From NCBI GenBank assembly GCA_001643675.2, contig LSRY02000054.1:310001-374000 (forward strand): a stretch of DNA of 64,000 nt. Direction: 5' to 3'. The translations under genes and the position numbers were made by a program. This document shows positions 1 to 64,000 of the stretch, one piece after another (positions within the stretch are counted from its first letter, which is position 1; each line of letters starts with the position of its first letter). The notes below the pieces were generated by a model that ran no database searches, was not told where the DNA came from, and was given only the letters and a program-made list of their open reading frames with translations. Source of the DNA: Monocercomonoides exilis PA203 (Eukaryota; Protista; Preaxostyla).

Positions 1-799
1 TAACAATTTTTCCTCCCAAACATATTCTCAGAGCCGCTCCAAGTCCGCCAGCTGCCCCGTCACCTGGATGCATGACATTATCTGTCAGCCCTGATTTTGC
101 CCAAATCTCCCCAAGATTTGTCAATCCTGCATCCAAAATCTTTATCATCTCCGGTGTTGCTCCTTTTTGAGGGCCATAGACCGCAGAAGCTCCTTTTTCT
201 CCAGTTAATGGATTTGTACAATCGCATGCAACCAAAAACGAAACAGTTCCAAGGCGGGGATGTATATGTGATGTATCCATAGACTTTATTTGTTCGAGAA
301 TTTCTCCTCCACCAAATAATTCTGTGCCTTCTTTATCCAAAAATCGAAAACCAAGCGCCGATAGCATCCCAACTCCACCGTCATTTGTTGCACTGCCACC
401 GATCCCCATATAAACACTTTTTACTCCTAAATCAAGAGCAGCCTTTATAAGTTCACCAGTTCCAAACGAAGTTGTTTTTAAAGGATTTCTTTCAGAATAA
501 GGAATCAATGGTAAACCTGATGCGCTTGCCATATCAATAACAGCAATCGTATCGTCATCAATGAGACCAAATTTTGCGTTAACTTTTGCTCCCAATGGTC
601 CCGTTACAGTTTTTTCAATAAATCTTCCATTTTTGTTTTTAGTTATTATTGAAGATGTTCCTTCTCCTCCATCTGCCATTGGAATTGATATAACATCTAT
701 TGTTGGATCAATTTTATGGATGCCTGATTTCATAATACTGCATGCTTCATCGGCAGTAATGTTTCCTTTAAGAGAATCTGGAGCAAGAATAATTTTCAT
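1..799 (-). CDS. glxK: Glycerate kinase, class I (GlxK/GarK type), intronless in the visible part, 3' end outside window
   Basis: Manual translation from ATG at 799: MKIILAPDSLKG...PMADGGEGT...TVTGPLG...IDMASASGL...TTSFGTGELIKAALD...GIGGSATNDGGVG...VYGPQKGA...GAAGGLG. Absent from the ORF track because it runs off the edge. Confidence 0.95.
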   Translation of the reverse strand, partial: MKIILAPDSLKGNITADEACSIMKSGIHKIDPTIDVISIPMADGGEGTSSIITKNKNGRFIEKTVTGPLGAKVNAKFGLIDDDTIAVIDMASASGLPLIPYSERNPLKTTSFGTGELIKAALDLGVKSVYMGIGGSATNDGGVGMLSALGFRFLDKEGTELFGGGEILEQIKSMDTSHIHPRLGTVSFLVACDCTNPLTGEKGASAVYGPQKGATPEMIKILDAGLTNLGEIWAKSGLTDNVMHPGDGAAGGLGAALRICLGGKIV

Positions 800-859
800 A
801 AATATTAATGGTATTTTTTGATCATAAAATAAAACAGTTTGATAAACTCAAAAGCAAAA

Positions 860-2413
860 TTATCTGTTAACAAGACTATCAAAAAACGCTTGTCTTTCTT
901 TTATTTTAATTTTGATTTCTTCCACTTCAGACTTTAGCCGATCTCTTGTTCTTTCAAGAAATAGCATTTTCCTTTGAGCTTCCCACATCCTTCTGGATGC
1001 AATATCCCTCTGTGCAGATAGCCCTGCAATGCTCTTGTGAAGAACAGGCAGCACTGAAGAGAGAAGGGAAGCCATAGCTTCTGGTGAAATTATTAGTTTA
1101 TTTATTAAAGCTTTATTACTTGGAATGAATTCTTCATCCGCTACCGAATCTTCGATTTGCTCTTGTTCAACCGGGATTGATTTCATCTCGTTGATTGTTC
1201 CATCTTCATTTTCAACTTTTTTCGTCTTGCCAGAAGATGTTGTTAAAGTGATTTCATCATCCATTCTTGCATTATCACTATTTGAATAAATAGCCTGCTT
1301 TTTTTCTTCAAGTTCATCAGCTACAATTTTGGGAATTTCTATTTTCAGTGAATCAATCATTTTGAGAAGACATTTAACTTGATTTTCGCAAAGAGAAGCT
1401 GTTGCCAACTCCTCTTGCACCAAAACTGAAGAAAATTGCTTTTCCTGTTAAATTTTAAAAAAACAAATCGCTTTATAAAAAAGAGTCAAACTTCCTGTAA
1501 TTTTTCTTTTAATTGAGTCTGAAGGATTTTTAATTGGGAAGATATGTCTGATTTTGATGAAATTGGAGGAGTACCTGTAAATGCTTCTGTGGAAAGCGTG
1601 GCAGATTCGATATCTGCACTCTTTTTTTCAAGAATAGCTTTTATAAAATTGAATTTCTTTTCGCTTGATTGGATTCTATTCTTAACAGTTCTCTTTTCTT
1701 TCCATTCCTTCATTTCATTCATGATGGGCATGAACTTGGAAAGTTCTGCATCCCGAACATGTTGAGAATGAAATGATGCTGATTTCAAATCCAGTAGTTT
1801 TTTCCTTAACTTATAAATTAGATTATTTAAATTATCATTGCCTTTTGTGATTTTTTTCGAATCAAAAATTAATAAACGAATTAATAAAAGAATAAAAAGC
1901 AGCTCAAAGAGCACACTTTTTTGTAACTGCAATCGTTCTTTTTTTATTTTATTTGTTTCCAATAATTCTGATATTCTTGTGTTTTCAATAGATAAAACAT
2001 CCTCGTTTATAAAAGTCTGTTTCAAAGCAACTAACAAAATTCTTCATTTTAAAAATAAAATAGATTGTTACAAACTTTCTCGAATTAGTGAACTTTTTGA
2101 TTTTATATGTGCTTCATCTTCAAGTATCTGCTGCTGAACAATTGAAGTTCTTGATTCCATTTGATGAAGTTGTTCTTCAAAATTTTGAACTTCTATAATT
2201 GCAATATCCTCATCGCATGTAACATTTCCCTGTTCCCCAACTTCGCCAAAGTGCGATATCTCATCCATTTCATGAAAATTTCACATTTCCTGCAAAAAAT
2301 ATTATATTATACATGATTAAATATTCTTTTTTATTTTAAAGTTTCATACTTATGAATTTTCAAACATTTAGTTAATACAGTTGAATACAGAAATCTGATA
2401 ATGATTGAGCCAT
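860..2413 (-). CDS. Multi-exon coiled-coil hypothetical protein (5' end uncertain)
   Basis: Consecutive minus-strand ORFs 2068-2268, 1486-2037 and 860-1423 are rich in E/K/L/Q heptads and separated by short AT-rich intron-like gaps. The ATG at 2413 is tentative; 2268 is an alternative. Confidence 0.55.
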
Positions 2414-2437
2414 AATTTAAAGTTTTAATCTTGAATT

Positions 2438-4151
2438 ATGAGCGGTGTAAACAAGGAAGACCAAAAGGGAGGTTTGAATAAAAAGGATATTTTAACTTAC
2501 GGTTAAGTATATTAAATTATTTGCATTTATATATTTGAATATTTCTGTCTTTTATCTTGATTCTTGAAACAATAGTTATTCCACAGGAATTCAACCCATT
2601 TGCTCAAGGTTTGAACAAAAGACTTCAATTTAATTTATAATTGCTATGTTTTGTAATTTTTACTACTTAGGAACAACGTCAATGTCTTTTTCTGATATTT
2701 TGGGTGAAAAATTAAACTCTTTGATGGGAAAACCAACTGGATTGCTTGATACTTATCCCTCCGAAGTTAAACGTCGCCTTCGTGCATTAAAAAAGCTTCA
2801 AATGCAGTTTGATGAAGAACGAACAAAAATGGAAAATGAACTTAAAGAATTGGAAAAAAGACATGTTGAGCAAGTAAAACCAATTTTGTCAAAGCAATCA
2901 TTGATTATAAAAAGTGAACAAGAACCAAAAGATGATGATCTTGCAGAAGAATTCAGTTTTGTTGAGCCTGTTCAAGTTGAAATGAAACGTCCAGAAGGAA
3001 TTGAAAAAGGAGTGCCCAACTATTGGTTGAATGTTTTATTACGATCTGGTCAATTCCAAATGTTAATAACAACTCAAGATCGAGAGGCTTTGAAATATTT
3101 GGAAGGGATTGAAATTGCAGAGCAGCCGCCATCTCCATTTGGAATTACAGAAGACGCATCCGCATCTTCCAGTGAACGAGTTGTCTTTGTGAAGTTTTCA
3201 TTCAAAGAAAATCCATTTTTCACAAACAAAGAATTGGTAAAGAAAGTACAGTCGATTCAGCACGAAGTGGGAGCGCCAGAGATGAAAGGAGACAAAACGG
3301 CGATTGAGTGGAAAGAAGGCCATAATCTGACGCAAAAATCATTTGACATTATCACATTTGAAGAAGAAGAAGAAGAAGAGAAAGAGAAAGAAGAGAAACC
3401 CAAAAATAGCAAAAAGAACAAAGGGAAGAATGAGAAACAGAAAAAGGCAGAGAAGAAAGAGAAGAAAGAGATCGAACGCCACACGACGAAAGTGTTTGAA
3501 TGCAGGTCATTCTTCGATATATTTTTGTCTTCGAAAGAACTGACAGAAAAGGTTGGCCGATTAAACAATGAAAAAGGGAAAAGAGTGAAAGCATTGAGCA
3601 AATACTGCGAAGGAATGATGGAGAAAGAGAAAAGAACAGAAGGAAAAGCAGAGAAGAAAGAAGAGCGCAAGCACAAAAAGGAAGATGACTCAGAAGACGA
3701 CGACGATGACGACGAAGACGAAGAAGATGACGAGTGCGGGGCAAAAGCGAAGAAAGAAGAGAAAGAAATGGCATACCCGTTTTCAATGGAGGACGACGAT
3801 GTGAATCGGATGCTGTGCGGGAGCGTTATTCATTTGCACGACAAGATCATTCCTCAGTCGTATCTCTATTTCACAGGCAGCATCAGCGAGAAGCCGTATG
3901 AAGATGATGATGACGATGACGATGATGAAGATATGGATTTTGACTCGGATAATGAAGATGATGACGATGATGATGAGGACGGAGGAAGAGTTGACATTCC
4001 AGCAGAGCAGGTGATGAAGCTGTTGATGATGCTGCAACAGCAAGGAAAGGGAGGAAAGGGAGGTAAAAATTTGGACTTTGCCCTTGAGGACGATAGTGAC
4101 GATGAATCAAACCACAAATTAAAAAAGCATAATAAAAAAGGCAAATTTTAA
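2438..4151 (+). CDS. NAP1: Nucleosome assembly protein (NAP1/SET family)
   Basis: VKRRLRALKKLQ, KGVPNYWLNVL, DREALKYL, FSFKENPFFTNKELVK, IEWKEGHNLT, SFFDIF, KIIPQSYLYFTG, plus acidic tail. Predicted exons 2438-2471, 2576-2608, 2671-4151. Confidence 0.93.
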
Positions 4152-4279
4152 AATTTGCCTAATTTATTGGTAATAGAATAAATGCCATTTTGTTTTATTT
4201 TTTTAACACTTAAATTAAATATAATTTACAGACAAATTGATTGTTTATTGCAAAGAATCATTTATTCCCCATAATAATT

Positions 4280-5868
4280 ATGGAAGAAAAAGAAAAATCG
4301 GTTCTTTTATCAATTCTGAAAGGACCTCCTCTAATAACTCCTTTGATTAAAAATGAACTATCTCTATTAGTTGTTTCTGATCTTCATCAGCAAGAAAGTT
4401 ATCTTGATATGCTTTCACAATTAATCATTTCAAAAAGAATAATGTATGCACACTTATTCGCTGATAATTTCACGTTTCATGTATTGTTGAAGATATGATG
4501 CAATTATTTGTACAGGTGATTTGGTATCATATCCAAATGTTGGAAAAGAAAATCAAAGACAAGAAAAAAAAGCACTCTTAGAACCATTTTCTTGCCGTGC
4601 TCTTCAACTTATGAGTTCCTGGGGGCAAGTTATAATTTTTGTTCCAGGGAATCACGATCTCCCTTATTTATATGAGCTACAACCAAAAAATGTTCCATTA
4701 AATTTTCACTCACTTACGGGGAATGTATTAAAGTTATGCGATGGACTCCTTGTTGCAGGCGTGCATGGGTCTGTTGCCCCAATTACGAATAAAGTAGAAC
4801 TCAGACCAGGATATCCGTTTAGGGGTGAAAAAGAATTTTCACAGTTTATTGAGAATAGTCAAATTGCTGAGTTAAGTGAAATGTTATTACAAAATACTCT
4901 TGCAGAAAAATTAGAGAAGAAAGAAGATGTTGATACATCGCTTGATAGCAGCATCCTCATGCTAAGTCATGGTGGTTCGATCCATTCATTAACGACATTC
5001 GCATATCGAAGGAATGGCAGGCATGTTTCACAAGGAACTTCCTCACTATCGAGATTTTTGATGAATCCTCTGCGTACTCCGTTCACATCACGTATTTGCC
5101 TTATGATACACGGCCATACACACGATTGTCCTGGTTATATGGAAAAGGGCATAATTTCGAAGGAAATTGCTTCCATTGAGCAAAAAGAAGAGATCAGTGA
5201 TGAGTTTCAGTCTTGTGAGACTGATTCGAAATGTTTTAAATTAGAAAATGAAGGTGGAGAAGGTTGTAGAAGCATTAAAGAAGAAAGATTACAAACTGAA
5301 GAAAAAGAAAAATGCACGTTTTGTACCTCCGAGAATGCGCCTGAAAAAGACAAAAAGAAGCAAATTGAAGAGCTGAAAGTTGATGATGCTCATAAATCTG
5401 CTACGTCTTCTTTTAATACATCGGCTGTTAATACTTCTTCTTTGACTTGTTCGCTTGACTCTTCAGCATCATCAGATTCGCGTTATTCTCCAAAAGAATT
5501 AGCTTCTCAGACTGAAATATCCACTTTTGACATTCTGAATATGATGCCTTTCTTAACTCCTTCAAAGACCCTTCCTCCAATTCTAAATCCTGGTCCTTTA
5601 AGGTTTGTGCAGTTGATTTTATTTATGTAGAAAATATGATTTTTTATGAATTTTTCATATTTTTTTATTATTATAAATTGTAAAAATGCATCTTTCGCTT
5701 TTTCTGTTTTTGATAAAAAAAATATTCTCATCTGCTTCAAATTAAATTTCCTGCGTTCTTTGACGATTGATTGATAGATATGGGTGTTTCGCCGTTGTGA
5801 CGTTTTGCTTTGCATTAAATAAGTGGATTGTTTCTTCTGTTTCGCAGCATGATCTTTCTCCATTCTAA
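4280..5868 (+). CDS. Calcineurin-like metallophosphoesterase (Icc-related)
   Basis: Spliced reading gives SDLH, TGD, PGNHD, SH, HGHTH and NPGPLRYGCFAVV. Predicted introns 4444-4492 and 5602-5777. Confidence 0.85.
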
Positions 5869-6362
5869 TTTTTTTAAATATTTTTTAGAACGTTTTCTCA
5901 TTCTATAATTTTCATCAGTTCTACGATAGAGTTAAACGCATAATTTTTACTCACGTTTTTGCAAATTATCCTTCTGTAATTATATGAGTTTTAATGTTTT
6001 TGTTTATTCTTTTGTTAATATTTATGGTTTTCTTTTCTTTTTTTAATTGAAATCTTAATTTTTGTAATTGTTATATCGCATGTGAAAGAATTTTTGAATT
6101 TCAAAAGCATGTATATAGGGTGATTTTTGGCTATTCATTTTATTAATGATTTTGATAAATATGAACTTTTTGTTACTTGAATAATCAATCTATTTCAATT
6201 AATTTTTGTAAAAATAAAAGATGAAAATCATTCAATTAATTAGAAGTAAATACAACATGAAACACATTTTCAGAAAATTTCTTTATTTTATTTGAATCTT
6301 TTTATTTCATTCCTTTTCTATTGCAATTGTCACAAAAATTGAGATTATGAATTGAATAAATA

Positions 6363-7348
6363 GGGTTACACTTTTACTCTGACCTATATTTTACCCCCAC
6401 CCTTTTTTTTGTAGAGCTGGCTACGGCTTAATACAAGCTTGTAGCCAACAGAAAATAACTAGAAATGTTTATTTTTATATATTTAACTTTTACAGAAAAA
6501 AATATTTTTTCGAAAATTTTTTAACTTTGAGATCTCGGTATTTTTTAATTTTATTTTTTGATCATTGAATTGATGGTCTTTCTATGAATATAACATTCTG
6601 GAAGTTTTAAGCTACACCATCATTACACCTCATATCCTTTTTATTTCTTTAATTAATTTTCACATTTCACAAGTTTCTTTTTCACATGTTTTCTCATTTC
6701 ATCCACTTTTCGAAAAAATGAAAATTATTTAAGAATGATGAATTTTTGTAAAAAATTTTAAGATTATCCTTAATATATGTTAGAATGTTAATTATGCAGA
6801 TATACAAATAAGCTTTGCAAATTTGATTTGAAATGGAAAAATGAAAAACAACAATTTCGGAAGTTTTGATTTTTCCAACCAGAAACATTTTTTCAGCAAA
6901 AAATTACGTGAGTGTTCAACAATATATAGAGTTTCAAATGAGATACAGATTATAAAATTAAAAAATTGTCTTTTATTCAATCAAAAATTGCATTTTATCA
7001 AAAAGTGGATGAAATGAGAAAACATGTGAAAAAGAAACTTGTGAAATGTGAAAATTAATTAAAGAAATAAAAAGGATATGAGGTGTAATGATGGTGTAGC
7101 TTAAAACTTCCAGAATGTTATATTCATAGAAAGACCATCAATTCAATGATCAAAAAATAAAATTAAAAAATACCGAGATCTCAAAGTTAAAAAATTTTCG
7201 AAAAAATATTTTTTTCTGTAAAAGTTAAATATATAAAAATAAACATTTCTAGTTATTTTCTGTTGGCTACAAGCTTGTATTAAGCCGTAGCCAGCTCTAC
7301 AAAAAAAAGGGTGGGGGTAAAATATAGGTCAGAGTAAAAGTGTAACCC
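6363..7348. mobile_element. Non-autonomous foldback/MITE with ~348-bp TIRs and TA target duplication (pogo-related)
   Basis: 6361-6710 is the reverse complement of 7001-7350 with no mismatch seen (ta-GGGTTACAC...GTGTAACCC-ta). 290-bp non-coding spacer. Confidence 0.92.
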
Positions 7349-7688
7349 TAAGATGTTTTTATTGGAACCAAAAATAAAATATATTTTCTTTCAGTGCGGA
7401 TTTCTTCAGAGTTTGAAATGATATTAAAAATAACTTATTACAAAAATTATTCTATGAATTGTGACAATTGGAAAAAATCAATGTGAGAAGTCAATAAAAT
7501 GCTACAAACTCTTTTTGCATAAAAATCATATATGTGGTTTCATTTTCTGAAGCCTCTTTCTATCTAAAACAAAAACAATGGATTTTATAAATTCGATTCG
7601 AAAAAGAATAACATTAATGAAAAAATTTTTGAATTCTTCAGAATTTGTGCACTTTATTTTTTGACTTTTTCATTGCAAACATATATAT

Positions 7689-7946
7689 GGGTGATTATTT
7701 TTGAAATCATATTTCTTCATTCAAAATATTCGGTGTAAAAATATTGCTTGAATATCCATGAAAAATAATTTGAAAAGTGAAAAGGTTTATTGAACACATT
7801 TTAATCTTCAATTCGGAAAAAATATTTGTTTCAAAATACAATTATCATGCTTTTTCTTTTTTGTTTTAAAATTTTCTTTCAAAAAACCAACAATCATAGA
7901 AAAGTCAACACCCCGAAAAAAGATATGATTTCAAAAATAATCACCC
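7689..7946. mobile_element. ~257-bp MITE, family A
   Basis: TIR GGGTGATTATTTTTGAAATCATA / TATGATTTCAAAAATAATCACCC, with AT on both sides within (AT)n. Confidence 0.85.
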
Positions 7947-8315
7947 ATATATATATATAATATGTTTGTATAACAATCAATGTTGTATTTTTTTATCTAT
8001 TCAAATTTTTCTTTTGTGAACATTCAATTCATAACTTTAATCACATCTTTTGTGAGAATTCTTTAATATCAACAAAATTATCCAAAGGGTTGTATTATTC
8101 TATGAAAATGATTGAGATTCCTTTTTTATGTTTAATTGCATATTTTCTGAATGAGAAAAAACTGATTTGGAGAAAAATTCTGGTTTCTTTTATTTTAAAA
8201 CGGAAAACTTTCATTCTCCAGTTTTCCTTTTTGATGAAAAGTTTCCTAATAGAGAAGTGTTCAAGACCAATGGGAACGACACCATCACGAGCACTTTTCC
8301 AATCTTTTGAGATAT

Positions 8316-8568
8316 GTGTGATAATTTTTGAAATCATGTTTTTGCTAACATAATTTTCAGTTCGAAAATTTCTTTTGAATATTTACAAATGAACATTGAA
8401 AAGTTCAAATGTTTTGCAAAGACATCTTCATGTTTATTACATGTGAAACATTTGTTTTTGAAACAGGAGTGATAATTCAACAATTTGAATTTAAAACCTC
8501 CAACCCATGACGAACAACTTTTGAATAATTTGTCCCGAAAAAAGTCATTATTTCAAAAATAATCACAC
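8316..8568. mobile_element. ~253-bp MITE, family A (diverged copy)
   Basis: GTGTGATAATTTTTGAAATCAT ... ATTTCAAAAATAATCACAC, AT flanks. Confidence 0.7.
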
Positions 8569-8642
8569 ATATTCATTGAACGAGTGATTTTTGGAGCGAA
8601 CTCAAAATAATATCTTTTGATGGAAATTGTTTTGATGATATA

Positions 8643-8907
8643 GGGGCAGACATGAAACTTCAAGCTTTTTCGTTGAAAAATTATGCACTTTTAAATGACT
8701 TCTTGTGATTAAAATATTAGAAAAAATGGGTTCATTTTTTGACATTCGTGAAATGTTGAAAAACTTCATGTTTTGATTTCAACAATGACTAAAAACGTAT
8801 TTGAAAATCCAATTTATTTTGAAATCTGAGAAAGATAAGTGAAGTTGTGAGGAAAACTATTTTTTCGTGCTTTGTTTATTAAAAGCTTAAAATTTCATAT
8901 CTTCCCC
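8643..8907. mobile_element. Degenerate ~265-bp MITE
   Basis: Imperfect TIR GGGGCAGACATGAAACTTCAAGCTTTT vs AAAAGCTTAAAATTTCATATCTTCCCC. TA on the left flank only. Confidence 0.5.
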
Positions 8908-9311
8908 CACATAATTGTTATTTGAGAATGATCCACAAATTATAAGTGCTTATTAAATTGATCAAAGAATAAGAAAAAAAATCATAAAATCATAATGTTT
9001 TTTTTAAAAAAAGGAAGAAATATTGATTATTTGAAGAATAGACTGTCTGAAAAAAATGAAATTGAAAAAATAGTAATAATTCAATTTTTCTTTCTTTAAT
9101 TCCATTATTAACGAGTTTTTCGGAGTTACATTGCCCAAAAAAAGCAAAATTTGAAAACTAAAAAACAAATAAGCTGAATTGAAAAAAAAAACAAAAAAAA
9201 AAAATATTGAAAACTGAAAACAAAATTAGCCTCAAAAGAAAAGAAAAACTCTTTGTCTCTATGAAATAACAAAAGGAAAGAAAAAACTCTATATATTTAA
9301 ACAAGGTAATT

Positions 9312-11345
9312 TTACAGAAACAAATAAACTGCAACAATAACCAAAACAAGCGAACACTTGAAATACAAAGTGTTCATCTTATTGAAGAGTCTGACTAAAA
9401 GAGATTCCGGATGTTTCGCAAAACGATCAGATCCCCTGGTGCTGCAGCCTTCAAGCTTTGCATAGTAATACCTTCTTATTCGCATTGCTTTTTTAGTTTC
9501 AAAATCAGTCAGCCGAAATTCTGATCGTTCTCTATTGGCGTAACCTGCATTTCCAATTTGCATCCAATTTTCCGTTTTGGAGGGCTCTTTAAAACCAACA
9601 ACCGCCTCCCCCTTTGAAAGTTTGCGCAATCCAAGTTTCATTCTCAACCACTTAAACTTCTGAATCCCAAAATAATTCCCACTTTCAATCTCTTCTTTCT
9701 CCCACTCGCAATCCAACCCATGACGCAATTCTTGACAAACATTTTGAATCGTAAAATATTCTAAAACTGCAAAAGGAACGATCAACGAGGCAACGCAAAA
9801 GCCAAAATGCAGTTTGACAGAGCCTTCGAGCCTCATCCGAGCCAGAAACAGAAACGGAAGCACAACCACTGCCACAAGTGCCATTGAAATGACAATCAGC
9901 GAAGGATCAAAATTATCCATTTTTTTGCCAAACATCTTATCAGTATATATCGCAATAAAGAAACGGGCAAAGATGATCAATATGCTCCGGATAGGCAGCA
10001 AAAATATGTCGTGCCATTCATGTGATGTCAAACTCACTAAAACTCGATAAATGTGTGCTGTTTAACATCATGAAATGAATTTGACAACAAAGAAAGAAAG
10101 AAAGAGAAAAGATTAATTTTCAAAAATTTCAAATTCATCAACCAGATCAAACCGTCTGCTTTCAGCGAAGCAATCACAAAAAACATCAGCATAAGACCAG
10201 CTGAAACGATATCCAACAGCAAAAACAGGTATTTTGAAAATGAAGCTGCCTGCTCATATTCACTCACCAATATTGCTGCAAATATCAAAGCAGCAAGTCC
10301 AAAATATGGCCATATGAACAGAAATATCGGAATGTGCTTCCAAAAATAGTCGAAATACATCACAGTCAAAAGAATAATTCCGTTGGCAATATACCACCAT
10401 TTGTTTGAATACTTTTGCTTTTTCAAGTGCGAAATGACATAATCAACCAAACAAAACGATCCAACCAGAAGCATTGAAAATGTCAAAGTGTCTGTGAATG
10501 ACTTATTGGTTGCTTCTCCATTCATTCTTTCTCTATAAGCAATTTCACTGTTCCTCAAGAAACTGAGCAACCCAAGCACCAACAAAATCTCTGACAGTAA
10601 TCGCAAAATTGAGAAAATTGTAATTTTTTGCGCCTTTTTCATCAATCTTTTCCTATTCTCCCCAGAGATTCGCGGAAAATCTTGTATGGACGCCAGCTCT
10701 TTGTATATTCTAAATGAAACAGAGAATGTTCACACAAAACACATAAATTAAAGATAAATAACCAGTCAAAGAATAAAAAATGTTCAAATGCTTCAGGACA
10801 CAAACTGCAATGTCTCCTTCCATCCCTTTGCGCTCACCCCGTATTTGTGGCTCTCTTTCCAGTCTTCTTCCGAATTTGGCTGAAATTTGGAAATGTCTCG
10901 AAATGCACAATCTGGCAGAAGGCAAATCTTGTGCATGAAGGGAATTATCGCTTGACACTTGATTTTCGCACATCTGTACAACCAGTGGGAAGAGGTAATA
11001 AAAAGCGTCAAATGTTGATTCTTTCTTTGAAAAATATGAAAAAACAAAAAAGACGAACACTTCCGTTTTTGAGAGGAGATTGAATCGGCGATTCACCTGC
11101 GACAACGAAAGAATCTCTGAGCAATTGCATTTCTCAAAGATTCTATTTACATCAATCATACGCAAAAAGGAAAAGGTTTGTTTCATCAAAAGATATTGAA
11201 AATAAAAACTCAAACATCTTCAAAATATCATCGGGAAGGCTGCCTGAATAAAACGATTCCAAAATATAAAATATTGTAAATAAAACGATTCAACACCTAA
11301 ACATGCATTTACAGCACCCTTGGAAGAGCTTTCTCTCATTTCCAT
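9312..11345 (-). CDS. F-box protein with multiple C-terminal transmembrane helices (multi-exon; 3' end approximate)
   Basis: Spliced N-terminus reads LGSLPDDILKIIFEKCNCSEILSLSQVNRRFNLLSK...HW (F-box pattern). ORFs 10037-10645 and 9312-10037 contain about 7 hydrophobic segments. Confidence 0.7.
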
Positions 11346-12768
11346 GAAAAGCTGAAATAATAATTTATGGTTATCAATTTTCAAAATAATCAAATAAGAA
11401 TTGGAAAATAATTATTTTTTTAAAAAATAAAAATAATCATTGTAACAAATAGTTTAAAAAACTCAAAACTCATGAATCAAATGTGTTTTATTCCAATATT
11501 CATAATTAATAATTCGAACAATACACATTTCATCGACCAATCTATCGTTTTGCGAAAATGTTTTTATATATTTTTTTATTTTCCATTTAATATTTCTTCT
11601 AAATGTTTTTCATCACCCTTTTTCTGCTTTGAGAATTTTCAAATGGAATTATTCAACATTGAGGTTATCGAAAAGAACATTAAATTGTGTAACAACATTT
11701 TTGAAATATTAAATAGGATTTTCAGAATAAAATAATCCTAAAAACCTTGAAAACATTCATCAAATACTATTGTGGTGTTCATCATATGTGATATTACTGG
11801 ACTTGCAGCATTTCATTTTGCAGAATCGTTCAACTCACACACAACTTTGAATTTTCTGGCTCATCAATCGCAAGAAGCTTTTTGATTTTCACTGACATTC
11901 CTTGCTGATATTATGAAACTGTCGATACAAAATCATTGGAATGGTTCATTTCAAATGTTGGTTTCGAAAGATTCTTATTCCACATGTGCAATTGTGTTCC
12001 GTTTTTTTGTTAAACCTCCTCAAAATGTTCAACAATGAACTGTGCGTGGCTCCAGATGAGATAGATGAGGAAGAACAAAATATGAAGCTTGAGGAAGATA
12101 GAAACTCTTTCGGAAACAAAACCATGAAAACATGAATGAAAAAATATTGCAATGAAATGGTTCATAAGGTGATGCGATCGACGAGTCAATTCAATGATAT
12201 TGACAGATTGGAGAAAGATATAAAATTATTTGTATTATTGATTCCGGTGGAAAGAATAAGAAAATAAATTGTAATTTTCTGACGAGTTTATGAATCAATT
12301 CTCAGTGGATTATATTTTGAGAACTTCATTTTTTCTGTTATCCACATTCAATGCGAAAGAAACAATTTTTGAGTCAAAGAATTATTTCAGAAGTTTCTGC
12401 ATTGAAATAAAAGGAAATCTTACATGTTCATAACAGGAAAACCAAGAGTGGAACATTTTTTTATGATTTTTCTTTCTTCATTTGTATTAATCGATCATTT
12501 TGTCTTGATCGACTATTTTTAACATATTCGAAACCATCTTTGAAAAAGTGGGTTGATCGAATATATACAAGGCATTAACTTTTGCTTCGATTCTTTCATC
12601 AGTTAATATTCCAAGTTGTGTTTTTATTTGTTGAGGTATTTATCCAATGATAAAAATTCACTTTTCAAACACTCGCCAATTGGATCCAAACCATTTATTG
12701 CATCTATTTGTGTTTGAATAAAGGATTTGATGATCTGAATCAATATCGATCAAGAAACATCAAAACTC

Positions 12769-15198
12769 ATGCTATTTGTTTTACTGGCTTTCACATTTGC
12801 AATTTCACAAGAATTGGATGAAGCAAAACCATATATTGTTTACGTCAAGCAAAGTGGAAGTGACACCAAAACTGGTACTGAGATCGGTCAGGAAAGGAAA
12901 TCTTTGAAAAGTGCATATGATCTGCTGGGAGATGATGAAGCATGCAAGATCTGTGTTGTTAATGATGAAACCGCATTTACAGTAGAAGCAATAACTTTCA
13001 GCAAAAGTGAAGGAATAATGATTGAAGGAGTTGACATCAAGGGAACGAAAAATGAAATCGTTTCAATTGACTGCGATGTTCATCCAAGTGGAAGTCTTTT
13101 AATATGTAGAGAAGATACTGAATACAAATATTTGGCATTCCACTTTCCCGTTATTTTAAGCAGTTATGGAACATATCCATTGATTCATGGGGTTGGAAGG
13201 GAACTCACCATAAAAAACTGTCAATTTATTCATCCCCCAACAAATAACAAAATTGGGGAATATGCCGTTGTGCATGTGGAAGGCAGTAATATACATATGG
13301 ATTCAGTTGAGTGTATTGATGAAAATCAAACAATTTCAATTTCTCGCGCAATTTTTTTTTTTGCGAATCCCAAAGCAGTATCATTAACGAATGTGACTTT
13401 GAAGAAAATTTCCAGTGATAGTTCACTCGTTACCATAGAAGAATACAAAGATATTGAAATGGATGTGACTCTGAATAACTGTTCTTTCATTGAATGTCAA
13501 GCTGGATACAATGGAATTTTTTTGGTTTATAGCGAAAGTTGTGAAAGCATGTTCACAATTGAAGATGGAGGTGTGACATCTTTCATCTCATGCAGTGGCA
13601 GTGGATCTAATGCCAAATCTGGTGGAATCTATTTGGAAATGCCAAACATTCAATCAGCATCTCAACTGAAATGGCCAACAAATGGAAAGAACCTGGTATT
13701 TCAGGATTGCTTTTGTGGAGAAGGAGAGTCAAAAAAAAACATTGGGCTGTTCATTCGAATGAAAAATGATTCTTTGTTCAAAGATATTGCAGATTCAATG
13801 ATGAACAGTTTTGCAGCTGATTACACACGAAAAGATAACTCCTGGTTTGTTGTTGGATATGACAATAATACCAAAAAAGAATATGATTTCGTTAGCACAT
13901 ATTTTGATCCACCTCCTCAAAAGCCAGATAATATGTCAAGAGCATTTGTGGAGAAAGGAGGGAAGGGAAATGGAATCGATGTAAATTCTGCAATCAACAG
14001 CATGAAGGAAGCTTATGATTTCTTGGAAAAAAGTGGAAAATGTTTCATTGACATAATCAAAACTGCAGATCCTGTGAAGGCTGAAGGAATCATCTTCTCA
14101 GCCAACTATGGAATAACAATTGAAGGAGTGAATGACAATGGAGAAGGAAATATAGAAGTTTCCATAAATTGTGACGTTTCTGTTTCATCTGTTCTCTTTT
14201 CTTGTCAGAAAACTGTGGAATTCAAGTATCTGGCATTCCAATTCTCTTCAACAGAAAAGAATTGGGACTCATTGATCAGTGCTGGATCAGGTTCAATATC
14301 ACTGAAAATATCAACATGTCGATTTGTCAGAATTGGATCACAAACACAAGAAGGAATGAATTCAAATGCTGATGGAAACAGCCCCTTGGCAAGCAGTCTT
14401 GTGAGTGTGACATCTGGAAGTGTGGAAATGGACACAGTGAAATGCACAGATGAAACCTCATTTGTGTCATTCTCATCATCACCCTATTCATTTCATGGAG
14501 CCTATGTTGTATCGTTAAGTGATGTGGAGATCAACAAAGTGAATGCGGAAAGTGGAGCAGCGATCAGCATCAGAGATAAAAGTGATTCATCTTCAAATGT
14601 TTTAATTGAAGGACTGAATGTTCAAGAAGTGAAATCGGAGAAAGGAGCAGCAGCAGGGTTGGATATCACCCTCAGTTCAGAAGAATCAAGAGTTTCAATT
14701 GGAAGGGAAAGCAAATGTTCATTCAAGTCATGTTCAGCAACAGAAGGGAAATCAGGAGCAATATTCATTGAGATGCCCAAGGCAACATCGAATCTGAAAC
14801 TCCCTTCAGAACACAACCTGGAGATCGACAGCTCAAACACAGCTGGCTCAAAAACAACTTCTCTGTTCATTATTGCCCCAGACTTCGACAAGTTCTGCAA
14901 ACAAGAAGATGCCTTTGAGTTTGCGAATGACTATGATGATTCCACTGTTGGGTGGGTTGAGGGAGCAAAAGATGCAGATTCAGAGCCTGAAGATGTGTAT
15001 GAGAAGTATGTGAAAGTGAGACAAGAGAAACTGAAAGATCAAAACAAAAAGAAGAAGGCAGGGATCGTTGTTGCCATTGTTGTGCCGATTGTTGTTGTGG
15101 TTGCAGTTGTGGTGATTGTGATTGTCATTGTTGTTGTGAGGAAAAGGAAATCAAGAAATGAAGAGAATAACGGAAAGGAACAAGAAATGAATAATTGA
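12769..15198 (+). CDS. Type I membrane surface protein (signal peptide, two internal repeat modules, C-terminal TM helix), intronless, 809 aa
   Basis: Signal-like MLFVLLAFTFA; duplicated blocks (GIMIEGVD/GITIEGVN, YKYLAFHF/FKYLAFQF, KSGGIYLEMP/KSGAIFIEMP, FAADY/FANDY); TM GIVVAIVVPIVVVVAVVVIVIVIVVV followed by RKRK. Confidence 0.9.
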   Translation: MLFVLLAFTFAISQELDEAKPYIVYVKQSGSDTKTGTEIGQERKSLKSAYDLLGDDEACKICVVNDETAFTVEAITFSKSEGIMIEGVDIKGTKNEIVSIDCDVHPSGSLLICREDTEYKYLAFHFPVILSSYGTYPLIHGVGRELTIKNCQFIHPPTNNKIGEYAVVHVEGSNIHMDSVECIDENQTISISRAIFFFANPKAVSLTNVTLKKISSDSSLVTIEEYKDIEMDVTLNNCSFIECQAGYNGIFLVYSESCESMFTIEDGGVTSFISCSGSGSNAKSGGIYLEMPNIQSASQLKWPTNGKNLVFQDCFCGEGESKKNIGLFIRMKNDSLFKDIADSMMNSFAADYTRKDNSWFVVGYDNNTKKEYDFVSTYFDPPPQKPDNMSRAFVEKGGKGNGIDVNSAINSMKEAYDFLEKSGKCFIDIIKTADPVKAEGIIFSANYGITIEGVNDNGEGNIEVSINCDVSVSSVLFSCQKTVEFKYLAFQFSSTEKNWDSLISAGSGSISLKISTCRFVRIGSQTQEGMNSNADGNSPLASSLVSVTSGSVEMDTVKCTDETSFVSFSSSPYSFHGAYVVSLSDVEINKVNAESGAAISIRDKSDSSSNVLIEGLNVQEVKSEKGAAAGLDITLSSEESRVSIGRESKCSFKSCSATEGKSGAIFIEMPKATSNLKLPSEHNLEIDSSNTAGSKTTSLFIIAPDFDKFCKQEDAFEFANDYDDSTVGWVEGAKDADSEPEDVYEKYVKVRQEKLKDQNKKKKAGIVVAIVVPIVVVVAVVVIVIVIVVVRKRKSRNEENNGKEQEMNN

Positions 15199-15871
15199 TT
15201 TTAAAGAGATCCATCATATATTTTCCAAAACAACATTAGTTCTTGATATTCTGTGTATATTCATTTGCATAATATATTCTTGCTTTTTTATTACTTTTTC
15301 AATTTGTTTAACTGTCTTTTTCAAAGATATTCTCACTTAATTCAATACATATCACTCGATAAATAATACTATGAACACAAAATATTACCGAAATCTTTTT
15401 ATTGATAAATATAGACGCCTTTTTTTTTTTTTTTTGTTTTTTTTTCAAAATGTGAAAAATACACTGAAACTTTAGAGAAATCAAGAAAAATAATATTTCA
15501 AAAAACTTATAATCTCGTTAACAAAAATTGCTATTCATTTGTTATTGTTTTTCAATAACAGAGACTTCTTTTAGAATAATTTGAATAAATAATGTTGATT
15601 CATTTTCAATTCAATTTCGTAAAAAAAACACAATTCTTTGTATTCATTCAAAAAATTAATATTCAGATTGAATTAAAATAAATAAAGGAAATTGTTATTA
15701 AACGACATCCACATAACTTGAAATTGTTTGTCCAAATAAACAATCAGGAAAAGAAGCACACAATCTCAATAAGAATTTTTATCTTTTCAATCAAAGCAAA
15801 CAAATGTGAAGAAAATGATTTCTTTCATTGTCGAATTGAATGGAGAGCTGCAAATGATTCAATTGATAGAA

Positions 15872-17690
15872 ATGAAACATTCACCTGATTATTTTCTTTA
15901 ATCCCTTTTTTCAGGGTTGCTTGCAACGCTTGAAAAAGGTTCTGAAAATGAACAAAAATGCATGATCTCAGAAATTGATAAAACTGTTGAAGAGATGGAT
16001 GCTAATGAACTGTTTTCAGTATTTACCACAGAAACACTCAACAGAAACGATGGAATGATTGAAGAAAATAAAATATCTTTGAAGAATATGTGTTTGTTGT
16101 TGAAGCACATCGGAATTTTCAAAGAGACGAACCACTAATATTTTCAACGATTCAGAGAGTATCCATCTGGAAAAACAATTCATAAGATGATTACTGAATA
16201 AGAGCAGAAGAATGAAGGGAAGAATGAAAAGCTGCATGCTGTCCTTTGTGGATGCTATTTGTTTTTGATACAAAGTCTTTTCAACTGAATTGTTTTCCAT
16301 TTGAGTGCCTGTCATTCTGAAAGTTGCCTTTTAAAAAGATGAAAGCGAGGATGCACAAAAAGAAAGTGGAAATTGCTTTGCAGGCTCTGAGTTCCATTTG
16401 TAAGCATTGTGTTTTAAATTTTCATGATTCTTTTTGTTTTTTTGATGTATTTTTATAAATGCGAGTGGTTATTTTTGAAATCATAACTTTTTTCAGAATG
16501 TTGTTTTTTCTAAGATTGTTGTTCATTTTGAAGAGCTTTTGGATTCAAATTGCAAAATCATCACAACTGTTTTTAAACAAATCTTTATGTTAAAATAAAG
16601 AAAAAGAAATCTATATAGAGCATTTTCATTTTTCAAAGTTCATTTGTTAATATTCTAAAGAATCTTTTGAACCGATTGCTTTGAACGGAAAAATACGGGT
16701 AATTGTTTTAGAAATAATTATCTTTCATTCAAAATTTTCTGTTCAAAAATTTCCCCAAAAATATGGATTAATGATCACTGAAAAGTGAAAAAGCACAATA
16801 AAGAAAGTCTTTTCTTTATTTCAGATGAATCATTAATTTTTTTTAACACTCGTGATAAATTGAGCATCTTATTTCAAAAGCTCTTCCCAATGACAAACAA
16901 CCTTTGATAAATCAACACACCGAAAAAAGTTATGATTTCAAAAATAATCGCCCGAATGATATTTAAAATAAACACCCATATTAAAGCAGAAAATCGAGAA
17001 AAAATAATATTTGGATTTTATCAAAGAAATCCACAAACATCATCAGGAGCATTGCAATCAAAATAGACCGGCATGTCAGTGTGCTTGGTCGCTTTTTTAC
17101 CGAGAATACTTAGAAAGAAGAAAGAAACAAGTGATTGTGAATGAACTGCATTTAGCGAGAAATGCAACAAATGAACTTTAGTGATTATTGAAATGCATTG
17201 ATAAGAAGAAGAAAGAAGAAGAAAGAAGAGAAGAAAAAGCGAATAAAGTGGTTATATAAAAGATGTGACTCCAAATAATGAACGAGTTCTTTTTGCTTTT
17301 CAAGTCATGAGATTAAGTGTATGACGAAGTGATACACTATGTTGTTGGAGTGAGCAGGGTTTCGAGAGAGAGTGAAAAAGAAGAATGTGAAGAAGCTTTT
17401 TTCTTTTGATCGAGATTGCAAACATAGAAAAATGTTCATTTCGATTCCTTGTTGCATGGAGACGTTTTTAATCTGATTTTGGAGTAGGCACAGAAGCCAA
17501 CATTTATCAACTTTTCGTTATTCAAACTCTCAGTGTTCTGTTAGAGAATTATAAGCATGCTGCAAAGGAAGGCAGAAAGCAAAATTGAAGAAGCAAAAAG
17601 AAAATCAGGTCAGATAAAGTTTCTTGAATTATTTGAAGAAGAAGTGGATGAAGACTTGTTAGAACCCTTTTCATAAATGTTTATTAATTA
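15872..17690 (+). pseudogene. Decayed member of an expanded lineage-specific helical-repeat gene family, interrupted by MITEs
   Basis: Coding-like fragments in shifting frames with stops (ELFSVFTTE...MIEENKISLKNMCLLLKHIG; VPVILKVA; VEIALQALS; IVNELHLARNATNEL). Interrupted at ~16460-16953. Confidence 0.65.
16463..16953. mobile_element. Two adjacent family-A MITE copies (16463-16696 partial, 16697-16953 full length)
   Basis: GAGTGGTTATTTTTGAAATCATAAC at 16463, GGGTAATTGTTTTAGAAAT at 16697 and TATGATTTCAAAAATAATCGCCC ending at 16953. Confidence 0.7.
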
Positions 17691-17723
17691 AAACACTTAG
17701 TTAAATTCCCATACATCGTTGAA

Positions 17724-19714
17724 TAGGGTCATAATTTTAACTTGACCTTTTTTTATCAAGACCTTTTTTTTTAGTTAAATCAGTATCTTTTCCCACAATT
17801 TTATGTTTCAAAAGAATTTTTAGCACATATATGAATTCAAAAGATAAAAATAAATACATTTTGAAACAAACCCAATTTCGCATTTGGGGAGATGGTGGTT
17901 AAGCTCCTTCATTAAACTTCTGTATGGAATTGGAAGGAAACATGTGGCACAAAACCATCAGTTTGATAAATATGTTATTTTAAGAATTTTTTTTCATTTC
18001 ATTTCAATCGAAAAATTAAAAATTATTATGATCTTAAGAATATAATTAATAAAATGATAATTTTTGTGGAAATTTAATAAAAAGAAGGAAAGAAAAAACT
18101 GTAACGCGCAATGTCTTCGCGTAAGTTCAGGAAGTATCACAGTCGGCTGGAGCGAATAGCTCACATCGTTGTAGATGGAGTTGTTCGCATCACAAATGCT
18201 ATTAATTCCAAGGAATTTCGTCGCACAGGTTTCAAAAATGCAGTTTGAGCGCTGAGAAAATGAAGGCTGGTTGGAAAAGTTTGCAGACCTGCAACAGTAG
18301 TATGCAAAAAGGAACAGAGAGTTTCAGATATTATTCACATTGAAGCAAAGTCTGGAACATGATTAACTTTAAAAAAAAAGTAAATTGGTTTGTTTTATTT
18401 GCATTCCTTTGTTTTGTTCATTTGTTTTTCAGATTGAAAATGTTATAAACGACAACGATGACGAAGACGCTCCATTTACAGAAGTTTGAATGTCTGCAAC
18501 TTATGGCCTTGTCAAGCAACACACGGAGCTGAAGACTGGAACACCGAAAAATTTGGATATCAACCGACTGGATGTTTCGTGCAAAAGTGTGTTTTAAAAC
18601 CCTGGTGCGAAACATTCGACGAGCTGCACGAAAAATACCATTTCATCCCAGTTTTAATTTTAAACATCGATGAATCTTCAACGCAAGTACTTTCAGATTC
18701 AAAACAGCTTGTTGTCCAAACAGCAGATCCAAAAGCAGGTTATACGAAAGAACCACCAAGAAAGAATAATTCTTCATTCGTTGCAGCTGTTGTTACAGAT
18801 GGGAATACCTTTCCTTTTGTCATTTTGTGACCAAGCGTCAACCTGCCAGATGAGCTGAAATGCCTGTTATCTCCAACGCTTGAGATATGGGCAAATAGAA
18901 ATGGCTGAATGGACAACGAGTCCTTTAATATGAATGCTCTCACAGTTCTTCTTCCTTCTATCATCGAAAAAAGAAAGCGCATGTCACTTGAAAACGAACA
19001 CATTCTTCTCCTTCTTGATTCACATGCATCTCGCGCTGATCCATCGATCCTGCGAGAATTCCAAAAACAACAAGTCGAGATTTCAACCTTCGTGCCATAC
19101 ATCATTCACCTGTGTCAACCACTGGACAGAGGAGCGTTTGCTGTGTTCAAATCTGAACTGACAAACAGATTTGAGGCTCCATCTTCTTCTTCATCTTCCT
19201 CCAAACGAGCAGCAATTTCCGATTTTCTGCATCAAGCCATCCACACTGCATTATCTCCTTCTGTTATTCAGAAAGCTTTTGTCTGCAGTGGTGTTCTTCA
19301 CTATTCTTCTGGGCCAGTTCTTATGAAACTGCACGAATCTTCAATTTACCCTCTTCCATCTAGAAGAAATAGATTCAACTTTTTTGGAAAAGTGATAACT
19401 TACGAAAACCTATTTGAGAAATGGGAAAATCATTTAAAAATGAATATTGAATGGAAAAATGAAATGGATGAAAAGGAAAAAGATGAAATGAAGGCTGTTG
19501 TGGATAATAAAAAGTTAATATCAACTTGTTAAATACGATGATTCAGAAGATGAAAAGAAAGATTATGCATTAAATCGAGGTGAAGGAAAAAGGAAAGTTA
19601 TCAGAAGAATTAATTCTGATTTTGTTTTTTATTAATTTTGTTTTTTGAACTTTTCACACTTCATTTTTTTGGGTCAGAATAAGAAAAAGTTTCAAGATAA
19701 AATAATGACTCTTA
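17724..19714 (+). mobile_element. Degenerate pogo-type (DDE_1, DD35D) DNA transposon
   Basis: Transposase motifs NIDESS, NG(W>stop)M, LLLDSHASR and HLCQPLD with 35 aa between D2 and D3. Frameshift near 18593, in-frame TGA at 18828 and 18906. Left TIR taGGGTCATAATTTTAACTTGACC; degenerate right TIR ~19672-19714. Confidence 0.85.
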
Positions 19715-20071
19715 TTCTGATGTTTGTTCAATCCATGAATTTTTTGCTAAATGGGAACAGTTTCTATGAACGTTAGCAATTCAGTTCTGGATTCACATGT
19801 TAAAGATCATTCAAAAATTACAGTTGTCCAAATTATAATATTTCTCAAACATAAATCTGAACAGTTCCATAATATTAGATGACATTTCAACAGGAGAATA
19901 TCAACATTTTTTCAAAAAAGAATGACTTTATCCTTTTCAATTCTTGGTAATTATTCAGGAAATTATTATTCTATTAATTTTTGTCACAATGCTTTTTGAA
20001 ATGAGATGATTTTTCAAAATATAATAGAGCGATTTAAGAAAAAAATATCCCATAACTCTTTTTTCAAACAT

Positions 20072-20778
20072 TACACCAAAAATTATTCAACATCGAAAAA
20101 GTTTAATTCAACATCGAAAATTATTATTCGAAATCGAAAAAGTTTCAAACAACATCGAAAATTCTATATGATCAAAAAATTTAAAAAAATTTTTAAAAAA
20201 TTCATTCTCATGTCAGTTTATTTTCTTTCAGAAAATGATCAAAGAAATTTATCAATTTCAATCAGAAAAACATTTTCTGATGTTTATTTGGTGTTTGATT
20301 GTTTGAAATAGAGTATATAGGATAAAACTGAGTTATAATAAAACTCTTTACATTTGTTCAGAAGATTATAAGCAATTTGAGCAAAAAATAAAAGTGAAAG
20401 GATAGTTCATGTTCTTGTTTTGTGCACAAAAAGACAGAAATTTTTCTCATTTATTGAAAACGAAATGATTTGAATTTCATTCATTGCATTGGAAACTGAT
20501 AAAATAAAACATTTTCAATATTCAAAATGAAAAAAGAATCGTTGATATCAGTCTTTATAATAGAAAACAGTAGTTTAAAACAAAATGAAAACGTTTTCAA
20601 TAAATAAACATTTGCAATTATAAACATTTGTGTCTACAAAATTTCCTTGGTTTTGACATTAATTGAAATACTGAACCAATTATCTTCTTTTTCGATTTTG
20701 AATAATAATTTTCGACACTGAATTTAATATTTTCGATTTCGAATTAAAGTTTTTCGATTTTGAATAATTTTTGGTGTG
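20072..20778. mobile_element. 707-bp non-autonomous TIR element with subterminal ~20-bp tandem repeats (CACTA/EnSpm-like architecture)
   Basis: ACACCAAAAATTATTCAA.ATCGAAAAA at the left end and its reverse complement at the right end. Repeated ATTCAA(C/A)ATCGAAAA-like units inverted at both ends; AT on both flanks. Confidence 0.65.
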
Positions 20779-20787
20779 ATCAATTTC

Positions 20788-20789
<2 letters not shown>

Positions 20790-20851
<62 letters not shown>
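20790..20851 (+). repeat. Poly(A) tract, about 62 nt
   Basis: Direct observation. Confidence 0.95.
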
Positions 20852-20856
<5 letters not shown>

Positions 20857-21711
20857 CTATCTACATGTTTATCTCTTTCTTTTTTCACAAAAATTCAATA
20901 TTGTTCCAATTTTTGACAATTTATCTTCTTTTTTCTTTTCTTTTCTCATTTCTTTCTTTTCTTTCTTTCTTTCTTTCTTTCTTTCTTTTTTCTTCTTCTT
21001 TTTTGGAAAAAATAAAATACTTGCATTTTTCATTCGGCCACCTTATTTGAAAAATCAGATTTCATTCGCAATTCACCTATTGTAATTTTCCTTCATCGGA
21101 GCAACAAAATACAAATAACGTAAATTACTCGATTCATAAATTCAATCAAGAATAGATTTAAATAAAAATTTAATTTGAAAAGTTTGTTGCTCTTTTGAAA
21201 GTTAAAGTATCTGTCTCAAAACAAATTTCTTCACAAAACAGAGGTTATTATAGCACCTCCTAATATCATTCACAAAAATCTAAAACAAATAAAGTTGGTA
21301 AAACAAAGATCTTATCAATCAATCCCAAATTCAAAAATCAACAAATATAACCCAAATAATTAAAAATCAAGATGGAAAAAAAACTTGAAGGATAAAATAT
21401 AAAAATTTCACTCCTTCGTTTCAAATAATAAATTGAAAATTGAAATAAAATTTTTTATAGAATAAAATTAAAAATAGCATTCAGTAATGAAGTGTGAGGG
21501 ATCACAAAAGTAAAAAATTGTTCATAAATCTCAAAAAATGCCTCAAATTATTTCAAAATTATCAAATCTGAAGGAACTTTTTTGTTCAAGATAAAAATAA
21601 TCAAAAAAAATTAACAGATAGAAACTTGATAAATAAATATTAAAACTTCTAAATTACCGAAGTATTTTTTTAAAGAAAAAAGACAGATAGAAAGAAGAAA
21701 CATCTAATTGC

Positions 21712-24700
21712 TTACTGATTTGGTGTTGAAACAGACGGAGAAGGAGCGGCAGAATCAGCCTTGCTCGAACGAGGTAGTGGAGGCAAAATGCTAAACGCAG
21801 GCAAATTGCATGGATTCGTATCAGATATTGGGCTGTTATCTGCAGGCAACTGGGCTCCTCCGCTTAACTGTTCACCAGTAAACGTTGACGTTCCGGGTGA
21901 ATGGACACCAAATGACGGTGAGCCAGAAGCATGGCCGATGATATTGCTGCTGCTAATTCCACAACTGTTAATGCCATTGCTATTGCTGCGGCTTGCCATT
22001 CGAGGTGGAGAAAACGCAGACACATTCCAACTGGATGATTGGGAATATGGAGAAGACAGCAAATAGTTCATCGAGCACGGCTGCAACAGACTCAGGGAAT
22101 TTGCATTAATTCCATCTGCAGCAAAAATATCTGTCTCTCCGAACGAGTCTGCACCGCTGACAGAGAAGCTGCTTCTTCCAACAGCATTTTCTTCAGTTGC
22201 AGACTCTTTTGAAGAAGAAGAATGAAAATCTGAAGAACAAAAGTCAATTGAGTCAGCTATGTGTTCTTCTCCTGCTTCGTCATCTGTACTTTCTTCGAAG
22301 CTGTCAAATCTTTCATCATGTTTAGGCTGCTTTTTGTCTTTTCCTGTTGCTCCTTCAGGATGTGCCTCCATTTCACCAAGTTTCACCACATGCGAAACGA
22401 GCTCTGTGTCACCAAACAGCTCCACAGGAGAGTGACGGTCGACAATCATAAACTCCTCGCTTTCATCATCACTGTTATTGCCTTCTTCGTCCTCTTCTTT
22501 AACTTCCTCTTCATCTTCCATGTCCACTTCATCATCCCCCTCTTCCACTTCTTCTGTTACATCTTCACCATCTGTATGTTCTCTTTCTTCCTCAAAAGTA
22601 GTTTTCTTGCTCGTTCTGTTACTTCCACCTCCATTCCTTTTGTGCTTTTCAGAACTCAAAGATTTCTTCGTTTTTCCGTCTGCTTCTTCTTTCTTGTCTT
22701 TCGATATTCCAATCAGAGATGCAATCGATGACCATCCAAATGATCCGCTGTGCCGTTTTAGTTCTGCTCCTTCTTTCTTCTTCTCTGTTGTTTGGCTTTG
22801 TTTGCTTTCTTCATTGTGTAAAGCAGGCAAATTGGACACAATTTGAGGGTTTTGCGCGTTTTGCATTGCTTGAACTCTTTGCTCATTCATTGGATGCTGA
22901 AATGTTGGTAGCTCAAAGTGTGTTTGTGAAGTACTCATGGAAGATGAAGGCAATGTTGAATCTGCTTCAACCCCTTCAGACAAATGTGTTGCTTCGGATT
23001 CATTTGTTTTTGAGTTGCGTTGCATAGATCGATTCACACTCACAATCAACACATCTGCCTCATCCAGAATGCTTATTTCACTGTTGTTGTTAGTGTTCAA
23101 TCCATCGTCTTTAATCCTTGTATCCGCATCAGTTCTTCTAGTGATATTTTTCTTGTGTTCTTCAATCTCCATTGAATCTGCTGCATTTGTTCCTCTTTCT
23201 GGAATTAAACTGCCATTTTGGTTTTGCCTCGTTTCATCTTCCACACCTCCTAATTGTCCAATCCATCTGTCTCTGCAATCTGCTCCATTTGAAGTGAATA
23301 TGTTTGAAGATGATGTTGCAGTTGCAACAGATGAAATGGAATTAATATTTGAATAAGAAAAAGAAGTGGTAGCAGAATATGTTGATGTTGATGCGGGAGA
23401 AGTTGAAATTGAAGGAGAAGAAGATTGCAATTGAATGCTGCTGGCAGCTGCATTCGAAGCTAAAATCGGTGAAACTGTTGGCTCAAGCGTGGAAAATAGT
23501 GTAAAATTCAACCCAATTTTGCTGTTCGTCGCAGCTAATCGAGCTTCCTGCTGAGCTTTTGAAGGTGCAGCCGCGTTGACATCGTCTGAATCAACAAGTC
23601 TGAACAGAATTTCTGTTTCTGATTCCAAATGAACTTCTGAAGTGTCTGACACAACTCCTTCAAAGGCATCTCCACTTTCGCTGTTAACTGCTAATGAAGA
23701 AGAAGATGATGACGATGATAAAGGTGACAAAGTTGAAGAGAGAGAAGAAGGATACCCGATTCGTTTTGATTCAGTTCCGTTCAAATTTGTATTTGCATTT
23801 GCATTCATATTTGAGTTCACACTTGAATAATTGTTTGTCTGGTTACTAAAAATAGGCGAAAATGCCTGAGCATGGGGCATATTGTGATCAAAATCATTGT
23901 AATTCAGAGAAAGCGCCTGAGAGAGTGCCTGGGAAAGTGTTTGAGGCGAGGCAGAAGAAAAAGAGGAGGAGGAAGAAGAATAGGAAGGAAAAGAAGGCAA
24001 ATGTGCGTCAGAAGAACTAGAAGCAGAAAATGGATCCGCATTTGATAGTTCATTTGCTCTTTCGCCTGCATTCTGATTGGGAATGTTGTTGATTGCATTT
24101 GGCCGTTGCAGAAGAGGCTTGAATCCAGGGAAGAATGAGGAAATCGAATTTGATGCAGAAACAGCAGCAGATGAAGGAGAGAGTGATGATGGAAGAGAAG
24201 AAGACATATTATCCTGAGAAGTTTGCTTTGATTGAGAAGAAGATGCAGTTGTTGAATCTGCTGCCGAAGATGCATTGTTAGCTTCATTCAATGAACCATT
24301 CGCATCGACTGTGGGAAGTGAATAAAATGGCTGCTTTGCGAAAGCTGTCTGTTGCAGTGTAGACAAAGGTGGGGTTGTGATGATGGTGAGTGGGTAAATG
24401 TTCCCTTCATCGTCCTTTAGCCCTTCTGCCAGTGATGATGGAGCATACAAATGGTTTGGGGCTGCTTTAGCTTTTGTGTTGGGATTTGAGTCAGAATTTG
24501 CATTGGATGCTGAATTGACAACTTGGAAGTCGAAAATTGACTTTTTGTATTCCAAAAGTGGTGGTTGGATGGTTGCTGGTGTTGAACCAAGAGAAGATGT
24601 GGAGGCTGCAACAGAGTTAGAGGAAACAAATGAAGAAACTGGAGAAGAGGAAGAAGAAGAAGGCATTGTCATTCCAGTAGATGCTGAAGCAGAAGCAGAA

Positions 24701-27232
24701 GTAGAAGCAGAAGCTGATTTGTTTACAGCTGAAATTTTGCTTCCCAACTGTTGATTAATCTCTTTCATCTTCAGCTGATGCAGTTCTGCATCTTCATATA
24801 TCACTTGTGGCATGAGAACAACTCCACCTTCACATTCACTGCCTCTTCCTCTGCCTCTGCCTCTGACTATCTCCTCCCTAATTCCTCCTCCAATTATTGA
24901 AGGTGAATGAACTGATGCAATCCTCAAAGACCCTTCACCAGATGTTGGACTTAAACTTGACCTTGAATTTGAGCCAATCCCAAAACTTAAACCAGAACTG
25001 GAATTCAGAATGTCATCTGACTCTGAGTCGATGCTGGTGAAGCCCATAAGATCAATGTTCCTCTCAAAAAGATCTCTTTCTATTCCACTTCCTCTTTCTA
25101 TTCCTCCTCCTCTCCCATTTTCGATTCTATTGGATATTCCCCTTTCTGTTGAATATATTTTATTGTTACCACTATTTGTGTTCATGTTGCTGTTAAGATT
25201 GTTAATATCTATGAGATTGCGCAAATGTGATGGAGATGATCCCAACTGACTTGCAAATTGGTCAAATATCGAGTTTCTAGACACTGACGGAGAAGAAGGG
25301 GAGAAGATTCCATCACCCAACAGCTGCAGAGGAGACGAAATCTGTTTATGAGAAGGAGAAGATGGAGATGTCAAAGAGAAAGAAAGGTTTGAAAGAGGAG
25401 CAGATGTGAAAGGAGGAGAAAAAGAAGATGAAAGGGAAAGGGGAGGAGATTCAGCGGAGGGGGCAGGGAATTTAGGTACAGCACCATGTGGAAGTGACTG
25501 AGTTGTAGCGGAAGGGGAAGAAAGAGAAGAGAAAATAAAAGAAGAAGAAGGGAGGGAAGAAGAATTGATTTTGTCAGCTGCTTGTTCTTTGGATCTACCA
25601 ACCGTACTATTATCAACAGAATTCAAATCCATTATCATTTTTTCATTAACACTTGAATTTTTATTTAAACCATTCATATTGTTTCGAATGATATTGTCTT
25701 CTTTTCCACCATTTGCGCGTAATCCACCAAAATTCCCCATCACATTATTCTCATCTGTTAGTTTCCCATCTTCTCCTCTACCACCTCCGTTTCCTTTCCC
25801 CTTTCCAACATCATTTGCTGCAGCCATATTTTTCATTGCCAAGTATGAAACACCAGAAAACCCTTGTTGATTCACAGGAATCACAACTGCACCAGTCGCT
25901 GGTTGTGCCTGCAAATACTGATGAGAGAAATTCTGTGTAAATTGATTCGTTCCATTTGACTCAAAGGAGCTGCTTCCCATTGGAGTGCTTGAAGCTCCGC
26001 TGTAGAATCCAGTAGTTGGATACACTGAGCTGCTTATTGCAGGTGATGGAGGAGAAAATGTGCTGAAGCACTGCAGAAGAGGAGGAGAGTTAACAAACAC
26101 TGAGGGGATAGGGATGTTTGTGCTGTTTGACAAGTTTGGAATGTTTTGAATAGCTTGTGTGTTTTGTAAGTTTTGTAAAGGCGAACTATTTTGCTTTTGT
26201 TGTTGAACTTGCTGAACTTGCTGAACTGGCTGAACTTGTTGAATTTGTTGTTGCTGTTGTTGTTGCTGCTGCTGCAATTGCATTTGAGGCATCATCATGA
26301 ACAACATCTGTTGTTGATATTGAGACTGAAACTGCTGCATTTGTTGCTGTTGTTGAATTTGCTGCTGAATTTGTTGAGAGGCAACTCCATCAATCACTGC
26401 TGTTTGTGTGGCTGGTACAAACATCGGCTGGAACGGAGTCTGCATTGCAGCGTAAGGGTATGGCTGCATTGCATTCCATCCTGCTGGGAGTGTTTGACTG
26501 GCTAGTTGTGATTGAGGAATCTTCAGAAAAGTTAATGTCTGCTGCTGCATTGGAGGCTGGGACTGTAGCATTGGCTGTTCTAACTGTGTTAGCTGTGGCA
26601 ACTGTGAAACCTGTGTTTGTGTTTGTGTTTGTGTCATGGATGACATTACTTTGCCTTCTCCTTCTTTCTTTTCCTGTTGATTTGTTCTTTGAATTTGCTG
26701 TTGTTGATAAATTTGGTTGGATGATTGCGATTCCATCACCATGGGAGAAATTGGCATGATCTGCATTGCTGTATTTTGTTGTTTAGCTCCATCAGAATAA
26801 ATCTGTTGTGAAGTTTGTGTTGAAATTTGGGTTTGTTCGGTCGCTTGCTTTGTTTGTACAGACATTTGCTGTTTTGTTTGCAAAGAAAGTGAATTTTGAG
26901 TGAGAAATTCGTTTGTTTCGTGCTCAGCAAATTCGTTTGTGTGAAAAGATTCATCTTGATGCAATTGTTTCAAGTTATCTTTTGAAATATCTGATTCTAA
27001 TTGATTTTTTGACAATGTTTTGTTTTTTTCTGTTGAAATTGAAGATAATTCACTTTGAATGTTGCTATCGTTTATTGCTTCTTTTTGATTCGCATTTGAC
27101 GCAATGCTGTTAATTCTGTCTTTTTCAATCAAAACATCCTTTTGTGTGTTCTCTGTCCGATGCATTTGTTCTCCTTTTTCCGTGTTGACTGTATCAATCA
27201 CGCCTTCATTTGAAGCAATGGAAGAAGAGGAA

Positions 27233-27270
<38 letters not shown>

Positions 27271-30200
27271 AGAGGAAGAAGAGGAAGAAGAGGAAGAAGA
27301 AGAGGAGGATGATACTGAAGTTGTTTGCTCTCCAGTTCTCTTTCCTTCCTGTTTTTTCTCTTCTTTCTGTGCTTCTTTTATGGAATCTTTAATGTTTTCT
27401 TTTTTATCCTCTTTTTTCGCATTTCCTTTTGTTTTTGTCTTTTTTGTGTTTTGTTTGTGTGTTCCAGTTGGAAGAGCAGGAAAAGCATCAATTGAAAGGT
27501 TTGACGGAGGAAGTGAGGAGTTAAACGATTGAAAAGATGAAGATGATGATAAAGTTGTTGTTGATGATGATGGTGAAAGAGAAGAAGAAGAAGAAGAAGA
27601 AGGTAATATCACTGAAGATGCTCCAATTGTACTTCCATCTTCTTCTTCTTCTTCTTCGTGTTCATTTGATTCCAACAACTTTTTCACCAGTTTTGGGTCA
27701 TTTTTCATCATTTTTTCAAACAATTGCAATTTCTGTTCAGTTGTCAGTGAAATCCCAGAATCAGCAGAAGGCTTATCATTTGACATCGAAGAGGAAGAGG
27801 AAGAAGAAAAAGAAGAAGAAGAAGAAGGAAGAGAAGAGGATAGTGAAGACACATTGTGTGCCATTGGAAGATTATTCATTGCAACGACAGAATTATCAGC
27901 ATTTGACGATGTTGAAGAAGAAGAAGAAGAAGAAGAAGAAGATATCAATGAATTTTCTTCCTTCTGAATTTGTGAATTATTCTCAGCTGGAATCTCTTGT
28001 TGACTCACATTCTGTTGAATTTGCTTTGTTTGTTGTTGCGAAGCTTCGATATTCTGAAGATATTCCATAGAAATTGGTTGTGAAGAAGAAGAAGAAGAAG
28101 AAGAAAATGATGATGATGATGATGAAGGTTGTTGAATTTGTTGATTTTGCTGAATTTGTTGAATTTGTTGTTGCATCACCCCAAACTGATTGAAAGGAGC
28201 CATCATTCCACCTCTGCCTTGTTGAAATGGAGCAGAAATTGAGTTATTGAAAGGAGGTGTTGTTGATGAAGAAGAAAGAGAAGAGGAGGAGGAAGAGGAG
28301 GAAGAGGAGGAAGAGGAGGAAGAGGAGGAAGAGGAGGAAGAGGAGGAAGAGGAGGAAGAGGAGGAAGAGGAGGAAGAGGAGGAAGAGGAGGAAGAGGAGG
28401 AAGAGGAGGAAGAGGAGGAAGAGGATGAAGAATTAGAAGGAGAAGAAGAAGAAAGATGAAGAGAAGAAGGAGGAGGAGAGACAGAAGAAGGAGAATTCGA
28501 GTGGAAATGAGGCTGAAAGGGGAAAGGCATTGTTTGGAAGGGAGGGATCATTTGAGGCTGGAAGGAAAAGGAGTTGATGGGATAAGCCTGAAATTGAGGA
28601 AGAGAAGAGGAAGAGGAAGAAGGAGAAAGAGAAGAAGAAAGAGAAGAAGAAGAAGAAGAAGAGGGAGAAGGCAGAGGAAATCCATTGAAATTGCCAGGAA
28701 ACTGATAATTGTAAGGAAACTGTGGGAAAAAAGAAGCAGAAGGAGGAGGAAAGGGAAAAGATTGAGGTTGAAGCTGAGGTTGCTGAATTATTTGCTGCAT
28801 TGTTTGTTGTTGGAATTGAGCTTCGTGCGGAAGGATGATGGGGAAGGAGGACGAAGGCATTGGAGGAAAAGAAGAAGAAGAAGAAGAAGAAGAAGAATTT
28901 GTTGATGAAGCAATAGTAGAAGCGCTAAGCGAAGAAAGAGCAGGAGGAGAAAGAGAAGAGGCAGGAGATGTTGTACCAGCAGCAGCTGTTGATGAAGCAG
29001 AAGTAGCAGTAGTAGAAGAAGAAGGAAGATGAGCAATGGAGTTATTATTGGAAGTTGTGGTTGCTGTATTTGAGAGAGTGGGGTTTATTGGAGATGAGGA
29101 AGAAGATGAGGAAGATGAGGAAATAGAAGTTTGAAGGGGAATGAAAGAAGAACGAGGAATTGATGAAGCAGAAGCAGAAGCAGCAGCAGAGGAAGAAGAC
29201 GACGAAATCTGGTTCGAATTTACAGAAGAACCTGAATAATAAGTAGCTGAATTAATTTGTTGTTGTTGTTGTTGTTGTTGGGATTGAGATTGTGATTGTG
29301 GTTGTGGCTGTATTTTGCCGGCAGAATGAGGCGGAAGCGTTGCCGGCAAAATAATGTCACTTATGGTTTTCTGCTTCTTCTTCATTGAGGTGCGGACAAG
29401 CACGCCTTCTATGATGATCCCTCCGCGTGTTTGCTCAAGGGCTTTTTGGGCATTCTGTGTGAAGGGAGATAAAGAGAAAGCAAGTTAAAAATTTGAGTGG
29501 AAATTTATTTTTTATATGTAAAATGGAAATATAATAACATAAAATCATATAAAAAAGTGCAAAAAAGTGCAAAAAAATAGCAAAAAAAAAAAGAAAAAAG
29601 AAAAAAGAAAAAGAAAAAGAAAAAAAGAAAAAAAGTAAAAAGTAAAAAAAAGAAAAAGAAAAAAAAAACATAACAGATAAATAAATTCACAATATATTCT
29701 AAAAAATATATTATTAATAAAAATAAAAATGAAAACTCCTCTTCCAATCACATACCTTCTGCCCTGTATCATTCTTCTGATAGTACACATCTCCAAATCC
29801 TCTGTACCCTCCCTTCTCTCTCAGCGGCAGCACCACTCTTTCACAGACCCCAAACGCGCTGAAGACTTGTCTGACCCTTTCCTCGCTGAATCGCTCCATC
29901 GCCCCCGTCGCTGCCTCTCCCTCAAACATAATATGGACACAGTTGCTTAGAGAAGACGAATCACTCCACCCAATCTGCAGCTGCACCCCTTTGAATAGCC
30001 GCGTCCCTGCTGTCGCCTTCGCCACTTCGGCTTGTGACCGCCGCGCGAACTGGATGTAGGCGGCTCCGGAGTCCTGGGTATACTCGATTTTCTCGACTGA
30101 ACCGAATTTGCTATTGTTTATAACAGAATTTGTTTTGATAAATCATAATTTTTTGTATATATGTTAAATATTATTTACGCACAATTATTGCTTTCATACC

Positions 30201-30793
30201 TAAAAAAATCGTGAAGTTCCTCTTCTGTCGTGTCAAAGGGAATATTCTTTACAGATATATTCGAATTTCTTGTAGCTGGGCGGATCCGAATCGGCTTTGA
30301 TTTAATTGCCTTTAATTTATAGTTTTTTTTTTTCAAATTTTTTAATTTTTTGATAAAATTTATATGTTTGCATACTACAACGTTGCGTTCTTCGAGAATT
30401 GATGTAACTGGTACTGAAGACGTAAAATAAATAAAACCATATCCCAATCTGACTTGAGTTCTTTTGTCAATTTTGATGTCCACCTTTGCAACTTTTCCAT
30501 ATTTCTCAAAATAATTTATGATATCCTGCTCTGAAACATCGCTTGGAATATCACCAAGGAAAAGTCCCCCTAAAAAAATAAATGTATTTATATGATTAAC
30601 GATGAAATTAAATGGAAAGAGAGATATTGTAACGGTAAAAAAAGCATTTAATTGTTTTTTGTTGTGAAATCAATTAAATTCAAACGTTCTTCATCATCGG
30701 GAGTTGCTATTGCAAAAAGTTAAAATATCGTGATTTTGAAAGCATAAAAAACAATTGCACACGTTGTGGAAAAGATCCAACGGAATGAATCAT
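21712..30793 (-). CDS. RNA-binding protein with three N-terminal RRMs and a ~2,550-aa Ser/Gln-rich disordered tail
   Basis: RNP2/RNP1 motifs LFLGDI...LGYGFIYF; ISVKNI...AAYIQF; VHIMF...RGFGDVYY on small exons 29.7-30.8 kb. These splice into one giant terminal exon (~29454-21712). Confidence 0.85.
28283..28424. repeat. (GAAGAGGAG)n 9-bp coding repeat, poly-Ser on the minus strand
   Basis: About 15 tandem units. A related (GAAGAAGAG)n tract lies at ~27220-27310. Confidence 0.9.
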
Positions 30794-31015
30794 AATTATA
30801 GCAAACAATAAAAATAAATAGTTCTCAAAAGATAAGCGTTGTTAAAAAAAAGAAAGAGAATTATCTCTCAAAATAAACAAATTTAAGGTTCTGTTTGATC
30901 AAACATTTCATTCTAAAGAAAGTTTTAAAAACGAAAAATTATATAACTGATTGATTAAAAATGAAAAATTGATAAAATAAATGAAAAAAAGCAAAACAAA
31001 TTAAAAAATTATTTC

Positions 31016-34000
31016 TTAATTATCAGATTTTTTAGAGCAAAGATTGCATTCTTTTTCTGTTGAATATTTCAGAAGTCGGTTAAATGAAGTGAAAGGAGGA
31101 GTTGATGAACTTTTTTTTGCAGGTGAATCAATAGAAGATTGCGGAGATAGAAGTGATGGTGGGCAGCATTTCGAAAATGGCAAATAAGGTTCAAGATAAA
31201 TTGTCATTTCGCCCAAATCTTTTTCCTAAGAAATAAAATTTTTAAAAAGATAATGTATTGGGTGCAATAATAATAACGTCAATTATAAAGAAATACAAAC
31301 GCTTGAATCAGGGGACTTAAGATTAACTCTGAAAGTCTGAACAGTTGAAGATTTAGTGCAGGATGATATGAGCACATCTCTGGTAAAATAAAACAGATCA
31401 ATGAAAATCAATAAAATGTTAAAGAAAATGATAATAATAAAAATAATAAAATGTTATTGAAAAAATAGAAAGAAAGAAATTTCAAAAAAAAATGACAGAA
31501 AAAAATGAATGAATGATCAAAACATACCCAACAGCGACTTTGTTCGCCTTTCCAGAATCGATTCGATACAACTCCAAATGTAATGGATGGCACATGAGAT
31601 GATGAAGAAAATACAGAGAGACATTCATAATGTACCTGAGAAATCAATGGAGAATATACAAATGGAAGGAAAACAATGAATAATTAATGAAAAAGAATTG
31701 TCGTTAAAAGTTTATGTCAATTAACATAAAAAATGCAATGAATAAAAACTCAATTGAATAGCAATTGATAAGTTGAGGTTAAAATAATGTTTTAGTCAAG
31801 TTCAATCAAAAAATATAAACTTTCTTTCTTTCGAAATAAAATTATAAGTCTTTTTTTTTTTCTTTCAATTTCATTTGAAACATACTTTGTCAAATAACTC
31901 CAGTTCACATTTCCATCAAACGAAGCCATCTCAATTGTCGTGTAAGTCACATCAAACAGATAAAAATCAACAGCCACAAAGAACGAAAATGATGGAGAAG
32001 AAGGAGATGATGATGATGATTGGTGTAATGATGAAGTGAATGTGTTTGGTGGGATATCCATTTCCGAAACAGGAACACCTGCTCCAGCTGAAGAAGGAGG
32101 AAGAGAAGAAAGAAGCGATTTGTCCAGCTTGGCGCTTCGTATTTGGAGAAGAAGAATGTTTTGTTCTAAAAGTTAAAAAGAACGTTTTTTTGGATATGAA
32201 AATATTGAGTGAAAAATTAGTAGAATGTTGATTGAGTGTGTATTGAAATAATAAATTTTGACAACAATATCCAGAAATCAAACCTTCAGTTATCACCAAA
32301 TCTTCGATACTTCCGCCAAATGCGCGAAGATTGCGAAGTCTTTGAATGAGCAACTCGTTTTCTTCTTCTGTTTCTTTCACTCTTCTTTTCAGTTTTTGCA
32401 TTTGAGTTTTTTGTGATTGGATTCCGCTGGAAACATCGTCCTTTTCAGACAAAATGCGGTTCTTGAAGAATGAATGGAGAAATAAATGAGTGAAAAGAAA
32501 TTATGTGAAAATTTCATCGGTTAATATTATGTGGTTAAACAAAGAATCAGAAAAAGCATCATATAAATATGAAAGAAAATGAAAAAAGAGAAAAAGAAAT
32601 TTTTGAATCAAATAAACATATTAATAATAATCCATACAAGTTTATCAGAAACTTCATTTCTCTCTTCTGTTAATTTTGCATTTGCTGTTAATAGTCGATT
32701 GAAAGAATTAAATTCACAAATAAATATGAATGCCAATAAATAAATGCAATACATAAATCGAAAAAGAAAAATAAAGCAAAAATATAAAAAGAGGAAATCA
32801 GTATAAAATACGATGTTACAATATCATGAAGTAAATCAAATTCATATAAAATGTATTTAAAATAATTCATTCTAAGCAACAAAAATTGTTGCTAATTGCA
32901 CACCTTCAGTCAACTGTTTGTTTTCTTCCTTCATTTTTGACAGTTCGTCATTCAATCGATCAATTTCTTCGCTTTTTTCTTTGGCTATCCTTTTCCACAT
33001 GCCCTCCTGTTCTCCTTCACTCATCTTTCTCCTTCTTCTTTCTGCTTCTGCTTCTTCTTCTCTTCTTCTTCGCTCTTGTTCCAATCTTTTAGCCTCCATT
33101 TCTTTCTCTCTCTTCTTCCTCTCAGCTTCTTCTGCATCTCTTTCATTGTTCTGCTTCTTCATCTTTTCTATTTCTGCCTCAAGTTCGTCGTTTATGTTGT
33201 CTGCATCTTCCAATTCTTTCACAAGTTCTGTCAATTTTTCACGATATGCTCCTAATGTTTTCTCATATCGCTCTTTATCTTGTTCTCTTTCTTTTCGCTC
33301 TTCCCTCAACTACATGCAAATATATCAACACAAATGAACAAGCAGAATACATTTTAAAAAAGCAAGAAAAAAGAAGAATTTGAAAGTTACATGTTAATTG
33401 CATTTTTTATATTTTATGAATGATTCAACCTGCTGCTCGGCATTTTCAATCTTTCTTTCTAGCTCTCTTTGTAAAGGTGAAAACTTCTGTTCGTCTTGCT
33501 TGCTAAGTTCACCAATAGAATTCATGGATTGTATTTCTTTTTGCAATGCACTTATTTCATCTTTCTGCTGTTGAATTTTTTCCTCTGCTTTTTTAAGTTT
33601 TCTTTTCAATGTTCTAATTTCGCTTTTCAAATCTGCAATTTGATCTTCAAGATCTTCAATTTCAGACGAATCTTGAACGATAGGTCTTCTTTCTCGACGT
33701 TCAGGCAACTTAAACTATTTGAATGAAATTAGACCTTCAAAAAAAATAATTTTCAGAAACAAACATCTTGATCAATATATGAGAATCGAGGAGGTGGCTC
33801 AGGGCTTTGCATTTCTGCATTTAAACGCTTCTTCTCTATATCATCAAGTTTTGAAAGCAAATCTTTTGTTTCTGCAAGCACTTTTCGCCCATCAGACAAC
33901 GTATCTCCGAATGGATCATCAATTTGAACTGGTCTCTTCACTTTTTGTGTTGCTTTCGGTACAGGCTTGGGCATTTGCTTTCCAAGTATTTTTGCTTCCC

Positions 34001-34189
34001 GTCTCGTCATGCCAAAAAGAGGGTCAACTGCTTGGTCTGATGAAAAAATTAATATTTCAAAATATTGAATTTCTGAAAACCTTCCTCAAAAAATAGTCCA
34101 TATGTATGTCCAATGTTTTCAAATGATTTTTTTAATTCAGGAGATAAATGTGTTGACGAATATAAACGTCTGGTTCTTGGAGAAGACAT
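31016..34189 (-). CDS. Coiled-coil plus C2-domain protein, RPGRIP1/RPGRIP1L (MKS5)-like; multi-exon
   Basis: ATG at 34189 opens a frame that splices into long coiled-coil exons (33.7-32.3 kb). These are followed by SFFVAVDFYLFDVTYTT...NWSYLTK, resembling the RPGRIP1 C2 motif, and a beta-rich C-terminus (KDLGEMTIYL). Confidence 0.5.
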
Positions 34190-34421
34190 TAATTTAAATT
34201 GTGATGATCTTAATTATTCACGGCACCCTTTACACAATACACCTTTCCGATAATTTTTCATTTAACGGTAATTGCAAGAAGTATTTTTGCATATTACATA
34301 AAGCAACTTTATACGGTTTTTATTTTTTACACATGTTGAATTTCTATATTTTTAATAATTCAGTTTTTCACGTTTTTCTTTTGCACCTGAACATAGTTCA
34401 TTTTTTGAGCTTCGCTACGAA

Positions 34422-37400
34422 ATGGAAGCAGTGAAAACTGTAGCCGCAAAATTATTGCAAAATTTAATTTCAATATTTAATGCAACTACAGCAATTGATT
34501 TTAAACTTGACGATGCGAACCTTGATAACAATGATATTGAAGCGCTGCTTACTGGTTTGAAATTTTGAATAATATTTTATGAATATAACTTTATTAATTT
34601 ATAGGTGATCGTTCAACAAAGTTACTCCTTGATTCTTACAGTCCTATGGATATTCAATCTCGTTTCGAAAAAGTTAATATTCCTCAGTCATTGGAGAAAC
34701 TTGGATTCACCCACCTTCGATATATTATTGACACTTCGGATTCATTTGTTCATAGGCTTGTTGTGACCGACGACCTTCTTCTAGAATTGTCTTTTGGCCC
34801 TCAAGAATCACTTATTGAACTTGCAGCATCTCTCTTTGGAAATGAACCCACGTTCTTATCGGAGCAAGAGCAAAAAGAAATCGATGCGATAAAATCAAAT
34901 GAGGAATTTCTGCGCGAAGCCGAGAAAGAGAAGCTCGAAGAGCAGAAGCGGCGCGCAGAGCGGGCAGCTCCAGAAATCCCCGACCTTCCTGTTCCGGAGC
35001 CAATTCCGGAGCCTTCTCCAACTCCGCCTTTCTCTGAAGTCGCTTCTCCTGCGCGTGCTGCGAGTGAGCGAGAAGAAGTGGCAACCCCCGGTGAATCGGG
35101 AAATTTCGTGGGGCTAGCTGATGGATCTTCAGTGAGTTCGCTAAATGCTATGGAGCATTCTGAAGTTAGTATAAAATCTCCTTCTTTCACCTTATCGCCT
35201 GTTGGACAGATGCTGAAGGCAAACAAAACCGGAGAAATTAAGAATAATTCTCCGAAAGCGAAGGTTGCTATGCAAGCTGCTGGGGTTCTTTCTCCGATAG
35301 CGTCTTCTCCTCTGATGAAAGAGAATTCTATAGAAATCAAAAATGTTGATGATAAAGAAGATGAAGCAAATAATAATAATAATAATAACGCAGAAAAAAA
35401 CAGAAATTTGAGTGAAAAGCAATTAAACAATGAGAAAGTGAATAACCAAGAAATTGTTTCAGTTATTTCGAATGAAAAATCAGAGGAACAAAACAAAAGA
35501 AGAGAATATGAAAAGAAAGAGGAAGAGAATGACGTGTTAGGATACGAAGCTTTGACACCTATTGTTATGATTCCAAAAGAAGTTTTGAATAAAGAGAGAA
35601 AAGAAGGGAAAATAACAAAAATTGAAAAAATTGAAAAAATGGAAAAATCGGAAAATTCGGAAAAATCGGAAAAAGCGGGAAAAGAAGAAAGAAATGAAAC
35701 TTTTCGGGAAAAAGATGAAAAAGAATTGGTGAATGAGGAAAATAAAGTGGAAAACAATGGAAATTTTATTGAAGAAGCAAAAACACAGAATGAAAACAAA
35801 GAAAATGATTTGAAAATGGAAGGGGGAAATAACATGAATGGAATTAATAACAATAATTATGAATCAAATTCTGCTTCTTCTGCTTCTTCTTCAAATTCTC
35901 CTTCTCCTTCTTCTTCTTCTTCTTCTTCTTCTTCTTCTTCTTCAAATTTATCAGCATCATCTTCTTCTTCTCTTTCTCCTTCTTCTCTTTCTTCTTCTTT
36001 TTCTTCTCAACCAAATGAAAAATCCAATCTTCAATCAACAATCGATAATTCTTCGAAACCTAACCAAAAAGAGGAGAAAGAAAATGAAAATGAAAAGGAA
36101 AAGGAAAAAGAGAAAGAGAAAGAGAAAAAAGAGAAAGAGAAAGAAAATGAAAATGAAAATGAAAAAGAAGAGAAAAAGAAAGAAGAAGAAGAAGAAGAAG
36201 AAATCGCAAAAAACGAGAAAAACATCCAAAATTCAACAGAAACACAAAAAAGAATAACAAAAAAGGAGATAGAAGGAAGAGAAGGAAGAGAAGGAAGAAG
36301 AAGAAAGATAAAGATCAGAAAGAACAAAGATACGTCTTCTTCTTCAATGATGAAGAAGAAGACAAAGACAAAGATGAAGATGAAGATGAAGAGAACAAGA
36401 ATTTTTCATTTCCCTCGCCCTCCAATCGGCAATCCACGTGTTCTTCACGACACACTGGTGCAACTGTGGGATGAAAGCATGATGCCTTTCTTCTTCTCTG
36501 GATCTTCTAATTCTTCTTCTTCTTCTAATACAAATAATTCTTCTTCTTCTTCTTCTTTTTATCTAAATTCTTCTTCTTCTTCCTCTTCCTCTTCTTCTTC
36601 TTCTTCTCTTTCTTCTTCTTCTTCTTCTTCCTCTTCCTCCTCTTCTGTCGTCGCAGAGCGCCATTCGTTCTTCCTCCAGCCGTCTCTCTGGATTTATCCT
36701 TCTTTTGACCAGGTTTTCCTTTCTTCTTCGCTCAAATTGACTGAAATTTCGCCTCAATTAAAGGAAATGCTGATGCATGGGGCATGGGGAAAGGAACTGA
36801 GGAGGGTGTGGAGGAAGGAGAAGGAGAAGGAGAAAGGAGAAAGAGAAAGAGAAAGAGAGAAAGAAATGGTGAAGGAGAAAGAAAGAGAAAGAGAAAGAGA
36901 AGAGGAGAAGGAGAGGGAGAGAAGAAGAGAAGAAGGAAAAGAAGAAGGAAAAGAAGGAGAAAGAAAAGAAGAAGGAAAAGAAGGAGAAAGAAAAGAAGAA
37001 AGAGAAAAAGAAAGAGAAAGAGAGAAAGAAAGCAATTTTAACCAAAGAAACCGATTTCCAACAGAAATTCAGGAATTGTTAGCTCCTTCGGGTGTGTGTC
37101 ATTTGTTTGAGGAGAAAGAAGAAGAAGAAGGAGAAGGAGAAGAAGAAAAAGAGAAGAAAAAGAAGGAAGAGAAGGAGAAAGAGAAGAAAGAAGAGGAGAA
37201 AACGGAAGAGGAAGAGGAGGAAGAAGGAGAAGGAGAAGGAGAAGGAAAGAGCAAAGTGAATGAATTAGATAATCTAAATAACATTACAAACAATAATAAC
37301 CAAAAAATGTCTTCTTCTTCTCTTTCTCCTTCTTTCCCTTCTTCTTTCCCTTCTTCTTCTTCTTCTTCTTCTTCTTCTTCTTCTTCTTCTTCTTCTTCTT

Positions 37401-38224
37401 CTTCTTCTTCTTCTTCTTCTTCTTCTTCTTCTTCCTCTTCTCCTCCTCATCCAAGGAGCATATTCCATGTGTTGAATGAAGACAGTCTGAGAGAAAATTC
37501 TGAGTGGAACATGAATGAAGCAAACATGATGATGATGAAAGATGATGAAGAAAGAGGAAAAGAAGAAGGAGAAGAAGAAGGAGGAGAAGAGAAAGAGAAA
37601 GATGAGAAGGAAAAGGAGAAGAAGGAGGGAAAGGAGGAAAAAGAAGAAGAAAAGAAAGAAAAAGATAAAAAAGAAGAAAAAGAAGAAAAAGAAGAAGAAG
37701 AAGAAGAGGTTAGCATTTTGTCGCATGCTGAACACACAACATCAAATCATGTTTCGTTTCCATTGACAACTGATTCATCTTCTTCTGAAGTTATGTTGGA
37801 TTCTTCCGTTTCTTCTTCTTCTTCATTTTATATTCCTTTTTCTTCTTTTCCTTCTCCTTCTTCTTCCTCTCCTTCTCCCTCTCCTTCTCCTTCTTCTTCC
37901 TCTCCTTCTCCCTCTCCTTCTTCTTCTCCTTCTTCTCCTTCTTCTTCTATTTCATCATCTTCTCCTTCTCTTTCTCTTCATCAGCCAACTCCTCAGCATC
38001 CTTCTTGTCATTCTCCTGCTATTTCTTCTTCTTCTCCTTCTCCTTCTTCCTCTTCTTCTTCTTCTTCTCTTTCTTCTCTTTCTATTTCTCCGGATTCTTC
38101 TTCTATTTCTCCGAAGGAAACAATTACGCAATTAAACAACAAAATAGATGCACAAATTGAACAACAACCAAATGTAAGTATTTCTTCTTCCTCTTCTCTT
38201 TCTCCTTCCTCTTCTTCCCTTTCT

Positions 38225-38257
<33 letters not shown>

Positions 38258-39856
38258 CCTTCTCCTTCTCCTTCTTCTCCTTCCTCCTTCCCTCTTCTTG
38301 GTTCCACCCCTTCTTTTTCTCCTTCTCCTTCGCCTTCTTCTTCCATCATGTCTGCCTTTACTGCTGATATTTCTCGTATTGCTGCTTCTTCTTCTTTTTC
38401 TTCTTCTTCTTCTTCTTTTAATTCTAATCCAAATTATCCATTTGTGCCTTCTTCATCCTCTTCCTCCTCTTCTTCTTCTTCTTCTTCCTCCTCATTTTAT
38501 TCTTCTACCTCTTCCTCTACCTCTTCTTCTTCTTCTTCTTCTTCTTCTTCTTTCTTCTCTTCTTCTTCCTCTTCCTCCTCTTCCAACCTCCAGCGTCTTT
38601 TTCCTCGTTCTTCTTGTCCGTCTCATCTTTCGTATCTGATTGATGCGCGAATAAGACGAAGCGAGCTGAAAGTAGAGCAGCTTCATTGTTTTATTAGAGA
38701 AGAAAGAGAAATGGTGGAGAGAGCAAGATTAAAGGCGATGGAGGAGAGGGAGAAGGAGAGAGAAAGAGAGAAGGAGAGGGAAAGGGAAAGAGAAAGAGAA
38801 AGAGAAAGAGAAGAAAAGAAAATGGAAGAAGAAAGAGAGAAGGAGAAGGAGAAGGAGAGAGAAAGAGAAAGAGAGAAGGAAGAAAGAGAAAGAGAAGAGA
38901 AGAAGAGGGAAGAAGAAGAAGAAAGAAGAAGAAGAGAAGAAGAAAGAGAAAGAAAAGAAGAAGATTTTAATGATTTCAATGAAAAATCGATGAATAAACA
39001 AGAAAACGAAGCAATTCGACCAATTTTTGTATCAAATTGTGGATGGGACGAGAAAGAAAGAGGAGAAAGAGAAGAAGAAGGAGAAGAAGAAAGAGAAGAA
39101 GAAGAAGAAGAAGAAGAAGGAAGAAGAGAAAGAAGAGAAGGAGAAAGAGAAGGAAGAGGAAGAGGAAGAGGAAGAGAATGTTATGAGTTTTATAATCCAC
39201 CTGAAAGGAAAGAAGAGAGAGAAAGAGAAGAAGGAGAAAGAGAAAGAGAAAGAGAAGAGAAAGAAGATGGCAATAATAACAATAAAAGTAAAGAGAAAGA
39301 GAAAGAAGAAAAGGAAAAAGATGAGAGAGAAAGAGAAGAAAGAGAGAAAAATGAAGAAGAAAACAAAGAAAACAAAGAAAACAAAGAAAATGACCCAAAA
39401 TATGCAGAAAACTCGATATTTCAACCAGAATTCGATGAAAATTCCATTTTTGAGAGCAGATTGGGAAGAAATAGCAAATTTCATCGTGTTTCTAAATCTC
39501 ATACACCTCCTGGTACCTCTTCTTCTTCTTCTCTTTCTTCTTCTATTTCTTCTTCTCTTTCTTCTTCCCCTTCTTTTAATACTTCTTTTAATTCTTCTTC
39601 TTCTTCTCATTCACTTTCTCCTTCTCCTTCTCCCTCTCTTTCTCTTTCGTCATCATCATCATCTTCTTCTTCTCTTTCTTCTTCTCTTTCTCCTCCTCCT
39701 CCTTCTTCTTCTTCTTCTTCTTCTTCTTCTTCTCATCTTCGTTCTCCTTCTCTCCATTCGTATTTCTCTCTTCGTTCTCATCCAAATTCTAATAATAATA
39801 ATATTAATATTAATAATAATCAAAATTCCCCTTCTTCTTCATTTTCCTCTTCTTCT

Positions 39857-39891
<35 letters not shown>

Positions 39892-40616
39892 CTCTTCCTC
39901 TTCCTCTTCCTCTTCTTCTTCCATTTCTTCTTCTTCCTCTTCCTCTTCTATCTCTTCTTCTTCCTTTTCTTCTTCCTCTTCTTCTTCCTCTTCTATTTCT
40001 TCTTCTTCTTTCTCTCCCTTTTCCAATTCATTTTCTTCCAATTCATTCACATCTTCATCATCAAATACACCTAATTCTTTTTCTTCTTCCATTTCTTCTT
40101 CTTCCTCCTCCTCTTCTTCTTCTCCTCCTTCTTCCCTTTCACCTTCCCCTTCCCCTTCTCCTTCTCCTTCTCCTTCCCCTTCTCCTTCTCCTTCTCCTTC
40201 CCCTTCTCTTTCTCTTTCTCCTTCTCTTTCCTCTTCTTCTTCTTCCTCTCCTTCTCCCTCTTCTTCTTCTTCCTCTCCTTCTTCTCTTTATACTCGTCTC
40301 TCCTTCTTCTTCAACTCATCCTTTCTCCACCAATTTCTCCGGCCGTTTCTCCGGCCGTTTCTCCGCTTCCTCTTCTCCTTCTACTCCTTCGCCTGTGGCT
40401 TGGCTTCGGCCTTATCTTTCCTTCTTCGAGCAATTTTCAGTTTTCTTTTTGCTTTTTCTCCTTCTCTTCCTCTTTGGCTCCTTTTTTACTTCATCTTCAG
40501 CGTTATCTTCGCATTTTCGCCTTTGTTTCCGGCCATGAGAAGGTTCGGAGAAATACACCGGAGAAATATCGGAGGAGGAGGGGGGGGAGGAATAGGAAGA
40601 GGAGGAATTAGAGGAG

Positions 40617-40648
<32 letters not shown>

Positions 40649-41014
40649 GGAGGAATGCTTGGGATATTGGTTTCAGTATTGAGTTGGGTGTTGGGGCCAT
40701 TGTGGATGGGATCTGTGGTTATGGTTATTGGGGGGTGGGGGTGGAGATGGGTGAGGGAGAAGAGGAAGGAGAGGAAGGAGAAAGAGAAAGAGAAGAAGAA
40801 GAAAGAAGGAGAAGAAGAAATGAAGAAGAAAGAAAAAGAAAAAGAGAAAGAGAAAGAAAATAAAATTTCTTCTTCTTCTTCTTCTTCTTCTTCTTCTTCA
40901 CAAATATCAAGCAAACAACCAAAAACACCCTCAAACACAGAAATTAATCAATCAGAAGACAAAACAAAGCAAACGCAAAATCAAAAGCAAAGTTCAACTT
41001 CAACCATTTCATTG

Positions 41015-41046
<32 letters not shown>

Positions 41047-41229
41047 TTCTTCTCTTCCTCCTTCTCCCCCCTTCCTTTCTCTCTGGCAATCCTTCCTTTC
41101 TTTCCTCCTTCGCTCCCACACCCCTCAGCCTCCTCCTCTTCCTCTCCTCTTTCCCCCGTTCACCACCCCCGAAGGCTTGTCTTCCTTAAAAAAGCTCTGC
41201 AATTCATTTTTCCCTTCTTCTTCTTCTCT

Positions 41230-41263
<34 letters not shown>

Positions 41264-42547
41264 TCCTCTTCTTCCTCCTCTGGCGGAATCCAAGCATTAA
41301 CCATCGAATGGCTGCATATGCAGCATCCGTCGAAAGATTTCAAGTTTTCACTGAAAAGTTCTCGTTTAGCAGGGCAGCTGTGTCCGGGATTGGGGATAGG
41401 GTATCAAGTGATGAAGTTTTGGATGGCGCTTGGAAGGGACATGAAGATGGACTGCATATTGAATATGCCGGAGGTTTGTTTGTGGGGTTGTGAGTGAGTG
41501 AGTGAGTGAGTGAGTGAGGTTGTGTGGGGTTGTGTGGGAGAGGAGAGAGAGAGAAAGAGAAAGAGAGAAAGAAAGAGAAAAAGAGAAAGAGAGAAAGAAA
41601 GAGAAAAAGAGAGAGAGAGAGAGAGAAAGAAAGAAAGAGAGAGAGAGAGAGAAATAATTTATTTATTTATTTTTTGTTTGATTTTAAATGATTTTATTTT
41701 CATTCATATTAATTCATTTGTTTTTCTCTATTCTCCTTCTCTCTCCTTCCTTCTCTCACTTTCTTTCTCTTTCTCTCCTTCTTCCCCTTTTCTCCTTCCC
41801 TTTCATTCTCTCTCCCTCTCTCTCTTTCTCCTTCTCTCACCTTCTCTCACCTTCTCTCACCTTCTCTCACCTTCTCTCTCTCCTTCCTTTTTTTCTCTCT
41901 CTCCCTCTCTCCAGCACTTCCACAACGCCTATCTCTATGCCAACTACTTCCGCTTCATCAATCCCATGTTCGAAGCCTTCTTTCAGACCCTCCGCTCAGA
42001 TTTAGAGGCAGACATCGGCAAATATGGCCTGGGGACTGTGGGGCTGTGTGTTTCAATGGGTTTTGTGGTGGATTCGTGTACGGGTGGAGGAGGAGGTGGT
42101 GGTGGAGGAGGAAGTTCTTCTTCTTCTTCTTCTTCTTCTTCTTCTTCTTCAAATTCTAATCATAATACGAACAATTCCGACAATTCAAACACTTCAGACA
42201 CTTCATCATCACATCACTCACACACCAACACTTCATCTTCTCTTTCTTCTTCCTCTTCTTCTTCCTCTTCCTCCTCTTCCTCCTCTTTTTCTCCTTCCTC
42301 CTCCTCTTCTTCTCTCCCTTCCTCTTCCTCTTCCTCTTCCTCCAACCCACTCTCCTCCTTCTTCCACCGCCCAGTCACGTGGCACCCAGAAGAAATGGCT
42401 CTCCCTCTTTCGCCTCGAATGTGCAGTTTCTTCCGCTCTCAGCAGTATCTTTCTATTTATCACACGCATCTGAAGAGATTGAGGCCGAACAATGGGACAG
42501 AGAAGAGGTTTTATATTGATTGGAACAGGGTGGCGTTTGGGGAGTGA
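34422..42547 (+). CDS. ~2,544-aa protein: bacterial-type GNAT-like domain split by a huge low-complexity insertion
   Basis: Predicted exons 34422-34554, 34605-41473 and 41915-42547 with GT-AG junctions and frame preserved. Conserved-looking blocks occur mainly at the two ends. Confidence 0.8.
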
Positions 42548-42837
42548 AGGAGGAAAGGAGAAGGAGAGGGAGAGAGAAAGAGAAAGAGAAAGAGGAAGAG
42601 AAAGAAAGAAAGAAAAGGAGAAGGAGAAGAGGAGAAGGAGAGAAGAAGATAATGGTGATAGCAATTATAATGAAGATGGAAAAAAATGATGATAACGATA
42701 AGAACAATATTAAAGAAAGAAAAAAGAGGAAGAAGAAGAAGAAGAAGAAGAAGAAGAAGAAGAAGAAGAAGAAGAAATGAATGAATGAAATCTTCATATT
42801 TGTGTTTTGGTCAGGTTTGTATGGAGCAATTGAGGAA

Positions 42838-42868
<31 letters not shown>

Positions 42869-43078
42869 AATTCGTTCATTCATCCGTTCATTAATGAAAG
42901 ACTTCAAATAAAAATTCATGAAACATTCCATTCAATCAATCGTTTATTCATTCATATTCATTCATTCATTCATTTGTCCTATCTTTCAATGGAACAATCA
43001 ATCGATGGATCATTTATTCATTCATTTACTTATTCGATCAATCAATAAGCCATCAAGCAACCCAATTAATCGCTAAAT

Positions 43079-43092
43079 TCCTTCCTTCCTTC

Positions 43093-43185
<93 letters not shown>

Positions 43186-43220
43186 TTCCTTCCTTCCTTC
43201 CTTCCTTCCTTCCTTCCTTC
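43079..43220. repeat. Compound (TTCC)n/(TTTC)n microsatellite
   Basis: Direct observation. Confidence 0.9.
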
Positions 43221-44624
43221 ATTTCAGTCAATCGCCTAATCATTTGGAATGAGCATTCATTTGTTCATTCGTTTCATCATCATTCATTCTTTTGTTCTTT
43301 CTCTCTTTCTTTTGTTCATTCATTGCATATGAAATTGATTAAACTGATTTTGTTGCTCAAATTCTGATATGCTGATGTTATCTTTTCTTTTATCTTTTTC
43401 TTTTTCTTTTTCTTTTTCTTTTTCTTCTTTTTCTTCTCTTTTTCTGCTCTATTTTTGTTTTAAAAAAATTGTAAAGATGTTTTTTAAAAGCAATAAGAAA
43501 TACAAGAAAATCAAAGAAAATCAAAGAAATGTGAAAAATGTTGAATGTCATTGAAAAGTCTTCTCGTTGTGAGGAAATTTCATTTCATAGTAGTTAAAAT
43601 CAGTTTATTGTTTATTTATTTATTTATTTATGTGATTTTTTAATTCTATTTATTTGTTTTTCTTTCTTTTATTTCTCTTTCTTCTCTTTCTTTCTCATTT
43701 TCTCTCTATCTTTTGTATTTTTCTATCTCTTTCTCTTTCTCTTCTTCTTCCTCCCTTTCTCTTTCTCCCTCTCTTCCTCTGTATTTTATAAGAGTAATTT
43801 TGTTTATAATAAGTTTTTATTTGCCTTTTTTTTTTTCAATGAATTTTATTTATTGAGTAATAAATAATTTTTTTTTTATCCAACATTTCTTTTTTTTTTT
43901 TTTTTCATTATTCCCATTTATATATTTATTTTTATTTGTCTCTATTTTATTTGACTCTATTTTATTTAATTCTCCTTTATTTAATTCTATTTTGTTTTTA
44001 TTTTATTTTATTTATTTCATTTCTAATTATTTATTTTTTTTTCAATTTTTTTATTTGTCTGTTATCAACTTCTTCATTTGAGTGCTTTAAAAAAGATTTT
44101 TTTTTTCAATTCTTCTTTCGCCATCTTCTTAAAAATGTCATTGTCTACCTTAAAATCCATATCATTTTAAATACAAATAGAAAACAAAAGGAAAAAAAAA
44201 AAAAAAAGAGAGTAAGAGAAAGAGAGAAATAAACTAAAATATTGGCAGAGCAATGCAAGTGCTTCATTGTTCGCAATTTAACTATTCTAATAATGCTCGT
44301 GATTATTTCAATTGTTTTTTTATTTTTATTATTGCTTCTGTTTTTGAACATTTCAATATTTTTGTCTTTAAATAGACAAATAAAGATTGCATAAGAGGAT
44401 GAAACAGTTCAAATTTTTATAAAAAATTTATCTCATTCTTTTGTCTTTCATTGTTATTTAAGACTTTTGGATCAATATAATTTTTGAACATAAACTTTTT
44501 TGAAGAAAATTTCTAATTGTTGATCAAAGATGATATGGGTTAAAACTATAATTAAAATTTTTTGATAAGTTTTTTGTTTTTTATTAAACAAATATTGTCA
44601 AAGCTTTTTCACACTTAAAAGCAT

Positions 44625-45201
44625 ATGTCATCAGATTCAGAAGATGAAAGTAAAGAACTGACACAAGAACAAAAAAAGTGGCACATATTGTATCCTCTGT
44701 TTTTTGATAGTACAAAGTCAAGAAAGCACGGTATGAATTGTTAAATAATGCAATAAACTATATTTTGTTCAGGGAGAATTATGCCTTCTAATTTATGCAT
44801 TCCTGAGCCAACAGCAGAAGAGATTGCCGATGCTTGTAAGGAGTTGAATCTGCCTTTTGTTTTGGAAGTTTCGGATTTTTCACAAATTAATTTGCAATTT
44901 CATTTTTGATAACTTGCTTTTTTATAAAATTTAAGCCTGGAAAAAAGCATCCAAGAGAATTTTTCTTGGAAGGTCGGGTGAGAGTTAATTTCAAATCTCC
45001 AAAAGATGAAAAGAAGCCAAGGACTCCATTACGCGAAGACATACCATCTAGTATGAGAAATTTTTGATTCAATCGCCTTTCTTTTCTTTATATTTGTTTT
45101 TAGAATTAAAACTTGAAAAGATGGTGGCTGAGATAATGAAAAATAGAAGAACGGAAAAGGGACAAAAACAAAAATCAACAGGAAAAGGAAAACGAAAATA
45201 A
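44625..45201 (+). CDS. SRP19: Signal recognition particle 19 kDa subunit (4 exons)
   Basis: Spliced translation: KKWHILYPLFFDSTKSRKHGRI...PEPTAEEIADACKELNL...EPGKKHPREF..GRVRV, with a basic tail. Confidence 0.93.
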
Positions 45202-45410
45202 TTCACTTCATTTTTGTAAAAATGATTATTGAAAGACTTTCTCATGAGTGAAATATTTGTTTTTCAGAAGTTGTATCAAAAAAATCAAAATGCCTAAATT
45301 TTATTATTTTAAATACTTTCAAACAAGGAAACAACAAGAATTCTCATCATATTTTTTGACAAATCATTCAAAAATAATTGTGCTTATCAAAAGTGAAAAA
45401 GGGAAAAACT

Positions 45411-45481
45411 TGCAGTAACCGGGACTCGAACCCGGGTCGCAACGATGGCAACGTTGCATTCTACCCCTAGACCATTACTGC
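45411..45481 (-). tRNA. tRNA-Gly (GCC)
   Basis: GCAGTAATGGTCTAGGGGTAGAATGCAACGTTGCCATCGTTGCGACCCGGGTTCGAGTCCCGGTTACTGCA folds as a cloverleaf with anticodon GCC, followed by a T-run. Confidence 0.95.
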
Positions 45482-45895
45482 TTGTTGAAAAGAAGGTTCT
45501 TTTGCTTCATAGCTGTTAGTAATGTTTATCATAAAAAATTTTTGTAAGGAAATACTTTTTATTGAGAACTTCACATTTCCAAACTAATATTTAGAAACTG
45601 TCCTGAGATATTTGAGTATGTGTTTAAATTGCAATGAATCACTTTTTATTCAAGATGTATTTTTTGTGTTTAATTTTTCTTAAAATATTTGTTTTGATGA
45701 GATAAAATAATTATTCAAATATTCTTCCTCTCAAAATTAAAAAAGTAAAAATACTCATAAATATTTTTTTAATAAATGAAATTTTTGATACAAGCAAAAT
45801 CGGGCATTATCACATTATAATAAATGAAACTTTAATGTGATCGTTTCCGGTTTATGCTTTGTACCAAAAAATTTTTTATTCGTTCCGTAAAATAA

Positions 45896-47882
<1,987 letters not shown>

Positions 47883-47944
47883 TGAAAAAACTTAAACAAG
47901 ATTACTTTATGGTTGTCTTTCCCATAAATAAAAGGCAAAAAACA

Positions 47945-48557
47945 ATGGGAAAACGATTGGGATGTAAGGGCAATGTCCACAACAAAAGAGAGAGAGCCAA
48001 CCATAGAATTGCAGTTGAAAAAGAACGTCCTGTATGTTATTTATTGTATATGTTTTGGATCTTAACTGTTTTCGTTTTATCATCTTTTTTTCATTTTAAA
48101 TTACGGTGATTCTATTAGAAAGTTTTAGCTGACTACGAGGAAAGATACAAGCTGTTAATGGCTGATCTTAGACTTCAAAATAGAAGAAAAGCTGCTGATG
48201 CAAAGAAGGCTGAAGAAATAAGAAAGCAGAAAGGAATTGAAACCCCAAAAGAAAAAGAAACAAAAAATGAGCAACAAAAATCAAAGCCTAAAAAGAAAAT
48301 GAGTTTGTTCTTATCATTTTGTGTTTTATCAGTTTGTTGAGCATGTTCCAATTTTAGGTGAATCTCGAAAAAAGAAAATTGAGCTAAGCAGGCGTCCTGA
48401 CATTCGAAAAAAAATACAGGTTTGTAAAATATAAAAATGGAAGGTCAAGTGTTTTTTTAACTTTAATTTAATAAACTTACAAATCCATTTTTAGAGACGT
48501 ATCAAAAGGAACAGAAAGCCAAAGCATAAAAAACGTCATATTGCTGCTGTTGTCTGA
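47945..48557 (+). CDS. Small, highly basic, probably nuclear protein (4 predicted exons)
   Basis: MGKRLGCKGNVHNKRERANHRIAVEKERP|KVLADYEERYKLLMADLRLQNRRK..., K/R-rich, with GT-AG introns. Confidence 0.7.
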
Positions 48558-48737
48558 AAAACATCATTTCGCTATTTTAAATGCGTCTATTTGCTTTGTA
48601 ATTACAATGCTTTATTTTTTGGTTATTAAATGACAATGTTCAATGTTTTCAATTGATTAATTGATTGTTGCTTATCATTTCACATATTTTAAAAGATATA
48701 GCAGATTATAAATTTTTCTTAAAAATAAAAGGATATA

Positions 48738-49166
48738 CAGTGAAGCTCGGTTATAATCACCTCGGTTGTAATCAAGACCGCGAATAATCACAATTTTTCG
48801 TGCATCGATAAATTTTGCATTTTTCCTTATGTAATTTCATCGGATATAATCACACTAAAATCGTGAATAATCACAAAATTTGAAAATTTATGGGTATTTT
48901 TCTGTTTATTTCGAAATTTTTGAAAAAATGAAAGTTGTTTTTTTCTGCTTTATAATGAACAAAAATTTTCATTAAAACATTAAAAATTGAAAAATCGATT
49001 CAAATGTGTGGATTTAAATAAATATTGAAAATTTTCTTTTTTAATCTTCAAAAAAATTTTTTCTGAAAAACTTTTCAATGAAAAAGATGGTTCGGTTGTA
49101 ATCAAGTTCGGTTATAATCACAAAAAATCATGCAAAATGGATTGTGATTATAACCGAGCTTGACTG
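48738..49166. mobile_element. 429-bp Tc1/mariner-pogo-type MITE
   Basis: TA | CAGTGAAGCTCGGTTATAATCAC ... GTGATTATAACCGAGCTTGACTG | TA (23-bp TIR, 1 mismatch). Internal repeats of TCGGTT(A/G)TAATCA. Confidence 0.9.
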
Positions 49167-49390
49167 TACTTCAAAAGTATAAAGTTTTGTTAGGTTTTGA
49201 AAATGAACATAAACGTCAAACATGCATAATTATTTTTATGTAGCATAAAATATTATGAAAAACATCAGAGTATACTAAATTCTGAAGTTCTTGTTTCGAA
49301 AAAAGATTGATTATCCAGCATTTCAAAATTTGCATTTTCATTTATTAACATCAAATTTTCGAAATTATAATACTTCAAAAATTAAAAAAT

Positions 49391-49463
49391 TGGAGATGCC
49401 GGGCTTTGATCCCAGTGCCTCTCGCATGCTAAGCGAACGATCTACCAATTGATCTACATCCCC
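49391..49463 (-). tRNA. tRNA-Ala (AGC)
   Basis: GGGGATGTAGATCAATTGGTAGATCGTTCGCTTAGCATGCGAGAGGCACTGGGATCAAAGCCCGGCATCTCCA; G3:U70 identity pair, anticodon AGC. Confidence 0.9.
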
Positions 49464-49742
49464 AGGTTGTGAAACAAATCTATTTTAAAAATATTAGTAA
49501 ATTATTTTTTAGAGAAAAAAAAAAAAAATTTCAGTCAAATTTCTGAAAAATGGTTTTATTTTTATTTCATTTATGTTAATTATTTTGTGATCCTTTTTTA
49601 GAAATTATGATTAATATTAAAGTGATATTTTGTTGTACTTTATGAATCCATAATTTGTCTTTCATATATTACAATTTGTGAATTCACTTCGAATTATGAT
49701 TAATGAACAAAAAAGTTTTTTTTTTTATTTTTTTTTATTTTT

Positions 49743-49775
<33 letters not shown>

Positions 49776-50660
49776 AGACAAAGAAATAAGAATGTTGAAA
49801 TAAGGAATATTGAATTGAATGAATTTCTGTGTTTTGAACACTTCAGTGTTAGAACCAAATCCACAATCCTCATTTATTAATTTTTAGATTATTTAAATTT
49901 CACTTTTGTCCGATAAAAAATGTGAAAAAAAATGATATTTTTTCATTTAATGAAAACACAATGGCAGATGTTCCTTGAACTTCTTAAGGACATAAATTTG
50001 GTCTTCATTTCAAATTTCCATTTAAAAGTTTTTGAAACAATGCGGTTATCTTATAACCTTTGAAAGCTGCAATCTCTACAATTATTAATTTTTTTGAAAA
50101 CATGTGATGTGTGAGTTTCTTCGAAACCTTATAAAGTTTCAACAGTTGTAAAGAGATATAAGAAAAAGAAAAGGTTAAATTAGATTATTATTGAATAAGT
50201 TTTGCGAACGATCAGTAAGATGCTATGATCGAAGGTCATGCCAAAAAAATGAATAAAACATTTTAACAAAATTTTATTTTTCGAATTCATAAAACTTTCA
50301 CAATTATGCACACACAGATAAATGTTTTGATTTCTGAAATAATCACACATTCAAAAAGAAAACACATTTTGTTAAAAAAACCACTATGTGTGGAATTGAA
50401 CGATTTGAATAAAAAAACATGAAGCTTCGGACATGTTTTTATATTTGTGTCGCTCTTTATGAAAACTCACATATTTGTAATTGTCAGGATAATTAAAAAT
50501 CATATTAATTGAATTTTTTTGATTTAATAAGTTAAATCATTTTTTAATAAAACTCATTTTCCGTATTATATTCAAGTTTTATTTATGTTTTTTCTGAGTT
50601 ATTTGAGTGAAAAAAAGCTGAAATTGATTTTTAAAAAATTTGATTATAAATCCAGCATGT

Positions 50661-50917
50661 GTGTGATTATTTTTGAAATCATAACTTTTTTCGGTGTAAT
50701 TATTATTTTGAAAATTCATTATCATTTGCTGAATATTTGTCATTTAAAGATTAAATGCTTATCATTCGTTTCAAAAGCCAAAGTTCGACTTGAAAAAAAT
50801 AGAAGATGTGTCATTAAAAAAATCTGTAACTTTTCAGGGTCCATTCTTGAATATTCCTTTCAAATGTACAATCCGAAATTTTTGACAGAAAAAATATGAT
50901 TTCGAAAATAATCACTC
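50661..50917. mobile_element. 257-bp MITE, family A (further degenerate copies at ~50109-50348 and ~52050-52303)
   Basis: GTGTGATTATTTTTGAAATCATAACTTTTTTCGG ... ATGATTTCGAAAATAATCACTC. Confidence 0.75.
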
Positions 50918-51269
50918 ATGAAAATGAAACTTGTTTTTCTTTAAGAAAGTTCCTTTTATTTCAATTTATTTTTCATGAAAAGCTAATATTTATAATTAAA
51001 ACCAATGCTGTTTATTTATGAATATGCCTTGTTATGTTCACAAAATTAAATAAGAAACATTTTTCCTTCTTTGTTCAAAGAAAAAAATTTTCTGAATGAA
51101 TGTCATTATTTCAATAGATCAAATGAAGATTAACTGTCTGAGATAAATTTTATTAAAAATAGAATATTTGAATTAATGATAACTTTTTTCTGAAAAAGCA
51201 CACGTACGAATGTTTATTGACAATGAAAAAATAATTTGATATTAATTATTTTTGATTTTCAAGAGGACA

Positions 51270-51620
51270 AATATCGCTTTAAACACTAGACAAGATCGAT
51301 TTCATAATAACTGCATGAGGAATAATTCTGACAAATTTCCTCAAAATATATCTCATCAATACGAACTCTATTGAAATACAAAACTTTCAAGACAGCTTCA
51401 TTTGTGCTCAGAAAAAATATATTATTAAAAATTCGGAGAAAGAGGATTTTGAGTTTCTCCGAGATTTTAATAATAATTATCTCTGAGCACAAATGAGACT
51501 ATTTTGAAAGTCTTTTGTGTCACGCGAGTTTGTATTGATAAGATATATTTTGAGGAAAATTGTCAAAATTATTCCTCTTGCGGTTATTGTGACATCGATC
51601 TTTCCCGGAATTTTATGCGA
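51270..51620. repeat. Long imperfect palindrome (foldback) centred near 51447
   Basis: The arms are reverse complements with a ~10-nt loop. The ORF track shows near-identical peptides on opposite strands (IYFEEICQNYSSC / IYFEENCQNYSSC). Confidence 0.85.
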
Positions 51621-52472
51621 TATCTGTATTTCATCGATAACAACATTAATATTTATTTCCGACATTTTGACAGAAACAGATTAATATCTATGAGTGTTTA
51701 TCAATAAATCCTCAAAACGTTTTGTATCAAACAATATGTTTAACAGTGTTGAATAATAAGTTCATTTATCTCCAAAAAATGTTCACCAAATTTGAATAAA
51801 ATATTGCGATGATAAACAAAACTGAATCTTTCACTTTTCGAATTTTTTATTCGACTCAAAATTTGCAAACATTGTTCTCAATTATGCATTTTTCTGTTCT
51901 TTTTTGCATTGGAGAAGAAAACTTATTTTGATATGATTTCAGAAAAATTTTGCAACAAATCCCGGTTTTTTTCATTATTATAAATATAATACCACAAATA
52001 TCTTGCAATAAAAATCGAATAACGTTTGTGCAAATGTTTCATAAATTTGAGTTAATCTTTTAGAAATCATTGAATTTTTTTGGAGATGTTTTTTTCAATG
52101 ATATTAAGCAGTTAAAAAGAAAATTTTCTTTTTCATGGAAAAAGTTTCACAACTGCTTTTTAAACATATGTTTTAGATGAAATATCGATGAAGACGTCTT
52201 TAAAAAGCTTTTTCATTTTTCAGTATTCTTTTGTTGGATTCAATGAATATTTTTCGTCAGAAAATTTTTAATGAATTATTACGATAACAAAAATTATTAC
52301 TCACTAATAAGGTTGAGTGTTTTTACCAAACGTCATTATTTAAGATCAAATTGCATATAGACTTTGAGTATCGTTCAACAATGTTATGGTTTGGATTCAT
52401 TCTCAAAACTAAGCCTTTGCGACAAGGAAAAATTGAACGATGATTGTCGGTCGATTGGAAAAACCAATGTCG

Positions 52473-52503
<31 letters not shown>

Positions 52504-53239
52504 GAGACATGAAAGTTTTTATCTGTGTTGAATAATTCGATTGAACAAAAACAAATAAATAAATAACAAAAAAATTTAAGAAAAAAGTTTCAATTTTTCA
52601 AAGATCAAAAATACCATAATTATAAATAATTTTATCCTAATAATGGGTTTGATCAAAATAATTAATTGTTTAACTGATGAATCGTTAAATATAAAGTGTT
52701 GTAAGCTTCGCATTTCATAAATATTTATGGCATATATTTAATGTCTATAGTATGTTTTTTGCTTCTCGCCAATTTCATTTTGTTCTCAAAAATGATCTTT
52801 GTTAATGAACTATTATTTCACTCTCGCATTTTTCAATGCACAATCATTTCAACCTGTTTGAGAATTTTAAGAATTTGCTAATTTCATAGGTAGTGGATGA
52901 TTGAGCATAAGCTTTTAGAAATTTCACACACTTTTACGATCCTTTAAAATTTTGATTTGAATTGTGTTTTGATTATTTTCATTTTATTGTTTTTGTATAG
53001 ATTTCAATTGATTTTTTAAAATAAACGCAATTTCAAATCGATAATTGAATAAAAGTTTATTTTTTCAAAGAAAAATTTAGATTTTTAGTGTTTGAAAGTT
53101 GAGAAAATTATTAAATGTTTTAACTGTAGATTTTTCACAATAATTTTAACTCTTTCATTTGAAAAAATATCAAAGAATGAACTTTGAAATATTAACAATT
53201 TGAGAATGACACATTAAAGCAAGTTCAGAAGGTTTTTGA

Positions 53240-54060
53240 GAAACTGAGATGCAGACATAGACCAGGAGCAGTGAAGGAAAGTCGCACGGGAGGCGTGGAA
53301 AATGAAAAAGGATATGAAAATGAAGTTTGTTTATGAGAAGCGGTTTTTGTATTCGGAATCAGAAGAGCTTCTTCTTTCTGAGAGTGGGAAAACCGAATAT
53401 ATCTTGTGGAGAGACTCAGACAAGATCCCTCAATGGATATAGGAAAAGGAGGAAGACGAAGAAACAGAAGAGGAAACGAGAAAGAGATTTCCAGAGTCAT
53501 CCGTTTCATCCACTTCAACGAGTGATTCAGATTCAACTTTTGTTCGATCGAAGAGTCTGTGCCCAACAACCTCATCAATGTCGAACTTGGTGGATGCAAT
53601 GGCATGCTCATCTACTCATGAGAAACTGATTGTGGATTTGAGGGATTCTCTGTTCATGTTGCTTCATGGAAGGAACGAGAAAAAGGAGATGGCGATTGGC
53701 ACTTTGAAGGAGAGAGAAGTGACAGCTGCTTGGGTTTTATTGGAGGTGGCGAATGAGACAATTTCACTCGTTTTGTGAGACGGAAGATCTGCTTTTATCG
53801 TTAGCTAGTCTGAGTCCTCATGTTGCGTTGTTCTCTGAGCATGCCATCACCTGCATTTATCTTTATTCAGATTGTTTTGATGATTCCGATTCGTAATCAA
53901 TCTCTTCAAGCTCCGCAATTGAAATATCTCATTTGATGTTCCGATGATGAGCGAGAGATTCGTAGATTCACTACTGCTACCATCTGTTCTTGAGGATGAG
54001 GATGACACCTTGAAGGAGTGTTTGAGGTGGAAAGTGGCAGAGCTACTGACAAATAAGAAG
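53240..54060 (+). pseudogene. Fragment of the cytoplasmic, kinase-like C-terminal region of an expanded surface-receptor family
   Basis: SESGKTEYIL...CPTTSSMSNLVDAMACSSTHEKLIVDLRDSLFMLLHG...LSPHVALFSEH...KECLRWKVAELL, with stops and frameshifts. Truncated exactly at the TIR at 54061. Confidence 0.75.
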
Positions 54061-57000
54061 GGCATAGGTGTAACTGTCTACCTTTTGTAATTCTGGATTT
54101 TAACAATTAATTTTGTGATGTTTCAAAAGCAAAAATTATTTAAAAACTTTTGTATGGACCGATTTTTCGCAAAAATTTTTGTTTCTCGTGAAAAAACAGT
54201 TTTTAAAAATGACCCATAAATATGAGTATTTTTTAAAAAAATAAATAAAATAAGATAATTATGAAATAAAAAGTGGATAAAAGGTCATTAATTATTACAT
54301 TGTCCTATTTCAATAATAATAATTTGAGAAATAAAACATAAAAAAAAAATAATAAATAAATTAAATTATTTTGATCAATCACATAATAAATTTTCATGTT
54401 TGAAAGGAATCTGTTTTTGCTTTTTTGCATGATGGATTGTGCAAATTCTGGCCAATCTTCCTTTTACTTTATGTTAAATATATTTCACATAAATGGATGA
54501 TAATAAACATTTTAATTTGCTTTAACAGACTGCGCATTTTCATTTTGAATATCAAAGATCATTCTTGTTCATTTCAGAAATGATTCAGTTTTGAAAATTC
54601 TATATACTAATTCCTCTTTTTTGTTAGTATTGCATAATATTTCTATTTTCTCTAATATTCATTTTAATTATTCAAATTTTGTTTTTTTCTTTTAATTTTT
54701 TTTTAGCATACCGTTAATTGATATTCGATTCAATTTGATATTATCAATAATTTTTTGTGTTCATATTGTGATTTCTTTTTTAAAAAACGAATGAATCTTA
54801 ATGGTTTCTCCTTTCAAAAGAACAACATAGACAAAAAAATACCGTCATTTCATATTCATTTTTCCTTATCATTTTTCATATTTTCTATCAGTTCATTGAA
54901 AAAAAGCGTGTTTTTTTAATTCACAAGCCTTTCCATTACATGCTAAACTTATTTGAGAGATCAAAAAACTACGAAAAAATTGTTTGATTAAATAATGACA
55001 AATAAATAACAGAATGAACAAAATTTCCATTACAAGAAGTTTCAAATTCTATCTCTATCTCTATCTCAATCTTTATCTCTTTCCCTATCTTTCACTTTAT
55101 CTCTTCCTCGTATTTGTGGATAGTCCAAGTCACTTCTCCTTTTTTCTCTCCCTGAATGCAAATTGCGTTCTTTCACATCAAAATCTCCATATTCACTCTG
55201 TTCTTGTCTATCGCTCTAATCTTTCGCTCCTCTCCCTTTCTTCCCTCTCTTTCATTCATCTTCATTGCTTCTTCTTCTTCTTCTTCTTCTTCTTCTTCTT
55301 CTTCTTCTTCTCTTCTTCTTCTTCTTCTTCTCAGCTCTCCTTCTCGATTCTGCCTGATGTTGAAATTAACAGAAGCTAGTGGCAAAAAATGATGGAACGG
55401 TGAAAACGAAATGGCAACTGGCTTTTCGGCTGCTCTTTCTCTTTCTCTCTCTTTCTCCCACTTCGTTCTGTTCTGATCTCTATCTCTATCTCTATCTCTA
55501 TCCCTTTCTCTTTGCTTGTCTCTTTCTCTCTTCATATTCTCAATCCTCTTCTTCTTTTCTCAAAATCTTTGTCTTCTTCTCATAATTGCCTTCCCTTTCC
55601 CTTTTCCTCCCTCCTTCCATCTCTCTCCCTCTCTCTCTCTCTCTGCTCTCCTCAGCAGCTCCTCTGGTAACATTTCCATCATCACTATCTCAATCAATTT
55701 CCGATCCTTCTTCACTGTGTCATTCACAATCTCCTCCAATTCTTCTGTTCTTCTCTTTTGCTTTCTCCATCGAATTGATACAACAACAAATCCTATCAGA
55801 ATAATAAAAAGAACAATTGCCATGGCAATCACAGCCCACAATAAACTTGTCAGGTTGCCTCCTTTCACAACATTGTCATCTCCACTTGTTTTGGATTCAC
55901 TCCTGTTCTTTAGGACAAATGGATCAGTTGAGGAAGGAGGTTCTGCATTCCCAAATAAAATGTGCACACTCACTTCTATTTCTTCTCCACAACTGCTTAT
56001 GAGATCTTTCTCCACACTTCTTTCAACTTGTGTTTCTGACAAGAATCCACTTAATTCAAAATCATAATGTTCAATCTCTTTCTCTTCTCCTTTCCTCTTC
56101 ACAACAGAGAATGACAGATTGCATGGAACAGGAAGCATTCCTTTGAATATCAGCTTCATTCTATCTGTTGATTCTTTTGCTTCCACACTCTCTAGAACAG
56201 GAATGAAAAACGATGAATCCCTTTCGGAAGCAATTCCTTCAAAACTGCATCCATTATTTAACATCCAAAGTAATGTGTTTCTCTCCAATCCATCTCCCCC
56301 TTTCAAACCCATCACATTCAATATTCCAGAATCTGAACAGATGATATTTCTTCTCAATGACGGATATCCTTCAATGAATGGATTGTTGTTCTCAAATCTT
56401 CCATCATTAACAGTCATTTCCCCTCCACTCATTGTTATTCCACCATCTGGCGAATTCCAGATTGTCGCATCCTTCATCATAACAGAACTCTTCACAACTT
56501 CAACAAGAGATCCGTCCCATTTGCAAATATCTTTTTCCTCATTCAAATATTGTTCATTTCTTTCCTTTGCGCTCCCATTAAAAATGCAACTGTCCATTTT
56601 CATATCCAAACAATCCTCCTCTTTCATCAATTTCCCTTTTGCTTTGTTTGAACGGATTCCACCCATTGTGCAATTTGTCACTTGCATTGTCTTTTTCATT
56701 GACAAGCAAGATATCAATGATTCTTCATTTCCTTCAACTGAAATGTTTTCTGCGTTGAAATCCTTGGTTGTTAATTGTCCACATTCATTAATATCTATCA
56801 GAGATGGTTTAATTGTTGAATTGCTAATCTCTAATGAATCTATCACTGATGGAAGAGAAGATGATAGATATATTGAAGATTTTTGAAGAATGAGATTTGA
56901 TATTGTGCATCCGTCAAGTTGTAACTCTCCTTTTGCCATGTTTATAATGTGAAATGGAATGTTTGTAAAACCTGCATTTCCATCTTCATCAGATTGTTTT

Positions 57001-59047
57001 GTAGTGAATGAGCAATTCATTATCTCAAGAATCCCTCCCTCTGGTGATATCAATGATTCGTGTGAAGAGATGAAATTTGAATCAAACACAAAATTTACTT
57101 TCACCAACGAGACTGTTCCGGTTGTTGTCACCAATGCCCCTCTTGTTCTTTCAATCTCTGATTTCACTTCAACTTCACACATTTCTCTGCTCTTCGAACT
57201 CAAACTCATCTCCTCCAGATTAATTTCTCTTCCAATTACACTCTCAGCGTCAACATACAATAGACTCACATATTCAGATGTCAAATGCACCATCCCATGC
57301 TCAATTGAATCACATGGAAGAGCGTTTGTTCCACATTGCCAGTCATTCGATCCATTCACGCTGCAAACAATAATTGTGTCACTCTGATGGATCGTCACAA
57401 ATCTAATCAGATCTGTGTCACCTGGATAATCGCAACTATCAATTCCATAAATTGCATTGTAACGCGTATAATGACCTTCTCGAAGATCAAACTGAAATTG
57501 TGTTTCATTGATTTGAGATGTGATGTCATAACATTCAATGAAAATATCTTTTCCAACACTTGCACCGTTGTCACTGAATTTCATTCCCACAAATGAAAAA
57601 TTCAATTCTCCTCTTTCCTTTGTTGCCAAATACACTCCTCCTCCTTTTCCTGAACTAAGGCTGCAACTGCAATGACTGATTTCCGATTCAATCATCTTTA
57701 TTGATCCAGACTTTCCAAATGCGAAGAATATCGCCCCTCCTTTTTCACTATCTTCTGCTTTGTCTTCTGTGATGTTGCTCTCATTTACAGCCAAACAAAT
57801 CTTTTTCTCACTTGCAGACTCCAAAATGCTCGCTCCATTTCCACTTCTCTTCACTCCTGAAAATGATGAATTGTCAATATTGAGACTCATTTCCTCACCC
57901 ACTTTATTTATCTTTGTTGTTGATTCAGTTCCTTTGATCAGAAGAAGACATCCTCCACTTTCATTCAACGATTCTCCTCGAACATTCACCAAATGACAAG
58001 AAACTCCAGAATCGTGAATAACAAAAATGTTGTTTCCAATATAGCACGAATCCATTGAAAAACTGTTCACTTTCACATTTCCTGATGAAAGTGAAAACAG
58101 TGTAACTGATGATTTCACATCTGAAAGCGTGACGGAGTCTAATTCAACCATCTTCCAGTTGATTTGATCAAGGAGAATCCAACCGTATTTTGCTTCCCTC
58201 CAATCACGCTCATCTCGCAGTTCTTCATATGCAATTCGCCATTTTGAGTGTTTGATTCGATCATTGATGTGATTGTTCTGCTAAAACTTGGTGGAATAAT
58301 ATTCCCAACGAACTTCATTTCTTTTTAACCTTGTGCTATTTTTTGTACAATTTTCACTCAAATCGGATATTTAATTTAACATCTATTTAATTTCATAAGA
58401 AAATAAATGATATTTTATGTGTTTTGGAAAAAATTTTAATATAACAATGTTAATAATTAAAAAGAATGTTTCACACGATTTGTTTGTTCTTCTTTATTCA
58501 TTGTCACCATAGCTTAATAATAATATCCTTGTACTGCATGCAAATATTCATCTTAAAAATCATAAACAAAATTCATAAAAACTTGAACGATATATAGATA
58601 ACAATTCATCGCACACTTTTAAACTACATTTATATATATGATTTGTTACATGATCTCAAACGAGGGTTCAATTCTTGGCGAAAGAAAGCAAATTCTAAAT
58701 TTTTGGATATTCAAAATATAATTGTGGGATTGATCAAAATAATTTAATTTATTTATTAATTTTTTTTTATGTTTTATTTCTCAAATTATTATTATTGAAA
58801 TAGGACAATGTAATAATTAATGACCTTTTATCCACTTTTTATTTCATAATTATCTTATTTTATTTATTTTTTTAAAAAATACTCATATTTATGGGTCATT
58901 TTTAAAAACTGTTTTTTCACGAGAAACAAAAATTTTTGCGAAAAATCGGTCCATACAAAAGTTTTTAAATAATTTTTGCTTTTGAAACATCACAAAATTA
59001 ATTGTTAAAATCCAGAATTACAAAAGGTAGACAGTTACACCTATGCC
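54061..59047. mobile_element. Nested 4,987-bp non-autonomous element with 320-bp TIRs (Mutator/Pack-MULE-like architecture)
   Basis: 54061-54380 is the reverse complement of 58728-59047 (one mismatch seen). Ends GGCATAGGTGTAAC. No transposase inside and no clear TSD. Confidence 0.85.
55560..58318 (-). pseudogene. 5'-truncated fragment of a large beta-helix-like surface receptor gene (863-aa ORF with TM helix)
   Basis: GGAIF/GGGVY, FSDNGA, CG..ALPCDSI and TM LLWAVIAMAIVLFIILIGFVVVSI. No signal peptide; upstream homologous frame is frameshifted near 58152; 3' end runs into GA-rich sequence. Confidence 0.75.
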
Positions 59048-59468
59048 GAATTTTTTATATAAGTTAAGAAAATAAGAAGTTTTTCAATCGGTCGAAGGAT
59101 TACAACCTTTTTTGCTGGAATGATCAAAAGTTTTGCTCAAGAAAAGATGGAAGATAGATATTAAAAAAAATTGATGAGGAAGTCAGTATTCATGTGACTT
59201 CATAAATTGTTAACATATGTTTTTGCATGGAGATGCTGTTCGTGAAATTGTAAATAAGAGAATGTTCACAGTTTTTGTTTGCCAATGCATCATATAGTAA
59301 AATAAATTCAACTTTAACATTAAAAAATGTTTATTTATGAACTTATGGAGATGTGATTTAAAAATAATAATTGTCAAAATTTCAAAAATAGAAATTGCTT
59401 TATATTGAAAAGCGTTATATGATAAATAACAAAGGAGCATATTAAATGAACAAAAATGAAAAAAAAAA

Positions 59469-62396
59469 CTAAAGAAAAAGTAAATTATTGAGAGTTTCCA
59501 AAGAAAGAGAGTGCCTTCTATCCCCAACAATACGTCGAAGTCGAGAAAAGAGGCGCTCACAAGAAGCTTCGCTACACGGAAACGTAACCAAGGCGAAACA
59601 AACGTTCGAAAATATCGAATGAAACATGCCAGACTTACTAATTTCTGCAAAAAAAACAAATAAATTATTCTGTAGAAATGATTGATCACAATCAAGAAGA
59701 AATGAAGAATACAAAGCTTCAAGCTTTTCCTTGAAGTTTTCCGTTTGGTTCAGAAACACTTTTGATATATAACCATGAAATCCACTTTTCATTCTTATGA
59801 ACCAGTCCATATTAATTTTCTCTTGGATGTTTCTTGTTTCTTCAACCTTTTGCTCTAAATTTTTAAGAATTCCAATTTCAATTTGTTCATTTGAACCAAT
59901 GAAAACAATATCTTCTTCATTTTCTTCATTTTTCTTTTCTTCATTATCATCCATATCATCCGTTTCATTATTTCCTTTTTCTTCAAAACAATCTTCATTT
60001 TCTTTTCGACTTTTGTTACGAGTGTTGTGAGTTACATTTTTTTCATTGATGATGAAGAAGATTCAGATTTATCCGAATATTCATCTTCTTCAGAATCGCT
60101 TTCAGCTTGTAAAAGTCCAAACTCATCGTCATCTGTTTCATCTGTTTTCTCCTAATGTTTTGAAGAAGATTCTTCACATTTTGTTGAAAAGTTTTCTTCG
60201 ATTATTTGAAGAAGTTGAACAATTTGAGAACATTCTGGAAATGAGTTTTCTTTTTTTTCAGAAACTTTGGCTGTAGAAGACTGATTTGACGGAGGAATGA
60301 TGGATGAGTCTTTTTTTTGTGTTATCATAGAGTGATGGATTTAGTGATCGAATTGCTGAATGAAACGAATCAATTGTGAAAGGGTTAAATGAGTATGTTG
60401 ACGAAGAAGAAGGTATATCAAATGACAATTTATTTGGAAAAATATCGCTATCTATTGGGCTTCTGGACTCAAAGATTTGTTTTGAGGTTTTCGAAAATAA
60501 TTCTTTCTTTCGGTCACTTCGTTTTTCGAAGATAAAAGTTCTCAGATCATAATCGACAACTTGATTTGATGAATTTGATGAAGAATTTGAAGTAGAACAC
60601 GATGAAGAATTTGAAGCAGAACTTGATGAAGAATCAGAAAAAGATGAAGATGACGGGGAGGAAACTAAAAAGGATTCGAAGGACGAAGACGAAATAGAAG
60701 ATGATGGCATATGTTTTGATTGCTCTAATGAATATAATGGATTCATTTTTTTAGAAGTGTTTTGAATCAAGTTTTGTTGATTTGTTTTTGATTCAGAGTT
60801 TTTCGTTGTTTGATCCAATGTTACACTACGAAAAACAAGTTCGTAATTCGCTTTCAGCCTATTCAATTCTTGGTTGTATGACTCAGAAAAAGAACCCAAT
60901 TGATAGTTTTTTCTCCCTCCAGGAGTCAATGAAAAGGCCAAAGAGATCAGGTTTCCCCTGTCACCTGCAAAAAAATAATTAAACAAAAGGATTATAATAT
61001 CACATAAACCAGATTGCCAGTTTTCTTCAGAGAATTCTTCAAGGTCCTGCATCCATGAGTAGCGTGCAAATGCTTTCACCAGCAGAGGGAATACATCTCC
61101 CAACTTCGTTTCATCTTTTTCGAACTGTAACTGAAGTTCTCTTAAGGGAAATAATAGTAGTTCACATTTGATCACATTTTCGATAAAAATCAATTCCTGT
61201 AATTTTGAAAAATTATCATCATGAAAATGTTTTCTAATAAAAAAACAAATATCATAAATGCAAAGCCATCTTGTTTCTATGAAAGAAGGGCATTTTGGTG
61301 TTGAGGGTTGCCTGCGGGAAATCACCTTCGCTTGTTTCGTAAATGTAATAATTGCATCTTTCTGTTTTCCGAAAAATTCGTTGTTGTTGAAAAAATGAGA
61401 TACAACTAAGTTTAATAAATGATTGCAACAATAAATAAAAATTGGTGGTGTTCCTTTGTAAAATGACAAAGATTTTTCTGTAGTGGTTTCTTCTGAAAGG
61501 CTCTGAATTGCAAGCTTCTGAGGAAGCAAGCCATCTGTGCAAAAGCACCGAACTTCTCCGTGTAAATCTTTTATTTCAGTCATGATTTGGACTGCTAATT
61601 GCGAATAATCAAAGGACGAATAGCACGCTTTAACTAATTTATAAAACATTGGCTTAGCACCCGGATTCAACGGAACCACAGTTACTGCAGTGTACTTTTT
61701 GCCAGCAATTACTCCACCTTCAATCATAATTCCGACTGAAGAATTGAAAATTGCAGCATCCCTTTCTTTTATTGCACCTTCCACTTCCTCATGAATTATT
61801 GAAGATAGTTTTCTGTAATTCAATGTGGGAAATATGGTTTCGGGAGAAAATGATGGATTTTGTTGAGAAATCTGTATGAGAGAAGAAATGAAACTATTAA
61901 ACTCAGATGAATAAGCGGACAAAAATGCAATGTTACAATGTCCAATTAACCTCAAAAATAGTTTTTTCAATAAATCATATTGAAAATGAAATGGAACTAA
62001 TTTTCTGTTTGAGTAATAAGTTGCTTGTTTGAGAGGATGATTCTGCTTCATAAATTTGACGATTGATGAATTTGTCAAAAGTGGACATTGATGATTAATT
62101 ATTCGATCACATCCTTTTCTTCCGGAAACTCCACAATTAACTCCTTCTTTGCTGTTTGGACACAAATAATAAATATGTCCATCTTTTTTCAACGTTCCAT
62201 CATTTTTCACAGGTGTGTAAGCTATCCAAACTGAATTTTTTTGAATTTCAAAGTGAACTTTTCCTATGTCTTCTCCAGTGTTATTAGGGTGCCTGTAAAC
62301 TTGATAATAATTAAAACAAATGAAATGATATAATTTTTGATCAAAACTTGAAAATATCAAACATTTTCCAAAAATAGTTGATTTTGAACATTCCAA
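59469..62396 (-). CDS. hAT-family transposase (disrupted or spliced between ~59960 and 60260)
   Basis: GIMIEGG (D1 position), FCTDG (D2), CCNHLLNL (CxxH), ETRW, and C-terminal PCSEASCERLFS..IVGDRRHSLSLETL (hAT dimerisation domain, catalytic E). Confidence 0.88.
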
Positions 62397-62631
62397 CTCA
62401 ACAAATGAACAATCACTTTTTTTTAGCTCTTCTATTTTTTTGCTTAATGCAGCACTCTTTTGTAAAAAAAAAAATGAAATAAAAAAGTTTCTGCCAAATT
62501 TTGTCTAATGTTAAATTCAAACGATTTCTTTAGATTTTGCACTGTTTTGTAATTCCAAAGGCAAGCTCCTTAAAAAATCCTCATATGTTGTCAATTGATT
62601 CATGATATCAATGAAATAATCAATATTTCCG

Positions 62632-62716
62632 TTCGACCGACTGATCTGTTCGACCGACTGATCTATTCGACCGACTGATCTATTCGACCGACTGATCTAT
62701 TCGACCGACTGATCTT
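62632..62716. repeat. Five tandem 17-bp subterminal repeats TTCGACCGACTGATCT(G/A/T)
   Basis: Direct observation. The core TCGACCGA recurs inverted at 52446, 59088 and 63005. Confidence 0.92.
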
Positions 62717-63169
62717 TGTCGAAAAAATGAATTTTTGAAACAAGGGAAAAATACAAAATCTTATGTTAAAAAAAGGACAATAAGTTATTTTTCATGGACT
62801 AATGATAATTTTTTAATTTCGAAACCATGAAAAATCAATTTCTTAATAGCAAAATGTTAAAAATTATTCATTTCCATCAAAAACAGATAATTGTTGATTT
62901 GTTTGTTTTTCTATTAATAAATCAAAATATTGAGATACCATGATAAGAAAAAACGAATAAATGAAATGAAAGTGAAATTAATATAAATAGAAATATTTTG
63001 CATTGTCGGTCGACTTGTCGAACACTTTGGAAAATGTCGGTCTGTCGCAAAGGCTTACTCAAAACAGGTTTTTCAATAAAAATATTAAAAATCGTTTTAA
63101 GATCACCACAGTTCTTGAATTATCTTTTCTTTCCCAATTCTAATCACCAACGTGATTTATTTTCGTTAA

Positions 63170-63208
<39 letters not shown>

Positions 63209-63256
63209 TTTTCATAAATATATTCACAATCTTTCATAGCCATTATTTCTGTTACA

Positions 63257-63850
63257 ATGATCCAATTTTTTTTGATTGTGAATAAATTTGGTGAAACACG
63301 ACTTTCACAGTATTATGAATCAATTCCTTTGAATGAAAGAATTGCTCTTGAAGGAGAAGTTGTGCGAAAGTGCGTTTCTCGGCCCGATGGTGCAGTTTGT
63401 TATTCTTTTTTGTGCTGGCATTTTAAGTTTATTGCTGTCTTTTTTTAGGTTCCATTTTTTAATTTTGAAAAATATACAGTCTTTCATAAGCGATATGCAT
63501 CGTTGTACGTAATTGTTGGAACTACTGATGAAGAAGTGTGATTTTAATTGTTTTTTTTGTGTGTTAGAAAAAATTTGCACATAGAATGAACTAGAAATCA
63601 TTGAATTCATTCATTTATTTGTTGAAACATTGGATGAGTATTTTGAAAATGTCTGCGAGTTCGATGTATGAATTAATTTTTTTTTAAAGATTTGAAAGCA
63701 GAATAATGAAATATTTTTTTACAGGTCATGATGAATCTTGATCGAGTCCATTTTATTGTTAACGAAATGATTGCAAATGGGCACATAATTGGTACTGAAA
63801 AGACTGAAATTTTGGAACCAATTGAGTATCTTGACAAACTTTGTCCTTAA
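63257..63850 (+). CDS. AP4S1: Adaptor protein complex sigma subunit, most like AP-4 sigma (4 exons)
   Basis: MIQFFLIVNKFGETRLSQYY...KRYASLYVIVG...[49 protein letters not shown]...EILEPI. Confidence 0.88.
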
Positions 63851-64000
63851 AAGTGAAGTGTAAATACCAAATTATTCTTGTTGTAAATTGAAGATTTCTG
63901 GCCTCTGTTTTTATACACTGTTTTGGTTTAAATCGATAATTTATACATGTAAATGTTTTTGTCTCCTCGTTTGAGGAAGGTTTTTATTTTATTTACATAA

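Follow-up and report, generated by a model that had tools for sequence, protein, structure and literature searches.

A probable membrane-tethered GNAT-fold acyltransferase of Monocercomonoides exilis with a core stretched by disordered loops

Results

A three-exon gene with a giant in-frame insert

The window that we analysed is a 64,000-nucleotide stretch of DNA from Monocercomonoides exilis, a protist without a mitochondrion. It contains a three-exon gene, and we conclude that this is a real gene for a single protein of ~2,540 aa (~2,544 aa in our gene model). The parts of the gene are:

34422-34554, forward strand: exon 1, N-terminal segment starting with ATG at 34422; matches P0041, the Blattamonas orthologue, with 45% identity across 29 aa (E 5e-6)
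34555-34604, forward strand: intron 1, 50 nt, GT..AG, phase 1; same position in the Blattamonas orthologue
34605-41473, forward strand: exon 2, 6,869 nt, one open reading frame
41474-41914, forward strand: intron 2, 441 nt and rich in microsatellites, GT..AG, phase 0; shared in position with the Blattamonas orthologue
41915-42547, forward strand: exon 3

Exon 2 lies in a stop-free frame of 2,299 codons (34598-41497). The RNA word share for intron 1 was 0.90, compared with 0.92 expected if it is spliced. Intron 1 falls inside the N-terminal part of the core. All sequence searches were run exon by exon.

The insert in exon 2 (34802-41290) is coding. No stop interrupts its frame of 2,163 codons. 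Each of the other five frames contains 36-112 stops, and 1,000 local 60-nt shuffles averaged 78.5 and never fell below 56. The insert makes up 88% of the whole protein, consists of 27% Ser, 15% Glu and 8% Lys, and is ~72% low-complexity. A first-pass annotation had described a long in-frame low-complexity insert with a hydrophobic block; both are there, and the motifs that it quoted all lie where it placed them. Such giant low-complexity frames are not usual even in M. exilis, because none of the 15 frames of at least 800 codons in a 200-kb control sample of the same genome had a low-complexity fraction of 0.4 or more.

Core pieces and loops

A profile built from 84 compact (~300 aa) homologues matched the window protein colinearly in four pieces, each with an iE of at most 1e-5, which places the whole domain in this family. 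Thus, both halves belong to one uncharacterised family of ~300 aa, as had been proposed, rather than to unrelated families or to none. The core pieces and loops are:

34607-34810, forward strand: core piece 1 with the helices of the N-terminus and the first two strands (profile 39-107, iE 1.6e-11; 48% identity to P0041)
34811-38587, forward strand: Loop A, ~1,260 aa, poly-Ser and Glu/Lys/Arg tracts by composition
38588-38728, forward strand: conserved YLIDxxxRR-like island, probable missing core strand (36% over 50 aa to P0041, E 1e-5)
38729-41140, forward strand: Loop B, ~800 aa, low-complexity by composition, including the hydrophobic block
40367-40735, forward strand: probable membrane anchor of two to three hydrophobic segments (19-mers scoring up to 2.2 on the Kyte-Doolittle scale)
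41141-41215, forward strand: conserved helix ahead of the IEWL strand (39% over 31 aa to P0041, E 4e-6; pLDDT ~90 in the orthologue model)
41285-41473, forward strand: core piece with the central strand (IEWL), Gly-rich GQxxPGLGxG loop, helix and strand ending in PE (profile 121-186, iE 2.6e-17)
41915-42079, forward strand: exon 3 core piece, HFHNAxLY helix and subsequent helices (profile 186-237, iE 2.5e-13; 67-78% identity to oxymonad orthologues)
42080-42364, forward strand: Loop D, ~95-aa Gly/Ser insert in exon 3; same loop expanded in both paralogues
42365-42547, forward strand: last core piece, containing the WxxEE motif and the C-terminal helices, followed by the stop codon (profile 239-278, iE 7.7e-6; 45% to P0041)

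The two halves had been taken for contiguous parts of a domain. They are colinear but not fully contiguous in the compact homologues: neither end includes profile positions ~100-120, which correspond to one strand. We are fairly confident that the island at 38588-38728 is this missing strand. Two independent profiles each give it the top score within the insert, at the missing positions, its score alone being weak (reached by 19 of 200 shuffles). An AlphaFold model of the orthologue is uninformative on the island: it shows a low-confidence helix there and draws the third strand from residues 340-348, because the alignment put those columns there. As the missing strand apparently sits mid-insert, the insert is probably two loops divided by one core strand. 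Loop A has one weakly conserved island of its own (36647-36709; pairwise E 0.001 to P0041).

Within Loop B, hydrophobic stretches lie at ~40367-40535 and ~40637-40735. Equivalent segments occur upstream of the IEWL strand in P0041, P0012 and P0084; none were seen in the paralogues or compact members examined. The block is thus conserved in oxymonad orthologues, in line with the earlier idea of a membrane-anchored loop, and it quite probably tethers the enzyme to a membrane.

A widespread family with deacetylase and Usp fusions

Pfam, NCBIfam and PDB sequence searches with pieces of the gene gave no match. Word-index protein searches with a piece of either paralogue were blank, as were a GTDB scan, plasmids and two Atlas feature searches with early queries. 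The family was found only by full profile search. It has at least 543 representatives at 50% identity, its Atlas clusters have 66, 414, 133 and 110 members, and a literature search found no account of it. The domain had been called bacterial-type; it does occur in bacteria, but this label does not cover its range, because the family is also broadly distributed among microbial eukaryotes. Carriers include chytrid and glomeromycete fungi, amoebozoans, Chromera, Anaeramoeba and every member of the Preaxostyla tested.

The 48 long homologues that we found are all fusions, 28 with an HDAC/AcuC-like deacetylase and 20 with a Usp domain, counts that do not represent independent events because they derive from one Usp-fused query and related lineages. 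The Zn-binding DxDxH motif is present in 27 of the 28 fused deacetylases. The HDAC fusions occur in myxobacteria and one acidobacterium, groups that the first-pass annotation had named, and additionally in one gemmatimonad. No stand-alone Leptospira copy, which that annotation had also mentioned, was among the named matches. An HDAC gene lies immediately upstream of the family gene at 23 of 80 GTDB loci, and an AMP-binding ligase is fused to the family domain in one case. One compact member, from Calditrichota, is encoded between an HDAC gene and efp. No HDAC link was seen in the eukaryotic members. A radical SAM gene was found as a neighbour once, without recurrence, and was rejected.

The family has a predicted GNAT fold

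An AlphaFold model of a compact member (pLDDT 92.5, pTM 0.89) was compared with known structures. The nearest are NatD/Naa40 (4u9w, 4ua3, 9syr), AtaT/KacT/TacT (6gtp, 5zgn) and NAT10/TmcA, with VIA-align Z of 8.2-8.8 over 134-155 residues and 8-16% sequence identity. NatD gave the best rows (Z 8.6-8.8, rmsd 3.4-4.8, 139-155 aligned) and AtaT reached Z 8.2; acetyltransferase folds account for nearly all of the best 50 rows. Foldseek concurs. A model of the Blattamonas orthologue, with core pLDDT >90 among low-confidence loops, gave the same GNAT matches over residues 47-920 (Z 7.9). The GNAT-like fold suggested earlier is therefore found on both models, with the alpha/beta topology at Z 7.9-8.8; a Z of 8-9 is only modestly over background for the structure library, and a shared fold demonstrates no function. 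Folding of the core around a giant loop, also suggested earlier, agrees with the orthologue model, except that there are probably two loops rather than one.

Like GNATs, the family has a predicted mixed sheet with a Gly-rich loop ahead of the central helix, and an N-A-x-x-Y helix past the next strand may be a further common element. Unlike GNATs, it is ~300 aa long rather than 150-200, has a long conserved QNP..RPxLPGQ loop ahead of the Gly-rich loop, and matches no curated GNAT profile (Pfam Acetyltransf_*, NCBIfam; 0 of 91 members at E 0.1). The proposed resemblance of GQxxPGLGxG to motif A holds for its place in the structure, where the P-G-L-G-x-G loop is equivalent, but not for the strict pattern. 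The family has Pro in place of Gln/Arg, and Q/R-x-x-G-x-G/A is absent from the window protein and from 66 of 86 members, being found in the other 20. HNAxxY, with a conservation of 92-98%, occurs in the window protein as well, its register relative to canonical motif B being judged by eye only. The window protein also retains the near-invariant G, W, Q, F, L, GQxxPG, P, HNA, Y, P and W. An exception is LPGQ, in which the window protein has Ala in place of a Pro that all compact members share (91 of 91).

Loop expansion in Preaxostyla

The same domain with the same loops expanded is found in two M. exilis paralogues, MONOS_4260 (G000:C58) and the C50 paralogue, in BLNAU_2820 and BLNAU_2724 of Blattamonas, and in Paratrimastix PAPYR_4938. 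The orthologue BLNAU_2820 has both introns, the islands and the hydrophobic block in common with the window gene, and its insert is shorter. In a quick tree of exon 2 alone (61 columns), the window protein has the longest end branch (0.65) among its oxymonad orthologues. Its loop expansion is an extreme case of something frequent in this lineage. Recent lateral transfer into M. exilis was rejected, because Blattamonas has orthologues with shared introns, and relatives occur in Streblomastix and Paratrimastix.

Discussion

We propose that the window protein is probably a membrane-tethered acyl-CoA N-acyltransferase with a GNAT fold. The GNAT-fold domain would assemble from ~300 residues that are split into at least five pieces, and the remaining sequence would be extruded as disordered loops at positions expanded throughout Preaxostyla. 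The hydrophobic anchor in one loop probably ties the enzyme to the membrane, and the Gly-rich loop is predicted as the most likely binding site for acyl-CoA. Acyltransferase activity is likely for the family as a whole. We suggest that the domain acylates an amine, most plausibly protein lysines, although we hold this substrate to be slightly short of probable. The domain may be the 'writer' counterpart of the AcuC/HDAC-like deacetylases that are fused or adjacent to it in bacteria.

The known partners or substrates of lysine GNATs in bacteria include deacetylases, Usp and acyl-CoA ligases (PMC8556138). As with Bacillus AcuA/AcuC, a GNAT-fold protein is here genetically linked to a Zn-dependent deacetylase, and the Usp and acyl-CoA ligase associations resemble mycobacterial Pat, which acetylates Usp (PMC8556138). 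Unlike AcuA/Pat, the family shows no detectable sequence relation to them, and its two predicted activities are often on one polypeptide; unlike AcuA/AcuC, its eukaryotic members were seen without the deacetylase link. Thus, the window protein may work like AcuA/Pat, but with no NCBIfam or Pfam match it is not a member of either. A bolder reading, which we regard as possible but doubtful, is an undescribed lysine acyltransferase family. In many bacteria, it would be joined to an AcuC-like deacetylase in one writer-eraser polypeptide, and a range of microbial eukaryotes would have retained it. The oxymonad enzyme would be membrane-tethered and would still fold, with a core strand set apart between disordered loops of ~1,260 and ~800 residues.

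With the same fold and gene model, the substrate could instead be a small molecule (polyamine, amino acid or lipid head group) or tRNA. We consider this unlikely. Bacterial Zn-dependent deacetylases act on acetyl-polyamines too (PMC11532494, PMC8556138), the top structural neighbours include the tRNA-acetylating AtaT/KacT/TacT, TmcA and FeeM, and a lipid substrate would be compatible with a membrane anchor. However, the Usp and AMP-ligase fusions suit protein substrates better, and no biosynthetic operon recurred among the 80 loci.

It is less likely still that the window protein is catalytically dead or a scaffold, with its function carried by the disordered loops. The Ala beside the predicted CoA-binding loop, the dominance of the insert and the long end branch in the 61-column tree would suit such a protein, but every other near-invariant residue is retained, the exon 3 core keeps its high identity to the orthologues, and the loop sequences are barely conserved.

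It is very likely that the whole insert is retained in the mature mRNA. The first-pass annotation had raised the alternative that most of it is removed, as a giant intron or as two around the island, leaving a near-compact protein. This is very improbable. In-frame AG acceptors after pyrimidine tracts do lie just ahead of the island (38593) and of the pre-core helix (41128), but poly-Ser codons give rise to pyrimidine tracts by themselves. The stop-free frame argues against splicing, as do the translated inserts annotated at the same loops in orthologues and paralogues. M. exilis introns have a mean of 119 nt and a GC content of 27.6% (PMC8767320), compared with 35-44% GC at this locus. Additionally, RNA contigs contain 0.90 of the words over 34422-35400, the span of the RNA support, which includes the first 600 nt of the insert; 0.27 was predicted if the insert were spliced from ~34790. 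Two separate genes or an assembly artefact are extremely improbable: highly repetitive sequence is prone to mis-assembly or wrong repeat lengths, but the frame is single and continuous, there are no N bases, and colinearity with single-gene orthologues that have both introns largely refutes this reading.

Although Pfam, NCBIfam and PDB contain no entry for the family, its predicted GNAT fold goes together with repeated deacetylase and Usp fusions. It therefore offers a direct test for the absent acetyltransferase partner of many uncharacterised bacterial deacetylases, and it adds a candidate acylation enzyme for chytrids, amoebae and metamonads.

The giant insert alone is less surprising, because protists are already known for low-complexity loop insertions. 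In Plasmodium, such insertions occur in globular domains (Pizzi and Frontali, 2001, as discussed in PMC2705789). They resemble the present case in that hydrophilic low-complexity tracts are extruded at surface loops from a conserved core. They differ in being Asn-rich, whereas the window insert is rich in Ser, Glu and Lys, totals ~2,100 aa, probably holds a lone core strand between two giant loops, and has a conserved hydrophobic anchor in a loop. The locus also provides a natural series for loop tolerance: the spacing between strand 2 and the central strand is ~63-95 aa in compact members (~63 aa in bacteria), 303-605 aa in the M. exilis paralogues and the Blattamonas and Paratrimastix proteins, and 2,191 aa in the window protein, whose core is still intact.

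Identification of the family

Family-library and word searches gave no match. A two-row profile, made from single exons of the window gene and a paralogue, picked up 543 representatives (E ≤0.001), most of them 270–340 aa long. We consider this unnamed family and its fusions to deacetylases a more valuable result than the giant insert. When the window exons were searched one by one against profiles and databases, four ordered matches to a profile of 84 compact members (each iE ≤1e-5) bore out the proposal of the first-pass annotation that both ends of the split domain are colinear with one family. The near-invariant family residues are all kept in the window protein, except that one proline is an alanine.

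Features of the window gene and its paralogues
34422–34554 (+), exon 1, from sequence
Between exons 1 and 2 (+), intron 1, 50 nt, GT..AG, phase 1
34605–41473 (+), exon 2, a single open frame
Between exons 2 and 3 (+), intron 2, 441 nt, GT..AG, phase 0
41915–42547 (+), exon 3, from sequence
34607–34828 (+), profile positions 39–107
41270–41473 (+), profile positions 121–186
41912–42079 (+), profile positions 186–237
42365–42484 (+), profile positions 239–278
G000:C58:1755560–1758580, paralogue C58 (annotated as MONOS_4260 of M. exilis; L004), split by 300–500-aa low-complexity inserts
G000:C50 ~78200–83250 (−), paralogue C50 (L014), split by 300–500-aa low-complexity inserts

Gene structure and transcript

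The three exons sum to ~2,544 aa, and both introns lie at identical codons in BLNAU_2820, the Blattamonas orthologue. The insert (2,163 codons) contains no stops in the frame of the gene and 36–112 in the other five frames; local shuffles of it gave at least 56 stops each. RNA evidence covers 34422–35400, where 0.90 of sampled words were present in RNA (four runs, one study). By our own arithmetic, splicing of intron 1 alone predicts a share of 0.92, and excision of the insert from ~34790 a share of 0.27. Thus, the transcript includes the first 600 nt or more of the insert. The window gene is real.

Structure of the insert

Profile positions ~100–120, one strand of the compact fold, are unmatched at either end of the window gene. 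Two profiles built without Preaxostyla sequences placed a mid-insert island (38588–38728) at these positions as the top-ranked stretch of the insert, and the equivalent stretch was likewise top-ranked in two Blattamonas genes and in Paratrimastix (13.9 bits, near strand 2). The Blattamonas orthologue matches the island at 36% over 50 aa (E 1e-5); its score in the window alone is weak, being reached by 19 of 200 shuffles. The AlphaFold model of the orthologue leaves the island outside the sheet because the alignment put those columns elsewhere. Sequence comparison makes it likely that the island is the missing core strand, in which case the insert would be two loops. A second island (41141–41215) is the helix preceding the central strand.

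Paralogues C58 and C50, from the same genome, are expanded at loops matching those of the window gene. Strand 2 and the central strand lie ~63–95 aa apart in compact members, 303–605 aa in other Preaxostyla proteins and 2,191 aa in the window. Loop expansion is lineage-wide in Preaxostyla. Low-complexity loops extruded from globular domains are known in Plasmodium (PMC2705789). The giant insert takes to an extreme a known kind of expansion, one seen repeatedly in this lineage. Low-complexity frames of this kind are uncommon in the genome all the same: in a 200-kb sample, none of 15 frames of 800 or more codons reached a low-complexity fraction of 0.4. The oxymonad loops are probably tolerated rather than functional, because their sequence is barely conserved.

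Hydrophobic segments at 40367–40735 are matched, in equivalent relative position, in three oxymonad-type orthologues; the tested paralogues and compact members have no counterpart. If the core is to close on one side of a membrane, these segments would have to make a hairpin or cross it an even number of times; the oxymonad enzyme is probably membrane-held.

Predicted fold

The predicted fold of a compact bacterial member (pLDDT 92.5, pTM 0.89) matched almost exclusively acetyltransferase folds in Foldseek and VIA-align, the best VIA-align matches being NatD (Z 8.6–8.8) and AtaT (8.2). The 942-aa BLNAU_2820 model, with its core at pLDDT >90 and low-confidence loops around it, matched acetyltransferase folds likewise, across residues 47–920. 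These predictions support a GNAT fold; Z is moderate, and the consistency of the match list carries the weight. The GQxxPGLGxG motif, earlier said to resemble motif A, does occupy the position of GNAT motif A, but the strict consensus Q/R-x-x-G-x-G/A (PMC8556138) is found in 20 of 86 family members and is absent from the window protein.

Distribution

Named eukaryotic members come from Rhizoclosmatium, Acaulospora, Balamuthia, Phalansterium, Cochliopodium, Chromera, Cantina, Pigoraptor, Anaeramoeba, Streblomastix, Blattamonas and Paratrimastix. A quick, unrooted tree, from which the direction of transfer is unreadable, places the named eukaryotic rows within one 49-row group (SH-aLRT 92, not starred; many rows are unnamed). 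In this tree the window protein clusters with BLNAU_2820, Streblomastix and Paratrimastix (support 93), apart from the C50 and C58 paralogues (99).

Bacterial fusions and putative function

All 48 long bacterial homologues are fusions with the family domain C-terminal; these counts, like the neighbour counts below, come from few lineages and are not independent events. Histone deacetylase (HDAC) domains are found in 28 (DxDxH zinc motif in 27) and N-terminal Usp domains in 20 (clusters P0162–P0181, from deltaproteobacteria-like bacteria, as is the Usp fusion at L076:2924–4834). The HDAC fusions predicted for myxobacteria were recovered, as 64% of an Atlas cluster of 110, mainly Myxococcota, is HDAC-fused. 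An HDAC gene lies immediately upstream in 23 of 80 GTDB loci, chiefly Calditrichota, and efp follows in 16; in ~30 deltaproteobacterial loci among the 80, ComF-like and DUF2520 genes flank the family gene.

On our best reading, the family would be a putative acyl-CoA-dependent N-acyltransferase. Known partners of bacterial lysine GNATs are deacetylase, Usp and acyl-CoA ligase (AcuA/AcuC/AcsA; mycobacterial Pat + Usp; PMC8556138). Because such links typify these enzymes, the analogy favours protein lysine over small amines as the putative substrate. EF-P (elongation factor P), encoded next to the family gene, is a candidate substrate, or its position is lineage synteny alone.

The tight order HDAC-family deacetylase, family gene, EF-P was seen in L027, L046, L059, L069, L077, L081, L085, L087–L089, L093–L095 and L097, mainly Calditrichota, where stop and start codons often overlap and EF-P carries the lysine in PGKG. 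In one case, P0098, the family domain is N-terminal to an AMP-binding (acyl-CoA ligase-like) enzyme.

Other frames in the window

A second stop-free frame (21712–29481, −; 2,590 codons) is 49% low-complexity and Ser/Gln-rich, has no obvious globular island by eye, and is probably the last exon of an RRM-containing gene at ~29700–30700. The frame at 2646–4151 (+) resembles a nucleosome assembly protein (NAP)-family gene. By eye, 18909–19532 (+) and 60258–62396 (−) are transposase-like (DDE/pogo-like and hAT-like). Two long single-pass membrane-protein frames with beta-rich extracellular parts (12769–15198, +; 55560–58151, −) resemble a repetitive surface-protein family that is common in the C58 sample too.
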